DNA from: Candidatus Parcubacteria bacterium | GTDB taxonomy: Bacteria > Patescibacteriota > Minisyncoccia > Phycocordibacterales > UBA2100 | DNA: 64,000 nt | Reading direction: 5' to 3' | Assembly: GCA_003599295.1 (NCBI GenBank) | Contig: QZJK01000011.1 | Location: forward strand, 13,372-77,371 | Shown here: one piece after another, positions 1 to 64,000 of the stretch | How the letters are laid out: each line of letters opens with the position of its first letter | Position numbering within the stretch: the first letter of the stretch is position 1 | Program-made: the position numbers and the translations under genes | The notes under the pieces: model-generated | Databases searched by the model: none | What the model saw: the letters and a program-made list of their open reading frames with translations, nothing else | Told to the model about the DNA's origin: nothing

Positions 1-548
1 TAGAGAAAATTCTCTGCTGCGATCTTCCGGCTTATGCCGCCGACTTTGGTCAAAAGCGGATGGCCTGCACCCATGAGAGCCGCAGCGGGCATGCCGTGGA
101 TGTTCCCCGAAAGAGTCGTCTCGTGCGTATTGGCATCCGGATGCGCGTCTATCCAGATGACGCCGAGCGAACGATGCGCGAGCGCAGCTCCTGCGATAGT
201 GCCTATTGCCATAGAGTGGTCTCCTCCGAGCGCTAAGACGAAATCCCCGTGGCGAGCCGCCTTCTCTACGGCGGCGCAGGAATCGCGGGCGGTCATCGCT
301 ATTTCCTCAAGATATTTCGCCGAACCGGCGCTCGCCGTATACGTCGGCTTCGGACACGCTACCATTTTCGTTTCAGATACGTCGAAATGGAGAGACGTAA
401 TGACTTTCTCGAGCCCCTTATCCAAGAGATAACGCGGTGCTTTCGCGAGCCCGCGTTCATCCGAACCAAGTTCGATGGGAACACCGACGATGCTGACACT
501 ACCGCCCTGGAGTTCGTGCTCGTAGAATGAAAGATTATCTCGTTTCAT
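1..548 (-). CDS. Arginase/agmatinase-family ureohydrolase. It is partial: the ATG is at 548 and the ORF runs off the window start.
   Basis: Manual minus-strand translation gives MKRDNLSFYEHELQGGSVSIVGVPIELGSDERGLAKAPRYL...GGDHSMAIGTI...IWIDAHPDANT. GGDHS and DAHxD are the arginase-family metal-binding motifs. The ORF track omits it because it is truncated at the edge. Confidence 0.65.
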   Translation of the reverse strand, partial: MKRDNLSFYEHELQGGSVSIVGVPIELGSDERGLAKAPRYLLDKGLEKVITSLHFDVSETKMVACPKPTYTASAGSAKYLEEIAMTARDSCAAVEKAARHGDFVLALGGDHSMAIGTIAGAALAHRSLGVIWIDAHPDANTHETTLSGNIHGMPAAALMGAGHPLLTKVGGISRKIAAENFL

Positions 549-668
549 CTCGTTGCCCCAACAATAGCAACTGCGCGCGGGTTGTCCGCTTCCCTGCGGC
601 GAAACTGTGGACAAGGTTCCGCGCCCAAATCTGAATTTCGAGAAAGCGCTTTTGTTATACTCATGTAT

Positions 669-1487
669 ATGAAGACAATCCGTCTGAATGATGCAGCACA
701 TATTCCCGTCATCGGATTGGGTACCTGGAACCTGAACGGAGAAAGCTGCGTTGAAAGTGTCGAGACCGCGCTCACACTCGGATATCGGCACATCGACACG
801 GCTGATGCGTACGGCAATCACCATGAAGTCGCTGAAGGCGTGCGGCGCGCTGGCATCCCGCGCGAGGAACTTTTTATTACAACGAAGCTTCCCTTGAGTA
901 ATGGGTATGCACGAGACACCGTGCTTGCGAGCGGCGAAAGATTTTTAAAAGAACTCGGCATCGAATACATCGACCTTCTTCTCATCCACTGGCCGGATCG
1001 CTCGTATCCTTTCTCTGAAACGCTTGGCGCGATGAACGAACTTAAAACGAAAGGCATGGTGCGTGCCCTCGGCGTATCTAACTTCACGCCGCACCATTTG
1101 GAAGATGCGTTCGCGACGGGAATCGAGATAACGAACAATCAAGTCGAACTGCATCCTTCCTTCAATCAAAAAGTCCTGCGTGAATTCTGTGCGTCGAAAG
1201 GTATCGCAATTACCGCATACTCTCCACTCGGAAGAAAACGGGATCTGGCATTGGCGCTTCTTCTCGAACTCGCAAAAAAATATTCCGCGACACCAGCGCA
1301 AATCGCGCTTAATTGGATTCTTTCGCGCGGTATGATAGCGATACCGAAAAGTTCACATCCGGAGCGTATCAAGGAAAATTTCGAAGCAACATCATTCGTC
1401 ATGGACGAGGCGGATTTGAGGCGCATTGATGAAATGCCCCAAGGCGAACGCATTGTGTGGCCCACATTCGCGGATTTTAAGTACTGA
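669..1487 (+). CDS. Aldo/keto reductase, 2,5-diketo-D-gluconate reductase-like.
   Basis: IPVIGLGTW...HIDTADAYGNH...LIHWP...ALGVSNF...IPKSSHPERIKEN are typical AKR motifs. The start is probably ATG 663 or 669; the upstream part of the 582 ORF has no homology. Confidence 0.85.
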   Translation: MKTIRLNDAAHIPVIGLGTWNLNGESCVESVETALTLGYRHIDTADAYGNHHEVAEGVRRAGIPREELFITTKLPLSNGYARDTVLASGERFLKELGIEYIDLLLIHWPDRSYPFSETLGAMNELKTKGMVRALGVSNFTPHHLEDAFATGIEITNNQVELHPSFNQKVLREFCASKGIAITAYSPLGRKRDLALALLLELAKKYSATPAQIALNWILSRGMIAIPKSSHPERIKENFEATSFVMDEADLRRIDEMPQGERIVWPTFADFKY

Positions 1488-1582
1488 TTGACTTCATTCT
1501 TGTGGGTGCATAAAGTTGAGTGAGAGATTCCACGCCGTGGAATCTTAATGTTCTGATCTCACGTAGAACAGGGAGTGAAAGA

Positions 1583-2446
1583 ATGAACGCAACCTTCAAT
1601 CTTTCCGGGACGTTCGTCGTCATGGGCGTCTTGAACAGCTATTCGCTCGCCTGGCAGATCGCTGAGCGCTTGAGGCGAAGTGGAGCGGATGTCATCGTTA
1701 CGTGCCAGTCATTAGACCTCTTGCCGAACGTCAAGAAGCTCGGTGAGAAGGTCGGGATCCGCTCGATATTCGTCTGCGACATGGAGAAATCGGAAGACAT
1801 GGATGCGTTCTTCGCGGAACTTGCGAATCACGCACCCATCGCCGGTTTCGTGCACGGAGCGGCCTATTCAGATCCCAAGGAACTAACGGGCCGCCTCGTC
1901 GACATGTCGCGCGACAACTTCGTGCGCACAATGGTCGTATCCTGCTACACGTTCCTCGACTGCTGCAGGCGCGTGGAACCGCTCATGGAGAACGGTGGCA
2001 AGATACTGACACTTACCTTCGGAGCGTCGCTTGCGAGTTGCGACAACTACAACGGCATGGGGCTTGCGAAAGCGGCTCTTGAGGCTGCTGTACGTGCCGC
2101 CGCGCGCGATTTCGGCGGACGAGAGATCGCAGTAAACGCGTTGTCACCCACAACGATGCGGACGGCGGCGGCACGTTCCGTCAAGGATCCATATCCGCTT
2201 GCCTACACGTGGATCGCAACCTCTCTTTTCGGACGAATCACCAAGCCGGAGGAAGTCGCGGCATGGGGAGCCTTCCTCCTCAGTCCGTTGAGCGACGGAA
2301 TGACCGGGGAGGTCGTCTATATCGACTGTGGAAAACGCAGTTCGGGCATGCCGCCGAAGCGTCATGCGCATCTTGTCGCCGAGATGAATGGAAAATACAA
2401 TCCAAGTAGTGCCACGACAAGTGCGGCAGCGACAACGGGCGAATAG
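1583..2446 (+). CDS. fabI: Enoyl-[acyl-carrier-protein] reductase (NADH), FabI-like SDR.
   Basis: LSGTFVVMGVLNSYSLAWQIAERL, NALSPTTMRTAAA and GEVVYIDCG align with FabI signature regions. RBS gggagtg lies before ATG 1583. Confidence 0.7.
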   Translation: MNATFNLSGTFVVMGVLNSYSLAWQIAERLRRSGADVIVTCQSLDLLPNVKKLGEKVGIRSIFVCDMEKSEDMDAFFAELANHAPIAGFVHGAAYSDPKELTGRLVDMSRDNFVRTMVVSCYTFLDCCRRVEPLMENGGKILTLTFGASLASCDNYNGMGLAKAALEAAVRAAARDFGGREIAVNALSPTTMRTAAARSVKDPYPLAYTWIATSLFGRITKPEEVAAWGAFLLSPLSDGMTGEVVYIDCGKRSSGMPPKRHAHLVAEMNGKYNPSSATTSAAATTGE

Positions 2447-2457
2447 CGGAGGAAGAC

Positions 2458-2700
2458 ATGTCTACCAGCAACCTTCTCTCGGCGGAGCTGACGAGGACGC
2501 TCAACGAGTTGCTGATCGCAGCCCGGAAGGCCCAACTCTCAGTCACCGAGGCAACAAGGAAGATCTCGGAACAACTCGAGGACTTGGGATTGGACCGAGG
2601 CTTCGTCATCGTCGAAGAACTCGTTATCACTCCAGGTCTTCAGGGAGCAAGGGTGGTTCTTCAGTTCCTCGGCGGAACTGAAGAAACTATCACGGTGTGA
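2458..2700 (+). CDS. Hypothetical small protein, 80 aa.
   Basis: Good RBS ggaggaagac before the ATG and host-like GC. No recognisable motif. Confidence 0.4.
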   Translation: MSTSNLLSAELTRTLNELLIAARKAQLSVTEATRKISEQLEDLGLDRGFVIVEELVITPGLQGARVVLQFLGGTEETITV

Positions 2701-2715
2701 CCGTGACTCGATATC

Positions 2716-2749
2716 GGCCGCGGCAGGGTTCTATCCCCGCCGCGGCGAC
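2716..2749 (+). terminator. GC-rich hairpin cggccgcggc-N14-gccgcggcg followed by acttcttta. Possibly the terminator of the 2458-2700 gene and/or the island boundary.
   Basis: Palindrome read directly from sequence. Its loop, agggttctatcccc, resembles a tRNA T-loop. Confidence 0.3.
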
Positions 2750-2930
2750 TTCTTTATGCCGGGAAGCGCAATAAGAGAAACTGCGAATCTATGACCCAAG
2801 TGGGACAGAATTGGAACCAGCTTATCACAGAGCTAAATCAGTGGCACCAGTTTGGCCGCGATTATGAGAATGCCTGCTTATCAGGCAAAAAACAGGCATT
2901 GGAGTTGGCCAGATGAAGTGCCTTTAGGGA

Positions 2931-3287
2931 TTAGAACAAAAGAGAAAGTAAAGAAAGGGCGGCTGCAACAACGGCAGTAACCAACCCCACAAAACCAATC
3001 GGCTCTTTATAAAAATGCTTGCGAATGAAACCGCCCCAACTATCGCCCAGTGCAAATAAATATTCCGCCTCATCCGTTAAGAAAAGTCGCGATTCATTGG
3101 AAAGTTGTTGTCCAAGCCGGTTATTTGTTCGTATCCAATTCCCATCCGCTTCTCTTAATCGGTCATATATCACTTCTTCCCCAACTTTAAGGCCTCGGGA
3201 GACTTCTTTCTTCGTGGTGTTCAAATCAATACCTCTATGAGACTTAAGATACGTATAAATCTCTTTGTCTATTTCATTGGTTTTCAC
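2931..3287 (-). CDS. Hypothetical tail-anchored membrane protein, island-borne. Possible GTG/TTG start.
   Basis: AT-rich ORF with a C-terminal hydrophobic helix (GFVGLVTAVVAAALSLLSLLF). The longer ORF to 3527 would overlap the opposing 3327 ORF. Confidence 0.3.
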   Translation of the reverse strand: MKTNEIDKEIYTYLKSHRGIDLNTTKKEVSRGLKVGEEVIYDRLREADGNWIRTNNRLGQQLSNESRLFLTDEAEYLFALGDSWGGFIRKHFYKEPIGFVGLVTAVVAAALSLLSLLF

Positions 3288-3326
3288 ATACAACACAGTA
3301 AATGATAAAATGATTCTTATCAAACC

Positions 3327-3701
3327 ATGAGAGGCGGATATAGGGCAGGAGCGGGGCGGAAAAAGGGGTTCGCTGCAAAAAATGCAGAAGAAGCTCGAAA
3401 GTATCTTTCCGAACGAGTGGCGGAGGAAATTGAGCCCATCACCACTAGCCTGATAAACAGGGCAAAAACAGGCGATATACGCGCCATCCATGAGCTTCTT
3501 GATCGCGCATGGGGTCGCCCGACACAAGCAATACAGATTACCTCCGAACGCTTGCCGGTGCCAATAATGGGATTACATTTCGAGAAGATGTCTGACGAAG
3601 ACCTTCATCAATACGCTCTGACGGATGATGAGCGTGCTATGCTCGAAAGGCGGTTACTCCCCTCGAAAACGCGGGAAAAGACGCCGTCCACTGCGGATTG
3701 A
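3327..3701 (+). CDS. Hypothetical basic protein, island-borne.
   Basis: 124-aa ORF (MRGGYRAGAGRKKGF...) with no recognisable catalytic motif. Possibly a DNA-binding or phage-like protein. Confidence 0.35.
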   Translation: MRGGYRAGAGRKKGFAAKNAEEARKYLSERVAEEIEPITTSLINRAKTGDIRAIHELLDRAWGRPTQAIQITSERLPVPIMGLHFEKMSDEDLHQYALTDDERAMLERRLLPSKTREKTPSTAD

Positions 3702-3961
3702 GCATAAACATCACAAAGGTGGCGCAAGAAGAATTCCGGTGCTAGTCTGATAAGCACAGGTTGAATATTGGCTCGTGAGAGCAAGACCTAAACCATCGCT
3801 TCGGCGGTGGCATGGTCGGGTAGACCGGTAAAGGACAGAAAACCCGTTGTGGGAACTGCCTTTACCGGCCATGTCGGGAAACCGGCGTGGATGGGGCTTC
3901 GGCTCCGTCAACCCGCAGCGGGCTTTGTGTTTTATCGGATAAAGTGATAAATAGATTGCGT

Positions 3962-4807
3962 ATGTTCGACTTTTTCCAAGCTATATTCGCAAAAATAACC
4001 TCATTTGTAGTTGGGGTCGTTATGGCCACTGGGTTAGTTCCCCCTCCTACAGCTCAACCATTGGCGACATCTACGGAACAGGTAGCTCTAGAGGTCATTC
4101 AAGAAGAAAGCGCTACAAGCTCACAGTCCGCCTCAGATCCTGAAGGATTTGGAAAAGAAACAAAAGAGGATGAAGAGGATGCCGACCTAAAAGCGGAGGC
4201 TGAGCGACTTAGAGCTGAACGAGACAGAGCAGAGGCGGCTAGAGCTAAGGCGGATGCGGCACGCGCGAAAGCTGAACAGATACAAATTCTTAACGACACG
4301 GCAAATAAGCTACAGAGCGATTTAGAAAAGACCCTTGCTGAAGAGGAGGCCAAAAAAGCTACTCTCGAAAAAGAGAAACGCGAGGAAGAAACGGCAACTC
4401 ATCAAACTGAGTCGGAAACTAATCTTGCAGAGCAGGAGCGGATGAAGAAGATAGATGAGATTCAAAAAGAATATCTCCTCAAAATTAATGCGCTGGAGAA
4501 GCAGTTGCTTGAACTCGGATTCTTCGACGGCAGAGAAAGAGACATCATTGATATCTACGAAAAATACATGTATTCAGTCCCCGAAGAAGTTAAAGCCGGT
4601 CTCGGATACATTCCTAGTAAGTATCAGTTAAGCGCAGTGACAAGGATATACGTGGCCGCCGAGAATAGAGATAAAACACTGGTGCAGGACAAGCATTACT
4701 CGCTACTCAGTGCTATCAAGGAAGCATTGGGTTCGGTAAAAAGAGAGGTGCGAGATGAAATCAACTTCTTGCAGAATGAGAAGGACAGAAAGATTTTAGA
4801 GGCTTAG
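3962..4807 (+). CDS. Membrane-anchored coiled-coil protein.
   Basis: N-terminal TM helix (FAKITSFVVGVVMATGLV) followed by a long Ala/Glu/Lys-rich heptad-like region (AEAERLRAERDRAEAARAKADAARAKAEQ). Confidence 0.5.
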   Translation: MFDFFQAIFAKITSFVVGVVMATGLVPPPTAQPLATSTEQVALEVIQEESATSSQSASDPEGFGKETKEDEEDADLKAEAERLRAERDRAEAARAKADAARAKAEQIQILNDTANKLQSDLEKTLAEEEAKKATLEKEKREEETATHQTESETNLAEQERMKKIDEIQKEYLLKINALEKQLLELGFFDGRERDIIDIYEKYMYSVPEEVKAGLGYIPSKYQLSAVTRIYVAAENRDKTLVQDKHYSLLSAIKEALGSVKREVRDEINFLQNEKDRKILEA

Positions 4808-5219
4808 GAGCTTGTGCACACGGACATACAGCCCCGATAACTTTATTGACTTTACCTGTTTGTGCGATATGCTTTTACATAGTTCTTTTCATTCAAATAT
4901 AACTTGTGATGGCATGATGGGTTAGAGCTGAAAAGACACATCCTGTCGTCGCGAGAGTCCAACGAATGCGGTTCGTCAACAGAGGCAAGCCAGAATTTTT
5001 GGCTGACACACCTATAACTGGTGGTAAAAACGCTGTGAGAAGCAGCTTTAACTTCTCGAGGTTGTTTTGGGGTTATCAGTTCCTCTCAAAAAATGGAGTA
5101 GGCACCTCTGAGGCAGAAATGTGTTGAGTTGGTAATTCGATAGCATGCTTTTTGAGCGTGCCCATATTGAGTTACCAATTCGACACATCGTAAGATTTAG
5201 GTAACACATAAAGGCAGAG

Positions 5220-5244
5220 AAGCGGCTATCGATGCCGCTTTTTT
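5220..5244 (+). terminator. Rho-independent terminator: aagcggc-tatcgat-gccgctt followed by TTTTTT.
   Basis: Perfect 7-bp stem plus a T6 run, read directly. Confidence 0.55.
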
Positions 5245-5349
5245 GTTTGCGGCATCCTTCCACAAGCGAAGCCCTCTTTTGGGTTGGCAGTCTCATGGAA
5301 GGAGCTGCCAAGCCAATAGCGGGCTTTATCAATTATTAGTAGCCACAAT

Positions 5350-5571
5350 ATGCTTGGAAAAGTAAAGTCCATAGTCATTTTTGCTCCCAAGAAGCGGCGG
5401 ATCAACATCGAGGTCAATGGTGTCATTGCGAAGACGTTCATAGTCGATGGTTATGGGAACAGTAAACGGTGGGAAAAGGTAAGCGTGGGAGACCTGTTAG
5501 ATGGGCTCGATTGGGCTGAGGAAGAATCTCGCATCATAGACGCTGATTCCAAAATCACCGTTCTTAAATAG
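5350..5571 (+). CDS. Hypothetical 73-aa protein directly upstream of the recombinase.
   Basis: ORF only. Its position is reminiscent of a directionality factor, but there is no sequence support. Confidence 0.25.
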   Translation: MLGKVKSIVIFAPKKRRINIEVNGVIAKTFIVDGYGNSKRWEKVSVGDLLDGLDWAEEESRIIDADSKITVLK

Positions 5572-5765
5572 TCCCATGATTAGTGTCGAGAAGTGCAGGG
5601 AACTATTGGGCGATGAGAGCCTCACAGACGAGCAAATTGAGGCTCTCAGAACCGATTTATACGAGATGGCGCAACTTGCCTTCGAGACGTGGGTGCACGA
5701 AAAATACGGTTCCAAATATCCCATTGGGTCATTGCCGGATTCACTATGAGCGCTACAGTTTAGCT

Positions 5766-7295
5766 ATGGGGAATGAAGGTCAAAAAACAAGTATCATTTA
5801 CGCAAGAGTCTCTTCATGGGAGCAGGTTTCGAACACCAGCCTTGAACGGCAAGTGCGCGAATGCAGAGAGTATGCGGAGCGGAACGGTATCACTATCATC
5901 GCGGAGCCGTTCATTGAGGAGGGCGAGTCTGCAAAGAGCGCAGACAGAACTCAGTTCCAAAAAGCACTGAGCTTTTGCGCTACCAAGAAAAACAAAGTTG
6001 GATATTTAATCGTGCACAAAGTAGACCGCTTCGCTCGCAATCAAGACGATCATGTTGCCACACGGGCATTTCTCAAACGATACGGAGTGCAACTACGCTC
6101 AGTGATGGAACCGATAGACGAGAGCACAATCGGACGACTTCAAGAGGGTATCCTCTCGGTGTTTGCGGAGTTCGATAACAATGTGCGAGCGGAGAGAAGC
6201 AAAAACGGGATGATAGAGAAAGTGAAGAAAGGCATTTGGGTATGGAGGCCTCCACTTGGCTACAAACGACTCACTAAAGGCGGCAACATCGTGCCTGAGG
6301 AAGAAACAGCCCATTACATCCAGCTGATATTCGAGGAATATAGCAAAGGCACTTATAGTTTTCAGGCGTTGTCCGATTTCATGGAAAAACGTGGATTCAG
6401 GACGAGCACCGGTAAAAAACCGTGCGCACAACTCATGGAAAAGATTCTTCGCAACCCTGCTTACTTCGGAACGATTCGAGCGTGGGGGCATGAGATTCGG
6501 GGTGCATTTCCTGCAATAGTTAGTGAGGAGTTGTATTGGAAGTGTCAGCCGGAGTTGCGCAGCAGGTTTGCCATAGTAAATCGTAGTATCACCAATCCGG
6601 CATTTCCTCTCCGCAAGTTCACAATTTGCCCTGAGTGCGGCCGCCCGCTTACAGGAAGCTTCTCCACCGGCAGAAAAGGAATGAAATACCCTTACTATCA
6701 TCACCAGAAGCAATCATGCTCTGCTGCGTCGTTTATCCCGAAGGAAACGCTGGAACAGCACTTCGTAGAGTTCCTACAAGAAATTAGTCCGCGTGCGCGG
6801 AACGAGAGGCTATTTAAGGCAGTTGTCGTTGATTTATGGCAAAAGAATTACAAGAAGTTGGATGAGGACAACGTGCGTGTCCGTAGGGAGATAGAATGGC
6901 TTGAGGCAGAACGTCAGCGGGTTTTTGATATGCACCGCACTGGCAAATATTCGGATGACGAGTTTTTAGAGCAGAAGCACCTTGTAAACATTCAGATTCA
7001 GCAAAAGAAGAATCTACTCGATGATAAGCGCATTGAGGAGTTCAACATGGACGAAGCACTTACCTATTGCTTCAACTACGTGCGCGAAAGTGGCAAGACA
7101 TGGAAACGGCTTGAGAAGGTTCCGGCGATACGTGTGCGGTTCCAAAAAGCCGCGTTCCCTGAAAAAGTGACTTTTGACGGCAAGAAATTTGGAACCAAGA
7201 AAATGTCGCTCGTTTACGAGCTGAATCAGGGGAAGAACCCCAAAAAATCTCAGATGGTGACCCTATCGGGAATCGAACCCGAGTTAACAGCTTGA
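5766..7295 (+). CDS. Large serine recombinase (resolvase/integrase family).
   Basis: N-terminal resolvase catalytic region IIYARVSS..Q..SLERQ. Then DRFARN, a recombinase domain and a zinc-ribbon (CPECGRP...). The last ~13 codons are antisense of tRNA-Glu, so the true C-terminus may be slightly different. Confidence 0.85.
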   Translation: MGNEGQKTSIIYARVSSWEQVSNTSLERQVRECREYAERNGITIIAEPFIEEGESAKSADRTQFQKALSFCATKKNKVGYLIVHKVDRFARNQDDHVATRAFLKRYGVQLRSVMEPIDESTIGRLQEGILSVFAEFDNNVRAERSKNGMIEKVKKGIWVWRPPLGYKRLTKGGNIVPEEETAHYIQLIFEEYSKGTYSFQALSDFMEKRGFRTSTGKKPCAQLMEKILRNPAYFGTIRAWGHEIRGAFPAIVSEELYWKCQPELRSRFAIVNRSITNPAFPLRKFTICPECGRPLTGSFSTGRKGMKYPYYHHQKQSCSAASFIPKETLEQHFVEFLQEISPRARNERLFKAVVVDLWQKNYKKLDEDNVRVRREIEWLEAERQRVFDMHRTGKYSDDEFLEQKHLVNIQIQQKKNLLDDKRIEEFNMDEALTYCFNYVRESGKTWKRLEKVPAIRVRFQKAAFPEKVTFDGKKFGTKKMSLVYELNQGKNPKKSQMVTLSGIEPELTA

Positions 7296-7329
7296 AAAGC
7301 TGCTGTCCTAACCACTAGACGATAGGGCC
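7255..7329 (-). tRNA. tRNA-Glu, anticodon TTC, CCA encoded.
   Basis: Minus-strand sequence GGCCCTATCGTCTAGTGGTTAGGACAGCAGCTTTTCAAGCTGTTAACTCGGGTTCGATTCCCGATAGGGTCACCA folds as a cloverleaf with anticodon loop TTTTCAA. Confidence 0.8.
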
Positions 7330-7410
7330 GTCTTTTCCATGACGGAAAAGGTGCAAGCATCATACGTTTTTTTGGAGGACTTGGCAAAAAATGCTAGTGT
7401 TTCTGTGTTT

Positions 7411-7497
7411 GGAAGCGTGGCTGAGTGGTCGAAGGCACCGCACTCGAAATGCGGCATGGGGGAAACTCCATCGGAGGTTCGAATCCTCCCGCTTCCG
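7411..7497 (+). tRNA. tRNA-Ser, anticodon CGA, with long variable arm.
   Basis: GGAAGCGTGGCTGAGTGGTCGAAGGCACCGCACTCGAAATGCGG...GGAGGTTCGAATCCTCCCGCTTCCG. Anticodon stem is ccgca/tgcgg with loop ctCGAaa. Confidence 0.8.
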
Positions 7498-7508
7498 CAG
7501 CAATAGTT

Positions 7509-9179
7509 TTATTTCCGTTTAGAAACCCTTTCAATCGCCGCTTTGATGAATGCGGTAAAAAGCGGGTGCGGTGAGAGCGGGCGGGCACGAAGTTCCGGAT
7601 GGAATTGAGTGCCAACCATAAATGGATGCGCGTCTTTCGGAAGCTCTGCTATCTCCATGAGCTTACCGTCCTGCCAGCGTCCTGAAAATACGAGTCCCGC
7701 CTTCTCGAGCTGCTCCACATACTTGGGATTTATCTCATAGCGATGACGGTGGCGTTCGGACACTTCCTTTTCCCCATACGCTTCACGGACGATGCTCCCC
7801 TCTTTGAGGATGCATGGATACGCGCCGAGACGCATCGAGCCGCCGTAGTCTTTCCGCGCAAGCTTCTCTTTCTGATCCGGAAGGATGTCTATGACCGGAT
7901 GCGGTGTTTTCTCGTTTATTTCCGTCGTATTCGCGTCCTTGAGTCCCGCGGCATTCCGCGCATATTCAATGACCAGCATGTGGAGCCCGTAGCAAAGGCC
8001 GAAATACGGGATTTTATTCTCGCGAGCGAACTGTGCCGTTCGTATCTTTCCCTCGATACCCGTCTCGCCGAATCCGCCGGGGACGATGATACCGTCGTAC
8101 TCGGCAAGCGATTCTACGGGAAGTTTTCCGCTCTCGATATCTTTCGCGTTTATCCACGCTATCTCCGGTTTGTATTTCAAACTGTACGCAGAGAACTTGA
8201 TGGCCTCGATGACAGAGAGGTACGCATCGGAAAGAACGAAATCTCCCGTATCAAAATACTTACCGACGATGCCTATCTTCACCGTTCCGTTCCCGTTGTG
8301 CGCGTGCTCCGCGAATTTCTTCCACACCGAAAGATCCGCCGGCGGTGCATCTTCTTTCCCGAGCGCTTCCAAAAGAGTGTCGGAGAGCTTGTCTCGTTCG
8401 AAATTGAGCGGCACGTCATAGATGGATTCCACGTCCGGCGCGGAGATGATGCGGTCTGCGGGTACGTTGCACCAAATCGCCAATTTTTCTTTTCGCTTCC
8501 TATCCAACAGATGCGTGGAGCGAGCGATGATGACATCCGGTTGTACCCCGTACGAATTCAGCATGCGTACCGCGTTCTGCGTCGGCTTCGTTTTCATTTC
8601 GCCGAGCGCCCCTGGTACGGGCAAGTAGGAAACCATGACGAACAGCACGTCTTCGGGGTCAAGCAGGTGCATGACGCGCGCCGCCTCGATGAAAAGTGCG
8701 TTCTGAAAATCGCCGATGGTACCGCCTATCTCAATGACCGACACATCCGACTTCGATGCCGCAGCGGCGCGCTTTAAACGGTCGGTTATCTCATCGCGCA
8801 CGTGCGGTATCGCTTCCACGCACTTTCCTCCGTAATCCAAATTGCGTTCGCGCTCGATAACGGAGCGATACACCATGCCGCTCGTCATGTAGTCGTCGGG
8901 ACCAAGATCGCGGTCGAGAAAGCGTTCGTAGTTCCCCATGTCTTGGTCCGTCTCAAGACCCGAATCCAAGACGAATACTTCCCCGTGCTCAATGGGGTTC
9001 ATGGTGCCCGCATCCACGTTGAGATACGGATCGACTTTCACGAGATTTACCGAGAGTCCGCGCGCGGTCAGAAGTTTTCCTATCGAAGCGGTCGCAATGC
9101 CTTTGCCGACGCCGGACATGACACCGCCGATGACAAAGATGTATTTATGCCCATCTTTTTTGCGCGCACGCACTGCCAT
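7509..9179 (-). CDS. pyrG: CTP synthase.
   Basis: N-terminus KYIFVIGGVMSGVGKGI, a glutamine amidotransferase region and a full-length 556-aa ORF. Confidence 0.95.
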   Translation of the reverse strand: MAVRARKKDGHKYIFVIGGVMSGVGKGIATASIGKLLTARGLSVNLVKVDPYLNVDAGTMNPIEHGEVFVLDSGLETDQDMGNYERFLDRDLGPDDYMTSGMVYRSVIERERNLDYGGKCVEAIPHVRDEITDRLKRAAAASKSDVSVIEIGGTIGDFQNALFIEAARVMHLLDPEDVLFVMVSYLPVPGALGEMKTKPTQNAVRMLNSYGVQPDVIIARSTHLLDRKRKEKLAIWCNVPADRIISAPDVESIYDVPLNFERDKLSDTLLEALGKEDAPPADLSVWKKFAEHAHNGNGTVKIGIVGKYFDTGDFVLSDAYLSVIEAIKFSAYSLKYKPEIAWINAKDIESGKLPVESLAEYDGIIVPGGFGETGIEGKIRTAQFARENKIPYFGLCYGLHMLVIEYARNAAGLKDANTTEINEKTPHPVIDILPDQKEKLARKDYGGSMRLGAYPCILKEGSIVREAYGEKEVSERHRHRYEINPKYVEQLEKAGLVFSGRWQDGKLMEIAELPKDAHPFMVGTQFHPELRARPLSPHPLFTAFIKAAIERVSKRK

Positions 9180-9194
9180 ACGAACTCTACTGTA

Positions 9195-10124
9195 TCACGT
9201 TCGCAGGTACCGCCTAACTGCAAGAAAACTGGATAACGCCCCGAGCGCAACGCCAGTGCCCACGACGATGACAAAAAGGAAGAAGAACGAACCTATATAG
9301 TAGTTATAGACGTTGAACGCCTCCAAAAACCGCTCGGAACCGGGCCCAAGCCAGAGGGTCAGCGGGTAGAGGAGAAGAAGGACTAGAAGGCCGCTTACCA
9401 CCCCATAGAGGACGCCGGCCACCATAAACGGTCCCCGCACGTACCATCTGCCGGCGCCCACGATATTCATGACGCCTATTTCGTCGCGCGCCGTGTATAT
9501 CGCGAGACGGATGGTGTTGAAGGCAATGAGAAGCGTGCAGAGCGCGAGAACGAATGCGATCACATACCCTACCCGCTTCGATGTTTGGATAATACTGGTC
9601 AACCGGTCTATCGCCGCCTTGTTCTGATAGAAATTCACCTTATCAATGACGGCCCCCGCTCCGCTTCCGGCTTCCTGACGCGATTCAAGGAACGCTGCGA
9701 TCGATTCATACTGGCTCGTTTCTTTCGCGCGTATGCCGAGGCTCGCCCCCAATGGGTTCTCTTCAAGTTCATCAAGGGCCTGGATCGTGAGCTGGTCGTT
9801 CTTGTGCCGTTCCCGAAATGCGGTAAGGGCTTCTTCGCGGCTCGTATATGCGACCGATGCGACTTCAGGAAGCGCTTCCAGTGAATTGCGTATTTCGGAT
9901 ATCTGTTCTTCCGTAGCACTCGTCATGAAATACACCGTCACGTCGACTTTTTCCGTGAGCGAAGCGAGCGTTGTCTGGAGGGCTGCTCCGAATATGATGA
10001 CTGCTGCAAGCACGAAGAGCGTTATCGTCATGATGAGAACAGCCGCAAGCGAAACGAACCCGTTCCGCATGAATCCGATGAGTCCGTACCTCGCGACTCT
10101 TTTTATGTTTACCCAAGTGCTCAT
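9195..10124 (-). CDS. ftsX: Cell-division permease-like protein FtsX.
   Basis: N-terminal TM, a periplasmic domain and three C-terminal TM helices. It sits directly downstream of ftsE. Confidence 0.8.
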   Translation of the reverse strand: MSTWVNIKRVARYGLIGFMRNGFVSLAAVLIMTITLFVLAAVIIFGAALQTTLASLTEKVDVTVYFMTSATEEQISEIRNSLEALPEVASVAYTSREEALTAFRERHKNDQLTIQALDELEENPLGASLGIRAKETSQYESIAAFLESRQEAGSGAGAVIDKVNFYQNKAAIDRLTSIIQTSKRVGYVIAFVLALCTLLIAFNTIRLAIYTARDEIGVMNIVGAGRWYVRGPFMVAGVLYGVVSGLLVLLLLYPLTLWLGPGSERFLEAFNVYNYYIGSFFFLFVIVVGTGVALGALSSFLAVRRYLRT

Positions 10125-10179
10125 ACGCGCTCTATTGTAGCATCACGCACTGATGCTCCTAGATATCTGTGGGGGTTTA

Positions 10180-10860
10180 CTATAAAACGTACTTCCCCAT
10201 TTTATCGTCTCTGACAACTCTTCCTTGGTCCATCGTAACAACTCGGCGGCCTACAGAATCGACGACGCTCTTGTTGTGCGTTGCAAGAAGGACGGTCGTA
10301 CCGAGATCGTTTATCTTTTTCAATATTTCGACGACGTCGTGCGTGTTTATAGGGTCAAGGTTTCCGGTCGGCTCATCCGCTATCAAGACGTCCGGCTGGT
10401 TGACGATGGCGCGTGCGATAGCAACACGCTGTTGTTCGCCGCCGGAAAGTTCCGACGGAAAACTCCACATTTTTTCGGGAAGACCGACGAGGTCGAGAAC
10501 GTGCGGCACATCAGCCTCGATATCCTCATCGCTTTTCCCCGCAACCTCAAGAGCGAACGCGATATTCTCATAGACCGTTTTCATAGGAAGCAGGCGGAAA
10601 TCCTGGAATATCGTGCCGATTTTCCGCCTCAATTCCCGAAGTTCGTTCTGCGAAAGCCCCTCTATCTGGCGCGAGCCGAAATAGACAGAGCCCTCGGTGG
10701 GCAAGATCTCCGCGAACAGCATTTTGAGGAGGGTCGTCTTGCCTGCACCGGAGTGCCCGACTAAGGAAACGAACTCTCCGGGCTCGACGCCAAGCGTTAT
10801 ACTCTCGACTGCAGGCGGTCCGCCGTTGTATTTTTTCGTTACTTTGTCGTAGAAGATCAT
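10180..10860 (-). CDS. ftsE: Cell-division ABC ATPase FtsE.
   Basis: Walker A GHSGAGKTT, ABC signature LSGGEQQR and Walker B VLIADE. Confidence 0.9.
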   Translation of the reverse strand: MIFYDKVTKKYNGGPPAVESITLGVEPGEFVSLVGHSGAGKTTLLKMLFAEILPTEGSVYFGSRQIEGLSQNELRELRRKIGTIFQDFRLLPMKTVYENIAFALEVAGKSDEDIEADVPHVLDLVGLPEKMWSFPSELSGGEQQRVAIARAIVNQPDVLIADEPTGNLDPINTHDVVEILKKINDLGTTVLLATHNKSVVDSVGRRVVTMDQGRVVRDDKMGKYVL

Positions 10861-10923
10861 ATAAACGACATTTCTAGCCCTAAAAGCTAGTTTTTGCGAA
10901 ACACCAGCTGCATAATCGCGTCA

Positions 10924-11820
10924 TTATACCGCACCTGCTCCGCTCTCCAAACTCCTTTCCGCATCTATGAACGATTGAATGTCCCCATCGAGCACGTTCT
11001 CGACGTCGCGGCGTTCATGTTCAGTGCGATGGTCTTTCACGAGCTGGTACGGATGAAGGACATAGGAGCGGATCTGGCTTCCCCACTCGATCTTCGTCGA
11101 GGTGCCGGCAGAAAGACCCCGCGCTTCGCGCTCTTGCGCTTCCTGCTTCAATTGAAAGAGCTTTCCCCGCAGCATTTCGAGCGCTTTTTCCCGATTCTGC
11201 AGCTGACTTCTCTCGCTCGTTACATGGACCGACATACCGGTCGGCTTGTGCGTCATCCTGACCGCCGTATCGCGTTTATTCACATTCTGTCCGCCCGGAC
11301 CTCCGGAACGCGCGACGGTCACCTCGAGTTCATTTTCCGGAATGTGCGCTTCACCGACATCGGGAAGCTGCGGCAATACTTCGACGAGTGAAAATGATGT
11401 TTGACGTTTGCCGGCCGAGTTAAACGGCGACATGCGCACCAAGCGATGAACACCCGCTTCACCTTTTAATGTGCCGTACGCTCCCGCACCGTTCACTTCG
11501 AGAGAGATGCTGCGGTACCCGCCCATCGTATTCTGGTTCGATGAGAGGAGTGCCGTCTTCCAGCCGCGTGCGAGCGCGTATTTGCCGTACATTTCGAACA
11601 AGATGCGTGAAAAATCTTCCGCATCGTCGCCTCCCGCGCCCGATACTATGGAAAGTATTGCGTTCCCCTTATCGTAGGCGCCGGCTCCCGCAAGCTTTGC
11701 CTTGAGCTCCTGATACTCTTTCAATGTGTTCTGCGCGCGCTCTTTATCAGCCCAAAAGTCTGCCGCGCCCATCGCGGCCTCTATTCTCTCAATGCGCGTC
11801 TGTATCTCCTCCTTTTGCAT
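10924..11820 (-). CDS. prfB: Peptide chain release factor 2. It is short, with no programmed-frameshift N-terminal segment.
   Basis: SPF motif ([15 protein letters not shown]) and GGQ motif ([11 protein letters not shown]). At 298 aa it aligns to E. coli RF2 from about residue 45 onward. Confidence 0.85.
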
Positions 11821-11832
11821 TGAGGCAGTATA

Positions 11833-11867
11833 CCCCTTACCACTTTTGAGCCAAAAGTGGTAAGGGG
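11833..11867 (-). promoter_or_regulatory. Perfect 15-bp stem-loop ccccttaccactttt-gagcc-aaaagtggtaagggg. It sits between the EamA stop and the prfB start, 12 nt upstream of the prfB ATG.
   Basis: Read directly. There is no U-run after it on either strand. Confidence 0.5.
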
Positions 11868-12764
11868 TTATTCGCGATTAAGCAGGGCGACGCGATACAT
11901 CGCAAACATGAGGACAACAGCGGCAGCATACTGGGTCCACGCAAGTACCGTGCCGTACAAAAAGTAATCGATGAAAATAGCGGTGAGCGGGAACGCGAGC
12001 TCGACGATGGTCGAGACGCTTGCCCGCGTGTGCTTGAGGCCCCGATAGTATATCCAAAGCGCGGCCATCCCCGTCGAGAATGCAATAAGCGCAAGTGTCC
12101 CGTATTGAACGAATGTAATCTCTCCGAGAGTCGGCGCGGCGCCAAGCGCGAATACGAACACGAGTGCGATAGGGACCGTGAGTAGGAATCGAAGGCCTGT
12201 AACGAATGTGTGCGAGTGGTTGAGAAGCACGTAGCGGGAAAATGCGGTTGATGTTCCCCATGCCGCCGCCGCGAGGAGCGCGTAGAGCGCCGCAACGACG
12301 TACGCTCCGCCCTCGGAGAAATTCACGAGACCATTCGGGAACGTGACGAAATAGCCGGCCGTGAGCGCGAGCGCCGCCCACGCAACATACCCTCTCGTGA
12401 TCCGTTCTTTAAGCAGAAGCCAAGCCGCGAAAATCGCGAAAAGCGGTTGAAGCTTTTGGAGAAGGAATACGACGGAAAATTGGATGAAATTCACTTTGAG
12501 GAGAGCCGTCGTGAAGAAAAGCGTCCCCAAGACTCCCGAAAAAAGCGCGACGAGGCCGATGGCCCCCCACTCGTGCTTGTTCAGCTTCTCCCCTTTCCAT
12601 GCGCGGAACAGGAAAGGCGAAATGAGAATGAGCCCTATCAAGTGTTCGAAGAACACTATCGTGACCGGGGGAAGACCGAAAAGCGAGCGGCGAAGGATGC
12701 CATCGAGAGCCCAGAGAATAGCGGCTATGAAAATAAGGAACGGGCCCGACGACATATATTGCAT
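11868..12764 (-). CDS. EamA/DMT-family transporter.
   Basis: About 10 predicted TM helices in two repeated halves. Start trimmed to MQYMSSGPF because an ArsR terminator lies at 12788-12815. Confidence 0.7.
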
Positions 12765-12787
12765 ACGAGAGTACGTGATATGAGTAA

Positions 12788-12815
12788 TAAAAAAACCCCG
12801 CTCGCTCGGGGTTAT
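12788..12815 (-). terminator. Rho-independent terminator for the arsR-family operon. On the minus strand: ccccg-agcgag-cgggg then TTTTTTT.
   Basis: Stem plus a U7 run, read directly. Confidence 0.6.
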
Positions 12816-13002
12816 GACAGACCACTCTAAAAAGAATGGCTTTGTCCTTCTTTCATCCCGACTGTACGGTCGGCACTGGAATCTCACCAGTTCGTGTCTT
12901 TTTACAGACTCGCGGGCTTTACCGCCGATTGGGACTTACACCCAACCCCGAAGGAACATGCTTAGTATACACGATTTTGAGTCTGTACGGTACCGCTCAA
13001 AC

Positions 13003-13371
13003 CTACTTTGCCAAAAATCCTGACTGACTTCGCACGCGATGTTTGTGCGTTCTCTTTTTGTGAGTCGTTTCAAGAATTTCTTTGAGTTTGCTGAGGCGCG
13101 TATCCCACTCTCGCTCCAGATGGGTAATGAATTTTTTGCCCAACTTCAACGAATTGATATCTAACAGTACTTGTACTTCACGCCCATTTGGTTTGAGGTG
13201 CACGATATTTGCAGACACGAGTACCTGTACTTGTTTTCGTGCTCCTTGTCTTGAGATATCAAGATTCTTGGTGAGACTCCCCATTGTATGTATCGCCCCA
13301 TCAGAAAGACGTTTGACGATCTCCAGTCGCACAGGGTCACCGAGTGCTTTAAAAACTTGAGCTTCTGTCAT
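13003..13371 (-). CDS. ArsR/SmtB-family HTH transcriptional regulator.
   Basis: ALGDPVRLEIVKRLSDGAIHTMGSLTKNLDISRQGARKQVQVLVSANIV is a winged-helix ArsR signature. Confidence 0.8.
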   Translation of the reverse strand: MTEAQVFKALGDPVRLEIVKRLSDGAIHTMGSLTKNLDISRQGARKQVQVLVSANIVHLKPNGREVQVLLDINSLKLGKKFITHLEREWDTRLSKLKEILETTHKKRTHKHRVRSQSGFLAK

Positions 13372-13808
13372 TTAGGTTTGCTGAAGAACTTCTCGAGACG
13401 ACCGAGCATAAATTCCCATCCTCCGGAATTCTGTTCGAATGCTTTTTCCGCCATACCTTCAGGTAATGCGGCAAAACCGGATTCTGTCATCGTGACCGTA
13501 CACGTTCCGTCCTCTTCTTTGATACTAAACTCGACCAGAGTGTTCGGTACGGTTGACACATCGCCGACAAAGTCACTGCCTCCAGGAATCCATCGATAGG
13601 CAAAGTACTCATAGGGCTTTGCCTCAACGACAGAAATTTGAGATTTGCCGTGTCCCTTAAAGACAAAAACCGGCTGTTCTCCGACCGCGTACGTGCCTTC
13701 TACGGCATCAGGGAACCATAAAATAACTTTCTTAGGATTTGCTATTGCGTCATATACCGCTTCCTTAGAAGCCTTAATGGCTACTTCGCGCTTAATTATG
13801 TCCTGCAT
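13368..13808 (-). CDS. SRPBCC/AHSA1-domain protein. This family is typically a partner of ArsR regulators.
   Basis: 146-aa ORF that overlaps the arsR start by 4 nt. The composition matches the Aha1/polyketide-cyclase-like fold, but it is not diagnostic. Confidence 0.65.
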   Translation of the reverse strand: MQDIIKREVAIKASKEAVYDAIANPKKVILWFPDAVEGTYAVGEQPVFVFKGHGKSQISVVEAKPYEYFAYRWIPGGSDFVGDVSTVPNTLVEFSIKEEDGTCTVTMTESGFAALPEGMAEKAFEQNSGGWEFMLGRLEKFFSKPK

Positions 13809-13865
13809 ACTTTTATGTACGAATTAATTATTAATGCTAATGGACGCAGTATAACAAGACGTGTA

Positions 13866-13895
13866 TAAATATGCAACCATAAAGTTGCATATTTA
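13866..13895. promoter_or_regulatory. 12-bp perfect inverted repeat TAAATATGCAAC-cataaa-GTTGCATATTTA upstream of the SRPBCC-arsR operon. Candidate ArsR operator.
   Basis: Read directly. It lies in the AT-rich promoter region about 60 bp upstream of the operon start. Confidence 0.5.
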
Positions 13896-13899
13896 TGTG

Positions 13900-14139
13900 G
13901 ATACGCTCCAATGTAGACTCAGGTCGTATCACCTTGGCTCCGCGGAGGCGCTGGGCGGCGCTCAGAGTCGCCGCGCGCGTGGCGAAATCACTTTGAATTT
14001 GATTTTTGAGCCACCAGCCGAGCTTGGAAACCCTCGGTTTTCCAACGCGCGCTTCGCGCGCTGCCTTCCGACACGGGGAACTCCCATTCCCCGACCCCCT
14101 CACACGCGAGGCGGCTCTACATTCACTACGTTCACTCTG
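13900..14139 (-). repeat. tRNA-trailer repeat element A, downstream of tRNA-Thr(CGT).
   Basis: Contains an inverted copy of the tRNA acceptor 3' end (agccgcctc), a GGGGTCGGGgaatgggagttCCCCGTG..GAAGG block, a cgcgcgaagcgcgcg hairpin and a ggaaaccc-tcg-ggtttcc hairpin. These are homologous to the elements at 15145-15318, 16046-16217 and 34774-34951. Confidence 0.45.
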
Positions 14140-14212
14140 AGCCGCCTCCCGGGATTGAACCGGGGACCTTATCTTTACGAAAGATACGCTCTACCAACTG
14201 AGCTAAGGCGGC
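14140..14212 (-). tRNA. tRNA-Thr, anticodon CGT.
   Basis: GCCGCCTTAGCTCAGTTGGTAGAGCGTATCTTTCGTAAAGATAAGGTCCCCGGTTCAATCCCGGGAGGCGGCT. Anticodon loop ttCGTaa with U33 in place. Confidence 0.8.
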
Positions 14213-14253
14213 AGTCCTGCAATCCTAATTCATTGAGACGGTATTTTCAATTG

Positions 14254-14325
14254 AGCCGAGGGCGGGAATCGGACCCGCAGTCTACTCCTTACCATGGAGT
14301 TGTTTTACCACTAAACTACCCCGGC
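14254..14325 (-). tRNA. tRNA-Thr, anticodon GGT.
   Basis: GCCGGGGTAGTTTAGTGGTAAAACAACTCCATGGTAAGGAGTAGACTGCGGGTCCGATTCCCGCCCTCGGCT. Anticodon loop atGGTaa. Confidence 0.8.
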
Positions 14326-14340
14326 ATCTCCGCGATACTA

Positions 14341-15000
14341 TCACGCTACGGAATAATTTTGTAATTCCTCAATACTATTTTGTATAGCCGCATCTGAGAT
14401 GTCGTTCCACGCGAGCGATGTATTCGATAGTACCTGCTCCTCGAGTTTCTTGGCGGATTCCGAAAGTCTTCTGAACGATTCCTCGGATCCATAATGCGGT
14501 CGTATCTTGTTCGTCTCCAGATAGCGTCTTCTCCCCTCAAGAAGTCTCTCGATAAGGGGTAGGACGCCATACGGCCCGACGCGAAGGTCGGCATATTCGC
14601 ATACCTTGCGCTCGACCGAAGGGTCTTTCAGCACTTCCTCCAGCTTCGAAAAGCCGAGGCCATCTATCAACGTGCATACGTTTTCCGGGAGGCCCATGTC
14701 TCGTGCGATAGCGGAGTTTGCCGTGTGATGGTCAGCGCCGTATTTTTTCACGTACTCATCTTTCACTCCTTGCCAGTAGACAAGTCCCTGTGGCTCGAGG
14801 AATTCCGGAAAATACGAGAGTTCCGATTTTATGATATTCCCCATGTCGTGAAAGAGGCATGCGAGCACGACGTCCCGCGTGCGTATCGGCTTCTTGAAGT
14901 TCTCGGATACCAGCTTCCCCACCGCCGCCACACGCAGCTGATGAAGTTGGAGGCTCGGCATCACCCGAAATTCGGCGTACAGCTGACGAGGGGTTACCAT
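14341..15000 (-). CDS. HD-domain metal-dependent phosphohydrolase.
   Basis: LFHDMG is an HD motif. The ORF runs to 15036; a start at MVTPRQ (15000) is plausible. Confidence 0.65.
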   Translation of the reverse strand: MVTPRQLYAEFRVMPSLQLHQLRVAAVGKLVSENFKKPIRTRDVVLACLFHDMGNIIKSELSYFPEFLEPQGLVYWQGVKDEYVKKYGADHHTANSAIARDMGLPENVCTLIDGLGFSKLEEVLKDPSVERKVCEYADLRVGPYGVLPLIERLLEGRRRYLETNKIRPHYGSEESFRRLSESAKKLEEQVLSNTSLAWNDISDAAIQNSIEELQNYSVA

Positions 15001-15144
15001 GCACTCATGTGACCGTGCCGACGATGCTTCTCGCAAAATCGAGTATCAAGCTCAGGATCTGGATGAGAAACCCAACGAACAGTTCCAAAAAACGGAGGAG
15101 GAACGATAAGAGCATTTCGAGAAGTCCCTTGAGTGCTTCCATAT

Positions 15145-15318
15145 GCCTATAAGTTTACCATTTTGCGCGAGCGACCGGATAAGAACTTCTGGAAAACCCA
15201 CGGTTTTCCCATTCCTTCCTCCACGGGAAAACAAATGTTTTCCCGACCCCTTTCCCCTTCAAATCCGGTCTTTCGTTCAGCAAAATGGACCCGCGTACAC
15301 GAGTCCATTTTGTCGATG
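15145..15318 (-). repeat. tRNA-trailer repeat element B, downstream of tRNA-Asp. It ends in a 16-nt direct repeat of the tRNA 3' end.
   Basis: gcgcgagcgaccggat is present at 15145-15160 and again at 15318-15333 within the tRNA. There is an inverted T-loop copy (gaccggatttgaa), a GGGGTCGGGAAAAC block, and hairpins ggaaaacc-cac-ggttttcc and gggaaaac-aaat-gttttccc. Confidence 0.5.
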
Positions 15319-15392
15319 CGCGAGCGACCGGATTTGAACCGGCGACCTTTCCCGTGACAGGGGAACGCTCTAACCAGCTGAGCTACGCCCGC
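15319..15392 (-). tRNA. tRNA-Asp, anticodon GTC.
   Basis: GCGGGCGTAGCTCAGCTGGTTAGAGCGTTCCCCTGTCACGGGAAAGGTCGCCGGTTCAAATCCGGTCGCTCGCG. Anticodon loop ctGTCac. Confidence 0.8.
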
Positions 15393-15469
15393 AAGTGAGG
15401 AGCAAAGAGCATGCTTGCATGCTTTTTCTCCGAATGCCGCGGGCGTATGAGCCATGCGATTACGCCCGC
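15393..15469 (-). repeat. Conserved about 80-bp tRNA upstream leader repeat, copy 1, in front of tRNA-Asp.
   Basis: About 80% identical to 15577-15668. Shared blocks are agtgaggagcaaa, ctttttctccgaa and tatgag..cgattacgcc. It contains a copy of the tRNA 5' end (gcgggcgta) in a 9-bp hairpin, gcgggcgta-N13-tacgcccgc. Confidence 0.5.
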
Positions 15470-15508
15470 AAACGACGGCCATTCTAGCAGAAGTTTCCTT
15501 CCGTGTCG

Positions 15509-15575
15509 TGGTGCCGGCGCCAGGAGTTGAACCTGGGACCTAGCGCTTATGAAACGCTCGCTCTAACCACCTGAG
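15509..15575 (-). tRNA. tRNA-Met, anticodon CAT. Elongator Met or Ile2-type; these cannot be distinguished by eye. CCA is encoded.
   Basis: GCCGGCGTAGCTCAGGTGGTTAGAGCGAGCGTTTCATAAGCGCTAGGTCCCAGGTTCAACTCCTGGCGCCGGCACCA. Anticodon loop ttCATaa. Confidence 0.75.
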
Positions 15576-15576
15576 C

Positions 15577-15668
15577 TACGCCGGCCTAGTGAGGAGCAAA
15601 AAGGATGCTAGCGTCCTTTTTCTCCGAACGCCGCCGGAGTATGAGAAATACTCGATTACGCCGGCGTA
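15577..15668 (-). repeat. Conserved tRNA upstream leader repeat, copy 2, in front of tRNA-Met(CAT).
   Basis: Homologous to 15393-15469. It contains a copy of the tRNA-Met 5' end (gccggcgta) plus an inverted partner. Confidence 0.5.
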
Positions 15669-15727
15669 CAGAAAATCTACTAGACTTCGCCTACTCCAGC
15701 AAGCAAAACATATACTATAATTCTCTC

Positions 15728-15916
15728 ATGGGGCGTTTTTGGAATCTGGTTCTCACTATCAACTCCGCGCTTCTTGTCTGTGCGAGCGTCTTTCTCGTTT
15801 ATTCGTTCGGGACAATGCTCATCTTTTTCGAATGGAAACAGTTCGTACTTGCGCTCACTATTTTTATCGTACTCATAGGAACAGAGATGGTCTTCAATAC
15901 ACTCTGTCACGACTGA
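15728..15916 (+). CDS. Hypothetical small two-TM membrane protein.
   Basis: MGRFWNLVLTINSALLVCASVFLVYSFGTMLIFFEWKQFVLALTIFIVLIGTE. The upstream part of the 15605 ORF overlaps the tRNA leader repeat. Confidence 0.3.
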   Translation: MGRFWNLVLTINSALLVCASVFLVYSFGTMLIFFEWKQFVLALTIFIVLIGTEMVFNTLCHD

Positions 15917-15973
15917 GGTTGTTCCTTGCGATTTTTTCTTGCGGTGCAAGAAAAAATCAACTATTATTGACTT

Positions 15974-16045
15974 AGCGGGGTGGAGCAGTAGTAGCTCGCA
16001 AGGCTCATAACCTTGAGGTCGCAGGTGCAAGTCCTGCCCCCGCAA
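15974..16045 (+). tRNA. tRNA-Met, anticodon CAT, initiator-like (fMet).
   Basis: aGCGGGGTGGAGCAGTAGTAGCTCGCAAGGCTCATAACCTTGAGGTCGCAGGTGCAAGTCCTGCCCCCGCAA is near-identical in blocks to E. coli tRNA-fMet (GGGGTGGAGCAG, GGCTCATAACC). The 1:72 pair is unpaired (A:A) and A11:U24 is present. There are only 2 G:C pairs at 30-31 rather than 3. Confidence 0.7.
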
Positions 16046-16217
16046 CAAAAATGTAGAGATAGAAAACTTCCGCAAGTTTATTTTTGATGCGGGGACAGGA
16101 CTGGGAGAGGGTCGGAGAACGGGAGTTTTCTGTGAAGGAGAGCAGTGAGCGGAGCGAGCGTTGAGAACCGTGGGTTCTCAAAGAGGAGCGGAGCGACGAG
16201 TCTAGCCCCCCGCAACA
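16046..16217 (+). repeat. tRNA-trailer repeat element C, downstream of tRNA-fMet. It ends in an 11-nt direct repeat of the tRNA 3' end (cccccgcaaca).
   Basis: Inverted copy of the tRNA 3' end tgcggggacaggact at 16088-16102. Then a GGGAGAGGGTCGGAGAAC block, gagcggagcgagcg and the perfect hairpin ttgagaacc-gtg-ggttctcaa (16161-16181). Direct repeat at 16207-16217. Confidence 0.5.
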
Positions 16218-16221
16218 AGCA

Positions 16222-16938
16222 TCATTGAATGTAGCCGAACTCGCGGAACACTTTTTCGTAGAGGCCGATAACACGCCGAGCTTCGCGCTGATTCAGCGCA
16301 TGTTCGGTGCCATCGTGTGCGATGCGATTCCGTATTTTGTGCGCCTCCCACGCGGCATCGATGGAGTTAAAACTTGCACGGTTTGCTTGCTTCATTTTCT
16401 CCGCCATTGTCTCGCCTTTCAGACCCTGCATATCGAGAAGCTCATTCAGCATGATATCCGCCTCAAGAATGGCGAGGCGCCACCCATGCTCCGCGCCGCC
16501 GCGTGCCTGCTCCAATACCCTCGCCCAGCGAAGCTGGGTTCTCGGAATATCTTTCGAGGCGACCGGTCGTTGTGCGGCCGCAAGCATTTTTCTCTCATGA
16601 CGGCGGAGGAAATATACGCGCGCTCCGCAGTAGGCGGCAACGGCGATGAACGGAAGGCTTACCGCAACGGAAAGGAGCACGAATACGTACCATCCTTGCG
16701 CTATCGCACTATACGTTTCTGGCCCCGACACGCTTTCTAAAAACACGGGAAAATTCGAGGCGCTTAACGGCCACGCGAGCGGACGGACTGCTTCTACGGC
16801 CGGCTCCGCCGCAGGACCTGCGTTATTTATGGAATTGAATATGGTCGCGATGACACTCGGCACCCAATTGAACACGACGTCGCCGAAAAATCCGAACGTA
16901 TCCGACAGCGATTCACCGAGCGTTGGTTCCCCACCCAT
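16222..16938 (-). CDS. Hypothetical membrane protein.
   Basis: 238-aa ORF with hydrophobic segments (WYVFVLLSVAVSLPFIAVAAY) and no recognisable motif. Confidence 0.5.
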   Translation of the reverse strand: MGGEPTLGESLSDTFGFFGDVVFNWVPSVIATIFNSINNAGPAAEPAVEAVRPLAWPLSASNFPVFLESVSGPETYSAIAQGWYVFVLLSVAVSLPFIAVAAYCGARVYFLRRHERKMLAAAQRPVASKDIPRTQLRWARVLEQARGGAEHGWRLAILEADIMLNELLDMQGLKGETMAEKMKQANRASFNSIDAAWEAHKIRNRIAHDGTEHALNQREARRVIGLYEKVFREFGYIQ

Positions 16939-16956
16939 GGCACTAGTATACCGCTA

Positions 16957-18369
16957 CTACGACTTACTTTCGGCGTCCTCCCCTATTGCAAAGAGTGTTT
17001 CTTCCCTGCCGTGCGGAGCGATTATTTGGAACCCGACGGGGAGCGCGACGCCGTCGCGCATAACAGTTCCAGAAGGAACGGAAATAGCGGGCACGCCGGC
17101 GAGATTTGCAGGCGTCGCAAAAATATCTTCCGCATACATTGCAAGCGGATCCGACTTTGCACCAAACGTGAACGCGGGTGAAGGAGTTGTAGGCATAACG
17201 ACCGCGTCTACGCTCTCAAACTCCCGTTCAAAATCAGTGCGGATAAGCTCGCGCACCGCGCGCGCCTTCCGATAATACGCATCCGCGTAGCCTGATGAAA
17301 GCACGAACGTGCCGATAAGGATGCGGCGGCGCACTTCCCGACCGAAACCGAGAGCGCGAGTCTTCGAGTACACTTCTCCTATCGAATCCGCACGCACGGA
17401 GAGCCCGTAGCGAATACCGTCGTAGCGAGCAAGATTCGTCGACGCTTCAGCAGGCTGAATGATGTAGTACACGGCAAGCGAGAAGGCAAGATTCGGGAGT
17501 AGAACATCGCGTATTTTGTAGCCCTTGTCTTTCAGATGCTGGAGCGTTGTTTCGAAACGTTGAAGTACATCAGGCTCGGAACCCTCCGCAAGAAATGCCC
17601 ACGGCACCCCGAGCGTACGCGACTTCGTATCGTTTGCGGTAACGTCAGGAAGCGACGTGCTGTCCTTTGGGTCGTGTCCGCGTATCGCTTCAAATACTAT
17701 GCGCGCATCTTCGACCGTTTTCGTTAATGGACCGATCTGATCGAGCGACGACGCGAGCGCCATCAATCCGAAGCGCGACACCGCGCCATAGGTGGGCTTC
17801 ATGCCGACGATGCCAGTCAAAGACGCTGGCTGGCGGATGGAGCCGCCAGTGTCACTTCCAAGCGCCGCAAGTGCCATTGTGCCGGACACCGCGGCCGCAG
17901 AGCCGCCGGAGGAGCCGCCGGGAACACGCCTCGTATCGTGAGGGTTTTTGGTAACTCCGTACGCTGAAGTCTCGGTGGAGCTGCCCATCGCGAATTCATC
18001 CATGTTCGTGCGGCCCAAGAAGACAACTTTTTGCGCCTTAAGTTTTGTCGTTACTGTCGCATCGTACGATGCACGGTAGTTCTCAAGTATCTTCGAAGCG
18101 GCGGATGCAGTGCGCCCTTCGATAAGAATGTTGTCTTTCATCGCGAGCGGAATGCCGGTCAACGGTTGGATGTCATTCCGTGCTATCGCTTCATCGGCGG
18201 CTTTCGCCTCAGTGCGAGCTTCTTTTTCCCAGACTTCGAGGTATGCGTGGATATCGCCGTCTTTTTTCGCGATCGCATCAAGGTACGCGTTCGTCAGTTC
18301 AAGCGCCGAATATTCCTTAGAATCGAGCGCGCGGCGCGCCTCTGCAATGGTTAAAGATTCAAGATTCAT
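16957..18369 (-). CDS. gatA: Glutamyl-tRNA(Gln) amidotransferase subunit A.
   Basis: Amidase signature GGSSGGSAAAV...GSDTGGSIRQPA. Full length, 470 aa. Confidence 0.95.
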   Translation of the reverse strand: MNLESLTIAEARRALDSKEYSALELTNAYLDAIAKKDGDIHAYLEVWEKEARTEAKAADEAIARNDIQPLTGIPLAMKDNILIEGRTASAASKILENYRASYDATVTTKLKAQKVVFLGRTNMDEFAMGSSTETSAYGVTKNPHDTRRVPGGSSGGSAAAVSGTMALAALGSDTGGSIRQPASLTGIVGMKPTYGAVSRFGLMALASSLDQIGPLTKTVEDARIVFEAIRGHDPKDSTSLPDVTANDTKSRTLGVPWAFLAEGSEPDVLQRFETTLQHLKDKGYKIRDVLLPNLAFSLAVYYIIQPAEASTNLARYDGIRYGLSVRADSIGEVYSKTRALGFGREVRRRILIGTFVLSSGYADAYYRKARAVRELIRTDFEREFESVDAVVMPTTPSPAFTFGAKSDPLAMYAEDIFATPANLAGVPAISVPSGTVMRDGVALPVGFQIIAPHGREETLFAIGEDAESKS

Positions 18370-18372
18370 GAT

Positions 18373-20726
<2,354 letters not shown>

Positions 20727-20744
20727 TTATTCCGCTCTATGCGA

Positions 20745-22175
20745 TTAGTACCGAAGTTCAACTGACCGCTGCAGTGTGCGCGGATTCGTCGAGATAGTGG
20801 CGCAATTCGTACTGAATCCATCCGCGCGAACGGTCGTCCGAACGGCTTGGCTCGCGCCGCTTCGAGTCTTCTCGACAGAGACGTCGACGCAGTACCCGTT
20901 CGGTTCGAACTGGAACGTCTGCGGATTGCCGTAGCTTGTAAACGGGGAGATATTCAAAGCTTCACCGTCGCATGTGGCTGACACTGGTCCTGTGCCCCCA
21001 CTACCTCCACCACCGTCCGCTCCAGCGGGCGTATATGTAATAACGATTATTCCTCCAGCTCCCGCACCTGCGCTCGATGCATCACCTCCTTTGCCGCCTC
21101 CACCTGCTCCATATGACCCACCGGCTCCGCCGCGGCCCTCGTCGCCGCCTCCTGCGCCGCCACCACCTGCACCTTGCGCGCCCCATTCAATACCACTGCC
21201 ACCATTTCCTCCGGTGCCCGGATTTCCGAATCCGCCGCCACCGCCGCCACCGCCGTTGGTACCGCTTTGGCCGGGATCTCCAGAAGAACCTCCCGCGCCA
21301 CCACCTGAACCGGATGAGTTATTTCCTCCTCTGCCACCTGTTTTTCCTGAAGCATTTGCTCCTGCCGTTCCGCCGCCACTGCCACCGCCGCCACCACCCG
21401 CTTCATTTCCTGTACCAGCGCTCCCATTGCCACCGTTCCTTCCGGCGCCATTCGGCCCGGCAGCGCCACCGCCTCCGCCACCGCCGGATACATCGCCGCT
21501 GCCTGAACTTCCCCCACTCCCACCCGCAAATTTCGTCGTGCCAACGCCAGATGTCGGCCCTCCTGCTCCACCAACGTTTCCGTTCCCCGCGCTTCCCCCA
21601 TTCGCACACACTGTTGAATCGGCACAACTTGTGCCATTGAAATACGTATCGCCGCCGCTTCCTCCTTGCCCGCCGCCAGAACCGACGGAATAACCAATGG
21701 AACTCCCGGGCGTGAGATTGACATTCGTTACTTTAGAATACGCGCCGCCACCGCCACCGCCCGTTGGAGAATTGCCGCCGCCGCTATCACCGCCTCCTCC
21801 GCCACCGATGACCTCTATCGAATTGTTGGAATCATTCCAATCGGCGGGGACTGTCCACGAACTGCCCGACGTGCGTACGATGGTGATCTCCGCTCCTCCG
21901 CCACCGCCGCCACCGCCTGCTGCTGCCGGTCCGAATGCTTGATGTCGAAAATCCCAATAGAGAGCGCATTCGGCACCGGTATCTGCCGCATAGAATGCAA
22001 ATTGCGAATCGCGTCCTATTGAAGAGAGCGTGAGCTCCTTTTGCGCGACACCGAAAATCGAGGCGCCCAGCGCAAGCACGATTGACGCAACGAGGGCCGC
22101 CAAAAGAAGCGTAAAGCCGCGCTCTCCGCTTCGCTTCTCTGTCATCTTGTTTATGTATTGAAACATACTCGTCAT
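20745..22175 (-). CDS. Giant glycine-rich type IV pilin-like protein. It has the prepilin N-terminal cleavage/methylation motif.
   Basis: Leader plus G|FTLLLAALVASIVLALG. About 60% of the residues are Gly or Ser (poly-G tracts GGGGGGGG). The C-terminal motif is GIIVITYTP. The start overlaps the upstream stop (ATGA). Confidence 0.7.
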   Translation of the reverse strand: MTSMFQYINKMTEKRSGERGFTLLLAALVASIVLALGASIFGVAQKELTLSSIGRDSQFAFYAADTGAECALYWDFRHQAFGPAAAGGGGGGGGAEITIVRTSGSSWTVPADWNDSNNSIEVIGGGGGGDSGGGNSPTGGGGGGAYSKVTNVNLTPGSSIGYSVGSGGGQGGSGGDTYFNGTSCADSTVCANGGSAGNGNVGGAGGPTSGVGTTKFAGGSGGSSGSGDVSGGGGGGGAAGPNGAGRNGGNGSAGTGNEAGGGGGGSGGGTAGANASGKTGGRGGNNSSGSGGGAGGSSGDPGQSGTNGGGGGGGGFGNPGTGGNGGSGIEWGAQGAGGGGAGGGDEGRGGAGGSYGAGGGGKGGDASSAGAGAGGIIVITYTPAGADGGGGSGGTGPVSATCDGEALNISPFTSYGNPQTFQFEPNGYCVDVSVEKTRSGASQAVRTTVRADGFSTNCATISTNPRTLQRSVELRY

Positions 22176-23338
22176 TCCCAGGTTATTTCTACACGGCCAG
22201 GTGCACCCGCGCCTCCAGGACCGCCCCCTGTGCCTCCGAGGCCTCCGCCTCCGACAACGACCGTCATTTGAGAACCGGCGCTTAGGCTTCCGGCAGAGTA
22301 CGTTCTGCTCACGTATCCTCCGCTTCCACCGCCTCCGCCGTGGATCGTTCCTGAACCTTCGTCGCCGCCACCGCCGCCGGCACCGGGTGCGCTCCCAGTC
22401 GAGCCGGCTGTATTGTTGCCCCCCACGCCACCAGCGCCTCCGTCTCCGGGTGCACTTCCGCCTGCGCCGCCAGCGGCTGACGTCGTGTTTATGCCGGAAT
22501 TTCCGGGAGTGTTAACCGTCCCGCCTGTAGCAGTCCCGCCAGCACCTCCTTGGCCGCCGCCGGAGTATCCGCCTCTGCCGCCTTGACCACCGCCCGCTGT
22601 CCGCGTAGCGCCAGCGACTGTTATCGATGTGGCGCCACCAGGGTCTCCATCTCCCGCGGAGCCGCTTGCTTCCGAGCCACCGCCCGCGCCGCCGCCCCAA
22701 AGCTTCACGACGAGGCTCGTCGCATACTCGGGCACCAAGAACGTGTATTGGCCGGGAACGGAGAACGTAATCGCGTTTCCAGATGCTGTATCGTCGCCTC
22801 CACCACCGGACACGGAAGAGTCCGCTATCCAACGGTAGAGATTCTCCGATATCGTGAATGTGCGTGTCTGGAATGAACCGGAGCGCCAAGAAACGGTGAC
22901 CGACACCCGCACTTCATCGTCATTGCCCGACACGGGTTCCGCGCGCACCGTGCGCGTGAAGCGTGTAGCGACCCACGGCGACCCGTTCTCGTATCCATAG
23001 AGTTCCCCGTCCGTTTTAAGAGGCGGACACGTCACCGGACACTGCGTCATGCTGCCATTCCGGGTATCAACGGTGAATGGCTGGCCGGTGATGGAGGGAA
23101 TGCCGGTCAGAAGGTCCACTGAAGCACCCAGTGCATTCTGAAGAATATTCCCATCGCGCACATTGCGAACGGTTTCAACAGCTTCCTGCGCAAGATGGAA
23201 TGCCGTTATCTGGTCTCTCGCATAGTACGCGGCCGAAAGACTGCGCGCCGTAAGCGTCATCGGCGCGACGACTGCGACCGTAAGGAGCGAGACCGCCACC
23301 AATGTTTCTATGAGTGTGAAGCCTTTTTTCATGGTCAT
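22172..23338 (-). CDS. Giant glycine-rich type IV pilin-like protein.
   Basis: MTMKKG|FTLIETLVAVSLL prepilin motif. C-terminal region SLVVKLWGGGAGGG...GAPGRVEITWE. ATGA overlap with the upstream pilin gene. Confidence 0.7.
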   Translation of the reverse strand: MTMKKGFTLIETLVAVSLLTVAVVAPMTLTARSLSAAYYARDQITAFHLAQEAVETVRNVRDGNILQNALGASVDLLTGIPSITGQPFTVDTRNGSMTQCPVTCPPLKTDGELYGYENGSPWVATRFTRTVRAEPVSGNDDEVRVSVTVSWRSGSFQTRTFTISENLYRWIADSSVSGGGGDDTASGNAITFSVPGQYTFLVPEYATSLVVKLWGGGAGGGSEASGSAGDGDPGGATSITVAGATRTAGGGQGGRGGYSGGGQGGAGGTATGGTVNTPGNSGINTTSAAGGAGGSAPGDGGAGGVGGNNTAGSTGSAPGAGGGGGDEGSGTIHGGGGGSGGYVSRTYSAGSLSAGSQMTVVVGGGGLGGTGGGPGGAGAPGRVEITWE

Positions 23339-23901
23339 AGGTCAAGGGCGCGCTGGACGGCGGTCGCTTGGATGTGGAACGTGGTGCGCGTTTTTACCTT
23401 GTCCGCGCCCGCGGTCCCTTTGATGGAAATGACCACTTTCGGCTGGCTCGTGTCGCCCGGCGTCGTGCCGATGACGTAGAATTTCATGCTGTCGATAGTG
23501 ACGGACGGTGAAGTAATGGCGATCGAATTTTGACCGGAATTCTCCGATTTATAAATGCGTTTGGTCGACGCATCGTAGAGGTATACCCATTGGTCGCCTG
23601 CATCACCTCTGTCTCCCCCGAATGCCTCGAATGCGAGCACGGTGTCGCCGTTCCCGCAATCGCGCGCCAGAGAATACTCTCCTCCACCGCAATGGTAGAC
23701 GCTCCCCATGCGAAGTGCGCGCACCATGCTGTCGAGTGCAATATTCAAATTGTTCATGACGGAATGAAGCGCCTGAGTTTTCCGATTCGCATCAACGAGC
23801 GAAAGAAGGGCCGTGACGGAAACGAGCATGACGACAGCGAAGAGCGCCGTCGAAACTATCATTTCAATGAGCGTAAATCCTTTATCTCCTTTCATGCTCA
23901 T
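23335..23901 (-). CDS. Type IV pilin/pseudopilin-like protein.
   Basis: MSMKGDKG|FTLIEMIVSTALFAVV prepilin motif. Confidence 0.75.
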   Translation of the reverse strand: MSMKGDKGFTLIEMIVSTALFAVVMLVSVTALLSLVDANRKTQALHSVMNNLNIALDSMVRALRMGSVYHCGGGEYSLARDCGNGDTVLAFEAFGGDRGDAGDQWVYLYDASTKRIYKSENSGQNSIAITSPSVTIDSMKFYVIGTTPGDTSQPKVVISIKGTAGADKVKTRTTFHIQATAVQRALDL

Positions 23902-23904
23902 ACA

Positions 23905-24558
23905 TTATTGAACGGATATCTGTCCCGTGGACTCGACAATGACGCTTGCCTGGTCGCCCCGCGGCGATTCGAGGAGGACGCGTCCGCGTTCGTAGAGGGC
24001 TGCCGGATTCGCGACACCAGAGATGCCGTTCGCGCTGATGAAGGCATCTGGCTCCGGCCGTCGGAACATCAGGTCAAGCCTATTTAATCCGCATGTTTCC
24101 GTGGTGCTTCCCGGCGCAGTTACGCAAATATCGGCGGTATGAAATCCTCTCTGCATCGTTATCGACTCGACGAGTTCGTTCTGATTCGATTGGTATATGC
24201 CGTCTCCCGTCGCGGAAGGAAATGTGTCCGCGAACAAGACGTACACCGTGGGAGAATTGATGCTGAAATGCATGCCATATCCTGCGCTGAACTCGCTCTC
24301 GCCAAAACGGCGCACTGCTATCCCGTACACTTGCGCCTTCCGTACGGACAACGCGACATCATAGGCAAGGTTCTCAAGTAAAATCGCGCCTCCGAATCGG
24401 GCGTTATTCGCGAGCATGATACCGGTAATGAGGACAAGTATCCCGGTGACCACGATAAGCTCCGCCAAGGTGAAGCCCCGTTCTTTCCGCCGGCTTGGTT
24501 TCGTTCCATGCGAAAAACCATTAGCGGTCTCTGGATTCGCGGAATGTACTCGGCTCAT
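23905..24558 (-). CDS. Type IV pilin/pseudopilin-like protein.
   Basis: RKERG|FTLAELIVVTGILVLITGI prepilin motif. ATG 24558 overlaps the pilD stop (ATGA coupling); the ORF track start at 24606 would give an implausibly long leader. Confidence 0.7.
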   Translation of the reverse strand: MSRVHSANPETANGFSHGTKPSRRKERGFTLAELIVVTGILVLITGIMLANNARFGGAILLENLAYDVALSVRKAQVYGIAVRRFGESEFSAGYGMHFSINSPTVYVLFADTFPSATGDGIYQSNQNELVESITMQRGFHTADICVTAPGSTTETCGLNRLDLMFRRPEPDAFISANGISGVANPAALYERGRVLLESPRGDQASVIVESTGQISVQ

Positions 24559-25364
24559 AGGGGCAGGGGAAGCGCGTATAGGTGCGCGAACCACACGATT
24601 AGGCAACTCGCGACGAGAAATGGCCCGAACGGCACCTCGCTTTTCATTGTAAATCGCATTCGCCCATCACGGAATGCGGGTATGGGAATAAGTGTCCGCA
24701 CGAATCCCTGCACTGCATCGCTAGACATCGCAAGAAGCGGCAAGGAGACGGCTGCGCCCAGAATGAATGCGAAGAGGACCGCTATGAGGCCGCCCTCAAT
24801 GCCGAGGAGCCATCCTATCGAGAGCGCCAGCTTCGAATCGCCGAGGCCCATCCATTTCCCGTCCGATACGAGCCACAGAAGAAAAAGTGGGAGCGCAGTC
24901 AAAGGCCCCGCGAGTACCGCAAAAGCGTATGAAGCGCCTGTGCCGACGACCCCAAAGAGAGCCGCGGAGAGCGTAAGTATGCCGCACATAAGCACCCATC
25001 GGTCGGGAATGATGGTCGTGCGGAGGTCATGCACGGCGATAGCGAGGAGAAGTGCCGCGATGGGGAGTGCCACGAGTTTGAACGGTAGCTCTATGGGAGC
25101 GGCACCGATGAGCGCGAACAATACCGCAGTAGAGAGTTCAACAAGCGGATACTGGAGGGAAATACGCGCTTTGCAATCTCGACAGCGGCCGCCGAGGAGC
25201 ACCCATGAAAGAACGGGTACGAGATCATGTGACCGAATGCGCGCCCTGCATGAGGGACAGACGCTTCGACCGGAGATAGTTTCTTTCCCTTCTCGCAGAA
25301 CGAGAACGTTCAAGAAACTCCCGACGATGAGGCCGAACGAACCGAATACAAGGACGAGTGTCAT
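24555..25364 (-). CDS. pilD: Prepilin peptidase (A24 family).
   Basis: N-terminal Cys-rich zinc motif CPSC...CRDC. Multiple TM helices and a conserved Asp-containing region (LGDSKLALSIG). Confidence 0.85.
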   Translation of the reverse strand: MTLVLVFGSFGLIVGSFLNVLVLREGKETISGRSVCPSCRARIRSHDLVPVLSWVLLGGRCRDCKARISLQYPLVELSTAVLFALIGAAPIELPFKLVALPIAALLLAIAVHDLRTTIIPDRWVLMCGILTLSAALFGVVGTGASYAFAVLAGPLTALPLFLLWLVSDGKWMGLGDSKLALSIGWLLGIEGGLIAVLFAFILGAAVSLPLLAMSSDAVQGFVRTLIPIPAFRDGRMRFTMKSEVPFGPFLVASCLIVWFAHLYALPLPL

Positions 25365-25382
25365 TAGGAAGGATTATCGCAC

Positions 25383-25407
25383 AAAACCCCGCACGAGGCG
25401 GGGTTTT
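25383..25407 (-). terminator. Rho-independent terminator after pilA: aaaaccccgc-acgag-gcggggtttt. It is bidirectionally symmetric.
   Basis: Stem plus U-run, read directly. Confidence 0.6.
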
Positions 25408-25431
25408 GATGCCGATTGTTTTGCTCTACGA

Positions 25432-25929
25432 TTATGGCTTCACGTCGTAGACAGGATCGGTGCCGGCAAAGTCAGCACCGCTTCCCGTACAGATACCGGT
25501 GCTTGCCGCGGCATCCGCGTCCGAATCAAGCGCCGCGTTGTTGGTGATCTCGAGCGTCGCTCCGAGGTGATACGAGGAGCAGGTCGTTCCGGAGCCGAGT
25601 GCCGCGTACGAGTAGGGGCTTCCTGTCGACGGATCCTCGGGGATAGCCGAGATGAACCCGCCCGTTACGAGAGGACTGCTTGCCGTCGTTCCGATGGTTG
25701 TGGGGTATCCCGTCGTCGGGTTCGAGTCGTAATACAGTTCAAGCGCAAGCTGGAGCTGCTTGACATCGGAGACGCGTCGCGCGTCGCGGCCCTTCTGGCG
25801 AGCGCTATTGAGGGACGCCAACACGATAGACGAGAGAATACCGATTATCGCGATCACGACGAGAAGTTCGATCAGGGTGAATCCTTTCGATCCCCGTATA
25901 CCGTAACCGCGCATTGAAATAAGTGGCAT
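25432..25929 (-). CDS. pilA: Type IV major pilin.
   Basis: Leader...GSKG|FTLIELLVVIAIIGILSSIVLASLNSAR is the classic type IVa pilin N-terminus. A start at M25914 is also possible. It is followed by a strong terminator, as expected for a highly expressed pilin. Confidence 0.85.
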   Translation of the reverse strand: MPLISMRGYGIRGSKGFTLIELLVVIAIIGILSSIVLASLNSARQKGRDARRVSDVKQLQLALELYYDSNPTTGYPTTIGTTASSPLVTGGFISAIPEDPSTGSPYSYAALGSGTTCSSYHLGATLEITNNAALDSDADAAASTGICTGSGADFAGTDPVYDVKP

Positions 25930-26060
25930 GAGTCTTATATGCTATTAGTTGATAATTAAGGTGTACCCGTATTGTACCCCCTCTCTTCTTCGAGGGGAGA
26001 CGACCTGTGGATAGTTCATTTTTCTTGAAAAAGCCCCAGATTTCAGGGATTTTTAATCCA

Positions 26061-27272
26061 TTAGAATCCAGAGGCGATATTATAAATAGGGATGAGGACC
26101 GAGGCGAGAAGGACGGCAACGCCGAGCGCAAGCGCGACTATCATGATGGGCTCGATGAGGGAGACCAGCGTGTCAACCGAGTGATTCACCTCACGGCGGT
26201 AGAATTTGCCCATGGTGTCGAGCACGTGGCTCGTATTACCCGTCTCCTCACCTATCTTCAACATTGCGACGACGATACCCGGAACCTCGGGGTGTTTCCG
26301 CAAGGCCTCGGAGACCGGAAGTCCCGATTTTACGTCAGTCGCAGCCGCCTTAAGTATTTTTTCATAGGTGACGTCACCGACGACATTCGCGGTTATCTCG
26401 AGGCTGTTCAGCATTTGGATGCCGCTTCGGAGCATGGTGGAAAGGTTGTCCGCGATGCGGGAAAGGTAGAGCTTTTTGTAAATGCCTCCGATGACAGGGA
26501 CTTGCATGCGCGCTCGCGAATACGTCTCCTTCCCCGCCGGTGTCGTCCCGAAGCGTACGAGAAAGATGCCGCTCCCGACCAAGAGGATGCTTAAGAGAAG
26601 AATGTGCGTAGAGAGGAACTCGCTGATGCCTATCACGATGCGCGTATATATCGGTATGTCCTGGCCCACTTCGTTCAAAATGTCCGCGAGATTCGGGATG
26701 ACGACCGTCAGCATGATGCCCATGACGACGACGAACGTAAGCATGATAAAAGCCGGGTAGATAAGAGCATTCCGCGCTTTCTGTGTTATTTCATAGTTCC
26801 TGTCGAGATAATCCGAGAGGAACGTAAAGGTCTCGTCCAGTTTTCCGGACTCTTCGCCGACGCGCACCATGTTGACATAGAATGGAGAGAACACGTCCGG
26901 ATGCCTCGAGAGTGCGTTCGATATCGTGCTGCCGTTCTGGATGTCATTCGCTATCTCGAGCAGTTTTGCCCCTAGTTTCGGCGTTCGCGCTTCGGCAGCA
27001 AGAAGACGGAACGCGCGAAGCGCGGATACTTGTGCTTCGAAAAGCGTCGTCATTTGCCGCGAAATAATGACGATGTCAGCGTTCGTGACGCGGTCGAACA
27101 AGCTGATGCGACTCAAAAGCGCCGAGGATTTCTCTTCGACCGGATTAATAGCCGATATCACCAGACTGCGCCGCTGGAGCGCCGCTATCGCCACGTCGAT
27201 ATTAATGGCATCAATGGTCCCCTGACGCTCGGCGCCTTCGGCATCGATGGCTGTATAGGAGAACAAACTCAT
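26061..27272 (-). CDS. pilC: Type IV pilus platform protein (GspF family).
   Basis: Two repeated GspF domains with three TM segments, 403 aa. Confidence 0.9.
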   Translation of the reverse strand: MSLFSYTAIDAEGAERQGTIDAINIDVAIAALQRRSLVISAINPVEEKSSALLSRISLFDRVTNADIVIISRQMTTLFEAQVSALRAFRLLAAEARTPKLGAKLLEIANDIQNGSTISNALSRHPDVFSPFYVNMVRVGEESGKLDETFTFLSDYLDRNYEITQKARNALIYPAFIMLTFVVVMGIMLTVVIPNLADILNEVGQDIPIYTRIVIGISEFLSTHILLLSILLVGSGIFLVRFGTTPAGKETYSRARMQVPVIGGIYKKLYLSRIADNLSTMLRSGIQMLNSLEITANVVGDVTYEKILKAAATDVKSGLPVSEALRKHPEVPGIVVAMLKIGEETGNTSHVLDTMGKFYRREVNHSVDTLVSLIEPIMIVALALGVAVLLASVLIPIYNIASGF

Positions 27273-27281
27273 AGCCAGTCC

Positions 27282-28346
27282 CTAGAGAAGCCGCTGAAGC
27301 ACATTTGGATTCAGCGAGTATTGGTACGCGCTCTCGACGGTAATCTCGCCGCGCGCGACCAATTCCGCGAGCGAGCGGTTCATGTCTATCATGCCCTCCC
27401 CGGAACCGGTCTCGATGACCGTGTTTATTTCGTGCGTCCGCTTCTCGCGGATGAGATTCGCGACCGCCTTGTTGTTGACGAGGAGCTCATATGTCGGAAT
27501 GAGGCCGCCGGAGACGCGCGGAATAAGGCGCTGACTGAAGATGCCGGCCATGGAAGCCGCGAGCTGGAGCCGTATCTGGTCCTGCTGCGATGCGGGGAAG
27601 GTGTCGATGATGCGGTCGATGGTCTGTGCGGCATTGTTCGTATGAAGCGTCGAGAAGACGAGGTGTCCGGTCTCCGCAGCTGTGACTGCGGCGGCCATCG
27701 TCTCCGGTCCACGCATCTCGCCAACGAGAATGACGTCTACGTCTTGGCGAAAAGCCGATTGGAGCGCAGTCGCGAAATCTTTCGTGTCAATGCGCACTTC
27801 GCGCTGGTCTATGAGCGACTGCTTCGGCTGATAGACGTATTCCACCGGGTCCTCGATGGTCACGATATGTTCCATTCTCTCGACATTGATGAGTTCTATG
27901 AGGGCGGCGAGGGTCGTGGTCTTTCCTTGCCCCACCGGCCCGACCACCAAGAAGAATCCTTGGGATTTGCGGGCGAAGCTGGTCAGGACGTCCGGCAAAT
28001 TCAATTCCTGTACCGTACGGATGGTTTTTGGTATCAGACGAAGCGCGATACCGACGCTTCCTCTCTGAAAGAACGCATTGCCTCGGAATCGGGCGTTTTC
28101 ATCGCTTTCATAGGCAAAGTCCACTTCCTGCTCGACAAGAAAATGCTCCATTTGCTTATCCGTGAGGAGAGCTTTCAAGAAACCCATCGTGTCATCGGGC
28201 GTCAGAGGCGGCTCCTTCAGCATGGGCGTGAGGGCGCCGGCGACGCGGATGGTCGGATGCGCGTCTGTTGAGAAGTGGAGGTCGCTTCCGCCCTCGTGCT
28301 CAAGGACGTTTATGTATTTTTTGAGCGTTGCCGCGTAGTCTGTCAT
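27282..28346 (-). CDS. pilT: Twitching-motility retraction ATPase.
   Basis: Walker A GPVGQGKTTT, Asp box, Walker B VILVGEMR, His box TLHTN. 354 aa, with no N-terminal extension; this is PilT/PilU-like rather than PilB. Confidence 0.9.
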   Translation of the reverse strand: MTDYAATLKKYINVLEHEGGSDLHFSTDAHPTIRVAGALTPMLKEPPLTPDDTMGFLKALLTDKQMEHFLVEQEVDFAYESDENARFRGNAFFQRGSVGIALRLIPKTIRTVQELNLPDVLTSFARKSQGFFLVVGPVGQGKTTTLAALIELINVERMEHIVTIEDPVEYVYQPKQSLIDQREVRIDTKDFATALQSAFRQDVDVILVGEMRGPETMAAAVTAAETGHLVFSTLHTNNAAQTIDRIIDTFPASQQDQIRLQLAASMAGIFSQRLIPRVSGGLIPTYELLVNNKAVANLIREKRTHEINTVIETGSGEGMIDMNRSLAELVARGEITVESAYQYSLNPNVLQRLL

Positions 28347-28463
28347 GATATGTTCAATGAACGCCCGAGTGAAGCGTACACCTGTGATTTTAACACCTTT
28401 CTTTTCAATGCCGGCTTGAAACTGTGAGTATCCGGCAAGAGTCGGCGGTCGTCCGAAGGCGCG

Positions 28464-28892
28464 TTACTTTTTCTTCCCGTGCTTCTTTACCTCTTCCTTC
28501 ACCGCTTCCACGACCTCCGAAGGTATCATGCTGGCTTTCACCACATAGCGATCGACGCCTAAGCCCTCTGCTTTTGCTTTCTCGGCGTCATTCCCCTGAT
28601 TCGTGAGCGCGATCTTTACCGCGTCTGGAGCGAGGTGTTCCGCGTCAAGCGTCTGGAGGAACGAGAACCCGTCATGCTCCGGCATCACGATGTCGAACAC
28701 GATAGCTTCCGCCGCAAACCCGTCGCGCAAGAATCGAAGGGCGTCCGCTACCGATAGACACGCCTGTACATTGAAGCCTGCGCCGGCGAATTTCATGCTG
28801 TACATATCCACGAGGAATTTGTCGTCGTCGATCAGCAGTATGTTCCCCGACGCTCCTTTGCCTTTCTCGCCTTCCGTTTGGTCATTCATCAT
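28464..28892 (-). CDS. Stand-alone CheY-like response-regulator receiver domain, embedded between pilB and pilT.
   Basis: ILLIDDD..., phospho-acceptor context FDIVMPEHDG, and the conserved T/K positions (KIALTNQG). Confidence 0.8.
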   Translation of the reverse strand: MMNDQTEGEKGKGASGNILLIDDDKFLVDMYSMKFAGAGFNVQACLSVADALRFLRDGFAAEAIVFDIVMPEHDGFSFLQTLDAEHLAPDAVKIALTNQGNDAEKAKAEGLGVDRYVVKASMIPSEVVEAVKEEVKKHGKKK

Positions 28893-28981
28893 AGGTAATC
28901 TGCTTATTGATACAATTATTCTACTCTACTACATATCTGTGCGAGCCCCCGGGGACTGCCAGGGAAGATGTTTATACGTCC

Positions 28982-30736
28982 CTACGAAGCCGGTTTTTCT
29001 TTCTTTTCCGGCGCAGATTCGGCAACTACAGGCATTTCCTCTTCCTGAAACAGGAGTTTCGATGAAAGAGCGTTCAATTCGGAAAAAGGAATGGCTTTTG
29101 AGAACGCTTTCTGCATCGCATCTTCCTGCATCGTAAGCATGCCTTGCCCGCGAGCAGTCTCCCATAGCTTGGATTCAACTGGGTTCTCAAGGATGATGCG
29201 CTCGATCTCCGGAGACATTTCAAGCACTTCGAATACGGCCATGCGGCCGCGAAGCCCTGTGGGCGATGCCGAGGTGCGCATGGGTTCCCACGCACTCTTC
29301 GGTATCTTGAAGCGGTGCTCGGCGGGGAGCGTTGAAAGCTGCTCCTCGATATTCTTTCTATCGCTCGCGGATATCTCTATTTCCTGTGTGCTTCCTTCGA
29401 CAAGCGTGCGCACGAGGCGCTGTGCCATCGAAATGACGAGGACAGGCGGAATGAGATACGGCTCGACGCCCATGTCGATGAGGCGCGGAATGGTACCGAT
29501 TGCGTCGTTCGTGTGGATGGTCGAAAGTACGAGGTGGCCAGTCAGTGCCGCTTGTATCGCGAGCTTTGCGGTTTCGCCGTCACGGATCTCTCCCACCATG
29601 ATGACATCCGGGTCCTGGCGAAGCGTTGTTCGGAGTCCCGTTGCGAACGAGTACCCGATCTCGGGATGCACCTGCGATTGCGTGACGCCTTCGACGAAAT
29701 ACTCGACCGGGTCTTCAAGCGAGAGCACGTTCTTTTTTTCGCGGTCGACTTCCGAAAGCATCGAGTACAAGGTCGTCGATTTTCCCGAACCTGTAGGACC
29801 GGAAATGAGAACCAGCCCGTGCGGACGGTTGATCGCTTTCCGCACCAAATCGAGATTGCGCGGCGTCAACCCGATCTGATCGAGCGGGATGAATCCTTGG
29901 TCACGATCGAGAATACGAATAACGACTTTTTCCCCGTAGTACGAGGGAAAGGTCGAGACACGGAAGTCTATCTGCCGATTTTCGATGGACGCCGAGAAAC
30001 GGCCGTCCTGCGGTTTTCTTTGCTCATCGAGGCGGATGGAGGCGAGCACTTTTATACGCGCGACGAGCGAGCGGTGCGTCGCGAGCGGGAGGATAACACT
30101 CGTGTGAAGGTCGCCGTCCACGCGGTAGCGCACGCGCACTCCTGCGAATTGCGGCTCGATGTGGATGTCGGAAGCTTTTCCATCGATGGCGTACCGAAGT
30201 ATCGTCGACACTATCTTGATGGTCGGTGCATCTTCCTGTACGTTCCTCGTCCGCTGGCCGATCTCCGACGGACGCTCAATGGTTGGGTCATCGAGATCGA
30301 GCGGCGCCATTTCGGATTCGACAGGCCGCTCTTTCTGCTCGGTCGCGAGGTCGACGATGGCGCGGTCCACTTCCCCGCCGAGGCCGCGGTACATTCCGAG
30401 TATTCTTTCAAAATCCTCTTTTGATATTCGAAATACTTTAAACGGCATGCCTGTCGAGCGCGCGATAAAATTCAGCGCGTCGAAGCCCTGTATATCTTCA
30501 GGGTCAACCATGCCGATCTCGAGGACGCCGTCCCCGACCGCGAGCGGTGCGAGCTGATAATGCTTTGCGGATTCCTCGGGAATGTAGCGGAGGACATCGT
30601 ACGGCACCTTGGTTTCCCCTAGCTCTCTCATCGGCACTTCAAGGCCTCCACTCCCCTGGCCCGCTGCCTGCGAACTCGTAGAGAGATTTATTTGAGGACT
30701 TCCTGTTTGATTTGTTTGCGGCATACGAAGTATCAA
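28982..30736 (-). CDS. pilB: Type IV pilus assembly ATPase (GspE family).
   Basis: N1/N2 domains, Walker A GPTGSGKSTT, Asp box and His box TIHTN. The C-terminal tetra-Cys is not obvious. There is an unusual about 40-aa acidic/Lys-rich C-terminal tail. Confidence 0.9.
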   Translation of the reverse strand: MILRMPQTNQTGSPQINLSTSSQAAGQGSGGLEVPMRELGETKVPYDVLRYIPEESAKHYQLAPLAVGDGVLEIGMVDPEDIQGFDALNFIARSTGMPFKVFRISKEDFERILGMYRGLGGEVDRAIVDLATEQKERPVESEMAPLDLDDPTIERPSEIGQRTRNVQEDAPTIKIVSTILRYAIDGKASDIHIEPQFAGVRVRYRVDGDLHTSVILPLATHRSLVARIKVLASIRLDEQRKPQDGRFSASIENRQIDFRVSTFPSYYGEKVVIRILDRDQGFIPLDQIGLTPRNLDLVRKAINRPHGLVLISGPTGSGKSTTLYSMLSEVDREKKNVLSLEDPVEYFVEGVTQSQVHPEIGYSFATGLRTTLRQDPDVIMVGEIRDGETAKLAIQAALTGHLVLSTIHTNDAIGTIPRLIDMGVEPYLIPPVLVISMAQRLVRTLVEGSTQEIEISASDRKNIEEQLSTLPAEHRFKIPKSAWEPMRTSASPTGLRGRMAVFEVLEMSPEIERIILENPVESKLWETARGQGMLTMQEDAMQKAFSKAIPFSELNALSSKLLFQEEEMPVVAESAPEKKEKPAS

Positions 30737-30811
30737 TGGTCTACGCTACGCTCGAAAGGACGAAGGCCATTTTCCACGTCCTCCGAAGCACGGCGTTCTT
30801 CATTCACGGTC

Positions 30812-31141
30812 TCAAATCTCGCCCCCTTCTCCTGCGTCAAAACCCCGAGGGGCGAACGGGTTCCGCCGTCCGACTGGTTCCGGGACTATCTGTGTTCCAA
30901 AATCCCGGAGCGTGCCAAAGGTCGGATCGGAGAATATCGTTCCGGAAAGTGAGACTGCCCGCAGGGTCAAAAGCGTATTGACGATGCCTGCCTCGGCAGT
31001 CCCCACTTCGCCCACTACTTCTGTCGTGAGGAGGGCGTCATCGGGAGTGCTGTCTCCGGAGAACGCATACCACGCACCGCCGAGCGCGACCGCGCCGATG
31101 ATGACGATTGCGAGTGCGTTGCGCGAGAGGAATGACATCAT
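30812..31141 (-). CDS. Small TM-anchored protein at the PilP position in the pilMNO(P) gene order. This is an inference.
   Basis: N-terminal TM (ALAIVIIGAVALGGAWYAF). The start overlaps the pilO stop. Confidence 0.4.
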   Translation of the reverse strand: MMSFLSRNALAIVIIGAVALGGAWYAFSGDSTPDDALLTTEVVGEVGTAEAGIVNTLLTLRAVSLSGTIFSDPTFGTLRDFGTQIVPEPVGRRNPFAPRGFDAGEGGEI

Positions 31142-31143
31142 AC

Positions 31144-31713
31144 TTACTTCAACCAATACGTTCTAATAGTAATGTCGAAACTGTAGAGGGGCTCTCCTGT
31201 GTCGTCCGCATCCTCGGGCTGAAGCGAGAGGGAGACGAGATCGACGATGCGAAGGCTCGATTCGAGATTTTCCAAGAATTGCACGAAGACCGGATAGGTC
31301 GCGACGGTCGAAAACTGGAGCGTCAGTGAATCGAACTTTTGCCGCGCGGCACCGATGGCCCCCACGACGGAATTATCGCCGGTCTCGCTCGCGGGATTCG
31401 AGATGAGCACGTTCTGGAGCGCCATGCCATGAGCCCCGGCAAGATTATCAAGATCAAGAACAAGCCGCACGTTATCCACGTGGTCCGGAAGGAGTTTCTG
31501 GAGGCGCGCGAGGTCGGCCGGATTAAATGCGTTGTAGCGCGACAAAAGCGATTGCTTCAATTGCTGCAGCTCCGCGGCCCTATCGAGAGCCTCGTCGTAT
31601 TGTGCTATCTCCGCCTTTTTCGCTTGCACGGTCTGATACGTGGGCTGCGTGTACATGAAGAAGACCCCGAATGCGACCGCGAGACCAAGTGCCGAAAAAA
31701 TTAGTTTGAACAT
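31144..31713 (-). CDS. pilO: Type IV pilus assembly protein PilO-like.
   Basis: N-terminal TM followed by a coiled-coil (AEIAQYDEALDRAAELQQLKQ), then the core domain. Gene order is pilM-N-O. Confidence 0.7.
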   Translation of the reverse strand: MFKLIFSALGLAVAFGVFFMYTQPTYQTVQAKKAEIAQYDEALDRAAELQQLKQSLLSRYNAFNPADLARLQKLLPDHVDNVRLVLDLDNLAGAHGMALQNVLISNPASETGDNSVVGAIGAARQKFDSLTLQFSTVATYPVFVQFLENLESSLRIVDLVSLSLQPEDADDTGEPLYSFDITIRTYWLK

Positions 31714-31716
31714 AGA

Positions 31717-32427
31717 TTATTCCGTGGGCTGGCTTCCTTCCGAGGCGGTATTCTCCTCAGGGACTCCGTTGAACGGCGAGAGCGAGGATTGCACCTCCGA
31801 GGTCGGATTCGTGAGTTCCTGCGGAAGGCTCTGTGTCGCCCCGCGCACGATGGCGAGGTAATTGATGGCCGAAGGATTCAAAAGCGCCGAAAGGCTGAAG
31901 TGGACGCCGTCCGTTTGGCGATTGATGTTCGAAAAGATGGGACTCGTCACCATGCCGACCTTACTGAAAAGATCCGCCTGGAGCGCTATCGAGTTGACGC
32001 TATCGGCAATGCCGTCCATCTGTATCGTCATGTGCTGCGGATCCGAGCCATCGAAATCCAATGATATGAATGAAATGTTGCTTATCGTTGTCTGCTCAAG
32101 CATGCGGAAAAATGCGGAGGGCGCGATGTGCTTTCCCAAGACCTCGTTCGCGACCAACATGCGGTCATCGAGCCGCGTCAGCTCTTGGATGAGCGCGGGC
32201 TCGAATGCGGCGCTCGCGCGCCCGAGCTGTTCTATTTTCGAAGCAGCGCTTGCATGCAGATACTGATCATAGAGGAGCACTCCGACTCCGAGGACTCCGG
32301 ACACGACGAAAAGAACGACCGAGGCAAGCGCGGCGAGGTCCAAGAGACCGTTCTTCGCCGCTTTGCGGACGGAGCCGGCTTGTACCGTGTCTTTCGGGAT
32401 GAATGAGGGCGGTGTTGTTGTTTCCAT
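31717..32427 (-). CDS. pilN: Type IV pilus assembly protein PilN-like.
   Basis: Single N-terminal TM (LAALASVVLFVVSGVLGVGVLLY) and a periplasmic domain. Position is between pilM and pilO. Confidence 0.65.
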   Translation of the reverse strand: METTTPPSFIPKDTVQAGSVRKAAKNGLLDLAALASVVLFVVSGVLGVGVLLYDQYLHASAASKIEQLGRASAAFEPALIQELTRLDDRMLVANEVLGKHIAPSAFFRMLEQTTISNISFISLDFDGSDPQHMTIQMDGIADSVNSIALQADLFSKVGMVTSPIFSNINRQTDGVHFSLSALLNPSAINYLAIVRGATQSLPQELTNPTSEVQSSLSPFNGVPEENTASEGSQPTE

Positions 32428-32459
32428 AGTTCTTCTTCTGCCGCTCCCCGGTCGCGCGT

Positions 32460-33608
32460 TTACGATTCTTTGAGTTTCCGCAGAACAAGCCCGACCGCTA
32501 CCGCAAATCCTGGGCCTATCTCGCGAAGCACGTCTCCGAGGAACGCAGGCGCTTCCGTTCTTGCGAACGGGTTCGCTATTTCAACGTCCGCCTGCAGGGA
32601 GGTCTTTGCTTCTTCAAAAAGTCCTGGCAAAGACGCACCGCCGCCCGTGAAGACGACGCGCGATACATTCTTATTGTATCGCTGCCCGTAGCTCAATAGT
32701 ACCCGATTCACCTCGCTAAAAATACGCGTGAGTGTTGATAACAGCGCGGTCTTGATGCGTTCGTTCTCATCGGTAGAGTACGCTGTCGTGTCTTTAAGGC
32801 CGCGTTCACGCTTGACGCGCTCCGCCTTGTCGAATTCCCAGTTCAAGGAACGGCCGAGGACCTCCGTCATGTGCTGGCCGCCGACCGTGAGGAGATGTGT
32901 GAGGCGCACGACGCCGCGCTCGACGACATAGAGCTTGGTCGTCGCGGCCCCGAGATCAACCACCAAGACCGGCGCGATGCCGTGTCCGAGCGATGAACGG
33001 ACGACGCTGAATATCTCGATCTCATAGAATTCGACAGTGATACCCGCTTCCGCCGCAAGCGCTTGATAGTTCTCTATCGTAGCGTTATGAATGGCGACAA
33101 GGAGCACTTCTTGCCCGCGCGGTTTGCTTGACTCCTTTTCCATCCTGTCGAACGCGCTTTGCTCCCCCTCCTCCTCTGGTATCAAGAACCAGTCAAGAGC
33201 GACTTCGGTGATTGGCACCGGAATGTATTTCCGAGCCTCGATAGGAACGATGCGCTTTAAAGATTCCTTATCGACTTTCGGCAGCTCAACGACTGAGACT
33301 AAACTCGATGCGAACGGGATGGAAATACCGCCCTTTCGCGCCGTCACGTTCGCTTCTTTCATGAGGTCGGTCAACGCTTCGGCCGTTTTCTCCGACGAAA
33401 GCTTCACGGCTTTTCCGATGGGCTGCCCCCCGTAAGGACCGAGTGCTATTTCGCCATACGTCTCAAGCACCGCTGCGCCGCGCGACGCGCGAAGCTGCAC
33501 GACTTTTATGGAACTTGCGCCGATGTCGACGCCGAGAATGCTTCCCTCGGCGCCTTTGCCGAGAACTCCCGAGAGTGCTTTCCCAATACCCCCAAAAGAA
33601 AAAGCCAT
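32460..33608 (-). CDS. pilM: Type IV pilus assembly protein PilM (actin-like ATPase fold).
   Basis: ILGVDIGASSIKVVQL and VVDLGAATTKL are actin/FtsA-like phosphate motifs. Confidence 0.85.
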   Translation of the reverse strand: MAFSFGGIGKALSGVLGKGAEGSILGVDIGASSIKVVQLRASRGAAVLETYGEIALGPYGGQPIGKAVKLSSEKTAEALTDLMKEANVTARKGGISIPFASSLVSVVELPKVDKESLKRIVPIEARKYIPVPITEVALDWFLIPEEEGEQSAFDRMEKESSKPRGQEVLLVAIHNATIENYQALAAEAGITVEFYEIEIFSVVRSSLGHGIAPVLVVDLGAATTKLYVVERGVVRLTHLLTVGGQHMTEVLGRSLNWEFDKAERVKRERGLKDTTAYSTDENERIKTALLSTLTRIFSEVNRVLLSYGQRYNKNVSRVVFTGGGASLPGLFEEAKTSLQADVEIANPFARTEAPAFLGDVLREIGPGFAVAVGLVLRKLKES

Positions 33609-33653
33609 TCGGTACAGTATAGCGTACTTTATGAGTCTAGCGCGCGGTATTTC

Positions 33654-33977
33654 TCAGAGTTCGTCTATCTTAGCGGCGAGAATGAAGTCATTCTCGGAAA
33701 GCCCGCCTATCGCGTGCGTCGTGAGTGTTATGCCTACCTTCCCCCACCCGACAAGCATATCCGGATGATGTCCCTCCGCCTCGGCGACGCCGCCTACCCT
33801 GTTCGCGAATGCGAGTGCCTCCTTGAAATTCTTGAACTTGAATGTCTTGGTAATTCTTTTTGCATCGGGCGAGAGCGACCAGCCGGGAACCTCCTTCAAA
33901 TACTCTTCCGCTTTGGTGCGGAAGAGGGGCATGACTCCCCCTTCGCACGGCACGCAATGTTTTTTGGCAAAGCTCAT
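33654..33977 (-). CDS. Pterin-4a-carbinolamine dehydratase (PCD/DCoH family).
   Basis: 107 aa with EGHHPD, the hallmark PCD motif. Confidence 0.8.
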   Translation of the reverse strand: MSFAKKHCVPCEGGVMPLFRTKAEEYLKEVPGWSLSPDAKRITKTFKFKNFKEALAFANRVGGVAEAEGHHPDMLVGWGKVGITLTTHAIGGLSENDFILAAKIDEL

Positions 33978-33994
33978 GCGAGAATTGTAGCATC

Positions 33995-34642
33995 ATGAAT
34001 GTCCGCGCGTTCCTGAACACCATTCTCGATAGCGTCCTCCCGCGGCGCGAGCGGGATATGCGCACAAAACGGCGTTCACTCCAGGATATTCCGCTCGCTC
34101 CAACGACGCACGAACTGCTCGGCACGCGCATACTGACCATCATGGATTATCGGGAACGGGCGGTCGAAGAACTCTTGCAGAGTTTGAAATACGATGCGTC
34201 GGGACACGCCGCAACATTGTGTGCAGAGGCCCTTGAGGATTTCTTGCGGGAAGAGGTGTCTTCCGTTCGTGCATTCTCGACGAAGCGTATTCTCCTTGTG
34301 CCTGTGCCGCTTCATAAGGTGCGGGAGCGAGAGCGTGGATTCAATCAGATAGAAGTCATTCTTAAGCACCTGCCCAAAGAATTTCACGACGGCCGTGCCG
34401 CGGCTGTCGTTCCCGCGCTTTTACGCACCCGCCCGACGAAACAGCAAACGCATCTATCGCGCAATGAGCGCTTAAAGAACGTCGCGGGCGCATTCGAACT
34501 TTCCGACGCAAGCGTGCTTCACGATGCACACGTTGTTTTAATAGACGACGTCGTGACGACGGGTGCAACTCTGACCGAAGCGGCGAAGCCGCTCATGAAG
34601 CGCGGGATTTCTGTGAACCTGCTTGCACTCGCGCGGGCGTGA
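33995..34642 (+). CDS. comFC: ComF-family phosphoribosyltransferase-domain competence protein.
   Basis: LVPVPLHKVRERERGFNQ and the PRTase motif VVLIDDVVTTGATL. Confidence 0.8.
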   Translation: MNVRAFLNTILDSVLPRRERDMRTKRRSLQDIPLAPTTHELLGTRILTIMDYRERAVEELLQSLKYDASGHAATLCAEALEDFLREEVSSVRAFSTKRILLVPVPLHKVRERERGFNQIEVILKHLPKEFHDGRAAAVVPALLRTRPTKQQTHLSRNERLKNVAGAFELSDASVLHDAHVVLIDDVVTTGATLTEAAKPLMKRGISVNLLALARA

Positions 34643-34684
34643 AAAGAGCGCCTCGATGTGGTACGTTAAGCACGCAAGTGCGTA

Positions 34685-34773
34685 GGAGAGGTGGCCGAGT
34701 GGTCGAAGGCGGCACGGTGCTAACGTGTTAGGCGGGTAAAACTGTCTCGAGGGTTCGAATCCCTCCCTCTCCG
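34685..34773 (+). tRNA. tRNA-Ser, anticodon GCT, with long variable arm.
   Basis: GGAGAGGTGGCCGAGTGGTCGAAGGCGGCACGGTGCTAACGTGTTAGGCGGGTAAAACTGTCTCGAGGGTTCGAATCCCTCCCTCTCCG. Confidence 0.8.
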
Positions 34774-34951
34774 CAGATTTGAACGCAGTGAGAATACTGC
34801 GGAGAGGAGCAAGCGCTTCGCGCTTGCGTGGAGGGATTCGAAAGTGAGCGCGGGGTGCCTGTTCAGTAGGACGGGTCGCGCGAGCAGGCCCGAGCGGAGC
34901 GAGGAGCGACGGCGACGAGCGAGCTCTTGGGAGCATCCCTCCCTCTCCGCA
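34774..34951 (+). repeat. tRNA-trailer repeat element D, downstream of tRNA-Ser(GCT). It ends in a 17-nt direct repeat of the tRNA 3' end (atccctccctctccgca).
   Basis: Direct repeat at 34759-34775 and 34935-34951. Inverted copies tgcggagaggag and cgtggagggattcgaa, the hairpin caagcgcttcgcgcttg, and the gagcggagcgaggagcgacg block shared with element C. Confidence 0.5.
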
Positions 34952-34972
34952 AAAATCTATATAATAGAAGGT

Positions 34973-35305
34973 ATGACAAGAAAAGCTGGGGTTGTTCTTT
35001 TTTATGCACTTCCCATCGTTCTGATGATAAGCCTCATCCCGCTGATTCAGAATGATTATGTCCTTGCGGGCGTATACGGTGCCTGCATCGTTGCCCTGCT
35101 TTTCATAAAACGCGAGAAAAATGATCTCATCGCGCTCGCATTCGGCATTATCGGTATCACTATCGCCGAGTCCTTTTTCATCAGCACAGGGGTGGAAACG
35201 TTCGCGCGGCAGAGCTTTCTCGGCATGATGCCGCTCTGGCTCCCCTTCCTGTGGGGCTATGCGTTCGTGACCATAAAGCGCACGCTCCGCGTATTAGACC
35301 ATTGA
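34973..35305 (+). CDS. Hypothetical three-TM membrane protein.
   Basis: RBS gaagg before ATG 34973. The longer ORF from 34844 would run through the repeat element. Confidence 0.45.
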   Translation: MTRKAGVVLFYALPIVLMISLIPLIQNDYVLAGVYGACIVALLFIKREKNDLIALAFGIIGITIAESFFISTGVETFARQSFLGMMPLWLPFLWGYAFVTIKRTLRVLDH

Positions 35306-35362
35306 CCATTCACGCTGTCGCCATACGGCCATGGTATCTTTATCGATACCAACCGAAAGGAG

Positions 35363-35617
35363 GTGAGTTCTTTGCCAACCCTCATCATCAATCTCTTCTC
35401 GAACAGGGATGATTTCCTATTCGAGGCGTTCCGACTCGAATCTCGGCTTTCCATGCACGGGCAAATCAGCTCAACCAAGGGAAGCGGGGTGGCGCAGATA
35501 ACGCTTCGTACTCGGAAATCTCTGGAAGAGATCCGGGAAGAGATCAACCACTTGTCGCTCAAGGGCGACGTCAGATGCAACGAGGAAGAAAATGACAAGG
35601 AAATGTCACCGGCATAG
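35363..35617 (+). CDS. Hypothetical 84-aa protein with a GTG start.
   Basis: Perfect RBS aaaggagg 5-8 nt before GTG 35363. Confidence 0.45.
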   Translation: MSSLPTLIINLFSNRDDFLFEAFRLESRLSMHGQISSTKGSGVAQITLRTRKSLEEIREEINHLSLKGDVRCNEEENDKEMSPA

Positions 35618-35764
35618 CCGGCATTTCACGAGCCCGGAAACGACGTATGCATTGCATACGCACGTCCGGGCTCACTCAATACTTCAAGACGACATGGGGA
35701 TTGTGCGTACGAATGAAAAACAACACGCTATAGTGTATGCATTATCGAATAACGAAAACCTCGT

Positions 35765-36673
35765 ATGGGAAATCTGGGTTTGCGTCCCTTATCAATATTT
35801 CTGCTTGTATGCGCGCTTGCGCTCCCAACTTCTGCCGGTGCTTTTGAATTCGAGTTGCCTCAAGCACACCCCGGTGAGATACATGAGCGCATTACCGCAC
35901 GACTCAATTCGGCACTTCAAGGTTTGTGCGACCGTTTGCAGGACGGCAGACTTCCATTCCTCCTTCCAGATTTCTGCACTCCTCCCGAACCTCCTCCACC
36001 ACCTCCCCCGATTGACGTATGCCCGAACGTCCCAGGCAACCAGGAGAGCGGCCCGTGCGCTGACGAAGAATGCGTCGCGGATGGCGGGACGTGGAATGGC
36101 GAATCATGCGACGTGCCTCCGCCCGAAGAGACTATCGGGCATGTCGTTATAAGCGAAGTGCACTACAACATAGATGTCGCGCATGGTGTGAACGGAACTA
36201 ACGACAACAACGAATGGGTCGAGCTGTATAACGGAACGAATGAAACTGTTGACCTCTCCGGTTGGACGCTCGCTGACAATAGCTCGAGTGACGCGCTTCC
36301 CGCGGGAACAGTTCTTCCATCGGGGGCATTTCTTATCGTGACCGCAACGACAAGTACGGCTGATTTCTGGCCCGACATTCCGGATGATGTTGAGGTCGTA
36401 GTTCTTGGCAGTCAGATAGGCAACGGCCTTGCCGCGGACGGTGATGTCGTACTCTTGCGGGATGACGAAGACACTCTGATAGACGCAGTTTCCTGGGGCG
36501 ATGACACGACTGCCTTTGACCCTTCGGTGCCTGGCGTAGCACAAGGAGAATCTATCGCGCGCACCTTACTTACTGTTGATACGGACACGGCGGCAGATTG
36601 GGAGGGGCGCGGAATCCCTTCACCGGGGCTCGCGGACGTCCCGCTTCCTTCTGGTGTACCGGAGACTTTCTAA
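35765..36673 (+). CDS. Secreted lamin-tail-domain (LTD) protein.
   Basis: Signal peptide MGNLGLRPLSIFLLVCALALPTSAGA and a poly-Pro linker. LTD signature VVISEVHYN...NEWVELYNGTNETVDLSGWTL...LPAGTVLPSGAFLIV. Confidence 0.7.
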   Translation: MGNLGLRPLSIFLLVCALALPTSAGAFEFELPQAHPGEIHERITARLNSALQGLCDRLQDGRLPFLLPDFCTPPEPPPPPPPIDVCPNVPGNQESGPCADEECVADGGTWNGESCDVPPPEETIGHVVISEVHYNIDVAHGVNGTNDNNEWVELYNGTNETVDLSGWTLADNSSSDALPAGTVLPSGAFLIVTATTSTADFWPDIPDDVEVVVLGSQIGNGLAADGDVVLLRDDEDTLIDAVSWGDDTTAFDPSVPGVAQGESIARTLLTVDTDTAADWEGRGIPSPGLADVPLPSGVPETF

Positions 36674-36765
36674 ATCTTTAGAAACGTCGAATTATTGGCT
36701 CGGTTTCCACATTTCGCGCACCGAAACGCGTTGCGTGAGTGCCCTTTGGGGCGCAAAATTGCGCT

Positions 36766-39700
36766 ATGCATGAGCCTTTTATGAAGGCGGGTTCTCGCGG
36801 TTCTTCAATTCTCGGAAGTATTCTCTTGCTCGCGCTCGCAGGAAGTGCGGCTGTGTCGTTTGAACCGTTTTTTTCGACTCCTTCCGACCAAGAACAATTT
36901 GCGGCAAGCAGTCTCGCGCTCGTCGAGGACGCTTCAACCCCAACGCAAACCTCCGCCGGACAAGAAACGGCAACGCAATCAGATTCGCTAGCTCCAGGAA
37001 CCGTCGTAGATTTTAGAGATCAGGTGTATAGCGTGTACTATTCGTGCCGGCAAGAAACGAAAGAAAAAAGCAAGGTGGATGAGCTCACGCAAACCTGCCA
37101 ACCGGGTTTTCTCTACACCATCTATGAAAGCGACGGGGTCATCTCCGTGTCTCCAAGCCCCGGCCCGCAAGGCAATGTCGCCTGTCCCAGTAATACGCCA
37201 ACGCGCGCGGGATCATGCAGCAACCCGGCATCTCCGAATCCGGTCTTAAGTTGCTGGAGCGGACAACCTTCATCCGGCGTCGTCTACTACGCTATCGGAA
37301 ACGAGAAGCCTCAATTCGCCGGAAATTGCGCATCCGGGCAGAAACTCGACGTCGCCGGAAATCGCCTCACCGGACTCAGTAAAACGCTCGATGCGGCAGA
37401 CCCGGAAAAACAGTCCGCCATCATGGCAACGGCGGACATATCTCCCACGCAACAAGCCACGCTGATGAATGCGTTTAACAACATACAATCCGGAGAACAA
37501 AAAGTGGAGGAGATAAGTGCCGAGCGGAACGATATCGAACAGCAGATAACAGCGTATGCGAACTGTACGAATCCCGCGAATCCGTGCACAACGGAACTGC
37601 AAGCGCTCCAAACACGCAGAGACGAAATACTGCGGGAACAGCGGATAGCTGAGAGCGAGCTTGACTCGCTTCAAAATAATGCCCAACGTCTGTTGGCCGG
37701 CGAACCGCCGGTGAGCACGTCCGGTACAACGAATTTTCCCGGCTATGATCTCCCTTCTCGCCTTGATTTTGCCCGAAATACAACGGGCTTCAACGGTAGC
37801 GGTTTTATTGGGAGCCCGGAGGCGCAACCATCTTCCCGTCCTATCGTAGCCTCGCCGCCGCAAACGCCGAATCCGACGGGGGAAATTGATTGGGGGAAAT
37901 TCTATAACCAAGGGTCGAGTTACCGACCGACACCCCAGCCGACCGGATCCGAAAGTACGGCAGGAACGGGGGCTCAGCCTTTTCAAGGTCCTCAATTCAC
38001 ACCGAGCTCCTATACGCCGCCCGGCATATCCGGTCCGAACAGGTTGACCGATGAAGAGCTCGCACAATTCCCTCCCGAGATCCAGCAGGCGGCTCAAAAA
38101 CAATGCGAGCTGGGGCGCTGTGCTCTCATGCATCGAATAGCTGGAAGTGATGCAACTTCCGCACAAGAAAAAGCGGGGCAAGTGACGCAGGTCGCGCTCA
38201 TAGGTTCGCCCAGTTGCTCACAAGTATCGATATCCGACTGTTTCAAGGCGGCCGATCTTCCTTACACGCTCGAGGGCCGCAAGCAAGTATGCGGAGCGCT
38301 GGGACTCGACTACTGCGACAGCGTGGGGAGCGCAAAAACGAACGTGCGAATGGCGGAGGACGTGAAAAGATTCTCCCAAACGGGTACGGTCACTGAAGTT
38401 ACGCAAACACGGACTGTTACCATTGACTCGCGCGGCTCCATTCTCGGAGAAGAAATTACGGAGAAAAGTACGGAATCACAAGTTATCGCTCCATCATACC
38501 AAGAGGGCGCGACGTTGCGTGATCTCGAAGCTTTCTACGATAGGGCTCAAGAAACCCAGAACGGGGTGGAGACCGTATATAAAGTGACGGGAGACGTGTG
38601 CGGGGTCGTCGGCACGAGCAGTAGCGACCAAACCTGCAGCTACTATCGGCGATTGGCTGACGCGCAAGGCGGCGTGTTGTCGAAAGACCAGTTGCCTTCT
38701 TATACCCGACAACAGCTCACCGCGGTCGAGACGGCCGGAAAAGCTATCCAAACACCGTTCCCGACCGCAGGAACTGTTTCCGATGTTGCGCCGAGAACGG
38801 CGGGCGGAACACTCGAAGCAGAGAATCTCGCGCCGCTTTTTGACGCAGAGAGGGTGCGGAACGCGGAAACAGCGCGCCTGGAAGGACTGGCTACGTATTA
38901 CAAAGAACAACAGCAAGAGCGAATCATCGAGACCACGTCAAGTCGCCTTCAGGGCCTTGCTGATTTTACGGAAGCGCAACAAGTGGCTCGGGCAAATGAG
39001 GCTTCGATACAACGCTGGGAAGGCATGGCTGCTTATGCAGAAGCGCAACGGGAAGCCCGCGCTCGTTCGAATGATGCTGCTTCCGCGCGGCTTCAAGGCC
39101 AAGCAGATTTCATAGCGCGTACCAATTATTTGGAGAACCATCCGACAACGCAAAATATGTATGACGCGTTGATAGCGGCGGGCCAAACGCCCGCAGAGAC
39201 CCAGCAGTATATAGACAAAGTGGTTTCAACCGGTGCTTGGAATACCGGGACGGAGGCGCAAGTGGATTCATACCTCGCGCACAACTACGACCGCATCGTC
39301 GAGTACGGTAAAGAGCGTACGGCGCTCGGAGAAGCTCTTCTCGGGAAAATAGTAGCGTCAGGGCCGCCACCGCCCGTAAGTGATATCCAAGTCACTTCCG
39401 CACCGCTTGTCCCGATACCGGGCTCCACAGAAAGCCTATCTACGAGAGATCTCATCAATCAAATCGTGACAGGAGGTTCACAGGCCCCTTCCGCGGCAAA
39501 CGAACTTTGGGATAGAGCGACCACGCGCCCTGCATGGCTTGACCCCGCGATAAAGCCTGCCGCGGATCTCGTCTCAGATCTGACCGGAAAAGATCAGGTA
39601 CTTTTCGGTGTGCAAGGACAACAATCGCAGGCTACGGATGAAGGAGTCCTTACGATAGATACGGGCATCAGGAGAGACTTTTCAATCGCCGATCCTGATC

Positions 39701-40455
39701 TTACGACAAGCGAACTCTCGCGAATTCTCCAAGAACGCGAGTTTGTCCAAACAGTGCCTTCCGGCTCGTCGATTTTCCAAACGTCGCTTCCGGTGACCCC
39801 CTCGGCCGCAAAACTCATTCCTTCGACATTGCCGAGCCCGACACTAACGGACATCGATTATGACGCGACCTTCTCGCGTGCAGTGCAAACGTACGGCGCA
39901 GACAGTATAGAAGTTCTCGGCGTTCAAAGCCTACTTTCGAATCCGGATCTCCGCGATGTGAATGAACTTGAGGCGCGTCTCCAGGTGTATGACTTGGCAC
40001 CCGTCCCTTCGCAAGAATTTCTCGGGACTGATCGGAGCATTCCCATCCCCTCTTCAGGTTACGTGCCTGTCGAAAGTAGTATCGGCTGTTGGTCCCCGAA
40101 CGTTGATTGCGGACTCATGAACAGAATGCCGGCGGAAGGGCAAACGGTCGTATTCACTCCGTCAGATGGGGGAGGGACCGAATATTCCTACTACACGCCA
40201 CCTACAGGTGTTATGTCGGCTCTGAACCCGTCCTCTTGGTTTACCCAGACCGGAACGGTTTCTCAAACTCTTCTTCCTGCAGGCGCTTCAACCGTTACCG
40301 TTACGAACGACGGCGGCGTCTTGTCTGTAAGAGTCGGCGGTTCGTCGAGCGTACGTGGTGTATACTCTTCTCAATCCGCCACATCGGCTACGTACGGACA
40401 GATACTCTCGGGACTTTCCGGACAACCCTTAAGAATTACAGCACCCGGTCAATAA
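36766..40455 (+). CDS. Very large secreted/surface protein, about 1230 aa, low complexity (Ser/Thr/Gln/Ala/Pro-rich).
   Basis: Signal peptide MKAGSRGSSILGSILLLALAGSAAVS. A long uninterrupted ORF with coiled-coil-like stretches and no catalytic motif. Confidence 0.65.
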   Translation: MHEPFMKAGSRGSSILGSILLLALAGSAAVSFEPFFSTPSDQEQFAASSLALVEDASTPTQTSAGQETATQSDSLAPGTVVDFRDQVYSVYYSCRQETKEKSKVDELTQTCQPGFLYTIYESDGVISVSPSPGPQGNVACPSNTPTRAGSCSNPASPNPVLSCWSGQPSSGVVYYAIGNEKPQFAGNCASGQKLDVAGNRLTGLSKTLDAADPEKQSAIMATADISPTQQATLMNAFNNIQSGEQKVEEISAERNDIEQQITAYANCTNPANPCTTELQALQTRRDEILREQRIAESELDSLQNNAQRLLAGEPPVSTSGTTNFPGYDLPSRLDFARNTTGFNGSGFIGSPEAQPSSRPIVASPPQTPNPTGEIDWGKFYNQGSSYRPTPQPTGSESTAGTGAQPFQGPQFTPSSYTPPGISGPNRLTDEELAQFPPEIQQAAQKQCELGRCALMHRIAGSDATSAQEKAGQVTQVALIGSPSCSQVSISDCFKAADLPYTLEGRKQVCGALGLDYCDSVGSAKTNVRMAEDVKRFSQTGTVTEVTQTRTVTIDSRGSILGEEITEKSTESQVIAPSYQEGATLRDLEAFYDRAQETQNGVETVYKVTGDVCGVVGTSSSDQTCSYYRRLADAQGGVLSKDQLPSYTRQQLTAVETAGKAIQTPFPTAGTVSDVAPRTAGGTLEAENLAPLFDAERVRNAETARLEGLATYYKEQQQERIIETTSSRLQGLADFTEAQQVARANEASIQRWEGMAAYAEAQREARARSNDAASARLQGQADFIARTNYLENHPTTQNMYDALIAAGQTPAETQQYIDKVVSTGAWNTGTEAQVDSYLAHNYDRIVEYGKERTALGEALLGKIVASGPPPPVSDIQVTSAPLVPIPGSTESLSTRDLINQIVTGGSQAPSAANELWDRATTRPAWLDPAIKPAADLVSDLTGKDQVLFGVQGQQSQATDEGVLTIDTGIRRDFSIADPDLTTSELSRILQEREFVQTVPSGSSIFQTSLPVTPSAAKLIPSTLPSPTLTDIDYDATFSRAVQTYGADSIEVLGVQSLLSNPDLRDVNELEARLQVYDLAPVPSQEFLGTDRSIPIPSSGYVPVESSIGCWSPNVDCGLMNRMPAEGQTVVFTPSDGGGTEYSYYTPPTGVMSALNPSSWFTQTGTVSQTLLPAGASTVTVTNDGGVLSVRVGGSSSVRGVYSSQSATSATYGQILSGLSGQPLRITAPGQ

Positions 40456-40777
40456 GCCAATTAAGTATCGAAAGAACGATGGCTCCTAGAAGCGCAGAGA
40501 AAAATCCCGCGACGGTGAATCCAGGCACTATCCATTGCATCGCGTAAAAAAGAAATGCATTGAGAACGAATGAAAAGAGTCCGAACGTGATGAGCGTTAT
40601 CGGGAGTGTGAGAACGTGAAGCACTGGCCGCACCACCATCACGATGACAGACCACACGAGCGCGACGAATAAAATCGTCGTCCATCCACCGGCGACAGTG
40701 ATACCGGGAACAAGATTGACAGTGAGATACACTGCCGCGACGGTTCCTAAATATTTTAAGACTATATGCACCCACAC
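40436..40777 (-). CDS. Phage-holin-4-like (DUF360-type) four-TM membrane protein.
   Basis: VPGITVAGGW...VRPVLHVLTLPITLITFGLFSFVLNAFLFYA...VPGFTVAGFFSALLGAIVLSILNWL matches the conserved VPG.-V-G/RP-L-LTLP pattern of this family. Confidence 0.65.
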   Translation of the reverse strand: MWVHIVLKYLGTVAAVYLTVNLVPGITVAGGWTTILFVALVWSVIVMVVRPVLHVLTLPITLITFGLFSFVLNAFLFYAMQWIVPGFTVAGFFSALLGAIVLSILNWLIDRVL

Positions 40778-40895
40778 ATACTAACACCTCTTCCGCATTT
40801 TCTTTCAATCTTCAGCGAGCCGGCGTGTTTTTGCGGAACCTCTGGAGACGCCTCGGCTTGGTCGACGCGTAGCGGCGCGAGGCGTTGAAGCATAA

Positions 40896-40922
40896 GGACG
40901 CGCACCGCAGGAGTGCGCGTCC
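40896..40922 (-). terminator. 10-bp perfect hairpin ggacgcgcac-N7-gtgcgcgtcc downstream of the small acidic ORF. It is terminator-like with a weak U-tract.
   Basis: Read directly. Confidence 0.3.
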
Positions 40923-40951
40923 GGGTTCCACGAAAATATGCCGGCGAGCGA

Positions 40952-41098
40952 CTACTCCCACGCCTTCTCATCCTCATCCACCCCAGTCCCAAGCATCGGA
41001 TCCTCCTCTTCTTCGTCCAAGCCGAGACTTCCTTCCGGCGACCCTTCCATCAAATCTCCGCCTTCCTTTTCCTTGTCGTCATCATCACGAAACGCCAT
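40952..41098 (-). CDS. Hypothetical small acidic protein, 48 aa (MAFRDDDDKEKEGGDLMEGSPEGSLGLDEEEEDPMLGTGVDEDEKAWE).
   Basis: Found by manual translation. It is below the ORF-track length cutoff and is followed by a hairpin. Confidence 0.25.
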   Translation of the reverse strand: MAFRDDDDKEKEGGDLMEGSPEGSLGLDEEEEDPMLGTGVDEDEKAWE

Positions 41099-41230
41099 AT
41101 GATGTTATGTGCATTTACATTTTTAATCCGACTATCTGATTGCCGAACACGACCATCGTACCGAGACCAATACTGCGCGCAAGAACGTTCAAGGGTGCAT
41201 CTGTGTATAACCCAGTAGTACTATGTAGCC

Positions 41231-43387
41231 ATGCAGCCAAACGATGATATATCGAAGCATTTTCGTCTTACTCCAGTACAGTCGGCCGCTCTAAAACGGC
41301 TCGGTTTGGGGACGATAGGCGCTCTCCTCCGGCATTTCCCCGCGCGCTATGAGACAGCGGGTGCTTCGGGAAGAGCCGGAGGGCTCGTACCGGGTACGAA
41401 AGTGACCCTTATCGGAACTCTTTCAAAACTCAAGGCCAGAAAACTTTGGAAAAGCCGCAGGAACGTCACCGAAGGATGGTTCGAGGATTCTTCAGGTCGC
41501 GTAAAAGTCATGTGGTTCAACCAGCCCTACATGGCTTCATACGTCCCGCAAACCGCGCTCGTGAAAGTAAGCGGGACGGTCGGAGGAAAAGAAGACCGCC
41601 CGTACATCGCGAATCCGGAGGTTGAGGCCATTCCAGCCGGAGCCGCGCTAGAAGGAATGTTCACGGGAGATACAGAGCCCGAGAGAGCATCTGTGTTCCC
41701 CGTGTATCCCGAGACGCGCGGCATCACGACAAAATGGTTCTACCACGCGCTCGAGCGGGTCTTCGCGAGCGATATTTTAACGCATGTTGCCGACCCTATC
41801 CCCTCCGATGTGCGCGACCGGTATCATCTCCCCGATCTCGCGCGTTCGCTTCTCGCGATGCATCGTCCATCGAATCCCCGCGAGGCGGAAGCTGCGCGAA
41901 AGCGCTTCGCGTTCGAGGAGATCTTTTCCATTTCGCTCACCCGCTCGCGCGAGCGGAGCGAAAACGACGCACAAGCTTCGTTCCCGATACAGAATGCCGA
42001 GGCTCTTGCCGAACGATTCCTCAAAACGATCCCCTTTCCGCCGACCGAGGCACAAAAGCGCGCGATCTCGGATATTTTGAAAGATTTCGGGGAACGACAC
42101 CCGATGGCGCGGCTACTCGAGGGTGATGTCGGGAGCGGCAAGACTCTCGTCGCGGCGGCGAGTGCCTACGCGGTCGTGAATTCTCGGCCGCCGAATCGCG
42201 AATCAGGTACGCTCCAAGCCGCCTACATGGCTCCGACGGAAATACTCGCGACCCAGCATTTCCAATCGTTCATCGAATATTTCTCGCACCTTCCCATCAA
42301 TATCGCGCTCATGACCGGAAGCGGCTGCAAGAAATTCCCCTCCAAAGTGAAACGCGGCGCCGCAACGGAGATATCTCGCGCGCAATTATTGAAATGGGTC
42401 GCGAACGGAGAGATAGCAATGGTCGTCGGCACGCACGCTCTCATCCAAAAATCCGTAAAATTCCAGCACCTGGCCTACGCAATAGTGGATGAACAGCATC
42501 GCTTCGGCACTCGCCAAAGGCGAGCGCTCGCGAGAAAGGGTGATGCGGCGCCGCATTTTCTCTCTATGACCGCAACACCCATTCCCCGAACGCTCGCGCT
42601 CACACTTTATGGCGACCTGGATCTCTCACTCCTCGACGAATTGCCGCCCGGGCGTGCGAAAGTGACGACCTCTATCGTGAAGCCAGAAGATCGCGAACGT
42701 GCCTACGCAGCAGTTCGAAGCGCGCTCTCGCGCGGAGAGCAGGCATACGTTATCTGTCCGCGCATCGAGGAACCCGATCCGGAAAAGTGGAACGCGCTCC
42801 AAGCGAAATCGGCAAAAGCCGAGGCAATCCGACTGAAAAAAGAAGTGTTCCCGAAACATGAGGTGGGGCTTCTCCACGGCGCGATGAAGAAAACGGAAAA
42901 AGAGAGTGCGATGCGCCGTTTTGCATCGAATGAAATACAGATACTCGTCGCGACATCGGTCGTCGAAGTTGGCATCAACGTGCCGAACGCGACGGTGATG
43001 CTCATTGAGGGGGCAGAGCGGTTCGGATTAGCCCAGCTCCATCAATTGCGCGGCCGCATCCAAAGGAGCTCGCGCCCACCGCATTGTTTTCTCCTCCCTG
43101 AAACGTCCGGGGAAATGGCGACGAAGCGCTTGCGCGCGCTCGAAAAATCGGACGACGGATTCAAGCTCGCGGAGGCGGACCTGGAAAGCCGTGGCGCGGG
43201 TGATCTCCTCGGGAGAAAACAATGGGGCATATCGGACCTCGGCATGGAAGCGCTGAAAAATCTGAAGCTCATTCGCGCCGCGCGCGAAGAAGCCGGGCTG
43301 CTTATTAAGCAAGACCCATCGCTCTCAAAGTATCCGGAGCTTCGCAAGCGCATCGAAGCGACCGCGATTGAACTGCACAGCGAGTAG
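41231..43387 (+). CDS. recG: ATP-dependent DNA helicase RecG.
   Basis: Wedge domain, Walker A GDVGSGKT, DEQH box and helicase C motifs. 718 aa. Confidence 0.95.
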   Translation: MQPNDDISKHFRLTPVQSAALKRLGLGTIGALLRHFPARYETAGASGRAGGLVPGTKVTLIGTLSKLKARKLWKSRRNVTEGWFEDSSGRVKVMWFNQPYMASYVPQTALVKVSGTVGGKEDRPYIANPEVEAIPAGAALEGMFTGDTEPERASVFPVYPETRGITTKWFYHALERVFASDILTHVADPIPSDVRDRYHLPDLARSLLAMHRPSNPREAEAARKRFAFEEIFSISLTRSRERSENDAQASFPIQNAEALAERFLKTIPFPPTEAQKRAISDILKDFGERHPMARLLEGDVGSGKTLVAAASAYAVVNSRPPNRESGTLQAAYMAPTEILATQHFQSFIEYFSHLPINIALMTGSGCKKFPSKVKRGAATEISRAQLLKWVANGEIAMVVGTHALIQKSVKFQHLAYAIVDEQHRFGTRQRRALARKGDAAPHFLSMTATPIPRTLALTLYGDLDLSLLDELPPGRAKVTTSIVKPEDRERAYAAVRSALSRGEQAYVICPRIEEPDPEKWNALQAKSAKAEAIRLKKEVFPKHEVGLLHGAMKKTEKESAMRRFASNEIQILVATSVVEVGINVPNATVMLIEGAERFGLAQLHQLRGRIQRSSRPPHCFLLPETSGEMATKRLRALEKSDDGFKLAEADLESRGAGDLLGRKQWGISDLGMEALKNLKLIRAAREEAGLLIKQDPSLSKYPELRKRIEATAIELHSE

Positions 43388-43407
43388 GTATCGGGACAAC
43401 TCGAGTA

Positions 43408-45051
43408 CTAGAAGGATGAAATGCTTATTGAAGCAGTATCGGTGCGAGTGCCGCGCACAAGGCGTATCGTGTACGAGCCCGTCTGCGAGTACGTGTGTGT
43501 GAATGTTTTGTCCGTGACGACTTGTGCGCATGAGCCCGTCCCTTGCGTTTGCACCACATGAGCGCTCCCGTCACCCCAATCAAGGTCATACGCGCTGCAC
43601 GGCGTCGCGATATTAAACTCTATCTCGACGGTGCGCGGATTTCCTCCGATGCCGGGCGTCACAACAAATGGGCCGATCTCGGCGGGAGGAGCAGTAACCG
43701 TAATGACCCTACTTGCCGCAAGCGTACCGGACAAAGAGCCGCGGTACAGTTTCGCGGTGTATGTCCCGCTTTGGCTGTACTGATGGCTTGCGCTGTACGA
43801 CTGTGCTTGGCAGGAATCCGGATACGATAACGATGTATTTTGGCCGTCCCCGAAATCGACGGTGTATGTGCCGCTGCCGCATGAACGATTGCCGTTAATG
43901 GTCCCGCTGAAGGAGACCGAGAGCGGTGCTTCCCCTGTCGTGGGATTCGCGCTTATCGAGTCGGGAATGGGCGTGGGGGTTGTTGGGGTTGGCTGCGCGG
44001 TTCCCGTAACAATGACTGTCGCGACCGTGCGGTGTGGACCAGATGAAAGCCCGACATTGTAGGTACCCGGAACTTGGTAGATATGAGAGAGCGTTTGCAC
44101 CAATTGCGTGCATCTTCCCGGGGGCACGGTTATCTGCGTCGTTCCGGTGCCATCACCGTAATCAACGGTGTACACCGCGCCGGCACAGGAATTGACCGTG
44201 TTTACGGTGGCCTCGACAGAGACCGTGAGCGGCGCATTCCCCGATATCGGCGTCACGCGGATAAAGCCGCCAACATTGGGCGCTCCCCCACCGCTCATTG
44301 TTGAGCATTGAAGGGACATTGCGGCAGCGGTGCGCGGCCCGACTTGTCCGTAGCCGGTGGTGGCCGCAGTGCCCGAAGAAACGATATTGTATTTCACCTG
44401 CCAGCGTTTGACCGCCGCTTCCGTAAGCGGTCCGTAATAACCGGTCACCAATCGCTCCGGATATATGCTTGCGTCACGAGCGAGGAATGATTGAAGCCTT
44501 GAGACATCGTCTCCCGTCGAACCAATGTAGAGAATGCGGCCTATCAGGGGGCACGCACTCGAATCGATGACGGGCGCTCCCGGGACGGGCGCAGGCACGA
44601 CCCCGCCGGTTTGCTGCTGGAGCTGCTGAACTTTCAGAAGCAGCGCTTGCACTTGCGCCTGTAAATCAGCAATAGTCGAGGAAGAAGGCGCTGGCGATGA
44701 TGCGGGCGGCGGCTGTGTCGCTCCCGCAAGTACGGTGATGGTGCCGACCATCCCGGAATGGAACGCGCAGTAGTACTGATAGGTGCCGGGAGTGTTGAAC
44801 GTCTGCGAATATGTGGCACTCGGCTGCATCGTGCCGCTGTTGAATGCATTCGTGTTCGAGGTGACCGTGTGCGGCATTGTGTCGGTGTTCGTCCACACGA
44901 CAGAATCGCCTGCAGTTATGGTGATGTTCGATGGCGCGAAATAGTTTGGGCCCATCGTCACGTTCGTCTGCGCCGCGAGGCTCACATTCGGCGAAAACCC
45001 GATAAGGAGCGCCAATAGACCCAAACTGAGCGAGAGACGCGCAAGAGTCAT
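43408..45051 (-). CDS. Secreted multidomain protein: cupredoxin (type-1 copper), peptidoglycan-binding and PKD-like repeat domains.
   Basis: Signal peptide MTLARLSLSLGLLALLIGF. Plastocyanin-like ligand motif YYCAFHSGMVGTITV. PG-binding-1-like GDDVSRLQSFLA...GYYGPLTEAAVKRWQ. Repeated ...YTVDYGDGTG/YTVDFGDGQ/DLDWGDGS blocks are PKD-like. Confidence 0.65.
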   Translation of the reverse strand: MTLARLSLSLGLLALLIGFSPNVSLAAQTNVTMGPNYFAPSNITITAGDSVVWTNTDTMPHTVTSNTNAFNSGTMQPSATYSQTFNTPGTYQYYCAFHSGMVGTITVLAGATQPPPASSPAPSSSTIADLQAQVQALLLKVQQLQQQTGGVVPAPVPGAPVIDSSACPLIGRILYIGSTGDDVSRLQSFLARDASIYPERLVTGYYGPLTEAAVKRWQVKYNIVSSGTAATTGYGQVGPRTAAAMSLQCSTMSGGGAPNVGGFIRVTPISGNAPLTVSVEATVNTVNSCAGAVYTVDYGDGTGTTQITVPPGRCTQLVQTLSHIYQVPGTYNVGLSSGPHRTVATVIVTGTAQPTPTTPTPIPDSISANPTTGEAPLSVSFSGTINGNRSCGSGTYTVDFGDGQNTSLSYPDSCQAQSYSASHQYSQSGTYTAKLYRGSLSGTLAASRVITVTAPPAEIGPFVVTPGIGGNPRTVEIEFNIATPCSAYDLDWGDGSAHVVQTQGTGSCAQVVTDKTFTHTYSQTGSYTIRLVRGTRTDTASISISSF

Positions 45052-45120
45052 GCCCGTATTCTCGCACGCCCCCGGAAGTGCACAATCACCGGAATCCACA
45101 CGTGCTTCATGTACCTTCAG

Positions 45121-45193
45121 TCCGCCTGCCTGGACTCGAACCAGGAACCCCAGAGGTATAAGCTCTGTGCTCTAACCATTGAGCTACAGGCGG
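45121..45193 (-). tRNA. tRNA-Ile, anticodon TAT, which reads AUA.
   Basis: CCGCCTGTAGCTCAATGGTTAGAGCACAGAGCTTATACCTCTGGGGTTCCTGGTTCGAGTCCAGGCAGGCGGA. Anticodon stem cagag/ctctg with loop ctTATac. Confidence 0.7.
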
Positions 45194-45228
45194 ATTTGAA
45201 GATTATAGACCTCGAAGCTCTACTTGCG

Positions 45229-46380
45229 CTAGCGAATTACTTTAGCGACTGCTTTAGCGACGCGCTTGTCAAACATGTCGGGCACTATTTTGTTTGCGGT
45301 CGGTTTGGGGACGAGCGCGGCTATGGCGCGCGCGGCCTGAAGCTTCATATCGTCGGTTATCTTTCGCACCCGATTATCGAGTGCTCCGCGGAAGACTCCC
45401 GGGAACGCGAGTGAATTATTTATCTGATTCGGAAAATCCGAACGGCCGGTGGCGATGATAGTAGCACCTCCCTTCTTCGCCTCATCCGGCATAATTTCCG
45501 GAGTAGGGTTCGCCATCGCAAAAATGATTGGATTCGATGCCATTTTTTTGACCATTTCCGCAGAAACGAGATTCGGTTTGGATACTCCGATGAATACATC
45601 CGCGTCGGTAAGCGCCTTCTTCAAATCCCCTCCCTCTTCGGCAAAGATAATCCCCTCCTCAATGAGCTGCTTCTTCGTAGTATTCAGGTCATTCCTTCCT
45701 TTCCATACTACTCCGACGCTATCAACGACGATGATATTTACTTTCGGCGCGAATTTCTTGAGAAGCCGCACTGTCGCGACACCGGCGGCCCCGACGCCGC
45801 TTACGGCCACCCAAGAATTGTTCAGGTCCTTCCGGATGACTTTCATCGCATTGATGAGGCCGGCCAAAACGACGATTGCAGTTCCGTGCTGATCGTCGTG
45901 CATCACCGGTATGTCGAGTGCTTCGACAAGCCGCCGTTCGACATCAAAGCATTTCGGCGCCGCGATATCTTCCAAGTTGATTCCGCCGAACGCCGGCGCA
46001 ATGCGAATGACCGTTTCAACGATTTCACCGGCATCTTGCGTGTCTAATACTATCGGCACTGCATCCACTCCCGCAAACGTTTTGAAAAGCGCGCACTTCC
46101 CTTCCATGACGGGAAGTGCGCCGAGAGCGCCGATGTTTCCGAGTCCGAGAACAGCGGAGCCGTCCGAAACGACTGCGACAGTTCTTCCCTTCATTGTGTA
46201 CTCCCGAGCCTCCTTCGGATGCTTACCAACGTAATCCGCAACAAAACCGACTCCGGGCGTATACACAAGCGACAGGTCCGCGCGATTTTTGACCGGCGTA
46301 GCCGATTCTATACGAAGTTTCCCGCGGAGCTTCTTGTGGAGCGCGAGCGCCTTCTTCGTAATGTCTTGCTTTTTAGCCAT
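45229..46380 (-). CDS. NAD(P)-dependent malic enzyme.
   Basis: LSLVYTPGV...AVVSDGSAVLGLGNIG...VSGVGAAG are malic-enzyme NAD-binding motifs. Start trimmed to MAKKQDI. Confidence 0.85.
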   Translation of the reverse strand: MAKKQDITKKALALHKKLRGKLRIESATPVKNRADLSLVYTPGVGFVADYVGKHPKEAREYTMKGRTVAVVSDGSAVLGLGNIGALGALPVMEGKCALFKTFAGVDAVPIVLDTQDAGEIVETVIRIAPAFGGINLEDIAAPKCFDVERRLVEALDIPVMHDDQHGTAIVVLAGLINAMKVIRKDLNNSWVAVSGVGAAGVATVRLLKKFAPKVNIIVVDSVGVVWKGRNDLNTTKKQLIEEGIIFAEEGGDLKKALTDADVFIGVSKPNLVSAEMVKKMASNPIIFAMANPTPEIMPDEAKKGGATIIATGRSDFPNQINNSLAFPGVFRGALDNRVRKITDDMKLQAARAIAALVPKPTANKIVPDMFDKRVAKAVAKVIR

Positions 46381-46444
46381 AGCGCGCAGTATACATATTC
46401 TCTCAAAACAAGGAACCTCCGGCCGCGCGTATCGCGGACGGAGG

Positions 46445-46822
46445 TTAGGCGGAAAAAAGCCGCCTGAAGAACAAAAATCGCAACAGGCCGACGATAAGGA
46501 ATGCCATTCCGAACGCAGTCCATTCCGTGAGTCCGAATAGCGCCATGCCGCTGAATTGAATGCCGAGGAACATACCATATGCCGCGCCCACAATGACAAT
46601 ATAAAGCGCCGGCTGCTGAAGCCACCTCGGCAGCGTGTCTTTGAATACCCAAGACTTGTAGAGCGCGAATTTTGCGATGGCGATGGGGACTATAAGAACA
46701 TTCGCCGTCATTGGAATGCTCATGCCGCTTTCAACCAGGATAGATCCCGGGAGAATACTTCCGGCATGAACGATACCCGCCGTCGCAAGATACCGTGTTG
46801 CTTGTCCGGTGATGTCGTGCAT
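46445..46822 (-). CDS. GtrA-family small membrane protein.
   Basis: 125 aa, four TM helices, GtrA-like layout. Confidence 0.55.
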   Translation of the reverse strand: MHDITGQATRYLATAGIVHAGSILPGSILVESGMSIPMTANVLIVPIAIAKFALYKSWVFKDTLPRWLQQPALYIVIVGAAYGMFLGIQFSGMALFGLTEWTAFGMAFLIVGLLRFLFFRRLFSA

Positions 46823-46884
46823 CGCACGTTCCTTCCGCTGCTGGAGTCAATGAACCTTAAAAATGCTATGCTAATTCAAACACA

Positions 46885-48003
46885 ATGGCAAACGATAAAA
46901 CGTTAACCATAAAAAAACCGTTCGATTCGCACCTGCATCTGCGACGGGGCGCGGTCTTGCGCGCGGTGACGCCCTATTCAACAAAACGGTTCGGGCGCGC
47001 CATCATAATGCCGAACACGGAACCGCCGATAGAAACTGTTGAGCAGGCTACAGAATACAAAAAAGAAATTCTCGCTGCTGTAAATCATCCTAGTGTTTTG
47101 CAAAACACTAGAATAGATGAGGCTGCGTTCGAGCCATTGATGACCTTCTACCTCACGAAAAATCTGACGCCTGCGGAAATAGAGAGAGGATTTTCGAGCA
47201 GTGAATGTAAAATATTCGCGGTGAAATCCTATCCCTATGGCGCAACGACGAACTCACAGTGGGGCTACCGGAATATTTTGGAAGCGAAGGATGTACTGAA
47301 AAAGATGGAAGAGGTCGGCATGCCGCTCCTTCTCCACGGCGAAGTGCATTTGAACGAGCGCGACGAGGAGGAAGACCCGTACGACGGCGAGGCGATGTTC
47401 GTGAAAGACACGTTGCCGCGACTTCTCGACATGTATCCGAAACTAAAGATATCGCTTGAACATATGAGCTCGCACGAGGCAATCGATTTTATGGAAAAGA
47501 ACGGTAAAGACGGCAAACTCATGACGACGGTCACGCCGCATCACCTGATGTATGACCGGAGACACGCGTTTTCCGGCGGCTACCGCGCGCTCCTGCATTG
47601 CAAGCCGCTCGTCAAAAAGCGCGAGGACCGTGAAAGACTTCGCGATATGGTGAAAAAAGGACTTCCGTTCGTGTCTGCCGGGACAGACAGCGCGCCGCAT
47701 CCGGAGAACAAGAAATTCTCCTCGTGCTGTGCGTTTGGGGTCTTCAATTCCCCCGTCGCCCTAGAGATGTACGTACAAGTTTTCGACGAACTCGGAAGCC
47801 TCGACAAGCTCGAAGGGTTTCTTTCGGTGAACGGCCCGCGCTTTTTCGGCTTTGAGCCGGACGCAAATACGCTCACACTCGTGAAAAAAGACTGGCAGGT
47901 GACCGAGCCAGTCGTGACGGACGAAGGGGTGAATCTGTGGCCCGTTGGGCACGTAAAACACGGCCTTGGGAACGAGACTTTCCACTGGCAGATTTCGAAC
48001 TAG
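46885..48003 (+). CDS. pyrC: Dihydroorotase.
   Basis: DSHLHLR metal-binding motif and a 372-aa amidohydrolase fold. Confidence 0.8.
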   Translation: MANDKTLTIKKPFDSHLHLRRGAVLRAVTPYSTKRFGRAIIMPNTEPPIETVEQATEYKKEILAAVNHPSVLQNTRIDEAAFEPLMTFYLTKNLTPAEIERGFSSSECKIFAVKSYPYGATTNSQWGYRNILEAKDVLKKMEEVGMPLLLHGEVHLNERDEEEDPYDGEAMFVKDTLPRLLDMYPKLKISLEHMSSHEAIDFMEKNGKDGKLMTTVTPHHLMYDRRHAFSGGYRALLHCKPLVKKREDRERLRDMVKKGLPFVSAGTDSAPHPENKKFSSCCAFGVFNSPVALEMYVQVFDELGSLDKLEGFLSVNGPRFFGFEPDANTLTLVKKDWQVTEPVVTDEGVNLWPVGHVKHGLGNETFHWQISN

Positions 48004-49970
48004 GCGAGCGGCTGGTGCTCGATGTCTTCTTTCTTTTTCGGCGTAATGCCGTTCGCGATAAGTACTTTCTCGAAATCCTCACGCTCGATAGTCTCCACTT
48101 CGACGAGCTTCGCCGCGATGGCATCCAACACTTTTCGGTGCTTCTTTAACACGTTCTCGGCCTTTTTAAGCGCACCGTCGACTATTTTCTTCACTTCCGT
48201 GTCTATCTGCGCGGAAAGTTCTTCGGACTGTTCGGAGGCCTCTATGCCGGCTCCGAATATCGTGCGGCCTTGGGAAGGCTCGAGCGCGATGGGACCGAAT
48301 TTCTCCGACATGCCGTAGCGCGTCACCATGTCGCGCGCAAGTGCGGTCAACACTTGAAGATCGTTCGAAGCACCCGTTGTGATGTCGCCGTATACCATCT
48401 TTTCCGCAACGTAGCCGCCAAGACTTACCGCGATATCATCCAAGAATTCGTTCTTTGACTGCATCTTCCTGTCTTCGAACGGAAGCTTCAGCGTGTAGCC
48501 TGCGGCACGCCCGCGGCTGATGATGGAAATCTTGTGGACCGGGTCCGCATACGGCAAGACCGATGAGATAAGTGCGTGCCCGGCCTCATGGTACGCGGTT
48601 ATCTCTTTTTCTTTTTTATTAAGTATGTGGCTTCTACGTTCGGGTCCGAGCATGACCTTTTCAATGGAGCGAATAAGGTCGTATTGCGTCAGCTCCTTCC
48701 TGTCCTCGCGTGCGGCGAGAATGGCGGCCTCGTTCATGAGGTTCGCGAGGTCGGCGCCGGAGAATCCTGGTGTGCGCTCGGCGATGACGGTAAGCGCCAC
48801 ATCGGGGCCAAGCGGCTTCTTGCGCGCGTGTATTTTCAAAATATCTTCGCGGTCTTTTCTATCGGGAAGGTCAATCACGACGCGTCGGTCGAAGCGGCCT
48901 GGGCGTACCAGCGCGGGATCAAGAACGTCGGGGCGGTTCGTGGCCGCCATGATGACGACTTTCTCGTTCGGCTCGAAGCCGTCCATTTCGACGAGTATTT
49001 GGTTCAACGTCTGTTCGCGTTCATCGTTGCCACCGCCGACCCCCGAACCGCGAACGCGCCCGATGGCGTCTATCTCATCTATGAAAAGAATGGCGGGTGC
49101 GGCTTTCTTTGCGACTTGGAACGTATCGCGCACGCGCGAAGCGCCGACGCCGACAAACATTTCGACGAATTCAGAACCGGAAATCGAGAAGAATGGCACG
49201 TTGCTCTCGCCAGCGACCGCTCGCGCAAGAAGCGTTTTCCCTGTTCCCGCAGCACCCATGAGGAGAACGCCTTTTGGTATGCGTGCACCGATTTGGATGA
49301 ATTTTTTCGGATTTTTCAAAAAGTCCACGATCTCCGTGAGTTCCATTTTCGCTTCCTTCGCACCCGCGACATCCGCGAATGTCACTTTCTGCACTTCATC
49401 CTCCGGATTTACGAGACGCGCCATCGAACGGCCGAAGGTGAACGCCTGCATGCCCGCGCCGCGCACTTGGCGTGAGAGGTACCAGATGATGCCGAGAATG
49501 AGGATGACGGGGATAAGAAGAGGTGCGAGCGTAAGGAACCAGTATCGGGCGCCGCCTTCGTCTTTCACTGTTATTTCAACAGTCGCGAGACTTTCCGGCG
49601 TTAATCCGTAATTAAAGAAGGTTTCTGTAAGCGACGCCTCGGATTCTTTGCGCGTTATTTTTTCGGAACCGTCCGCGTACGTTGCGGTCACCGATGTCCC
49701 TTCGACGAGAATGGATTCGACGAGACCCGCTTCGATATCGCCAACGAGCTGGGACAGAGATACCTCATTATTCTCGGCAACGACATACTGCCGCACGATG
49801 GAATAGCCGGCTGACAAGACGAGGAAAATCGCAAACGCGATGAGCATCTGCGTCCACATCGAAGGACCCTCCGGCGGCTTACCGAGGGGTGCCCTCCCTT
49901 TCCGCGGCTTTTGTTCTCCTTCCCGAAGATTGGCCATATACCGGCGAGTTATATCACAAATAGCTTCCAT
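48000..49970 (-). CDS. ftsH: ATP-dependent zinc metalloprotease FtsH.
   Basis: Two N-terminal TM helices, AAA Walker [12 protein letters not shown] region and zinc motif HEAGHAL. Confidence 0.95.
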
Positions 49971-50005
49971 CTTCTAGCTTCGATTCGTGCAGAACAATCG
50001 AACAT

Positions 50006-50040
50006 CTTGCTACTTGCTACTTGATACTTGATACTTACTT
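50006..50040. repeat. Heptamer tandem repeat (tacttgc x2, tacttga x2, tactt) in the ftsH/smpB divergent intergenic region.
   Basis: Read directly: cttgctacttgctacttgatacttgatacttactt. Confidence 0.5.
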
Positions 50041-50045
50041 CCTGT

Positions 50046-50492
50046 ATGGCACTCATAGAGAACACACGTGTCGGATTCGATTACAACATCCTCGAAACCT
50101 TGGAGGCGGGGATGGAGTTGTTCGGATACGAAGTGAAATCGCTCCGAGCCGGCCAAGGCTCTTTGAAAGGCGCGCGCGTCGTCGCGCGCGGCGGAGAAGC
50201 ATACCTCGTCGGCGCATCCATTCCGCCATGGCAAATTGCGAACGCACCGAAGTCGTACGATGCGGAGCGCACCCGAAGATTGCTTCTATCGAAGAAAGAA
50301 ATAGCCCGGATATCCTCCGCGGAGGGAGAAAATGGCTTGACAATTGTGCCAATTAAGGTATATAATTCTCGCCGGAGGTTGAAATTGGCCATCGCGATAG
50401 TCCGCGGTAAGAAAAAAGCGGACAAACGTCAAACGATACGGAAACGCGAGGAGAAACGCCGGATAGAAAGAACATTGAAAACCAAAAAGTGA
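50046..50492 (+). CDS. smpB: SsrA-binding protein.
   Basis: MALIENTRVGFDYNILETLEAGMELFGYEVKS...; the basic C-terminal tail is typical of SmpB. Confidence 0.9.
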   Translation: MALIENTRVGFDYNILETLEAGMELFGYEVKSLRAGQGSLKGARVVARGGEAYLVGASIPPWQIANAPKSYDAERTRRLLLSKKEIARISSAEGENGLTIVPIKVYNSRRRLKLAIAIVRGKKKADKRQTIRKREEKRRIERTLKTKK

Positions 50493-50532
50493 AGTTAGCC
50501 GTTCGCGAAAAAGGAAGTGAAGTGCTTTTTTC

Positions 50533-50920
50533 GGGGGTGACTGGCTTCGACAAGGAAATCGACATATGTGTGCGCGGGCAACGCTGTAGCTGCGTTTCAA
50601 ACCGCTACACAAATTCAAGTGCGAACAAAGTAGCACGTGCAGTTTTGTCGCCCATTCAGTTGGGTGACCTGCAGTTCGCTTACGCGAAAGCCTAAGCGAC
50701 CGTCCACTAGGCTGATACTTGATTAAGCCTTCTTGGGCGTCACTTCATTCAAGCACTGAGTGTCGAATAGTCCGATCGACCTCTAAGACTAGGACTCGGC
50801 TTTGCGCGATTCTGTTCGTCCCTTACGCGCATCGCTTAAATCTTGAGACGATCTACGCCTCGTAGATACATACATACTGTTTTTCCTTGGACTCGGGTCC
50901 GATACCCGACACCTCCACCA
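50533..50920 (+). ncRNA. ssrA: tmRNA (transfer-messenger RNA).
   Basis: 5' GGGGGTGACTGGCTTCGACAAGGAAATCGAC is the canonical tmRNA start. The 3' tRNA-like end is GGACTCGGGTCCGATACCCGACACCTCCACCA. The internal tag ORF ends in ...LQFAYAKA-stop. It sits directly after smpB and is followed by a terminator. Confidence 0.85.
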
Positions 50921-50928
50921 TATGCAAA

Positions 50929-50953
50929 AGCCGCCCTATTGGGGCGGCTTTTT
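50929..50953 (+). terminator. Rho-independent terminator after ssrA: agccgccc-tatt-ggggcggct then TTTT.
   Basis: Read directly. Confidence 0.65.
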
Positions 50954-50969
50954 GCGTAATGAATAGAAT

Positions 50970-51650
50970 CTATTTTCTTGGAAAGCTGACCTCATGTACT
51001 CCGGCCGCATATGCTGCGACTTGGTATTGCTGGAAAATGAACGTTACCTCGTTCTCCGAGATGACGAATGAGCTGAAATTCTCTGGATTGGCATTCGCCC
51101 CTTCCTCGAACATTGCGTCGCCGAGTTCCGCTTTCAATTCCGAGGTCGCCGCGGCAGAAACTTGTTCCACGCTCATGCCAAGCATTGCGAACGCGTCGCT
51201 CTGAAGAAGCTGGCGGCCTGTCTCGCGATCGTAATTAAGTCCGGAAACAAGCGTAAGCGGATGCGCACCGCCGGTGTACTGCGAAAGTATCAGTTTTACG
51301 GAAACAACGTCCGGTCCGATGTAGACAGAGTCGTATGAACCATCAAATGAATTCTGCGGCGTCGCTGATCCAGCCGGGTTCGTGGGAAGCGACTTGAACT
51401 CCGTAACGGCATTCGAAACTACTTCTTTTATTTGCGCATCAATGCTCGCGATGCCGAACTGCGGATACCTGACGTCTATTACGTATGCCGCATCGCTTTC
51501 CTGTATGCGTTCCGTCTTTATCTCGACTCCCGCTTCTTCGGTGCCTTCCTCAACCATGGCCGGTTCCGCAGTCTTAAGATATGGAGCCACGAAGTATAGG
51601 ACCCCGCCCAAGACCGCGAGCGCGACGACGACGGAAAGAACCATTTTCAT
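50970..51650 (-). CDS. DUF3298/DUF4163-like secreted protein (RsiV-like fold).
   Basis: N-terminal TM/signal. YTGGAHP is characteristic of DUF3298. Confidence 0.5.
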   Translation of the reverse strand: MKMVLSVVVALAVLGGVLYFVAPYLKTAEPAMVEEGTEEAGVEIKTERIQESDAAYVIDVRYPQFGIASIDAQIKEVVSNAVTEFKSLPTNPAGSATPQNSFDGSYDSVYIGPDVVSVKLILSQYTGGAHPLTLVSGLNYDRETGRQLLQSDAFAMLGMSVEQVSAAATSELKAELGDAMFEEGANANPENFSSFVISENEVTFIFQQYQVAAYAAGVHEVSFPRK

Positions 51651-51668
51651 ACAGCGACTATAGCAGAA

Positions 51669-53075
51669 CTACACCTTTTTAGCGATGTACTTTTGAATCA
51701 GTTCGGCATTCGCGTCGAACGTCTCGAACCGCTCAGGAAGACCGCCGAGCTTCGCGAAACTCTCGGGTATCACCGGCTCACGGCCTATTGCTTCACGGAT
51801 GGTCGCAGAAAATTTCGCCGGCTGTGCGGTCTCCAAACAAACCAGCGGCACATCTTTCTCGCAGAGTTGCTGTCCTACCTTCACGCCGTCAGCGGTATGC
51901 GGATCAATGAGCATGTTGTATTTTTCATGCAGCGCGCGGATAGTCGCGATACGATCTGCATGCGTAGACGAACCTGCGAGAAAAACATCTCGTTTCAGTC
52001 GCGTTAATTCCGGCGCACCGGAAATATCGAACGCACCCTTCGTTTTTAACTCTCCCCACAACTCTTTCATGCGTGTGGCGTCGCGCTCTACGAGGTCGAA
52101 GATATAGCGTTCGAAATTCGAAGCTTTTGATATGTCCATTGAAGGACTCGATGTTGTCGCAACTTCGGTTCCCTTTCGCGGACGATACTTACCTGTCGTA
52201 AAGAATTCTTCGAGGACGTTATTTTCGTTCGTCGCGAGGATAAGGTGTTGTATCGGCACACCCATCCGTACTGCAATGTATCCCCCGAGAATATTGCCGA
52301 AATTCCCTGTTGGAACGGCGAACGAGACCGTTTCGTTCCCCGTGTTCGTCGCATGAAGGTATCCCCACACGTAGTAGACCGTTTGGGCGACTATGCGCGC
52401 CCAATTGATGGAATTGACCGCGCCGAGCTTGTAGCGTTCTTTGAAATCGGCGTCTTCGTTGATCGCTTTTACGATATCCTGGCAATCATCGAACGTTCCC
52501 CGCACCGCAATATTGAAAATATTCTCATCCTGGAGCGTGTACATCTGTTTTCTTTGAAAATCGCTCATGCGGCCGAGGGGCGAGAGCATGAAGACGCGGA
52601 TTCCTTTTCGCCCGCGCATCGCGTATTCCGCAGCGCTTCCTGTGTCTCCCGATGTTGCTCCGAGGATGTTCAGCGTTCCTCCGCGCTTTTCGAGCACGTA
52701 TTCGAACAAGCGGCCGAGTAATTGCAGGGCGATATCCTTGAACGCGAGCGTCGGGCCTTCGGAGAGTCCGAGGATATAGAAATTCTCTTCGAGTTTTTTG
52801 AACGGCACTATTTCATCGCTTCCGAATGTGTCCTTTGTGTACGTTGCATCAATGAGTGTTCGCAAGTCTTCCGGAGGAATATCGTCTGCGAACCTGGAAA
52901 GGATGGCGAATGCAAGCTCCGGATAGCTCATTCCGCGCATGTTTTCCAACTCGTCCGGAGAAATGCGCGGATATTCTTCCGGAACGTAGAGGCCTCCATC
53001 CGATGCGAGCCCTTCCAGAAGAATGTCCGTGAACGATTGCGGCTTTGCTCCCCCGCGCGTTGAGACGTAGCGCAT
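51669..53075 (-). CDS. thrC: Threonine synthase, long form.
   Basis: PLP-lysine motif PTLAFKD, about 468 aa. Confidence 0.85.
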   Translation of the reverse strand: MRYVSTRGGAKPQSFTDILLEGLASDGGLYVPEEYPRISPDELENMRGMSYPELAFAILSRFADDIPPEDLRTLIDATYTKDTFGSDEIVPFKKLEENFYILGLSEGPTLAFKDIALQLLGRLFEYVLEKRGGTLNILGATSGDTGSAAEYAMRGRKGIRVFMLSPLGRMSDFQRKQMYTLQDENIFNIAVRGTFDDCQDIVKAINEDADFKERYKLGAVNSINWARIVAQTVYYVWGYLHATNTGNETVSFAVPTGNFGNILGGYIAVRMGVPIQHLILATNENNVLEEFFTTGKYRPRKGTEVATTSSPSMDISKASNFERYIFDLVERDATRMKELWGELKTKGAFDISGAPELTRLKRDVFLAGSSTHADRIATIRALHEKYNMLIDPHTADGVKVGQQLCEKDVPLVCLETAQPAKFSATIREAIGREPVIPESFAKLGGLPERFETFDANAELIQKYIAKKV

Positions 53076-53080
53076 GGGAT

Positions 53081-53506
53081 CTAGAGCTTCAGGCGATAGA
53101 CGTTCGTTTCCTTTTTCTCAAATCCGAGTTTCTGGTAGAGCTTATTCGCAGCAACACGGGCAGGGCGACTAGTGAGATGTATCGAGTGCGCTCCCCGAGA
53201 TTTCGCCCGCTCTATCGCTTTTTCACAAAGCTGCCTTCCTAATCCTTTGCCGCGCGCCGCCTCATCAACAACAACGTCCTCAAGCTGTGCCGTGATACCG
53301 CCCGGCTTCACTATGAGCGCTAAGGTCGCCATACCGATGATCTTGTTGTTCTCCGTAGCAACCCATAGTTCGGAGCTTGCATATTGCACAACCTTTTGTA
53401 GATGCTCGAGAGAGCACTCCCCATCTTTTCCAAGCTGTGCGAGAAGCGCGTTAACATCCGCGCATGCATTCTCATCAGCCGAAGTCAATTGAACGATGTC
53501 TGCCAT
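53081..53506 (-). CDS. GNAT-family N-acetyltransferase.
   Basis: Acetyl-CoA-binding motif ARGKGLGRQL, 141 aa. Confidence 0.75.
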   Translation of the reverse strand: MADIVQLTSADENACADVNALLAQLGKDGECSLEHLQKVVQYASSELWVATENNKIIGMATLALIVKPGGITAQLEDVVVDEAARGKGLGRQLCEKAIERAKSRGAHSIHLTSRPARVAANKLYQKLGFEKKETNVYRLKL

Positions 53507-53607
53507 GTGCCCATACTACCGCCGAACAAAAGACCAAACAACTTGTCTTCGATCCCGTATCCACTTGCCGTTCTCTGTGAGCGGGAAATGACGGATATAC
53601 TTCTGAT

Positions 53608-54858
53608 ATGAGATACGAACGTTCCGCTATTTTTATCGCCTTCCTTGTCTTTGCGATGCTCAGCGTAAGTTCCCCAGCTACCCTCGACGCGGCAGAGAAT
53701 CCTGAACTCTGTAATCAGCTCTTCGGTCTTCCCGAAGGGACCATCCAGATGGATGCTGATAAAAGAATAATGAATCCGGAAGTATGCGAGGCATATGCGT
53801 TCCTTATTAGCCGCTACAATCCGGGACCTCGCAGCTCCGTTGGACTCTCGAATCCGAAGGTTGAGGGTATAACTAAGTTGAATCCCGACTTCGCACTAGC
53901 TCTCGCAAAAATGTTGCGGGCCGCTCCCCCAATGGGGATTAACTCGGCATATAGAACACCGGCGGGACAAGGCTCTAAGAATCCCCAGTCGAATCACATT
54001 TACGGATGTGCGGCTGACCTCGGATATTCACAAGGCGGTTGCGGTTCAGCTCACTGTCAATGGGTGTTAAGGAATGCTCCAAGCTATGGCATACACATTA
54101 GGATGAAATACAGTCCGGAGTGGAATCATGTCGAGCCAATAGCAAAAGATGCTTGCAGGAATAACGGCCCTGGCGTGGGCGCTCCTGTTGCGAACGCTCC
54201 GTCTTCCGGCCTCGCGGATAGCATCCGACAGTCTGTCGGATTAGGAGGTTCTCAAAACTGCACTCTCCCGGACGGACTGGTAGTGCCTTGCAGCGCTATC
54301 GCGAATCAAGGGGCAGCCCCAGCCGGCTCCCAGAGTCCGACAGGGGCGGCCATACCTCGGCAAACATTGCCTGCTTCGCAGCAACCGTTTCAATATCTGC
54401 CTTCCCCCACACCAGTATCGAACATCGTACAGCCTCCGGTCCCGCAAATCCCCGTGTCGACAACCTCGAGTACAACTACGCTCACGACATTTGAGCGGAT
54501 CATGCGTTTTGCCGAAGCAACAAGAGTTTCTAGTCCTGCTGCGACATCCGCCCCCCTGGTTCTCACGGCGAGTATCCGCGATATCGCAACCATCCAGCCA
54601 GACACTTCGTCGATTACCCCGCTTCAGGAAAATGGCACGCATCAATATTTACCTGTACCGTCCGCTCGTTTGGACACCTTCACTTCGCCTGACTTAGGCG
54701 GAGGTATTTCTCCAAATGTTTCGCAAGAAGTCACGGGGTATCAGAAAGTACTCGCAGATATGCAGACGACTCTCTTGCGAGCACTTGAATACTTGCGGCC
54801 ATTCGGTAGGCCATTGGAACCCGCTGAAGACTACGCACACGATGACTGGTCAGAATGA
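53608..54858 (+). CDS. Secreted M15-family (VanY/DD-carboxypeptidase-like) peptidase with a long Pro/Ser/Thr/Gln-rich C-terminal region.
   Basis: Signal peptide. SAYRTPAGQ...SNHIYGCAADL...EWNHVEP matches the H/D/H zinc triad context of M15 peptidases. Confidence 0.55.
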   Translation: MRYERSAIFIAFLVFAMLSVSSPATLDAAENPELCNQLFGLPEGTIQMDADKRIMNPEVCEAYAFLISRYNPGPRSSVGLSNPKVEGITKLNPDFALALAKMLRAAPPMGINSAYRTPAGQGSKNPQSNHIYGCAADLGYSQGGCGSAHCQWVLRNAPSYGIHIRMKYSPEWNHVEPIAKDACRNNGPGVGAPVANAPSSGLADSIRQSVGLGGSQNCTLPDGLVVPCSAIANQGAAPAGSQSPTGAAIPRQTLPASQQPFQYLPSPTPVSNIVQPPVPQIPVSTTSSTTTLTTFERIMRFAEATRVSSPAATSAPLVLTASIRDIATIQPDTSSITPLQENGTHQYLPVPSARLDTFTSPDLGGGISPNVSQEVTGYQKVLADMQTTLLRALEYLRPFGRPLEPAEDYAHDDWSE

Positions 54859-54896
54859 TCTCTCCATAGGACTCCTCTCCATCTCGTGCTATAGTT

Positions 54897-55523
54897 TTGC
54901 GGAAAATGGGATTCACTAAATACACCTCGCAAGCCGAGAAAGAGCGGGTTCGAATGAACGAAGGCATACGCGCGCGAGAAGTGCGCGTCATCGGCCCGGA
55001 GGGACAGAACGTCGGCGTACTTCCCCTTGCCGAAGCGATACAAAAAGCGCGGGAAGCGGGACTCGACCTTATCGAAATATCACCGAACGCCGTGCCGCCC
55101 GTGTGCAAAATCACCGACTACGGGAAATTCAAGTACGAACAAAAGAAGAAAGAGAAAGACGTGAAGTCGAAGGCACACGTAACAGAGACGAAGGTGACGC
55201 AGGTGAAAATAGGAACATCCGAACGCGACATGCACATCAAGGCTTCGAAGGCGGCCGCGTGGCTTCGCGAGGGGCATCGCGTGAAAGTGGACCTCTTTTT
55301 GTGGGGACGATACAAGTACATGGAGTTCAACTTCCTTAAGGAGCGCCTTGAGCGCTTTCTTGCCCTCATCCCTGAGAGCTATCGCACGGCGGAAGATATA
55401 CAAAAGAGCCCTAAGGGGCTGTCTGTCGTCATAGAACGCGACCCTGCGAAGAAGGTCGCGGCGCCAAAAACCCCTAAACCCGCCGGAGTGCTCGAGAAAA
55501 CCGGCGAAAACCCCGAGACATAG
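54897..55523 (+). CDS. infC: Translation initiation factor IF-3.
   Basis: NEGIRAREVRVIGPEGQNVGVLPLAEAIQKAREAGLDLIEISPNAVPPVCKITDYGKFKYE aligns to the IF-3 N-domain. The ORF opens with TTG at 54897 (non-AUG starts are typical for infC). ATG 54906 or 54953 are alternatives. Confidence 0.85.
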   Translation: MRKMGFTKYTSQAEKERVRMNEGIRAREVRVIGPEGQNVGVLPLAEAIQKAREAGLDLIEISPNAVPPVCKITDYGKFKYEQKKKEKDVKSKAHVTETKVTQVKIGTSERDMHIKASKAAAWLREGHRVKVDLFLWGRYKYMEFNFLKERLERFLALIPESYRTAEDIQKSPKGLSVVIERDPAKKVAAPKTPKPAGVLEKTGENPET

Positions 55524-55587
55524 GTGGGTTTGCATTCTGCCGTTTTTTTGGCATACTGTACCCACTGCGGCCACGCCGCAGTTTCTC

Positions 55588-55776
55588 ATGAAGACGAACA
55601 AATCATACATGAAGCGCCTGCGGGTCACGCGAAAAGGCAAGATCGTCGCGCGCACGCCGGGGCACAATCATTTCAACGCGAAGGAGTCCGGAAGCGGCCG
55701 CCAACGCCGCCGCCGCAGCGTCTCTTTCCATGCCGCGCTTTCGAACGCCGCGAAGAGCCGCTTTCTTCCCAACTAA
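55588..55776 (+). CDS. rpmI: 50S ribosomal protein L35.
   Basis: MKTNKSYMKRLRVTRKGKIVARTPGHNHF, in the infC-rpmI-rplT order. Confidence 0.85.
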   Translation: MKTNKSYMKRLRVTRKGKIVARTPGHNHFNAKESGSGRQRRRRSVSFHAALSNAAKSRFLPN

Positions 55777-55779
55777 CAT

Positions 55780-56124
55780 ATGGCAAGGGTAAAACGAGGA
55801 GTCGCGAAGAATAAACGACGCAAATACCTTTTGGCGCAGACAAAGGGGTATCGTTTCGGACGCAAAAATAAGGAGCGCGTCGCGCGCGAGGCAATACGCC
55901 ACGCCGGCGTTTACGCATTCCGCCACCGCCGTGCGAAGAAACGCGAGTTCCGGAATCTTTGGACGCTTCGCATTAATGCCGCCGCCCGCCCTCTCGGTCT
56001 CTCATATTCAAAGCTCATCGGCTCGCTCAAGAAAAACGGCATTGCACTCGACCGAAAATCGCTTTCTACGCTTGCAAAAGACTACCCTGAGTCGTTCTCC
56101 CGCCTTGTAGGACAGTTAAAATAG
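55780..56124 (+). CDS. rplT: 50S ribosomal protein L20.
   Basis: MARVKRGVAKNKRRKYLLAQTKGYRFGRKN is the typical L20 N-terminus. Confidence 0.9.
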   Translation: MARVKRGVAKNKRRKYLLAQTKGYRFGRKNKERVAREAIRHAGVYAFRHRRAKKREFRNLWTLRINAAARPLGLSYSKLIGSLKKNGIALDRKSLSTLAKDYPESFSRLVGQLK

Positions 56125-56153
56125 GGGGCTTTCTAATCTGAACGAAGCCAGCG

Positions 56154-56822
56154 CTAGAGAATGTACTCGGCGTTTTTTGCAGTTGCATCCCACGTGTCGT
56201 GATTATTGTAGACGAGTCCGGTCGCCTTCTTGTCTTCCAGAACCATTTCCACCAAGCGCTCGACGATGGCCTTCGGGTCTGAGTCATAGATGACTTTCTC
56301 GTTCGGGCGGTGCGCAGCGTCAATAATTTGCCGCAAAATCTCGTCCGTTTTCCATGACCCCTCGAGAATGCCGATCGGACGGCGATCTTCGAACGCAACG
56401 GAAAACTCGTTCAGAGTCCCTATACGGCCGCAACCGATAACGACTGCATCCGATGAACGTACGAGGAGCATATCGCGTCCCGAGTAGCCGAATCCGGTAT
56501 ATACGATGACGTCCATGTAATCCAAAGGGAGTTTGTATGTTTCGACGTGCTCGCGCTCCGTTGCTGCCGGCGAGAACCCTATCGAGAAACCGCACTCGTC
56601 TTTCGCGCCCATCGCGGAGTACATGGGAAACCCGGTCGTCGCGCCGGTCGTTATGATGGCGCCTTTGCGCGCTACCTCTCGCCCGACTTCTTTCGCCTTT
56701 TCGAATGCGTCTAATCCGCAATAGCCGGTCTCCGCCGCGCCGGAAACGCAAATCTTCACGACGCCGTATCCCTCGGGAAGGCGGCAGAAATTGCGCGGCA
56801 CTGCAGCGTGATTCGGGTTCAT
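56154..56822 (-). CDS. LOG/TIGR00725-like Rossmann-fold nucleotide-binding protein.
   Basis: VKICVSGAAETGYCG...GAIITTGATTG...MDVIVYTGFGYSGRDMLLVRSSDAVVIGCGRIGTLNE matches the pattern of this family. Confidence 0.45.
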   Translation of the reverse strand: MNPNHAAVPRNFCRLPEGYGVVKICVSGAAETGYCGLDAFEKAKEVGREVARKGAIITTGATTGFPMYSAMGAKDECGFSIGFSPAATEREHVETYKLPLDYMDVIVYTGFGYSGRDMLLVRSSDAVVIGCGRIGTLNEFSVAFEDRRPIGILEGSWKTDEILRQIIDAAHRPNEKVIYDSDPKAIVERLVEMVLEDKKATGLVYNNHDTWDATAKNAEYIL

Positions 56823-56872
56823 TATCTTCCTCGAGGACATTGGCCGTGATTATACCACGGCACGAGCCCCAA

Positions 56873-57250
56873 TTATTTGCTTCGCGCGAACGAGTGAGCT
56901 ATCCAGGCCGCCAAGGCGCCTCCAAGAGCATCCATGAGAAGATCAATGCTTGTATCAAGCGCATAATTCGCTTCCGGCACCAAACCGGCGAGAAGTTCGA
57001 ATGCTTCCCATATGACTCCGAGGATGAGTGCGCCGGCTATACCCCACGCAACCGTAGGTATGTATCCGGCATACGCGCGTATCCAAAGGAGAAAGAATGC
57101 CGCCCACATGCCGCCCAGCGCATGCGATACCGTATCAAGCCAGAGGAAGCGCCAATAGAAATGGTACTCGAGTCCTACGAGGTGAAGTGTCGCGAGGAAG
57201 ACCAGTGTCACCAACTGGGCGTATAGAAAGATGCGCGGCAGCATTTGCAT
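56873..57250 (-). CDS. Hypothetical four-TM membrane protein.
   Basis: Start trimmed to MQMLPRIF because the upstream part is non-hydrophobic and Arg-rich. Confidence 0.4.
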   Translation of the reverse strand: MQMLPRIFLYAQLVTLVFLATLHLVGLEYHFYWRFLWLDTVSHALGGMWAAFFLLWIRAYAGYIPTVAWGIAGALILGVIWEAFELLAGLVPEANYALDTSIDLLMDALGGALAAWIAHSFARSK

Positions 57251-57277
57251 AAATATTCGAAAGCGTCGCTCTCTTCG

Positions 57278-57309
57278 CCAAAAAATTCCGCACAGGCGGA
57301 ATTCTTTGG
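57278..57309 (-). terminator. Terminator-like hairpin (about 14-bp stem) with a U6 run on the minus strand, about 160 nt downstream of ndk.
   Basis: ccaaagaattccgc-ctgt-gcggaattttttgg, read on the minus strand. Confidence 0.35.
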
Positions 57310-57470
57310 CGCGGCTGGTACGGCAAGCCTGGGTTGATACCAGGTGGGTTTCCGCAACACCAACGCGCATTGCGCCGGGCTATATAGGAATCCCTTTGCG
57401 TTACCAAGCAGGTTTATGTACCGGCCGCTATTGCCAGTATACCACTTTGCCTTTTTCTACAAGCGAGATC

Positions 57471-58079
57471 TTACTCCAGGATGCCATCAAGGTTCACGTC
57501 GTAGAGTATCTCTTCGTGGATGATGCGATAGTCGGTGAGCTCTTCCTGCTTGAACCAGTGCGGTATCTCGGCTTCCGCCTCGGGAACAGAACCTGATGCG
57601 TGAACGAGGTTCCGGACCGCCCGGGTGTCGGTGTCAGCCATCGTGTACGAATCGAGAACGAAATCGCCGCGAATTGTTCCAACGTCGGAACTTAAGGGTT
57701 CCGTGCCGCCGGTGATCTTTCGAACGATGCCGACCGCATGCGCACCTTCCCATACCATCGCAACCACGGGGCCAGAGGAAAGATATTTCTTGAGGTTGGC
57801 GAGAATCTTCGCGGTTATTTCGAGCGGGTCTTCCGACGGCGGGGTCATGCCTTTCTCTCGATAGCTTTTTATCGTTTTCTCGCCGGTCACTCGCCGCCAG
57901 TTCGGGTCAAGCGTGTAATGCGCCTCCACATGGCGCTCGCTCGGCACGAGCATTTTCATGCCGACAAGCTTTAACCCGACATTCTCATAGCGCCTGATTA
58001 TCTCCCCCATGAGCCCGCGCTGGACCCCGTCGGGTTTTATAACGACAAGCGTTCGTTCGTCTTTCGGGTGTTGCTTCAT
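57471..58079 (-). CDS. ndk: Nucleoside diphosphate kinase, with internal insertions.
   Basis: VVIKPDGVQRGL...active-site His context NLVHASGS. Confidence 0.8.
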   Translation of the reverse strand: MKQHPKDERTLVVIKPDGVQRGLMGEIIRRYENVGLKLVGMKMLVPSERHVEAHYTLDPNWRRVTGEKTIKSYREKGMTPPSEDPLEITAKILANLKKYLSSGPVVAMVWEGAHAVGIVRKITGGTEPLSSDVGTIRGDFVLDSYTMADTDTRAVRNLVHASGSVPEAEAEIPHWFKQEELTDYRIIHEEILYDVNLDGILE

Positions 58080-58115
58080 TCCGGATACTCTAGCATGTTT
58101 CTGGCCACGATTAAA

Positions 58116-60956
58116 CTACTGGTAGAGAGATGCGGGATCGGGTAATCCGGCCGCGGAAAATGCGGAAGGTTCCGGAATCGCTTTCCCATAGCTCGCATCG
58201 AATTTCCTCCGAATCTCCGCCTCGACTTCCTCTCTGTCTTTGCCATACGTGCGATACGACAATTCTTTCAGCGCTCCGACCCCGCTGTAATCCATGTGCG
58301 GAAGGTCTGCGGTCTGTATAGAGAAGGGACGCGCTGGCACACCGTTGACGAGAAGCGAGAGCACGGCGTGTCGGTTCGGCAGGTTTTCCAAATCAGGCGC
58401 CGTGAAAACAGGTTCGAACTGCTTCGCAAGGAATTCCGCGTCCGTTGTTCCCACGCGGAACGCCGCTTTCGTGCCGACGTTCCCCACAACCGCATCGCGT
58501 ATTTTTTCATCAAGCTGCGCGATGAATTGGTGCGCGATGGTGAGCGCTAGCTTATATTTGCGAGCTTCCGAAAGGATGGTGCCGATAGAAGGCGTCGCGA
58601 AGTTCTGGAATTCATCGATATAGAGGTAAAACGTGGGAAGATCGCCGCGCGTATCCACGCGCGAGAACGCGGCCTGCAAGAATTTTGAGACAAGAATAAG
58701 CCCAAGAAGCGACGTGTTTCTGTCGCCGAGGCGCCCTTTTGAGAGGTTCGCAATAAATATCTTCTTATCGTCCATTATCTTGCGGAAATCAAAGGATGAC
58801 TGCTCCTGCGACACGATGGGGCGCATGATGTCATTCGTCAGAAAGACGTCGAATTTCGACGTGATGTAGGGTGCCACGTTCTCGAGAGACGGATCTCCCT
58901 GCGCCTGTTCCGCGATCTTCTTCCAGAACTGCACGATGATGGGATTCTTGCAGTGAGAAAGCTTGAGGTTCCTGAATACCGGGTCGGCGAAGACGCGCGG
59001 TATCTCGACGAACGTGCTGCCGGTATCCGGATCTTCTACAACAAGTTGCACCGCGTTCCTGTAGTACTGCTCGAACATCGGGCCGAACGCTTCCGGGACA
59101 TCAGCGTAGAGTTTTCGGAAGATGCCGTACACTTCATCAACGACGAACGTCTTCATTTCGGGACGCGCCCTGTCATATTCGAGCATGTTGAGTCCCATCG
59201 GCCGCGCAGTATACGCAGGGTCGAAATAGACGACATCGCCCGCGCGTTCAGGTGGAATAGAGGCTAATATATCTTCGATATCGTTCCCGTGCGGGTCAAT
59301 GAACGCGACTCCTTCGCCGTTCTTAATGTCCTGAATTATCATATTCTTGATGAGGCCGGTTTTACCTGTGCCGGTCTGTCCGATGACGTAGCAGTGCCGC
59401 AAGCGATCGCTCGCGCCAAAGTGCACCGTGCGCTCTTCCGCGCCGTAGCGATTGATGCCGACGGTAATGCCCTCTTTCGGCATTTCGACGGGCGCAGGAG
59501 TTTGTTTCGCGAACGAGCGTTTGAGTTCGCGGGAGGTCGTTACGCGCTCCGCCGTGAAGTGGAATATCGAGGTTATCTCGGCAAGCGAGATGGGAATGGC
59601 ATATGCATGGTCGAAAATGCGGAAACTGTAATCGCGGAGGAACGCGGGAATATTCCACTTTGATACTCTCTTGAATACGAGGCTGTTCCCTTTCGGATCA
59701 TCGTACTGGCTAAAAGGGGCGATGAGGTTGTCGAGAAGATCGTCTGCGCGTTTCTTGTCCGGCGCGGACGCGACGAGGCGAATTAAGACCGGTACGACGC
59801 GGCTTTTTACTTTGCGGCCTATCTCTTCGGTCGCGACCTGATCGGGCTGCCGCCTGAACGTACGGTCTTTCTCATCCTGCTTTTGCTTCTCCGACCTGAA
59901 CATCGAATCTGCCATGTCGTAGAACATCTCGCCTATCGCACTTTCCGGGACGTTCAGGGATTTGTGCAGTATCTTTCCCTTCTCAAGACGCCGCAGCATT
60001 TTCTTGTAGTGCTGGTTATATCGCTCCCCTTCGCTCGAGACTGTTAGCTGGAGCGCCGCTCCCTCGCCGTGCTTCGCGATCTTCGCGAACGCCGCGAGAA
60101 GCACGTTCATCGGGTCGTGCTCGAACATTTCAGGCGTCTTCAACGGATAGGCCGGGTGTTCCGAAAGTGTTGCGTACGCAGCCGCATGTTCTCCCTCGGC
60201 GTTAAAGATATTGTAGTCGCCGCGCTCTTCGGATATGCGCGCGTTCGGGAAGACCGACGAGATGAGGCGCTCTGCGAGGTCTTTCTTTTTTCGCGGGACA
60301 GCGAGGTACAAAATCGCCGATTCCGTGCCTTCGGGAACAGCTATTTCAAGAGAGAACCCCTCGTGTGCAGTGATGAGTGATGTGAGCCCCGCATAGAGCT
60401 GTTCGGAAGAAGAGAGGATCTCCTGCAGTTTCATCTGACGCGACTCTTCCTTGCCTCGCTCGCCGTGCGCCTGCGGGTCGATGGTGAAAAGCGTCAGATC
60501 AAGCGCAAGGCGCATCTTCTCCGAGGGCGGGGTGCCGCCTTGCGGGAGGCCTTCCGCGATGTAGCGGACTAAGCAGCGATGAAGGTCGTCCTCTAAATGA
60601 GGATTTTTCATCCGCGCGACCACCGAGAGCGCATTTCGGATACCCTGATTCGCAACGATCTTCAGGAGTTCGTCCATCTGCACGTCGTGAATTTCGGGCT
60701 CGAGCTTCAACACGTTCCGGAGAACGTCGTGTTCCGGCATGACAACGGCCTCATGAAGCACAATCGTGGGATGCGTTTCGGCATAAGCCGCGACTTCCCG
60801 CTTCGCGATGCGGTCCCGCTCGAGCTGGTTCGGCGCTATTTCGAGTTCCTGCTCTTTTTCACGCACGCGCTCGCGCAAGTATGCAAGTTCCTCTTCAGGG
60901 CTCCTGAATTTTTCTTGGGTCGCGGCCTTCGGCCGCTCCATCGCCGATGGAGGCAT
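58116..60956 (-). CDS. Orphan VirD4/TraD/TraG-like type IV coupling-protein-family ATPase with an about 470-aa N-terminal domain of unknown function and no TM helices.
   Basis: Walker A HCYVIGQTGTGKTG, Walker B YLYIDEFQNF, and EARKYKLALTIAHQFIAQL (the Q-S/H-Q-L motif of TrwB/VirD4). Confidence 0.5.
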   Translation of the reverse strand: MPPSAMERPKAATQEKFRSPEEELAYLRERVREKEQELEIAPNQLERDRIAKREVAAYAETHPTIVLHEAVVMPEHDVLRNVLKLEPEIHDVQMDELLKIVANQGIRNALSVVARMKNPHLEDDLHRCLVRYIAEGLPQGGTPPSEKMRLALDLTLFTIDPQAHGERGKEESRQMKLQEILSSSEQLYAGLTSLITAHEGFSLEIAVPEGTESAILYLAVPRKKKDLAERLISSVFPNARISEERGDYNIFNAEGEHAAAYATLSEHPAYPLKTPEMFEHDPMNVLLAAFAKIAKHGEGAALQLTVSSEGERYNQHYKKMLRRLEKGKILHKSLNVPESAIGEMFYDMADSMFRSEKQKQDEKDRTFRRQPDQVATEEIGRKVKSRVVPVLIRLVASAPDKKRADDLLDNLIAPFSQYDDPKGNSLVFKRVSKWNIPAFLRDYSFRIFDHAYAIPISLAEITSIFHFTAERVTTSRELKRSFAKQTPAPVEMPKEGITVGINRYGAEERTVHFGASDRLRHCYVIGQTGTGKTGLIKNMIIQDIKNGEGVAFIDPHGNDIEDILASIPPERAGDVVYFDPAYTARPMGLNMLEYDRARPEMKTFVVDEVYGIFRKLYADVPEAFGPMFEQYYRNAVQLVVEDPDTGSTFVEIPRVFADPVFRNLKLSHCKNPIIVQFWKKIAEQAQGDPSLENVAPYITSKFDVFLTNDIMRPIVSQEQSSFDFRKIMDDKKIFIANLSKGRLGDRNTSLLGLILVSKFLQAAFSRVDTRGDLPTFYLYIDEFQNFATPSIGTILSEARKYKLALTIAHQFIAQLDEKIRDAVVGNVGTKAAFRVGTTDAEFLAKQFEPVFTAPDLENLPNRHAVLSLLVNGVPARPFSIQTADLPHMDYSGVGALKELSYRTYGKDREEVEAEIRRKFDASYGKAIPEPSAFSAAGLPDPASLYQ

Positions 60957-60968
60957 GGGAAAAGTATA

Positions 60969-62246
60969 TCACTTGCCGGAAAGTGCTTTCGCGCCGATGT
61001 CGCGGCGATAGTACATATTCTCGAAATGGATTTTGCCAACCGCCTCGTATGCTCGCTCAATTGCCTCTTTCAGCGTCGAGCCAGTTGCGGAAACGCTCAA
61101 GACGCGGCCACCGTCGGTCACAAGCTGGCCGTTTACAAGCTTCGTGCCCGCGTGGAACACGATGACATTAGGCACTTTTTCCGCCTCTTCAATGCCCGTA
61201 ATCGGAAGTCCCTTCTTGTATCCATCCGGGTAGCCACCCGATGCGATGATAATGGTCGCCGCAAACTCCTGATCCCACTCCAGATCGAAATCAGCGAGTG
61301 TGCCGTCAATACATGCATTGAAAAGTCCGAACACATCCGATTTCATGAGACGCATGTAAACTTCCGCCTCGGGACATCCGAACCGAGCGTTGAACTCAAG
61401 GACTCTCGGACCTTTCGGCGTCATCATAAGACCTGGATACAGCATACCGACAAGCGGGCTCCCTTTGTCGGCAAGAGTGCGGAGCGCGGGCCGCACCACG
61501 CGCGCTTCAATATCCGCAAGCTGATTCTTAGAGACCCACGAGATGGGGGCGGCAACGCCCATGCCGCCCGTCATTTTTCCGGTGTCGTTCTCGCCTATCG
61601 TTTTATGGTCTTGGGCCGTCGGAAATACGATCGACGTCTTTCCATCCGAAATCGCGTGGATGGAAATTTCTTGCCCGTCCAGAAATTCTTCGATGACTAC
61701 CTTGCTCGCCGTGTTGAGGACATTATCAAGCATGGTCTCCTTGAGAGCTGTTTCCGCTTCCTCCATTGTCATGCATACGTATGCACCTTTGCCGAACACC
61801 ATCCCATCAACCTTAATGACGATTGGCGCGCCTTTTTCGCGAACATAGGCGAGTGCTTCTGCGTGCTCGGTGAATATCTTGAATTCGGCGGTCGGGATGC
61901 CCGCGTCTGCCATCAGTTGTTTTGAGAATGCTTTGGAACTTTCAATTTGCGCTGCGGCTTTCGTCGGACCCCAAATGCGAAGCCCTCTGGCCTGAAAAAC
62001 ATCCACGATGCCTTCACCGAGCGGATTCTCCGGACCCACCACCGTGAGGGATATTTTTTTTTCGATAGCAAACTCGGCAAGTTTCTCGAATTCCATCACG
62101 CCGATGGGGACGTTCTCGGCGACATTCCCGGTGCCGCCGTTCCCCGGCGCAATGTAGACTTTCCCGACGCGCGGTGATTGTTTCAACTTCCATGCTATCG
62201 CATGCTCTCGAGGATAGGTGCCAATTACTAAAACATCCTCCGCCAT
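60969..62246 (-). CDS. purD: Phosphoribosylamine--glycine ligase.
   Basis: ATP-grasp. VLVIG.GPREHA-like start, 425 aa. Confidence 0.9.
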   Translation of the reverse strand: MAEDVLVIGTYPREHAIAWKLKQSPRVGKVYIAPGNGGTGNVAENVPIGVMEFEKLAEFAIEKKISLTVVGPENPLGEGIVDVFQARGLRIWGPTKAAAQIESSKAFSKQLMADAGIPTAEFKIFTEHAEALAYVREKGAPIVIKVDGMVFGKGAYVCMTMEEAETALKETMLDNVLNTASKVVIEEFLDGQEISIHAISDGKTSIVFPTAQDHKTIGENDTGKMTGGMGVAAPISWVSKNQLADIEARVVRPALRTLADKGSPLVGMLYPGLMMTPKGPRVLEFNARFGCPEAEVYMRLMKSDVFGLFNACIDGTLADFDLEWDQEFAATIIIASGGYPDGYKKGLPITGIEEAEKVPNVIVFHAGTKLVNGQLVTDGGRVLSVSATGSTLKEAIERAYEAVGKIHFENMYYRRDIGAKALSGK

Positions 62247-62258
62247 TCGCGCATTGTA

Positions 62259-63026
62259 TTACACTTTCGTCAGGATTTCCGGGCCGTTCTTTGTTATCAA
62301 AACCGTATGCTCCGCATGCGCAGTGCGCGAACCGTCTTTCGTGCGATACGAATGGCCGTCTTCATCTATGAAAAGTTCTCCTCCGCCGAGCGTCATCATT
62401 GGCTCGATTGCGATTACCATGCCTTCAACGAGTTTCTCTCCTTTCCCCGGCTCGCCGAAGTTCGGCACATGAGGCTCTTCGTGGACCGCTTTCCCCACCC
62501 CGTGTCCGGAAAGGTTACGGGGAAATCCGAAGTTATATTTTTCAGCGACTTTTTCAACCGCGTAGCCGATGTCACCGGTCGTATTCCCTATCCTCGCTTC
62601 AGCGATACCTGCCTCGAGCGCTTCAAATGTGCCGCGGACAAGTTCTTCGTCTTCGGGAGAACCTTTCCCCGCGATAACAGTGACCGCATGGTCGGTAAAA
62701 AGACCCTTATGTTTTATGCCAAAATCAACGCAGACAACGTCTCCCTCTTGTATGACGGCACCATTTTGGCCGGCCGGCGAATGCACGATAACGTCGTTCA
62801 CCGAGACACAGAGACCAGAAGGAAATCCGTGTTTGTCGCGTTTCGTTCTGTATCCGAAAAAAGCCATTTCGTCGCCGTCGGCCGCAACCATCTCGCGTGC
62901 TTTCTTTTCAAGCTCCGCCGAGTTGATGCCCGGTTTTACCATGCCTGCGAGTGTCCGCACATGACGCGCAAGCCGCCTACCACCTTCACGCAATATGTCT
63001 ATGTCTTTTTGTGTACGGGCTATCAT
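62259..63026 (-). CDS. map: Methionine aminopeptidase type I.
   Basis: Metal ligands in the DVVCVDFG...HGVG..HE...IEPM context, 255 aa. Confidence 0.9.
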   Translation of the reverse strand: MIARTQKDIDILREGGRRLARHVRTLAGMVKPGINSAELEKKAREMVAADGDEMAFFGYRTKRDKHGFPSGLCVSVNDVIVHSPAGQNGAVIQEGDVVCVDFGIKHKGLFTDHAVTVIAGKGSPEDEELVRGTFEALEAGIAEARIGNTTGDIGYAVEKVAEKYNFGFPRNLSGHGVGKAVHEEPHVPNFGEPGKGEKLVEGMVIAIEPMMTLGGGELFIDEDGHSYRTKDGSRTAHAEHTVLITKNGPEILTKV

Positions 63027-63619
63027 TTCGTGATATTGAGTGCCGCCAGGATCTTCGTGTGCACCGTCTCTACATCCCCTTCTCCGTCTATTTCGTTGAT
63101 GGCCCAGCCGAGCGTGCGCAACTCTTCAATTGAAGGAACGACGTGCTCTTCGTACCACTTGAATCTGCTAAGAAGCGCTTCGTCCGTTGCGTCATCGGCA
63201 CGTCCGCGCGCGATGAGGCGCTTTTTCGCCGTTTCTTTTGAGAGCGTCAAGACGATGGCCCGCAGATCTTCACGCTTCCAAAGCCGCATCATGTCGTCTA
63301 CTGCGCGTGATTGGTCGGGCCTGCGGCACGTGCCGTCAAGAATAATATGCTGCGTTCCGTCAAATGAATCGTTTAACACGGTCGTTAACATCCATATCGG
63401 AATGAATGAGGGTACGAGCCCACCTGAATTAACGATCTCTGCTATACGTTTCGCTAAAGAGGTGTCCTTCTGCATGAATTTCCGCAACATATCGCCCATC
63501 TCGGGACGAACGACATCCCGAGCCGGGTCTTTCTCCTTGAGATAATCCTCAAGCAATACGCACTGTGTTCCCTTTCCTGCCCCAGATATACCGAAGAACG
63601 CGACGGTGACGGGATTCAT
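63023..63619 (-). CDS. adk: Adenylate-kinase-like P-loop kinase, divergent.
   Basis: P-loop FFGISGAGKGTQC. Position is next to map, as in many ribosomal-protein/secY/adk/map clusters. Confidence 0.6.
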   Translation of the reverse strand: MNPVTVAFFGISGAGKGTQCVLLEDYLKEKDPARDVVRPEMGDMLRKFMQKDTSLAKRIAEIVNSGGLVPSFIPIWMLTTVLNDSFDGTQHIILDGTCRRPDQSRAVDDMMRLWKREDLRAIVLTLSKETAKKRLIARGRADDATDEALLSRFKWYEEHVVPSIEELRTLGWAINEIDGEGDVETVHTKILAALNITK

Positions 63620-63624
63620 ACGAT

Positions 63625-64000
63625 TTATTCGAGATTGTAGCCTTCTTTCTTAAGAATTGCCACGACTTCGGCGACGGCCGCATCTAATTTTCCATCCGCA
63701 TTCGTCACCGAATAATCATAGAAAGATCTCTCATCCCTGACTTCAGCTTCGGCATTCGCGCGGCGTTTCGCTATTTCAGCATCGGGAAGCTCTGGATTCC
63801 TCTCACGCACCCGGCGCTCCAGCGCGTCTATGTTCTCCGGAACTATGAAGACTGTCGTCGCACCGTACTCTTTTTTATAGTACCGCGCTCCGACGATGTC
63901 GGGATTGACGATGACGATGCGTCCCGCTTTCAGTTTCTGTTCCAGATCTGGCTTGTACGAGCCGTAGTAGGTATCGCGGTTCGCGATATACGTTGACTCG
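63625..64000 (-). CDS. gmk: Guanylate kinase, C-terminal part. The N-terminus lies beyond the window.
   Basis: Manual translation gives ...IVIVNPDIVGARYYKKEYGATTVFIVPENIDALERRVRERNPELPDAEIAKRRANAEAEVRDERSFYDYSVTNADGKLDAAVAEVVAIL, which aligns to the Gmk C-terminus. Confidence 0.7.
   Translation of the reverse strand, partial: ESTYIANRDTYYGSYKPDLEQKLKAGRIVIVNPDIVGARYYKKEYGATTVFIVPENIDALERRVRERNPELPDAEIAKRRANAEAEVRDERSFYDYSVTNADGKLDAAVAEVVAILKKEGYNLE

Follow-up and report, generated by a model that had tools for sequence, protein, structure and literature searches.

The window analysed here, a 64,000-nucleotide stretch of DNA, contains at positions 20745-33608 a minus-strand operon of 12.9 kb with 14 genes. 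As read from sequence, it likely equips a Kaiserbacteria-like patescibacterium with a complete, retractile type IVa-like pilus machine that has no secretin, the identity of the machine on its own being highly likely. The operon is standard, and ordinary as a whole, except for two tip subunits whose domains are related to those at the receptor-binding ends of phage tail fibres. Its counterpart in Saccharibacteria is T4P-1, an essential locus that contains PilT. All 14 genes are found as open reading frames (ORFs), most of them with HMM matches, comprising pilM, pilN, pilO, a small membrane protein gene, pilB, a CheY-like receiver gene, pilT, pilC, pilA, pilD and four minor pilin genes, so that the single-strand type IV pilus locus of about 13 kb proposed originally is borne out, with all core pilus parts present and intact. 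The nearest relatives of PilT are found in metagenome-assembled genomes of Candidatus Kaiserbacteria/Paceibacteria, with identities of 67-89% to 80 Paceibacteria loci, and the block formed by the comF-like gene, the pil operon, ligA and gatCA recurs in about 55-68 of these 80 related loci, a recurrence of gene order which shows that the arrangement is not due to chance. The many overlapping start and stop codons that had been claimed reduce to three ATGA overlaps among the 13 gene junctions (pilD/mp1, mp2/mp3 and mp3/mp4), the remainder comprising four gaps of at most 9 nt and others of 32-131 nt, with none in the operon above 131 nt.

The alignment proteins comprise (i) PilM (32460..33608; this and all following operon features lie on the minus strand), a cytoplasmic actin-like protein with 141.9 bits against TIGR01175 (cut-off 133), 126 bits against PF11104 and no predicted transmembrane (TM) segment; (ii) PilN (31717..32427), a bitopic protein with a conserved N-terminal S-F-I-P motif and a single predicted TM segment at residues 34-52, whose own match to PF05137 is sub-threshold (E=0.028) yet spans positions 2-76 of 78, while 35 of 64 pilN orthologues match PilN, the best at 3.1e-6; and (iii) PilO (31144..31713), a bitopic protein with an N-terminal TM segment and 26.8 bits against PF04350 (cut-off 22). 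The gene orfP (30812..31141) encodes a small bitopic membrane protein whose family is unnamed, and occupies the slot held by PilP in diderm operons. The label 'PilP-like' originally given to it finds no support: the ORF is real and conserved, being found in 68 of the 80 related loci, but matches no PilP model or structure, nor any entry in Pfam, NCBIfam or the PDB. Its family displays the conserved motif ...LRxVxLxGxIFxDPxFxxLxDFGxxIVPEPVGRxNPFAP and comprises 3109 cluster representatives at E<=0.001, the best 150 of which are 84-203 aa long, mostly about 100-140 aa.

The extension ATPase PilB (28982..30724, with the start set at ATG, the ORF itself opening at TTG 30736) shows 374 bits against PF00437 and a PF05157 MshEN domain, and scores 442 bits with TIGR02538 and 458 bits with TIGR02533, both under the equivalog cut-offs. 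Between pilB and pilT, a stand-alone CheY-like receiver (28464..28892; PF00072, 47.9 bits) occurs in 67 of the 80 related loci, with a phospho-acceptor pocket that is complete in sequence (Asp22-24, Asp67 and Lys119 kept in 66-67 of 67 aligned sequences); no histidine kinase for it was seen in the window. The retraction ATPase PilT (27282..28346) reaches 430.8 bits with TIGR01420 (cut-off 319.1), and the platform protein PilC (26061..27272) comprises two PF00482 repeats (197.8 bits) and three predicted TM segments. Directly 3' of pilC, the consensus scan found a terminator-like hairpin with a T-run (26034..26048); terminator-like sites are not enriched here over shuffles, and the evidence for this site is therefore weak.

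The major pilin PilA (25432..25929; PF07963, 35.7 bits, and TIGR02532) has a 16-residue leader and the processing site G|FTLIE, with Gly-1 in 62 of 64 aligned sequences and both Phe+1 and Glu+5 in all 64. As to the terminator of its own that pilA was predicted to have, a strong hairpin, AAAACCCCGC-CTCGT-GCGGGGTTTT, does lie 3' of the gene at 25383..25407, reaching -24.6 kcal/mol in an 81-nt context (z = -3.4; equalled by none of 200 shuffles), but the consensus scan misses it because only four T (U) come after, and the site is probably a partial terminator. The prepilin peptidase PilD (24555..25364) matches PF06750 (98 bits) and PF01478 (42.7 bits) and has seven predicted TM segments.

PF07963 matches PilA and three of the minor pilins, and four of the five pilins retain the Gly-1/Phe+1/Glu+5 processing motif, the last one lacking Glu5. 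The putative H/I/J/K labels of the minor pilins come from sub-threshold matches, gene position and the Glu5 pattern. mp1 (23905..24558; PF07963, 22.9 bits) has a long leader and Glu+5 in 58 of 59 aligned sequences, and may be called GspH/FimU-like by position only; mp2 (23335..23901; PF07963, 32.9 bits) is weakly GspJ-like (TIGR01711, E=1.5e-4, sub-threshold); and mp3 (22172..23338) appears PilV/GspI-like from weak matches to TIGR02523 and TIGR01707. mp4 (20745..22175) has no HMM match and displays the prepilin motif G-F-T-L-L-L, with a hydrophobic residue at position +5 in all 56 aligned sequences (window and orthologues) and Glu5 in none; in lacking Glu5 it resembles GspK/PilX-type tip subunits.

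Both mp3 and mp4 are about twice the usual length (388 aa versus 158-230 aa in orthologues, and 476 aa versus 148-214 aa, respectively) due to modules with 30-35% glycine. In mp3, the module is C-terminal (about residues 185-388, nt 22175-22783) to a pilin part of about residues 1-171; in mp4, a glycine-rich module of about 300 aa (about residues 93-385, nt 21021-21899) sits between helix α1 and the C-terminal β-strands. Homologues, a family profile and predicted folds indicate that both are related to phage tail-fibre receptor-binding domains. The AlphaFold model of mp3 comprises two domains (pLDDT 90.8), with the Bxb1 tail-tip protein as best PDB fold match (E=1.2e-3), and that of mp4 predicts the module at pLDDT >95 and the pilin part at low confidence, with 119 viral fold matches and a Foldseek match of the module to the Pam3 tail fibre (7ypx_A, E=4e-6); the ALK glycine-rich domain is also among the PDB fold matches of the modules. 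The profile of the module family matches the same fibre, Pam3 gp24, at E=1.6e-9. The mp3 module reaches 19.3 bits with PF21722 (cut-off 24.3) and the mp4 module has no Pfam match, both window modules falling under the Pfam and PHROG thresholds; the module of one orthologous modular pilin matches PHROG tail families. The terminal strands ..SW.VP.DWN...IE.IGGGGGG.. (N) and ..G.IVITY (C) recur in 294 homologues, and the modular pilin architecture is also present in independent assemblies (P0121, P0123, L064, L012 and L081).

[quoted passage not shown] Next to the modular pilin genes, no gene for a fibre chaperone was identified. The Pam3 gp24 domain (Pfam PF21722) is itself related to S16 gp38 and the ALK glycine-rich domain. 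In Pam3, such tail-fibre domains work as trimers, and a monomeric, pilin-borne copy may behave differently.

Comparison with the related contig L081 discloses replacement of the modules. The DNA is 92% identical as far as the mp3 pilin domain reaches, at window position 22806, and the proteins are near-identical in mp2 (99.5%), the mp3 pilin domain (98.8%) and the mp4 N-terminus (96.9%), whereas the L081 mp3 module shows 50.7% identity to that of the window and is 96 aa longer, and the mp4 insert is another subtype. Given different modules on near-identical pilin scaffolds, it is plausible by analogy, if evenly poised, that the modules are exchangeable, strain-specific adhesins recognising the host-cell surface. 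Following type IV filament biology, PilD would cleave the five prepilins, the four minor pilins would prime assembly on PilC and end at the tip, and PilB and PilT would extend and retract, respectively, the PilA fibre through the single-membrane envelope, with PilM-N-O and the unnamed small membrane protein anchoring the machine in the membrane and the receiver probably biasing extension versus retraction. The tip modules on the PilV-like and PilX-like pilins would bind the host-cell surface, and PilT retraction would then draw the cell onto the host.

The locus might instead be primarily a competence pilus, passing extracellular DNA to ComEC/ComF/DprA for nucleotide scavenging or transformation, which we regard as unlikely. 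The competence-like neighbourhood of the original prediction shrinks to one conserved gene (33995..34642, plus strand), divergent upstream of pilM, for a comF-like protein with a phosphoribosyltransferase fold, which is present in 53 of the 80 loci and divergent from pilM in all 13 with the order listed. This ComF-family gene does adjoin the locus, but its product scores 93.9 bits with TIGR00201 (curated cut-off 233.55; PF00156, 27.3 bits) and lacks the N-terminal CxxC pairs (Cys4) of a zinc-finger motif, as do 49 of 51 orthologues. The other claimed neighbours fare worse: the LTD protein (PF00932) and the giant surface protein (1238 aa, secreted, no domain match) exist beside the locus but adjoin it in none of the 80 related loci, being strain-specific; the TraG/VirD4-like ATPase exists (58116-60956) but lies 24.5 kb away amid housekeeping genes; and no phage-type holin was found among the scanned window ORFs of at least 140 aa. 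Competence is also favoured by ligA directly downstream of the operon and recG near it in some loci. The Firmicutes Com (ComG) pilus is likewise a type IV filament made by cells with one membrane, with homologous ATPase, platform, prepilin peptidase and major and minor pilins, and a ComF-family gene adds to the likeness. ComG operons comprise ComGA-GG plus ComC. By contrast, the window locus contains PilT and PilM-N-O and stays under the equivalog cut-offs for ComGA (258 vs 300 bits) and ComGB (122 vs 240 bits); the window contains no comEC, comEA or dprA, and its tip modules are like receptor-binding domains and unlike known DNA-binding pilins. Across the CPR, com genes are reported to be conserved, and a Saccharibacterium is transformed by way of comEC (PMC10633639), but Saccharibacteria can do without comEC and not without the pilus (PMC10633639), and T4P-2 pilin mutants stay competent (PMC10633639, PMC11623550). 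This genetics, together with the receptor-binding-like modules, favours host attachment over dedicated DNA uptake, to which a contribution is possible given the conserved comF-like neighbour.

Somewhat less probable still, the modules might be folded and exposed and yet serve as phage or predator decoys, self-recognition or aggregation surfaces, or mechanical caps. The PF21722 family is without demonstrated function outside phage fibres, and most of the module homologues are not pilins but secreted or phage-like proteins; however, in phage fibres the solved relatives occupy the receptor-binding ends (PMC9608196), module replacement on near-identical scaffolds is what one would expect of a specificity determinant, and accessory-domain minor pilins of Saccharibacteria are needed for host binding (PMC11623550). 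It is very improbable that the glycine-rich regions are mere spacers, disordered or of low complexity, or that they arose as artefacts of assembly or reading frame: the glycine content and the sub-threshold Pfam and PHROG scores would suit it, but the modules are predicted to be compact, their profile matches a solved phage fibre, their terminal strands are conserved, the architecture recurs in independent assemblies, and the frames are intact and linked by ATGA overlaps. Least probable of all is a type II secretion system (T2SS) with a pseudopilus pushing proteins out, since the numerically best NCBIfam matches of PilB, PilC and PilA, to the homologous families GspE (458 vs 630), GspF (309.5 vs 424) and GspG (49.1 vs 88.85), all fall under the equivalog cut-offs, PilT and PilM pass theirs, the lineage has no outer membrane to cross according to the literature, and the HMM scan of all plausible window ORFs of at least 140 aa found no GspD, GspC or GspL. 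Nor did it find TadA/Flp-type components or a secretin, confirming that pilQ is missing from the locus and extending this to the window; by HMM scores, the pilus is type IVa-like and not T2SS, Tad or Com.

Compared with GspH-I-J-K and FimU-PilV-PilW-PilX, the operon shares four consecutive minor pilins 3' of the machine genes, in the order H?-J-I-K and with gspI, gspJ and pilV matches all below cut-off; PilY1 is absent. The last minor pilin shares with GspK the loss of Glu5 and an additional domain within the pilin fold (PMC8179133), which in GspK is an α-domain and not glycine-rich. Modular pilins are widespread (PMC8179133), and Streptococcus sanguinis, with a secretin-less monoderm T4aP that includes PilT, likewise presents on its filament a pilin module with a grafted functional module, as in PilB-vWA and PilC-lectin (PMC8179133, PMC9934059). 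The window differs in module type, in having one module inserted inside the pilin fold and not appended, in two tip pilins being modular at once, and in that a related contig has different modules on near-identical scaffolds.

The closest parallel, T4P-1 of Saccharibacteria (Nanosynbacter lyticus TM7x locus one; Southlakia epibionticum T4P1), is likewise secretin-less and patescibacterial, and shares PilB, PilT, PilC, PilM/N/O, PilD and five pilins; there, the pilus is essential and accessory-domain minor pilins are implicated in host binding (PMC11623550, PMC10633639). The window locus, known here from sequence, belongs to a different class (Paceibacteria/Kaiserbacteria), and its modules are glycine-rich and phage-fibre-like, not jelly-roll or β-propeller. 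Compared to TM7x locus one, it adds the conserved stand-alone receiver and the unnamed small membrane protein, neither of which is in the published description of that locus.

The type IV pilus operon comprises 14 consecutive open reading frames on the minus strand, running from 33608 down to 20745, as assigned with Pfam and NCBIfam models. The first four genes encode (i) PilM (TIGR01175, 141.9 bits; cut-off 133), (ii) PilN, a 236-aa bitopic protein identified as such because its sub-threshold match to PF05137 (E=0.028) spans the full model and the same family is matched by 35 of its 64 orthologues, at best with E=3.1e-6, (iii) PilO (PF04350, 26.8 bits; cut-off 22), and (iv) orfP, a small bitopic protein of 109 aa (30812-31141) that matches neither a Pfam nor an NCBIfam model. 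These are followed by PilB, which combines a T2SSE domain (PF00437, 374 bits) with an N-terminal GSPII_E_N/MshEN domain (PF05157, 43.5 bits) and scores 442 bits against TIGR02538, under the strict equivalog cut-off of 675; a stand-alone receiver of 142 aa (PF00072, 47.9 bits); the retraction ATPase PilT (TIGR01420, 430.8 bits; cut-off 319.1); and the platform protein PilC, with two T2SSF repeats (PF00482, 197.8 bits). The distal part encodes the 165-aa pilin PilA, with a G↓FTLIE motif (PF07963), the prepilin peptidase PilD, with A24_N and A24 domains (PF06750 and PF01478), and four pilin-like proteins, mp1 to mp4, of 217, 188, 388 and 476 aa, the first three matching PF07963. Simple hydropathy analysis predicts a soluble PilM, one N-terminal helix each in PilN, PilO and orfP, three helices in PilC and seven in PilD. 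The largest gap between the genes is 131 nt, so the operon hides no further gene, and a six-frame motif scan of the rest of the window disclosed no further Glu5-type prepilin motif.

Judged by its gene content, the machine is a type IVa-like pilus as found in single-membrane cells, since PilT and PilM pass their curated cut-offs whereas a secretin, GspC, GspL, a TadA-type ATPase and a Flp pilin are absent. The complete, single-strand type IV pilus locus of the original prediction is thereby borne out, as is its lack of pilQ: no plausible ORF of at least 140 aa in the 64-kb window, the locus included, matches a secretin, and no scanned ORF of the window matches PilP, both absences being expected for a single-membrane cell. 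A competence (ComG) pilus draws on scores of 258 bits against NF041000 and 122 bits against NF041012, the ComGA/ComGB models, whose cut-offs lie at 300 and 240 bits, and is at odds with the presence of PilT and PilM-N-O, ComG operons being confined to ComGA-GG. A type II secretion system would account for the GspE, GspF and GspG matches, all of which fall under their equivalog cut-offs; GspD, GspC and GspL were not found in the window, and PilT is present. As to a Tad/Flp pilus, PilB reaches 55.5 bits against a TIGR03819 cut-off of 373, and there is no match to a Flp pilin or other Tad-type component. The type II secretion, Tad and Com assignments are accordingly rejected, their matches lying below the curated cut-offs and components of these systems being missing.

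The extensive start/stop overlap previously described shrinks to three ATGA junctions (pilD/mp1, mp2/mp3 and mp3/mp4), the remaining junctions comprising four gaps of at most 9 nt and six gaps of 32-131 nt; the pilD/minor-pilin block, pilN-pilO-orfP and pilT-pilC are tightly coupled, but not the operon as a whole. The separate terminator ascribed to pilA finds partial support in a 10-bp G+C-rich hairpin at 25383-25407 (z = -3.4, with no shuffled sequence folding as well), although only four U residues follow it and a consensus scan missed it. A second terminator-like site lies downstream of pilC, at 26034-26048, and the two together would agree with read-through and with a major-pilin transcript in excess, as is usual.

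As to orfP, the label 'PilP-like' does not hold, there being no Pfam, PDB or annotation link to PilP: PF04351 matches none of 69 orthologues at E<=1, the orthologue profile retrieves nothing relevant from PDB sequences, no source annotation among 152 homologues supports the name, and the protein, with about 55 conserved residues, is too short for the PilP β-sandwich. It represents instead a family whose profile, searched against 1.84 billion representatives, gives 3109 matches at E<=0.001; the best 150 of these lack annotation and are 84-203 aa long, most of them about 100-140 aa. Near the C-terminus the family has an invariant G-R-x-x-P-F-x-P motif, and it matches nothing in Pfam, NCBIfam or PDB. 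In the receiver, Asp22-24, Asp67 and Lys119 are kept in 66-67 of 67 aligned sequences, and residue conservation thus shows an intact phospho-acceptor pocket, with the acidic residues, the phospho-acceptor Asp and the conserved Lys; no histidine kinase to pair with it was seen in the window. Two components of the CPR pilus machine are conserved but unstudied: the unnamed orfP family, which spans over 3000 sequence clusters, and the receiver encoded between pilB and pilT.

The distribution of the operon was followed through PilT, which has 581 confirmed relatives in a species-level genome collection; of these, 80 were kept for locus comparison with ±10 kb flanks, being 67-89% identical to the window PilT, with many of the loci on truncated contigs. 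An exact-sequence look-up of the window PilT returned no record, and the lineage was placed by similarity. Almost all of the 80 come from metagenome-assembled genomes with the label Candidatus Kaiserbacteria, Paceibacterota, Parcubacteria or Patescibacteria; they include one closed chromosome (CP066682.1), and many of them bear the generic label 'uncultured Candidatus Saccharibacteria' from automated MAG submissions. Searches of the 80 loci with the window proteins (tblastn) outline a syntenic block comprising a divergent comF-like gene, pilM through mp4, and then ligA and gatCA, within which orfP is present in 68 loci, the receiver in 67, pilM and pilN in 64 each, the minor pilins in 58-60 and the comF-like gene in 53. 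Locus one of Nanosynbacter lyticus TM7x comprises PilC, PilB, PilT, PilM/N/O, PilD and five pilins, a published inventory equal to that of the window operon (PMC11623550), and type IV pili and com genes are reported to be widely distributed in the CPR (PMC10633639); as a pilus locus the operon is therefore ordinary and belongs to an already-known type.

The competence-like neighbourhood is supported only in part. The adjacent gene described as comFC (33995-34642, plus strand) encodes a phosphoribosyltransferase fold (PF00156, 27.3 bits) but scores 93.9 bits against TIGR00201, with a cut-off of 233.55, and the N-terminal CxxC pairs are absent from the window copy and from 49 of 51 orthologues, so that a zinc-finger-dependent ComFC function would be missing in the clade. 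Given the conserved comF-like neighbour, DNA uptake is a possible role for the pilus; comEC, comEA and dprA were not found in the 64-kb window. Between tRNA-Ser (34685-34774) and recG lie the secreted LTD-domain protein (35765-36673) and the giant surface protein, a secreted protein of 1238 aa with no domain match (36739-40455). Both are present as predicted, yet the 80 related loci contain no counterpart of either; they are therefore strain-specific and stand outside the conserved neighbourhood, and 34685-41230 forms an island of strain-specific surface proteins next to a tRNA gene. The VirD4-like ATPase (58116-60956, minus strand; 946 aa, TraG-D_C 26.8 bits) also exists, but 24.5 kb away and alone between ndk and purD, and its best match, nearly full length, is phrog_5156 (E=9e-67), an uncharacterised phage protein family and not a conjugation coupling protein. 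The phage-type holin was not recovered, either among ORFs of at least 140 aa with Pfam or in one candidate membrane ORF with PHROGs.

What sets the locus apart is the architecture of its minor pilins. The core set GspH/I/J/K, or FimU/PilV/W/X, may have its counterpart in the four minor-pilin genes, which are in the expected place. [quoted passage not shown] Sub-threshold matches link mp3 to both pilV and gspI, and mp2 to gspJ. On these sequence features, mp1-mp4 are read here as the putative core tip-priming set.

Two members of this set are much enlarged: mp3 (22172-23338) measures 388 aa in the window against 158-230 aa in relatives, and mp4 (20745-22175) 476 aa against 148-214 aa. Alignment places the extra part of mp3 in a C-terminal extension of about 200 aa and that of mp4 in an insertion of about 300 aa between helix α1, with its conserved ECALYWD segment, and the C-terminal β-strands, each segment being 30-35% glycine. 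The AlphaFold model of mp3 (pLDDT 90.8) resolves into two domains predicted with confidence and a low-confidence linker between them; the mp4 insert is modelled with pLDDT >95, the pilin part of the same AlphaFold2 model being poor. [quoted passage not shown] Modular pilins are known and diverse, with 264 architectures, several of them from the CPR, and GspK carries an inserted domain (Raynaud et al., PMC8179133).

The mp4 insert has 294 homologues, with conserved terminal strands, and more than 20 of the best 120 carry precomputed matches to PF21722 (Gly_rich_2), a family that the mp4 module itself does not match. Structural comparison with Foldseek retrieves (i) the tail fibre of cyanophage Pam3 (7ypx_A, E=4e-6), (ii) a tail-tip protein of Bxb1 (9d93_Qa, E=1.4e-4), and (iii) the glycine-rich domain of ALK (7nx3, E=0.03), together with 119 predicted viral structures at E<=0.001 (BFVD); the listed viral matches are mostly 'glycine-rich domain-containing' proteins of tailed phages, and a few are labelled tail or baseplate proteins. 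The profile of the mp4-module family also reaches Pam3 gp24 (7ypx_A) by sequence, with E=1.6e-9, and in that protein the receptor is recognised by the distal tip of the fibre, which consists of a TNF-like plus glycine-rich unit (PMC9608196). For mp3 the link to phage-fibre domains is weaker, drawing on a PF21722 match of 19.3 bits, below the gathering score of 24.3, and on one fold match, to the same Bxb1 protein (9d93_Qb, E=1.2e-3). Neither mp3 nor mp4 of the window matches PHROGs; in P0168, an orthologous modular PilV-like pilin, the module matches PHROG tail families. The homologues, the confident models and the fold and profile matches argue that the extra segments are not junk. The two modules represent different subtypes, since hhalign aligned the mp3 module with the mp4 module over the last strand only and an HMM of the mp4-type module did not detect that of mp3.

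Only 5 of the top 120 mp4-module homologues have a pilin N-terminus, on mp2-like, mp3-like and mp4-like scaffolds. Across the window and 82 fetched loci, the mp4-type module is confined to mp4 of the window and of the related loci L064 and L012 and to mp3 of L081, and glycine-rich C-terminal modules are found in 6 of 43 PilV-like cluster representatives. Between the L081 contig and the window, the DNA is 92% identical from pilA to 22806, the end of the mp3 pilin domain, beyond which similarity breaks and then resumes at 77% near the mp3/mp4 junction. At the protein level, mp2, the mp3 pilin domain and the mp4 N-terminus are 99.5%, 98.8% and 96.9% identical, respectively, whereas identity between the mp3 modules drops to 50.7% and their lengths differ by 96 aa, and the L081 mp4 carries another module subtype at the same insertion point. 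Because the pilin parts are near-identical and the modules differ, the modules have been replaced on almost unchanged scaffolds.

Other loci add observations of their own. L012 encodes an mp4 of 635 aa with two glycine-rich modules (L012:11420-13327) and an mp3 with a different, non-glycine-rich C-terminal extension (L012:10472-11410), so that these two tip pilins vary in architecture still further. Four mp3 orthologues (P0125, P0152, P0165 and P0170) display a GIY-YIG (PF01541) stretch ahead of the prepilin motif, in P0125 a full N-terminal extension; a wrongly called start that fused an upstream gene to the pilin probably accounts for it.

Among attachment organelles of episymbiotic Patescibacteria, type IV pili have the strongest support, and PilG/PilH-type CheY proteins are known to tune extension against retraction elsewhere. 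By analogy with type IV filaments, PilD would process the five prepilins, the four minor pilins would prime fibre assembly on PilC and form the cap, PilB would extend the fibre and PilT retract it, PilM-N-O, probably with orfP, would anchor the machine in the single membrane, and the receiver may tune extension against retraction in the manner of PilG/PilH. The glycine-rich modules would act as exchangeable adhesins for the surface of a partner cell, a proposal suggested by their homology, by the replacement pattern and by the precedent of Saccharibacteria, where minor pilins with accessory domains are already documented: the accessory-domain minor pilin PilX2 is needed for host binding, and the pilus is essential and comEC dispensable (PMC11623550, PMC10633639). 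A bolder version, tentative and on balance doubtful, holds that the Kaiserbacteria-lineage tip is an exchangeable host-recognition device made of phage tail-fibre receptor-binding domains mounted on PilV-like and PilX-like pilins, swapped by recombination between close strains and setting the host attached; if true, it would parallel, in cells, the way in which phage tail fibres switch host range, possibly with modules exchanged with phages.

To our knowledge, the Paceibacteria/Kaiserbacteria, which are large groups, have no cultures, known hosts or host-range determinants. Were the modules adhesins, their subtypes could predict or fish for hosts, and the same recognition domain would serve phages and cellular parasites of bacteria. 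In the searchable literature, an incomplete set, the terms 'glycine-rich', 'pilin' and 'Patescibacteria' were not found together and PF21722 is unmentioned; within it, this glycine-rich module type on pilins, its occurrence on two tip subunits at once, and module replacement between contigs with near-identical scaffolds all appear unreported.

The remainder of the window contains further features of interest. The stretch 2500-7330 displays a lower GC content, 0.46-0.51 compared with about 0.55, and may be an integrated element: a LOOT RNA (RF03000, 70.9 bits) at 3785-3909 lies directly upstream of a 306-aa coiled-coil ORF, and a large serine recombinase (5583-7295) abuts tRNA-Glu (7255-7329) at the end of the stretch; a search for an att-like direct repeat around this possible 2-7.3 kb element found none. 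An FMN riboswitch at 12841-12959 (minus strand, 106.5 bits) lies upstream of a transporter of the EamA family (11868-12887), which probably imports riboflavin, since the organism is unlikely to synthesise it. The minus-strand tRNA-Ile at 45120-45193, detected by ARAGORN and by an Rfam tRNA match, has a UAU anticodon, which suggests AUA decoding without the TilS route, most bacteria reading AUA with a lysidine-modified CAU tRNA. A 563-aa protein (43408-45099, minus strand) comprises a cupredoxin/plastocyanin-like domain, a peptidoglycan-binding domain and PKD repeats, and is a surface redox protein unusual for a reduced genome.

What the first reader, a model, noticed from the sequence alone, without database searches (positions are those of the whole stretch)
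20745..23338. Two tandem giant glycine-rich pilin-like proteins (388 and 476 aa) with poly-Gly tracts and matching terminal beta-strand motifs
Both have a canonical prepilin leader (KKG|FTLIETL and ERG|FTLLLAAL).

Each continues into a 250-350 aa region of about 50-60% Gly plus Ser/Thr/Ala/Asn, with uninterrupted runs of up to 9 glycines.

In one protein this region is bracketed by SLVVKLWGGGAGGG ... GRVEITWE, and in the other by SIEVIGGGGGG ... GIIVITYTP.

This is far larger than ordinary minor pilins. It suggests a tip adhesin or a flexible fibre module displayed on the pilus. Antisense translation gives a spurious Pro-rich ORF (20974-21693).
Basis: seen in the sequence. Interest (0 to 1): 0.6.

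Follow-up and report, generated by a model that had tools for sequence, protein, structure and literature searches.

The report
Pilus-tip pilins carrying phage-fibre-like heads
The last two genes of a type IV pilus operon in a Paceibacteria-like (candidate phyla radiation) genome encode minor pilins, each fused to a folded glycine-rich module of the kind phage tail fibres use to recognise hosts, so they are probably swappable adhesin heads on the pilus tip rather than floppy fibres.

Summary
ORFs 22172-23338(-) (388 aa) and 20745-22175(-) (476 aa) are intact, overlap by 4 nt and end a complete type IV pilus operon. Both have prepilin leaders.

Some numbers need correcting:
- Gly is 37-42% of the modules.
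- The longest Gly run is 8, not 9.
- In the 476-aa protein the module is inserted inside the pilin fold, not at its end.

The carriers resemble GspI/PilV (E5 present) and GspK/PilX (no E5, last gene), which form pilus tips.

Plain orthologues dominate. In 80 related genomes, 0/80 I-like and 2/73 K-like pilins carry a module. A contig with 92% identical flanks carries different modules in both genes.

Best reading: modular tip pilins with exchangeable receptor-binding heads. The ligand is unknown. This is a new variant of the known "modular pilin" theme, of moderate interest.

The parts
22172..23338 (-). Protein 1 (388 aa): GspI/PilV-like minor pilin with a C-terminal glycine-rich module
23132..23338 (-). 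Protein 1 leader (MTMKKG|FTLIE, Glu5 present) and helix alpha1 (aa 1-69)
   Evidence: Motif positions. AF2 helix 9-69 with pLDDT above 90.
22826..23131 (-). Protein 1 globular pilin beta-sheet (aa 70-171)
   Evidence: AF2 strands 88-168. Conserved at 50-75% identity in about 50 plain 215-240 aa orthologues.
22787..22825 (-). Protein 1 flexible linker (aa 172-184, SSVSGGGGDDTAS)
   Evidence: pLDDT below 50 at 172-184. Nucleotide similarity to the near-identical contig L001 stops at window 22809.
22175..22786 (-). Protein 1 module, 'type A' (aa 185-388): TNF-like beta-sandwich plus polyglycine-II lattice
20745..22175 (-). Protein 2 (476 aa): GspK/PilX-like minor pilin (no Glu5, last pilin gene) with an inserted glycine-rich module
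21939..22175 (-). Protein 2 leader and helix alpha1 (aa 1-79)
   Evidence: AF2 helix 19-79. N-terminal part (aa 10-83) nearly identical in the partial L001 orthologue.
21894..21938 (-). Protein 2 poly-Gly linker 1 (aa 80-94, contains G8)
   Evidence: pLDDT below 50 at 80-90. Similarity to L001 ends at window 21904.
21021..21893 (-). Protein 2 module, 'type B' (aa 95-385): TNF-like beta-sandwich plus large polyglycine-II lattice
20985..21020 (-). Protein 2 linker 2 (aa 386-397, GADGGGGSGGTG)
   Evidence: pLDDT below 50 at 388-395.
20748..20984 (-). Protein 2 pilin beta-sheet (aa 398-476)
   Evidence: AF2 strands 398-475. Aligns with the C-terminal halves of plain PilX-like orthologues, ending ...ALQRSVELRY.
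23335..23901 (-). GspJ/PilW-like minor pilin (188 aa)
   Evidence: PF07963 at E 4e-08; sub-threshold gspJ hit at 1.5e-4.
23905..24606 (-). Fourth minor pilin (up to 233 aa; leader RKERG|FTLAE; the true start is probably further downstream)
   Evidence: PF07963 at E 6e-05 over aa 39-64. Orthologues are called at 210-217 aa.
24555..25364 (-). Prepilin peptidase (PilD)
   Evidence: PF06750 at 3e-28 and PF01478 at 8.5e-11.
25432..25929 (-). Major pilin (165 aa)
   Evidence: PF07963 at 5.5e-09.
26061..27272 (-). PilC platform protein
   Evidence: PF00482 T2SSF at 6.7e-59.
27282..28346 (-). PilT-like ATPase (354 aa; the retraction role is inferred from its size)
   Evidence: PF00437 at 2.8e-43.
28982..30736 (-). 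PilB-type assembly ATPase
   Evidence: PF00437 at 8e-112 plus MshEN.
31144..33608 (-). PilM (32460-33608), unassigned 236-aa ORF in the PilN position (31717-32427), PilO (31144-31713)
   Evidence: PF11104 at 2e-36 and PF04350 at 6e-06. The middle ORF has no hit.
20974..21693 (+). Spurious antisense Pro-rich ORF
   Evidence: Mirror of the GGN codons of protein 2.

Best explanation
The two genes encode modular minor pilins of a type IV pilus. Each is a small pilin carrier fused to a folded receptor-binding-type domain. That domain is a TNF-like beta-sandwich whose loops extend into a hexagonally packed lattice of polyglycine-II helices, the same domain class as the distal tip of the cyanophage Pam3 tail fibre, Bxb1 gp33 and the ALK/LTK glycine-rich domain.

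Protein 1 is a GspI/PilV-like pilin with the module attached C-terminally through a disordered linker. Protein 2 is the Glu5-less, last-in-operon pilin (GspK/PilX-like), with the module inserted between helix alpha1 and the beta-sheet through two poly-Gly linkers.

Inferred mechanism:
1. The operon's prepilin peptidase cleaves after KKG and ERG.
2. The four minor pilins form the priming complex, which ends up as the pilus tip, with the Glu5-less protein 2 at the top.
3. PilB polymerises the major pilin underneath.
4. The two heads are thereby displayed at the distal tip. A conserved Gly scaffold presents variable loops that bind a surface receptor on a host cell or substrate.
5. PilT-driven retraction then pulls the cell to its target.

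The heads are exchangeable cassettes that differ between close relatives.

Shown here: sequence features, operon, fold, distribution and cassette replacement. Inferred: tip location, binding function and ligand.
For: Pilin identity:
- Class III leaders and PF07963 for protein 1; a leader-like motif for protein 2.
- Predicted long alpha1 helices plus pilin beta-sheets.
- A complete operon: PilM, PilO, PilB, PilT, PilC, major pilin, PilD and four minor pilins.

Folded module:
- pLDDT 88 overall and above 90 across most of the protein 2 module.
- Register-matched sequence alignment to the Pam3 fibre.
- 25 of 66 homologues match PF21722.
- 135 viral structure hits at E<=1e-3, many named 'Glycine-rich domain-containing protein' of tailed phages, with a few tail or baseplate proteins.

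Receptor-binding precedent:
[quoted passage not shown] Conserved Gly motifs carry a hypervariable distal tip, similar to S16 gp38 and ALK (PMC9608196).
- The same pattern appears here: strands and Gly motifs are conserved while the loops between them vary.

Carrier logic:
- Modular pilins with grafted adhesion modules are established (PMC8179133).
- Saccharibacteria PilX2, which has an accessory domain, is needed for host binding (PMC11623550).

Accessory and exchangeable nature:
- 0 of 80 PilV-like and 2 of 73 PilX-like orthologues in related genomes carry a module.
- The insertion lies exactly at one loop of the plain pilin.
- Contig L001 is 92% identical in DNA up to the linker of protein 1, unalignable across the module, and 85% identical again until the start of the protein 2 module. 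It carries other module types in both genes.
- The module also sits on a GspJ-like pilin (P0018), and type A, type B or nested A(B) modules occur on PilX-like pilins (P0097, P0001, P0013).
Against: - There is no experimental evidence for expression, tip location or binding, and no ligand is known.
- The type A and type B modules are not detectably homologous by sequence. The link between them is structural.
- Within one cassette type (window versus L002) the module is under purifying selection (dN/dS about 0.08, with dS saturated). There is therefore no sign of point-mutational diversifying selection.
- The phage homologue needs a dedicated chaperone (PMC9608196), and none is evident here.
- Structures are predictions, and the polyglycine-II geometry could not be measured directly.
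Confidence: 0.62

Rival explanations
1. The Gly-rich regions are intrinsically disordered or elastic spacers (a flexible fibre) that merely extend the pilus or the cell surface and have no specific fold.
For: Very high Gly content and low complexity. DSSP assigns coil to most of the region. No direct Pfam hit for protein 2.
Against: - pLDDT is above 90 across the 'coil', which fits polyglycine-II helices that DSSP does not label.
- Non-Gly positions and strands are conserved in register across thousands of proteins.
- True linkers are seen only at aa 172-184, 80-90 and 388-395.
Confidence: 0.05
2. The modules are DNA receptors of a competence pilus, by analogy with ComZ, ComP and FimT, and serve DNA uptake in a nucleotide-auxotrophic CPR cell.
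For: Type IV pili of Patescibacteria are often proposed to take up DNA. The N-terminus of protein 1 gives its best (sub-threshold) NCBIfam hit to ComGE. The DNA ligase gene ligA lies immediately downstream.
Against: - The modules are Lys/Arg-poor and net acidic: K+R 5 versus D+E 9, and 8 versus 14.
- None of the solved homologues found here is described as DNA-binding; they are phage tail or fibre proteins and a cytokine receptor.
- Most orthologous operons lack the modules entirely. This argues against a core uptake function.
Confidence: 0.07
3. The modules have a structural or regulatory role in the pilus itself. For example, they could cap the tip, stabilise the priming complex, shield it from phages that use pili as receptors, or mediate pilus-pilus bundling, rather than recognising a foreign receptor.
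For: - GspK carries an inserted domain of unclear function at the pseudopilus tip (PMC8179133).
- Polyglycine-II bundles may associate with Gly-rich segments (PMC13243192), so the two heads could bind each other.
- Purifying selection acts within a cassette type.
Against: The modules are dispensable in about 97% of related operons. They are replaced wholesale between close relatives. This is typical of specificity determinants, not of core structural parts.
Confidence: 0.15
4. The ORFs are assembly or sequencing artefacts, or decaying pseudogenes, in a GC-rich repetitive stretch.
For: Local GC rises to 62-63% with a strong negative GC skew. Many short CCG/CCA repeats are present.
Against: - The frames are uninterrupted, with a 4-nt ATGA overlap.
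- Gly codons are mixed and repeats are 31 nt or shorter and imperfect.
- Full-length orthologues occur in independent samples: P0121 at 89% identity and P0001 at 43% identity over 98% of the length, the latter with the same ligA-gatC-gatA neighbours.
- The fold prediction is confident.
Confidence: 0.02

Closest known systems
Cyanophage Pam3 tail fibre gp24 (PDB 7YPX/7YFW): TNF-like plus glycine-rich receptor-binding domains
   Different: gp24 is a homotrimer held by an N-terminal helical bundle, is docked to a baseplate and needs the chaperone gp25 (PMC9608196). Here the module sits as a single copy on a pilin. The protein 2 module is larger, with about 13 Gly-rich stretches against 12 motifs and 125 residues in gp24.
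Mycobacteriophage Bxb1 gp33 'tail wing brush' and gp29 tail spike (PDB 9D93)
   Different: These are phage tail-tip components. Their ligand and function could not be read here because the paper is not held.
ALK/LTK extracellular glycine-rich domain (PDB 7LRZ, 7LIR, 7NX3, 7LS0; Pfam PF12810)
   Different: This is a metazoan receptor tyrosine kinase ectodomain that binds a cytokine. The structural match is much weaker than to the phage proteins, and no sequence-level hit was found.
Salmonella phage S16 / T2-type gp38 adhesin (PDB 6F45)
   Same: A monomeric tip adhesin in which conserved polyglycine motifs scaffold hypervariable receptor-binding loops. The literature states its similarity to Pam3 gp24.
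Modular type IV pilins (Streptococcus sanguinis PilB-vWA and PilC-lectin; Raynaud et al. 2021)
   Same: The architecture follows the same logic: a small pilin module, a short linker and a grafted binding module, probably tip-exposed. Such pilins are widespread, including in CPR.
   Different: The grafted module is different, and is not among the architectures quoted in the passages I read. In protein 2 the module is inserted inside the pilin fold rather than appended. Two module-bearing pilins stand in tandem.
GspK/PilX and GspI/PilV tip minor (pseudo)pilins
   Different: No family HMM reaches its cut-off. The GspK insertion is an alpha-domain within the beta-sheet, whereas here the module sits between alpha1 and the sheet.
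Saccharibacteria TM7x PilX1/PilX2 (PMC11623550)
   Same: Patescibacterial minor pilins with large accessory domains. PilX2 is required for efficient host binding.
   Different: Their accessory domains are a beta-jelly-type domain and a beta-propeller, C-terminal only, and from a different class of the phylum.

Membership tests
Type IV pilin / pseudopilin (class III signal peptide proteins) | Short basic leader ending in Gly, followed by a hydrophobic N-terminal segment (PF07963/TIGR02532) | tested here: met
   Protein 1: PF07963 at E 5e-05 (23.1 bits, cut-off 21.2) and TIGR02532 at 21.4 bits (cut-off 16.3). Protein 2: the motif ERG|FTLLLAALVASIVLAL is seen by eye and by regular expression, but no HMM hit was found.
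Type IV pilin / pseudopilin (class III signal peptide proteins) | Long N-terminal alpha-helix packed on an antiparallel beta-sheet ('lollipop' fold) | tested here: met
Type IV pilin / pseudopilin (class III signal peptide proteins) | Encoded with a prepilin peptidase and the assembly machinery | tested here: met
   PilD, PilC, PilB, PilT, PilM and PilO lie in the same strand-wise cluster.
Type IV pilin / pseudopilin (class III signal peptide proteins) | Actually cleaved, methylated and incorporated into filaments | not testable with these tools
   Needs proteomics or microscopy.
GspK/PilX-type tip pilin (protein 2) | Lacks Glu5; last of a set of four minor pilins; extra domain inserted in the pilin fold | tested here: met
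   Position +5 is Leu. It is the last pilin gene before ligA. A 291-aa insertion is seen relative to plain orthologues.
GspK/PilX-type tip pilin (protein 2) | Sequence membership in GspK (PF03934/TIGR) or PilX_N families | tested here: not met
GspI/PilV/ComGE-type minor pilin (protein 1) | Family HMM above the curated cut-off | tested here: not met
   ComGE 29 bits (cut-off 49), PilV 28 (52.2) and GspI 26.5 (44.35), all covering only the N-terminal 50-60 residues.
GspI/PilV/ComGE-type minor pilin (protein 1) | Small GspI-like fold | tested here: met
Pfam PF21722 Gly_rich_2 | HMM score above the gathering threshold (24.3 bits) | tested here: not met
   Protein 1 scores 18.5 bits, E 0.0022, over profile positions 3-46 only. 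Protein 2 has no hit.
Pfam PF21722 Gly_rich_2 | Transitive homology: close homologues are members | tested here: met
   25 of 66 aligned homologues of protein 2 hit PF21722, best E 4.7e-12. Protein 1 homologues P0168, P0179 and P0192 carry precomputed PF21722.
TNF-like plus polyglycine-II lattice receptor-binding domain (Pam3 gp24 / Bxb1 gp33 / ALK GRD fold) | Beta-sandwich whose loops form a packed array of extended Gly-rich helices | tested here: met
TNF-like plus polyglycine-II lattice receptor-binding domain (Pam3 gp24 / Bxb1 gp33 / ALK GRD fold) | Binds a specific receptor or ligand through variable loops | not testable with these tools
   Only the conservation pattern fits: scaffold conserved, loops variable.
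T2/S16 gp38 adhesin family | Structural or sequence match to gp38 (6F45) | tested here: not met
Modular pilins (sensu Raynaud et al. 2021) | N-terminal pilin module plus an additional non-pilus domain joined by a linker | tested here: met
   Domain boundaries with low-confidence linkers. Plain orthologues lack the module.

The most novel reading that the evidence does not exclude
Paceibacteria (CPR) episymbionts recognise their hosts with phage-type receptor-binding heads mounted on the pilus tip. These heads would be exchanged horizontally as cassettes, among strains and possibly with phages that infect the same hosts. Host range would then be reprogrammed by cassette swapping, as in phage tail fibres, and two different heads on one tip would give dual or combinatorial specificity.
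Probability: 0.2. Interest if true: 0.8.

Novelty: new variant of a known kind. Interest (0 to 1): 0.5.

Why it matters
Almost nothing is known about how the vast uncultivated Patescibacteria choose and attach to their hosts. Type IV pili are the main suspects. If the heads described here are the specificity determinants, they give concrete, expressible protein domains of about 200-300 aa. These could be used as probes to fish for the unknown hosts or receptors of Kaiserbacteria-like organisms.

The finding would also show that the polyglycine-II receptor-binding fold of phage fibres and ALK receptors has been recruited to bacterial pili. Finally, it gives a natural example of a domain inserted into a pilin through poly-Gly hinges, which could be useful for pilus display engineering.

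Tried and rejected
- **Direct family assignment.** Pfam, NCBIfam and PHROGs give nothing for protein 2 and only a sub-threshold PF21722 hit for protein 1. Composition-bias correction probably suppresses the scores.
- **PDB sequence search.** Only E 0.13 to the Pam3 fibre. This was a useful lead but not significant on its own.
- **Homology between the two modules.** BLASTP between the two proteins, and hhalign of the type B profile against the type A module, show no significant similarity beyond the last strand. The two modules are linked only by fold.
- **Locus search.** The first related-loci run with the mixed alignment failed. It worked after trimming to the pilin domain.
- **dN/dS, window versus L002.** dS is saturated and both domains look purified. 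No claim of diversifying selection is made.
- **AFDB50 fold search.** The library was not available.
- **Bxb1 structure paper.** Not held, so the function of gp33 is not cited.
- **Artefact hypothesis.** Rejected.
- **Prophage tail-fibre hypothesis.** Rejected, because both proteins carry pilin leaders and pilin folds, and they sit in a conserved pil-ligA-gatCA synteny.
Full report

Yes. The ORF listing returns the two minus-strand ORFs at exactly the stated coordinates: 22172-23338 (388 aa) and 20745-22175 (476 aa), overlapping by 4 nt. All the quoted motifs are present. These are the only two reading frames in the 64-kb window that reach 30 Gly per 100 residues.

Several details need correcting:
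- Gly alone is 37% of aa 176-388 of the first protein and 42% of aa 95-385 of the second. The local maxima are 47 and 56 Gly per 100 aa.
- The longest Gly run is 8, not 9.
- The Gly-rich parts are about 204 and 291 aa.

An artefact is unlikely:
- The Gly codons are a mixture of GGC, GGA, GGT and GGG.
- The DNA contains only short, imperfect GGN-codon repeats of 31 nt or less.
- Full-length orthologues exist on independent contigs. P0121 is 89% identical over 99% of protein 1. P0001 is 43% identical over 98% of protein 2 and has the same downstream ligA-gatC-gatA genes.

The antisense Pro-rich ORF 20974-21693(+) is the mirror of the GGN codons.

**2. Genomic context**

The two genes close a complete type IV pilus cluster on the minus strand:

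| Gene | Coordinates |
|---|---|
| PilM | 32460-33608 |
| Unassigned ORF in the PilN position | 31717-32427 |
| PilO | 31144-31713 |
| PilB | 28982-30736 |
| PilT-like ATPase | 27282-28346 |
| PilC | 26061-27272 |
| Major pilin | 25432-25929 |
| Prepilin peptidase | 24555-25364 |
| Four consecutive minor pilins | 23905-24606, 23335-23901, 22172-23338, 20745-22175 |

NAD-dependent DNA ligase follows immediately. The closest relatives of the pilin carriers are all metagenome-assembled genomes labelled Kaiserbacteria, Paceibacterota, Parcubacteria or similar Patescibacteria. The best species-representative genome is only 74% identical, so the source organism is probably a Kaiserbacteria-like Paceibacterium.

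**3. The carriers**

Protein 2 has ERG|FTLLL, so it has no Glu5, and it is the last pilin gene. Its helix 19-79 and C-terminal sheet 398-475 together make up a plain pilin. Aligning it with orthologues of 160-187 aa from related genomes shows a clean insertion of about 300 aa. The insertion sits between ...ECALYWDFRHQAFG and TCDGEALN....

The missing Glu5, the last position among four minor pilins and an extra domain inside the pilin fold are the hallmarks of GspK/PilX-type tip subunits. That statement rests on established knowledge of the GspK-I-J complex. No family HMM supports membership. I therefore describe the carriers as I-like and K-like, not as members of those families.

**4. The Gly-rich modules**

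They are predicted with high confidence. For protein 2, aa 95-385 are mostly above pLDDT 90. For protein 1, aa 185-388 are mostly 80-96. Low-confidence linkers occur only at aa 172-184 in protein 1 and at 80-90 and 388-395 in protein 2.

It labels the rest as 'coil', which is expected for polyglycine-II helices.

| Target | Protein 2 | Protein 1 |
|---|---|---|

The Pam3 paper describes exactly this architecture: a TNF-like sandwich extending into a lattice of glycine-rich motifs. It assigns host-receptor recognition to that architecture, with conserved Gly motifs and a hypervariable distal tip. It also notes similarity to S16 gp38 and to ALK (PMC9608196). A 2026 paper classifies 7YFW and the Bxb1 gp33 and gp29 domains as PPII-helical bundles like gp38 (PMC13243192).

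At the sequence level:
- Protein 1 gives a sub-threshold PF21722 (Gly_rich_2) hit.
- 25 of 66 homologues of protein 2 match PF21722.
- A profile of the type B module finds 13,154 cluster representatives at E<=0.001 and 1,950 at E<=1e-30. Many are in very large multi-domain proteins.
- BFVD contains 135 viral structural matches, many named glycine-rich-domain proteins of tailed phages, with a few tail or baseplate components.

The module is therefore a known and widespread domain class. In the family alignment the strands and Gly motifs are conserved, with mean top-residue frequency 0.67-0.69. The inter-motif loops are variable, at 0.50.

**5. Distribution and exchange**

Pilin fusions are a minority use of the module. 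About 10 of the 120 best hits have class III leaders.

Conversely, modules are rare on these pilins. In 80 loci from species-representative genomes, 0 of 80 I-like and 2 of 73 K-like orthologues carry one. Having two in tandem is unusual.

Elsewhere the module occurs in several arrangements:
- on a GspJ-like pilin (P0018);
- C-terminally on I-like pilins (P0012, P0163, P0169);
- inserted at the same loop of K-like pilins as type A (P0097, L056) or type B (P0001);
- nested, with B inside A (P0013, P0086).

The most telling case is contig L001. It is 92% identical in DNA to window 25584-22809, that is, up to the linker of protein 1. It is unalignable across the module, then 85% identical again over 22198-21904, and diverges again where the protein 2 module begins. 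Its protein 1 orthologue, P0122, is 99% identical in the aligned N-terminal pilin part. It carries a type B module followed by a remnant of type A. Its protein 2 orthologue starts a third module type.

By contrast, L002 has far more divergent DNA (about 80-89% identity, with dS saturated) but keeps the same type A cassette under purifying selection. The pattern is therefore wholesale cassette replacement at the linkers, not gradual divergence.

**6. Mechanism**

Shown here:
- pilin leaders and folds;
- a complete pilus machinery;
- folded phage-receptor-binding-type modules joined by flexible linkers;
- the modules' accessory and exchangeable nature.

Inferred from established type IV filament biology and the modular-pilin precedent (PMC8179133; PMC11623550):
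1. The four minor pilins prime assembly and end up at the tip, with the Glu5-less protein 2 on top.
2. The two heads are displayed distally.
3. Their variable loops bind a receptor on a host cell or surface.
4. PilT retraction then draws the cell in.

The modules are Lys/Arg-poor and net acidic, which argues against DNA binding. The ligand is unknown.

**7. Comparison and novelty**

Both ingredients are known: modular pilins, and the TNF-like plus polyglycine-II receptor-binding domain. My literature searches found no description of the combination, or of the specific features seen here:
- insertion between alpha1 and the pilin sheet through poly-Gly hinges;
- two different heads on adjacent tip pilins;
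- strain-level cassette swapping and nesting.

The search was limited to the held library. I rate this a new variant of a known kind, with interest about 0.5.

The 'tip adhesin' part is the best current explanation but has not been tested experimentally.

Noticed in passing
L001:2249-3703 (protein P0122): In a contig with 92% identical flanks, the protein 1 orthologue is a chimera. It has the same pilin domain, then a complete type B Gly-rich module, then only the C-terminal ~50 aa of a type A module (...ATRTYAAGNLTPGSLISVIVGGGG...GRVEITWQ). This could be a recombination scar or a nested architecture.
   Followed up: partly
Proteins P0013 (610 aa) and P0086 (399 aa, truncated): These are PilX-like pilins with 'Russian-doll' nesting: a type B module inserted inside a type A module, which is itself inserted in the pilin fold.
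   Followed up: partly
window 36739-40455 (+): A 1238-aa ORF with no Pfam hit at E<=0.001. It may be another large surface protein of this small genome.
   Followed up: no
window 3785-3909 (+): Match to the Rfam LOOT RNA (RF03000), 70.9 bits against a gathering score of 46.4. This sRNA has no known function.
   Followed up: no
window 12841-12959 (-): A full-length FMN riboswitch, 106.5 bits, in a genome of a lineage usually regarded as metabolically reduced.
   Followed up: no
window 45120-45193 (-): A tRNA-Ile with a UAU anticodon. This is a less common way of reading AUA in bacteria than the lysidine-modified CAU tRNA (from my own knowledge).
   Followed up: no
window 50533-50920 (+): A tmRNA gene with tag peptide ANKVARAVLSPIQLGDLQFAYAKA.
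   Followed up: no
Proteins P0125, P0152, P0165 and P0170: Some PilV-like orthologues carry a precomputed PF01541 (GIY-YIG nuclease) hit alongside the pilin motif. This pairing is odd and may come from gene-calling fusions.
   Followed up: no
window 23905-24606 (-): The first minor pilin ORF starts at a TTG 38 codons upstream of its leader (RKERG|FTLAE) and overlaps the end of the prepilin peptidase gene by 52 nt. Orthologues are called at 210-217 aa, so the real start is probably further downstream.
   Followed up: partly

Follow-up and report, generated by a model that had tools for sequence, protein, structure and literature searches.

A candidate insertion cassette at the 3' end of a Patescibacteria tRNA-Ser gene and the family of gene-end elements to which it belongs

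Tycheposons of Prochlorococcus are integrative elements that target the 3' ends of tRNA and tmRNA genes and restore the gene they enter (bioRxiv 10.1101/2020.12.28.424599). CIMEs, which are att-flanked remnants of integrative elements, have no recombination genes of their own (PMC5704250), and in Patescibacteria group I introns are found in the anticodon loop of tRNAs (PMC13011429). The element considered here, element D, lies at the 3' end of a tRNA-Ser(GCT) gene in a 64-kb stretch of Patescibacteria DNA (the window, meaning the whole stretch analyzed) and follows the logic of integrative elements that restore an interrupted tRNA gene, in miniature and with no recombinase gene inside the element. 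As with tycheposon-type elements, a full tRNA stands on one side of D and a partial tRNA, running from the T-loop to the 3' end, on the other; D differs in measuring only 176 nt and in carrying neither an integrase nor any other gene. Among the features by which an integrative element is recognized, those found for D are direct repeats derived from the tRNA 3' segment, next to an intact tRNA at one end, and empty sites in relatives; a recombinase was not found. With confidence only slightly above even, D is read here as a cargo-less insertion cassette in the tRNA-Ser(GCT) 3' end that brought a replacement gene end, displaced the original, and belongs to a superfamily spread throughout Patescibacteria (candidate phyla radiation, CPR).

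Element D and the tRNA-Ser site in related genomes

The tRNA-Ser(GCT) gene occupies 34685..34774 on the forward strand (ARAGORN; Rfam tRNA model, 54.7 bits), and its last 17 nt are part of T, the proximal copy of a repeat (34759..34775, forward strand) that extends from T-loop A59 to the discriminator plus CA and provides the working 3' end of the tRNA. The repeated 17-mer, ATCCCTCCCTCTCCGCA, has exactly two sites in the window, at 34759-34775 and 34935-34951, even when two mismatches are allowed, against 0.02 matches expected from shuffles (0 of 100 shuffles reached two). The second site is DR, the distal copy of the tRNA-Ser 3' end (34935..34951, forward strand), and the direct repeat that a first-pass annotation of this DNA had proposed is therefore confirmed. 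The repetition is confined to these last 17 nt, and the copies in the interior run in the opposite orientation, so that a tandem tRNA duplication or tRNA pseudogene was rejected; neither ARAGORN nor Rfam found a second tRNA in 34775-34951.

All features between T and DR are given on the forward strand. T is followed by a spacer, GATTTGAACGCAGTGAGAATA (34776..34796), that resembles the spacer TGAACGTAGTGAATGTA of a tRNA-Thr element elsewhere in the window and the GAACGAAGTGAG-type spacers of other genomes, and in which neither a terminator nor a promoter was predicted. An inverted copy (IC) of the gene end comes next, in two parts: IC-a (34797..34809), which copies the acceptor 3' strand plus GCAG, and IC-b (34827..34842), which copies the T-loop and the 3' strand of the T-stem. 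In self-BLAST, 34797-34807 is the exact reverse complement of 34766-34776 (11 nt) and 34830-34842 that of 34754-34766 (13 nt), bearing out the inverted copies of acceptor and T-arm noted earlier, while the GC hairpin of the same annotation could be placed at 34810..34826, where the 7-bp hairpin caagcgcttcgcgcttg (CAAGCGC-TTC-GCGCTTG) splits an otherwise perfect inverted copy of 34754-34776. According to the position statistics of the family described below, IC-b ends opposite tRNA position ~53, like the IC of other members. The remainder of the interval is a type B core (34846..34932), consisting of a variable hairpin, H1, and a long imperfect helix, H2, whose conserved apical loop GAGCGACGGCGA (34904..34915) is identical across element copies.

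Assignment of this core rests on R2, a type B covariance model built from 8 copies in other genomes with the window copy left out, which matches 34846-34932 over the full model length with 23.9 bits and an E-value of about 0.0013, a modest significance; the next best match in the window scores 13.7 bits. R1, the corresponding model for type A, the common core type, found nothing in 34776-34951 with filters off and E-values up to 10, and D was accordingly rejected as a type A element. The insert amounts to 176 nt of non-coding DNA with no gene-like ORF and, because the repeat stands at both ends, it can be written equally as 34776-34951 or as 34759-34934; the boundaries first proposed, 34774-34951, were essentially right. 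Beyond DR lies host flank, beginning with the gene for a 110-aa membrane protein with a weak DUF2878 match (34973..35305, forward strand), whose proposed start at ATG 34973 is plausible, as it is preceded by the ribosome-binding-site-like AGAAGG at 34966-34971. The genes around D in the window include those for pilus and competence functions.

Comparison of the tRNA-Ser locus among relatives, which the first-pass annotation had suggested, favors insertion. Two related loci, L124 (ComF 77% identical) and L126 (56%), have the tRNA-Ser 3' end once, with no insert and no match to R1 or R2. In a closer relative, L120 (ComF 91% identical), the 17-nt repeat seen at D encloses a different interior, in the order T, a 163-nt type B element, a second repeat (DR2), a terminator, an IC-like segment, 1.48 kb with two ORFs, a third repeat (DR3) that bounds the insertion, and then the orthologue of the 34973..35305 gene. 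The core of the L120 element is 80% identical to that of an element behind tRNA-Arg in L089 and only 66% identical to the window core at the orthologous site, which points to turnover of the cores. L120 also has a small hairpin, AAGC-GAA-GCTT, at a position comparable to that of the 34810..34826 hairpin of D, and since so unusual a feature inside the IC is common to both, the first L120 element may be an orthologue of D, the differences being due simply to fast evolution. An exact-protein look-up of the window ComF returned no record. Recombination between T and DR could also have removed an insert precisely, in which case the empty sites would record a loss and not the absence of gain. Neither observation named in advance as speaking against D, the identical 178 bp in a relative without the duplicated 3' end or a longer segmental duplication unrelated to the tRNA, was made.

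A family of gene-end elements with structured cores

Three further tRNAs of the window (Thr-CGT, Asp and Met) show the layout of D, so that 4 of its 9 tRNAs carry a cassette, and the four copies comprise two core types. The element behind tRNA-Thr(CGT) (14007..14138, reverse strand; R1 72.2 bits) consists of a spacer, the IC GAGCCGCCTC (14108-14117), a core (14022-14101) and a degenerate DR (about 14007-14022). Behind tRNA-Asp (15164..15317, reverse strand; R1 77.7 bits) are a hairpin spacer, an IC (15258-15270), a core (15188-15253) and a perfect 17-nt DR, ATCCGGTCGCTCGCGCA (15164-15180), and behind tRNA-Met (15974-16046) the element at 16047..16218 (forward strand; R1 72.3 bits) has an IC (16088-16102), a core (16105-16183), a linker GGAGCGGAGCGACGAG and the DR CCCCCGCAACAA (16207-16218). 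By eye, the type A copies are ~70-80% alike. The earlier description of D as an element in its own right, with the tRNA 3' end duplicated at its borders, inverted copies inside and relatives in the window, is thus supported; its further claim that D is the cleanest copy of one and the same element fails, as D has a type B core and the other three copies are type A (72-78 bits with R1). A block said to be common to D and another proposed element, element C, held up in part: the 11-nt GAGCGGAGCGA recurs in the tRNA-Met element (16147 and 16186), whereas a 33-mer is unique in the window. In our reading, the right-hand module GGAGGAGCG..GCGACGA(C)G of D may loosely resemble that of element C. A GAGCGGAGCGA match at 41951 was rejected, as it falls within the recG coding region.

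Read on the strand of the target end, the common layout is the gene end T, a spacer that often holds a terminator, IC, a conserved hairpin core and DR, and it occurs at more than 100 Patescibacteria loci. A pattern scan of 185,579 species genomes for the type A core returned at least 119 stretches, and at least about 117 type A cores among the matches listed are confirmed by R1. The R1-confirmed cores among these matches come from loci labelled Patescibacteria, unclassified 'bacterium' or Bdellovibrionales (five MAGs), and none of the 11 loci with other taxon labels among them has an R1 score; among the hits obtained, the cassette family is restricted to Patescibacteria. A tRNA on the same strand ends 24-115 nt upstream in 74 of 122 type A pattern matches among those listed, and these 74 tRNA-linked copies follow almost any type of tRNA, the IC and DR of each matching its own tRNA. 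Within CPR loci, a set enriched by the choice of loci, a direct gene-end repeat with an inverted copy between was found at 60 of 199 tRNAs. Starts of the repeat fall at tRNA positions 53-60 and its ends at 73-77, and across the family the flanking duplication measures from 9 to more than 60 nt; with such starts, and with ends that can lie well beyond the gene, the D repeat was rejected as a fixed-length target-site duplication.

Conservation of the cores extends to their stems. In the R2 alignment of type B, 20 of 27 pairs show compensatory changes, as do 7 of 13 pairs in type A, and loops and junctions (GGGTCGG, GGAGGAAGG and AACCGTGGGTT in type A; GAGCGACGGCGA in type B) are invariant over distant lineages. 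The apical loop GAGCGACGGCGA was found in 10 element copies from different genomes, AT-rich and GC-rich alike, exact in the window and in L118, L059, L075, L018, L067, L089 and L120 and with one mismatch in L027 and L094. R2 finds 28 copies in 730 kb of CPR DNA, and type B and C copies occur about once per 26 kb in the loci examined. Type B copies of different genomes are 61-82% identical; copies inside one genome are 60-80% alike and not near-identical, and so give no indication of a recent burst. Tandem or nested arrays are present in L088, L090, L049, L050, L063, L067 and L118, and GCGAAGC-type mini-hairpins recur in the elements. Searching the whole window with Rfam 15 at gathering score gave no match in the elements, and with E-values up to 10 over D and 13900-16300 there were only spurious weak matches over D and the three type A copies; weak sX4 and permuted-tmRNA matches correspond to the tRNA itself. 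Known RNA families were thus set aside, as Rfam gave nothing relevant, and full-text literature searches found no description of gene-end cassette elements: the family is one of gene-end insertions absent from Rfam and from the literature searched. A peptide encoded in type A (GGAGG followed by TTG or ATG) was also rejected, on our reading that the frame differs between core subclasses.

The same layout is found at the conserved ends of protein genes (S9, L33-like, L7/L12-like, EF-G-like GTPase and RNase H-like), and where a target gene lies on the opposite strand, the element is antisense to it. Ten cases have a start or stop codon that fixes the reading frame; in these, 42 synonymous and 17 non-synonymous codon changes in sum separate T from DR, against a synonymous share of about 40%, by our own estimate, for a decaying duplicate. 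With this excess of synonymous differences DR looks like a displaced functional allele, and T and DR at protein genes are diverged alleles. Where T and DR differ, IC agrees with T at 75 positions and with DR at 5, a count somewhat biased because IC had been aligned to T, and in local alignments the strong pairing is IC:T and not IC:DR. A closing helix between IC and DR was rejected as a universal feature, the mean helix being 9.3 nt as compared to 7.8 nt in shuffles in an ungapped search with G.U allowed that was too noisy.

The neighborhood of the cores was also searched for an enzyme. Within 1.5 kb of some 105 cores, neither integrases nor transposases turn up repeatedly, and when the 652 ORFs within that distance were clustered they proved to be target genes (S9, L13, L17) and a small membrane protein, with no recombinase. 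Stand-alone GIY-YIG nucleases lie near cores in 4 loci only, and provide a lead. Scanning 40 ORFs of the window revealed no tyrosine integrase. Neither core type was found in 2.9 million viral contigs (IMG/VR): the type A pattern has 2 matches there, both without the middle motif, and none of 32 matches to the type B pattern passes R2. An origin as phage attP was rejected, since the viral pattern matches either lack the family motif or fail the model.

How the elements might arise and persist

In the reading preferred here, a cassette made up of T, spacer, IC and core would recombine within the gene-end segment of a conserved gene and so enter it close to the end, at a distance of between a few bases and a few dozen. 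The T of the cassette would complete the gene and the original end would be pushed downstream to become DR, while T and IC would be able to form a long hairpin. Repeated insertion at the regenerated site would build tandem and nested arrays and leave room for larger cargo. Both gain, as opposed to loss, as the direction of change and recombination as the route of entry are what we infer from these comparisons. That DR in D would be the displaced original end is an interpretation suggested by the agreement of IC with T and not DR throughout the family, and by the position of the orthologous flank of L120 after the outermost repeat. Against the cassette reading stand the failure to find a mobilizing enzyme, with no recurrent integrase or transposase within 1.5 kb of the cores and, in the window, only a large serine recombinase 27 kb away, the difficulty of accounting for how a matching T and IC are acquired for each new target, and the invariant motifs and compensatory stems, which fit an RNA useful to the host and are odd for inert insertion scars.

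A more speculative version of the cassette reading, possible but doubtful, is that these are self-contained homing cassettes specific to Patescibacteria, in which a structured core (type A, B or C, acting as RNA or as folded single-stranded DNA) and the T:IC hairpin would steer their own integration into essential genes, at the terminal conserved motif. Such cassettes would carry a spare gene end instead of splicing, and their target would be set by nucleic-acid pairing and not by a sequence-specific protein. They would spread between lineages, possibly by natural transformation, a route suggested by the pilus and competence genes around D. If mobile, the cassettes would be a very compact and harmless way of invading essential genes, with a spare gene end in place of splicing, and a major unannotated component of CPR genomes; and should the T:IC hairpin prove to choose its target through pairing, the principle would deserve attention for programmable insertion. 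The conserved cores, with their strong covariation and absence from Rfam, are candidates for new RNA or single-stranded-DNA motifs. In the annotation of CPR MAGs, the elements account for repeats of partial tRNAs and for the truncated pseudo-starts and pseudo-ends met with in conserved genes, and they mark recombination hot spots able to gather cargo, as in L120.

What the structural conservation brings to mind instead is a structured RNA module that serves the host, an explanation we regard as unlikely on balance. Here T, the real end, and DR, the decoy, would be alternative partners of IC, with the core deciding between them; the module would then be a three-segment switch for the maturation or stability of tRNA or mRNA ends, or else a small RNA that is processed and has a tRNA-like acceptor/T-arm helix as its cap. 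The stems of both core types are indeed kept by compensatory changes and their loops and junctions are invariant; the type A segment GGAGGA[AGG/GAG/AAG] covaries with the 3' strand of hairpin 2, which suggests two alternative pairings, as in a switch; and read-through from tRNA-Ser into D is plausible, as no terminator is predicted between them. In the predicted fold of tRNA plus D (-136.8 kcal/mol, z = -5.4), the tRNA 5' strand pairs with DR and T pairs with IC. The signals as to which strand is folded are mixed: of 101 type A cores, 89 give the better fold when read in the sense of the tRNA, and a sense-strand G.U pair is present in 6 of 8 type B copies, whereas a conserved A.C on the sense strand of type A hairpin 2 (67 of 101 copies) counts against an RNA. 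Many copies, moreover, have an intrinsic terminator between T and IC that would end the tRNA transcript before the switch, IC:DR pairing often amounts to a few base pairs, opposite-strand targets make the element antisense to the gene it would regulate, close relatives have an identical tRNA without the module, and there is no Rfam match. An RNA module also leaves unexplained both the diverged, selection-shaped decoy allele of up to 60 nt at protein genes and the 1.5 kb of protein cargo in place of the core.

Distinctly unlikely, in our estimation, is that the elements are decayed leftovers of integrase-driven islands or prophages at tRNA genes that kept attL and attR and lost all the rest, as in CIMEs, with D an inactive scar. 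Such integration is characterized by direct repeats that run from the T-loop to the 3' end of the tRNA (bioRxiv 10.1101/2020.12.28.424599), accretion in tandem is documented for CIMEs where an att site is regenerated (PMC5704250), and the 1.48-kb cargo of L120 is bounded by a third repeat of the same tRNA. The window itself has a large serine recombinase at 5583-7295, 27 kb from D, beside two other tRNAs. Scars should decay, yet the cores are conserved with covariation throughout the superphylum, and more than 100 copies have no integrase remnants nearby. Ordinary attP sites, to our knowledge, have no 13-23-nt inverted copy of the target. Targeting of almost every tRNA type and several protein genes would in addition require many integrase specificities, and the absence of both core types from the viral contigs searched is a further difficulty.

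Duplication of the gene end in direct and inverted form by template switching at a hairpin, as a by-product of replication or repair with neither mobility nor function, is suggested by the long quasi-palindrome that T, spacer and IC form, often centered on a terminator hairpin, and by the few copies (L049, L109) in which the duplication runs on into the spacer, but it is very improbable, and is refuted as a sufficient explanation by the same conserved 65-90-nt cores between the copies at hundreds of independent loci and lineages, which it could not place there any more than it could yield synonymous differences between T and DR, so that it survives only as a possible step in generating IC.

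Comparison with known systems

Tycheposon-type elements and the cassettes have in common that the gene end is supplied by the element, that integrations stack at one tRNA, and that related genomes have empty sites. The cassettes differ in having an inverted copy of the target and a conserved core with stems kept by covariation, in occupying nearly every tRNA type as well as protein-gene ends, and in the absence of their cores from the viral contigs searched. In CIMEs, too, att-like repeats bound an element without a recombinase, and tandem accretion occurs as it does among the cassettes of L050, L063, L067, L118 and L120. CIMEs, however, are decayed islands of several kb that depend on one integrase family and one target, whereas the cassettes have a conserved core of roughly 90 nt in hundreds of copies over a superphylum, with no partner element identified.

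Like MITEs and REP and RPE sequences, the cassettes are small, non-coding, hairpin-rich, multi-copy and non-autonomous. Their internal inverted repeat copies the target, in contrast to terminal inverted repeats of an element's own sequence, which the cassettes do not have; their duplication is variable (9 to >60 nt) and runs to the gene end; and copies within a genome are diverged. D was rejected as a MITE on these grounds, namely no terminal inverted repeats of its own, no fixed-length duplication and no near-identical copies.

Integron attC sites and the CTX-phi attP hairpin used by XerCD are recombination sites made of folded single strands. T and IC in single-stranded DNA would likewise fold into a duplex copy of the target site, and in both cases structure is conserved more than sequence. 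The cassettes differ in having no integron integrase or dif-like site, and in the many unrelated targets that they occupy.

A last comparison is with homing introns and inteins. A group I or group II intron in tRNA-Ser was rejected, as the tRNA is complete without splicing and the Rfam models of these introns match neither D nor the other window copies; nor do the cassettes have a ribozyme or intein signature. As with homing introns and inteins, the cassettes occupy the most conserved motifs of conserved genes, are patchily distributed among relatives, and leave the gene functional, the difference being that function is kept by duplication of the gene end and not by splicing.

Element D and the tRNA-Ser(GCT) gene end

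Element D, a 176-nt non-coding insert behind the tRNA-Ser(GCT) gene (34685-34774, + strand), carries no cargo and has a core of type B; it belongs to a family of gene-end insertion cassettes that is widespread in Patescibacteria. The 3' end of the tRNA together with one further base, ATCCCTCCCTCTCCGCA, occupies 34759-34775 and has an exact second copy at 34935-34951, as the first-pass annotation had observed; a third copy is absent from the window even at 2 mismatches (0.02 expected), and the repeat is far from chance. Between the proximal, working gene end (T) and its distal copy (DR) lie the inverted tRNA-end copies (IC) that had also been reported, as two exact matches: 34797-34807 is the reverse complement of 34766-34776 and 34830-34842 that of 34754-34766, so that the two segments combined form a perfect reverse complement of 34754-34776, split by a 23-nt insertion within which sits a hairpin (34810-34826). 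The coordinates and other details of that annotation are correct, save for a block said to be shared with element C, its tRNA-Met element, where an 11-nt motif is indeed held in common and the rest of the block is not.

The predicted RNA fold of element D by itself has an energy of -82.7 kcal/mol (z = -3.1), and that of the tRNA plus element D -136.8 kcal/mol (z = -5.4), with T paired to IC and DR paired with the 5' strand of the tRNA. No promoter or terminator was predicted within the element. Directly after DR, 7 nt 5' of the ATG at 34973, is a perfect TATAAT (34960-34965), for which a consensus scan found no matching -35 element. The element adjoins the edge of a type IV pilus/competence cluster (23335-33608 and 33995-34642) encoding a pseudopilin, PilC-like T2SSF, PilB-like T2SSE, PilO, PilM and a ComF-like phosphoribosyltransferase, a setting that would be relevant if the cassettes spread via natural transformation. 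The direct-repeat families D1-D5 are unrelated to this finding, being due to a gene rich in GGC/GGT-type repeats (20745-22600, - strand).

Two cores within one layout

The layout of element D is also found downstream of three further tRNAs of the window, namely tRNA-Asp (perfect repeat of 17 nt, same register), tRNA-Met (15974-16046; a 12-nt repeat) and tRNA-Thr(CGT) (a degenerate repeat), and the order on the tRNA strand is invariably T, spacer, IC, core and DR. These three elements have in common a type A core, consisting of GGGTCGG, hairpin 1, CCGTGGAGGAAGG, an optional hairpin and hairpin 2 (GAAAACCGTGGGTTTTC). A degenerate pattern of this core, scanned over 185,579 species with one genome each, returned at least 119 stretches, and R1, a covariance model built from 44 copies with compensatory changes in 7 of its 13 pairs, confirmed about 117 cores among the matches listed. 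Among these matches, all R1-confirmed loci are labelled Patescibacteria, unclassified 'bacterium' or, in five MAGs, Bdellovibrionales; none of 11 loci with other taxon labels scored with R1, and these are therefore chance pattern matches. The five 'uncultured Bdellovibrionales' MAGs (L032, L052, L077, L086 and L100) carry genuine type A elements (58-75 bits), so these labels are mistaken, or else the family reaches beyond Patescibacteria. Same-strand tRNA ends lie 24-115 nt upstream in 74 of the 122 type A pattern matches listed, representing almost every tRNA type, with each IC and DR fitting its own tRNA, while most of the remaining listed matches lie at protein genes or are truncated by the limits of the 8-kb locus blocks. 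The type A core has no family in Rfam, and no description of it was found in the full-text literature searched.

R1 has no match on element D, even when run unfiltered with E values up to 10. When all 199 tRNAs with 350 nt of downstream sequence were scanned for the layout irrespective of core, it was present at 60, in a set enriched for the layout by locus choice, and 14 of the 60 copies have no type A core. Several of these share with element D a second, type B core, composed of a variable hairpin H1, the segment GAGNNGGGGTCGCG and a long imperfect helix H2 with apical loop GAGCGACGGCGA. The corresponding model, R2, was built from eight copies in other genomes, with the window and locus L118 excluded, and shows compensatory changes in 20 of 27 pairs; its top match in the window is 34846-34932 (+ strand), at full model length (23.9 bits, E about 0.0013), the second best scoring 13.7 bits. 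Over 730 kb of loci from the candidate phyla radiation (CPR, or Patescibacteria), R2 finds 28 copies, some in tandem with type A elements, with its weaker matches (37-41 bits) extending to a third variant, type C. Element D, blank with R1 and matched by a model built without the window, therefore belongs to type B, within a superfamily in which the T/IC/DR layout is what stays constant.

A comparable layout occurs at tRNA 5' ends, at 15393-15480 and 15586-15680 (- strand), upstream of tRNA-Asp and tRNA-Met 15509-15585. There, a copy of the tRNA's first 9-10 nt (GCGGGCGTA or GCCGGCGTA) about 79 nt upstream is followed by its inverted copy, a 58-nt core and the tRNA; the core, comprising GGAGAAAAAG, a hairpin and CTTTTTGCTCCTCAC, is 86% identical between the two sites, and its pattern, for which 0 matches are expected, has 2 in the window; the 171 fetched loci have none. 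The window also holds a LOOT RNA (3785-3909, + strand, 70.9 bits) and an FMN riboswitch (12841-12959, - strand, 106.5 bits).

Empty sites, filled sites and probable displaced gene ends

Comparison with the same tRNA-Ser locus in close relatives, as the first-pass annotation had proposed, drew on 18 metagenome loci, retrieved by way of ComF-like relatives of the gene that precedes the tRNA (33995-34642). Two of these, L124 and L126 (77% and 56% ComF-like identity), possess a tRNA-Ser(GCT) with an identical 3' end followed by unrelated sequence, each with a single copy of the 17-mer, no IC and no R1 or R2 match, and so are empty sites. The locus of L120 (91%) is filled, running from T through a 163-nt type B element, DR2, a cargo segment and DR3 (TTCGAATCCCTCCCTCTCCGCA) to an orthologue of the gene at 34973. 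The cargo, a 1.48-kb insertion (1529-3007) with the second tRNA-Ser 3' end copy on one side and the third on the other, begins with a terminator and an IC-like GGATGGGATTCGA and contains two ORFs of 79 and 301 aa, neither with a Pfam match; the cassette architecture can thus carry protein cargo. Between the window and L120, identity is 90% in the flanks but just 68% in the element interiors, and the L120 core is closer to that of a Kaiserbacteria tRNA-Arg(CCT) element (80%) than to element D (66%). This order and divergence argue that the tRNA-Ser site is a hot spot, probably struck more than once.

Type A cores with the same layout also occur at protein genes, at the 3' end of ribosomal protein S9, L33-like and L7/L12-like genes, and at the 5' end of EF-G-like GTPase and RNase H-like genes, which lie on the opposite strand. 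The junction is always inside a highly conserved motif, from which the duplication, at most about 60 nt long, continues as far as the gene end. In ten cases a start or stop codon anchors the reading frame, and the T/DR differences there amount to 42 synonymous and 17 non-synonymous codons; this is 71% synonymous, against about 40% by our own estimate for a neutrally decaying DR beside a constrained T, and both have therefore probably been shaped by purifying selection. DR would thus be a functional allele that was displaced, rather than a target-site duplication of mechanical origin.

The tRNA copies bear on which gene end belongs to the cassette. IC has its core-proximal end at a sharply defined place, opposite tRNA position about 53. 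The start of DR varies over positions 53-60, and it ends at 73-77 or, at times, more than 10 nt past the tRNA. The complementarity of IC is greater with T than with DR, and at the positions that distinguish these two gene ends IC agrees with T 75 times and with DR 5 times, a count somewhat biased by the alignment of IC to T. At locus L063, a type A element is followed by one of type B, and the IC of the second fits the DR of the first. These observations together suggest that the maintained unit is the hairpin that T, spacer and IC form, with DR a probable relic. CCA is absent from DR where the tRNA encodes it, and in several copies T/DR identity extends 1-3 nt beyond the discriminator, which argues for an origin in a DNA-level event rather than a copy of mature tRNA.

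Mechanism, rivals and known systems

In the best-supported reading, insertion would bring a replacement gene end and push the original end aside. A live rival is that the elements are RNA switches functional for the host. The type A segment GGAGGA followed by AGG, GAG or AAG (counts of 61, 19 and 4) covaries with the 3' strand of hairpin 2, which suggests an alternative pairing and a possible switch. Signals as to which strand folds are in conflict: in 89 of 101 type A cores the sense strand gives the more stable fold, and a G.U pair falls on the tRNA-sense strand in 6 of 8 type B copies, both favouring the sense strand, whereas a conserved A.C in type A hairpin 2 on that strand, G.U on the other, speaks against it. 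Many type A copies have GCGAAGC or C-GAA-G loops in their optional hairpins and linkers (among them window 14045-14063 and loci L007, L067 and L040), and such a loop is also present on the opposite strand of 34810-34826; d(GCGAAGC) is an unusually stable DNA mini-hairpin, a hint at a single-stranded DNA stage.

That the elements are decayed att scars is also a live rival. No recombinase recurs near the cores, and no tyrosine integrase is present among 40 window ORFs scanned. The window's only large serine recombinase ORF (5583-7295, + strand; Resolvase, Recombinase and Zn_ribbon_recom domains) adjoins tRNA-Glu (7255-7329, - strand) and tRNA-Ser(CGA) (7411-7498); an integrated island may have its edge here, with the recombinase a candidate for acting in trans on the cassettes. 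Stand-alone GIY-YIG nuclease genes (79-90 aa, PF01541) at four loci (L051, L106, L115 and L119) lie within about 450 nt of type A elements, directly beside the element-bearing tRNA or the element. An origin from phage attP sites is unlikely, because neither core type is present in IMG/VR.

With gene-end replacement as the preferred reading, there is a substantial chance that the cassette mechanism is new, possibly with nucleic-acid pairing setting the choice of target. Like tRNA-targeting integrative elements, the cassette would complete the gene with an end of its own and shift the earlier end downstream. In contrast to those elements, the cassette is miniature and without a recombinase gene, and it possesses two features absent from tRNA-targeting integrative elements, a target copy in inverted orientation and a conserved core with stems kept by covariation.
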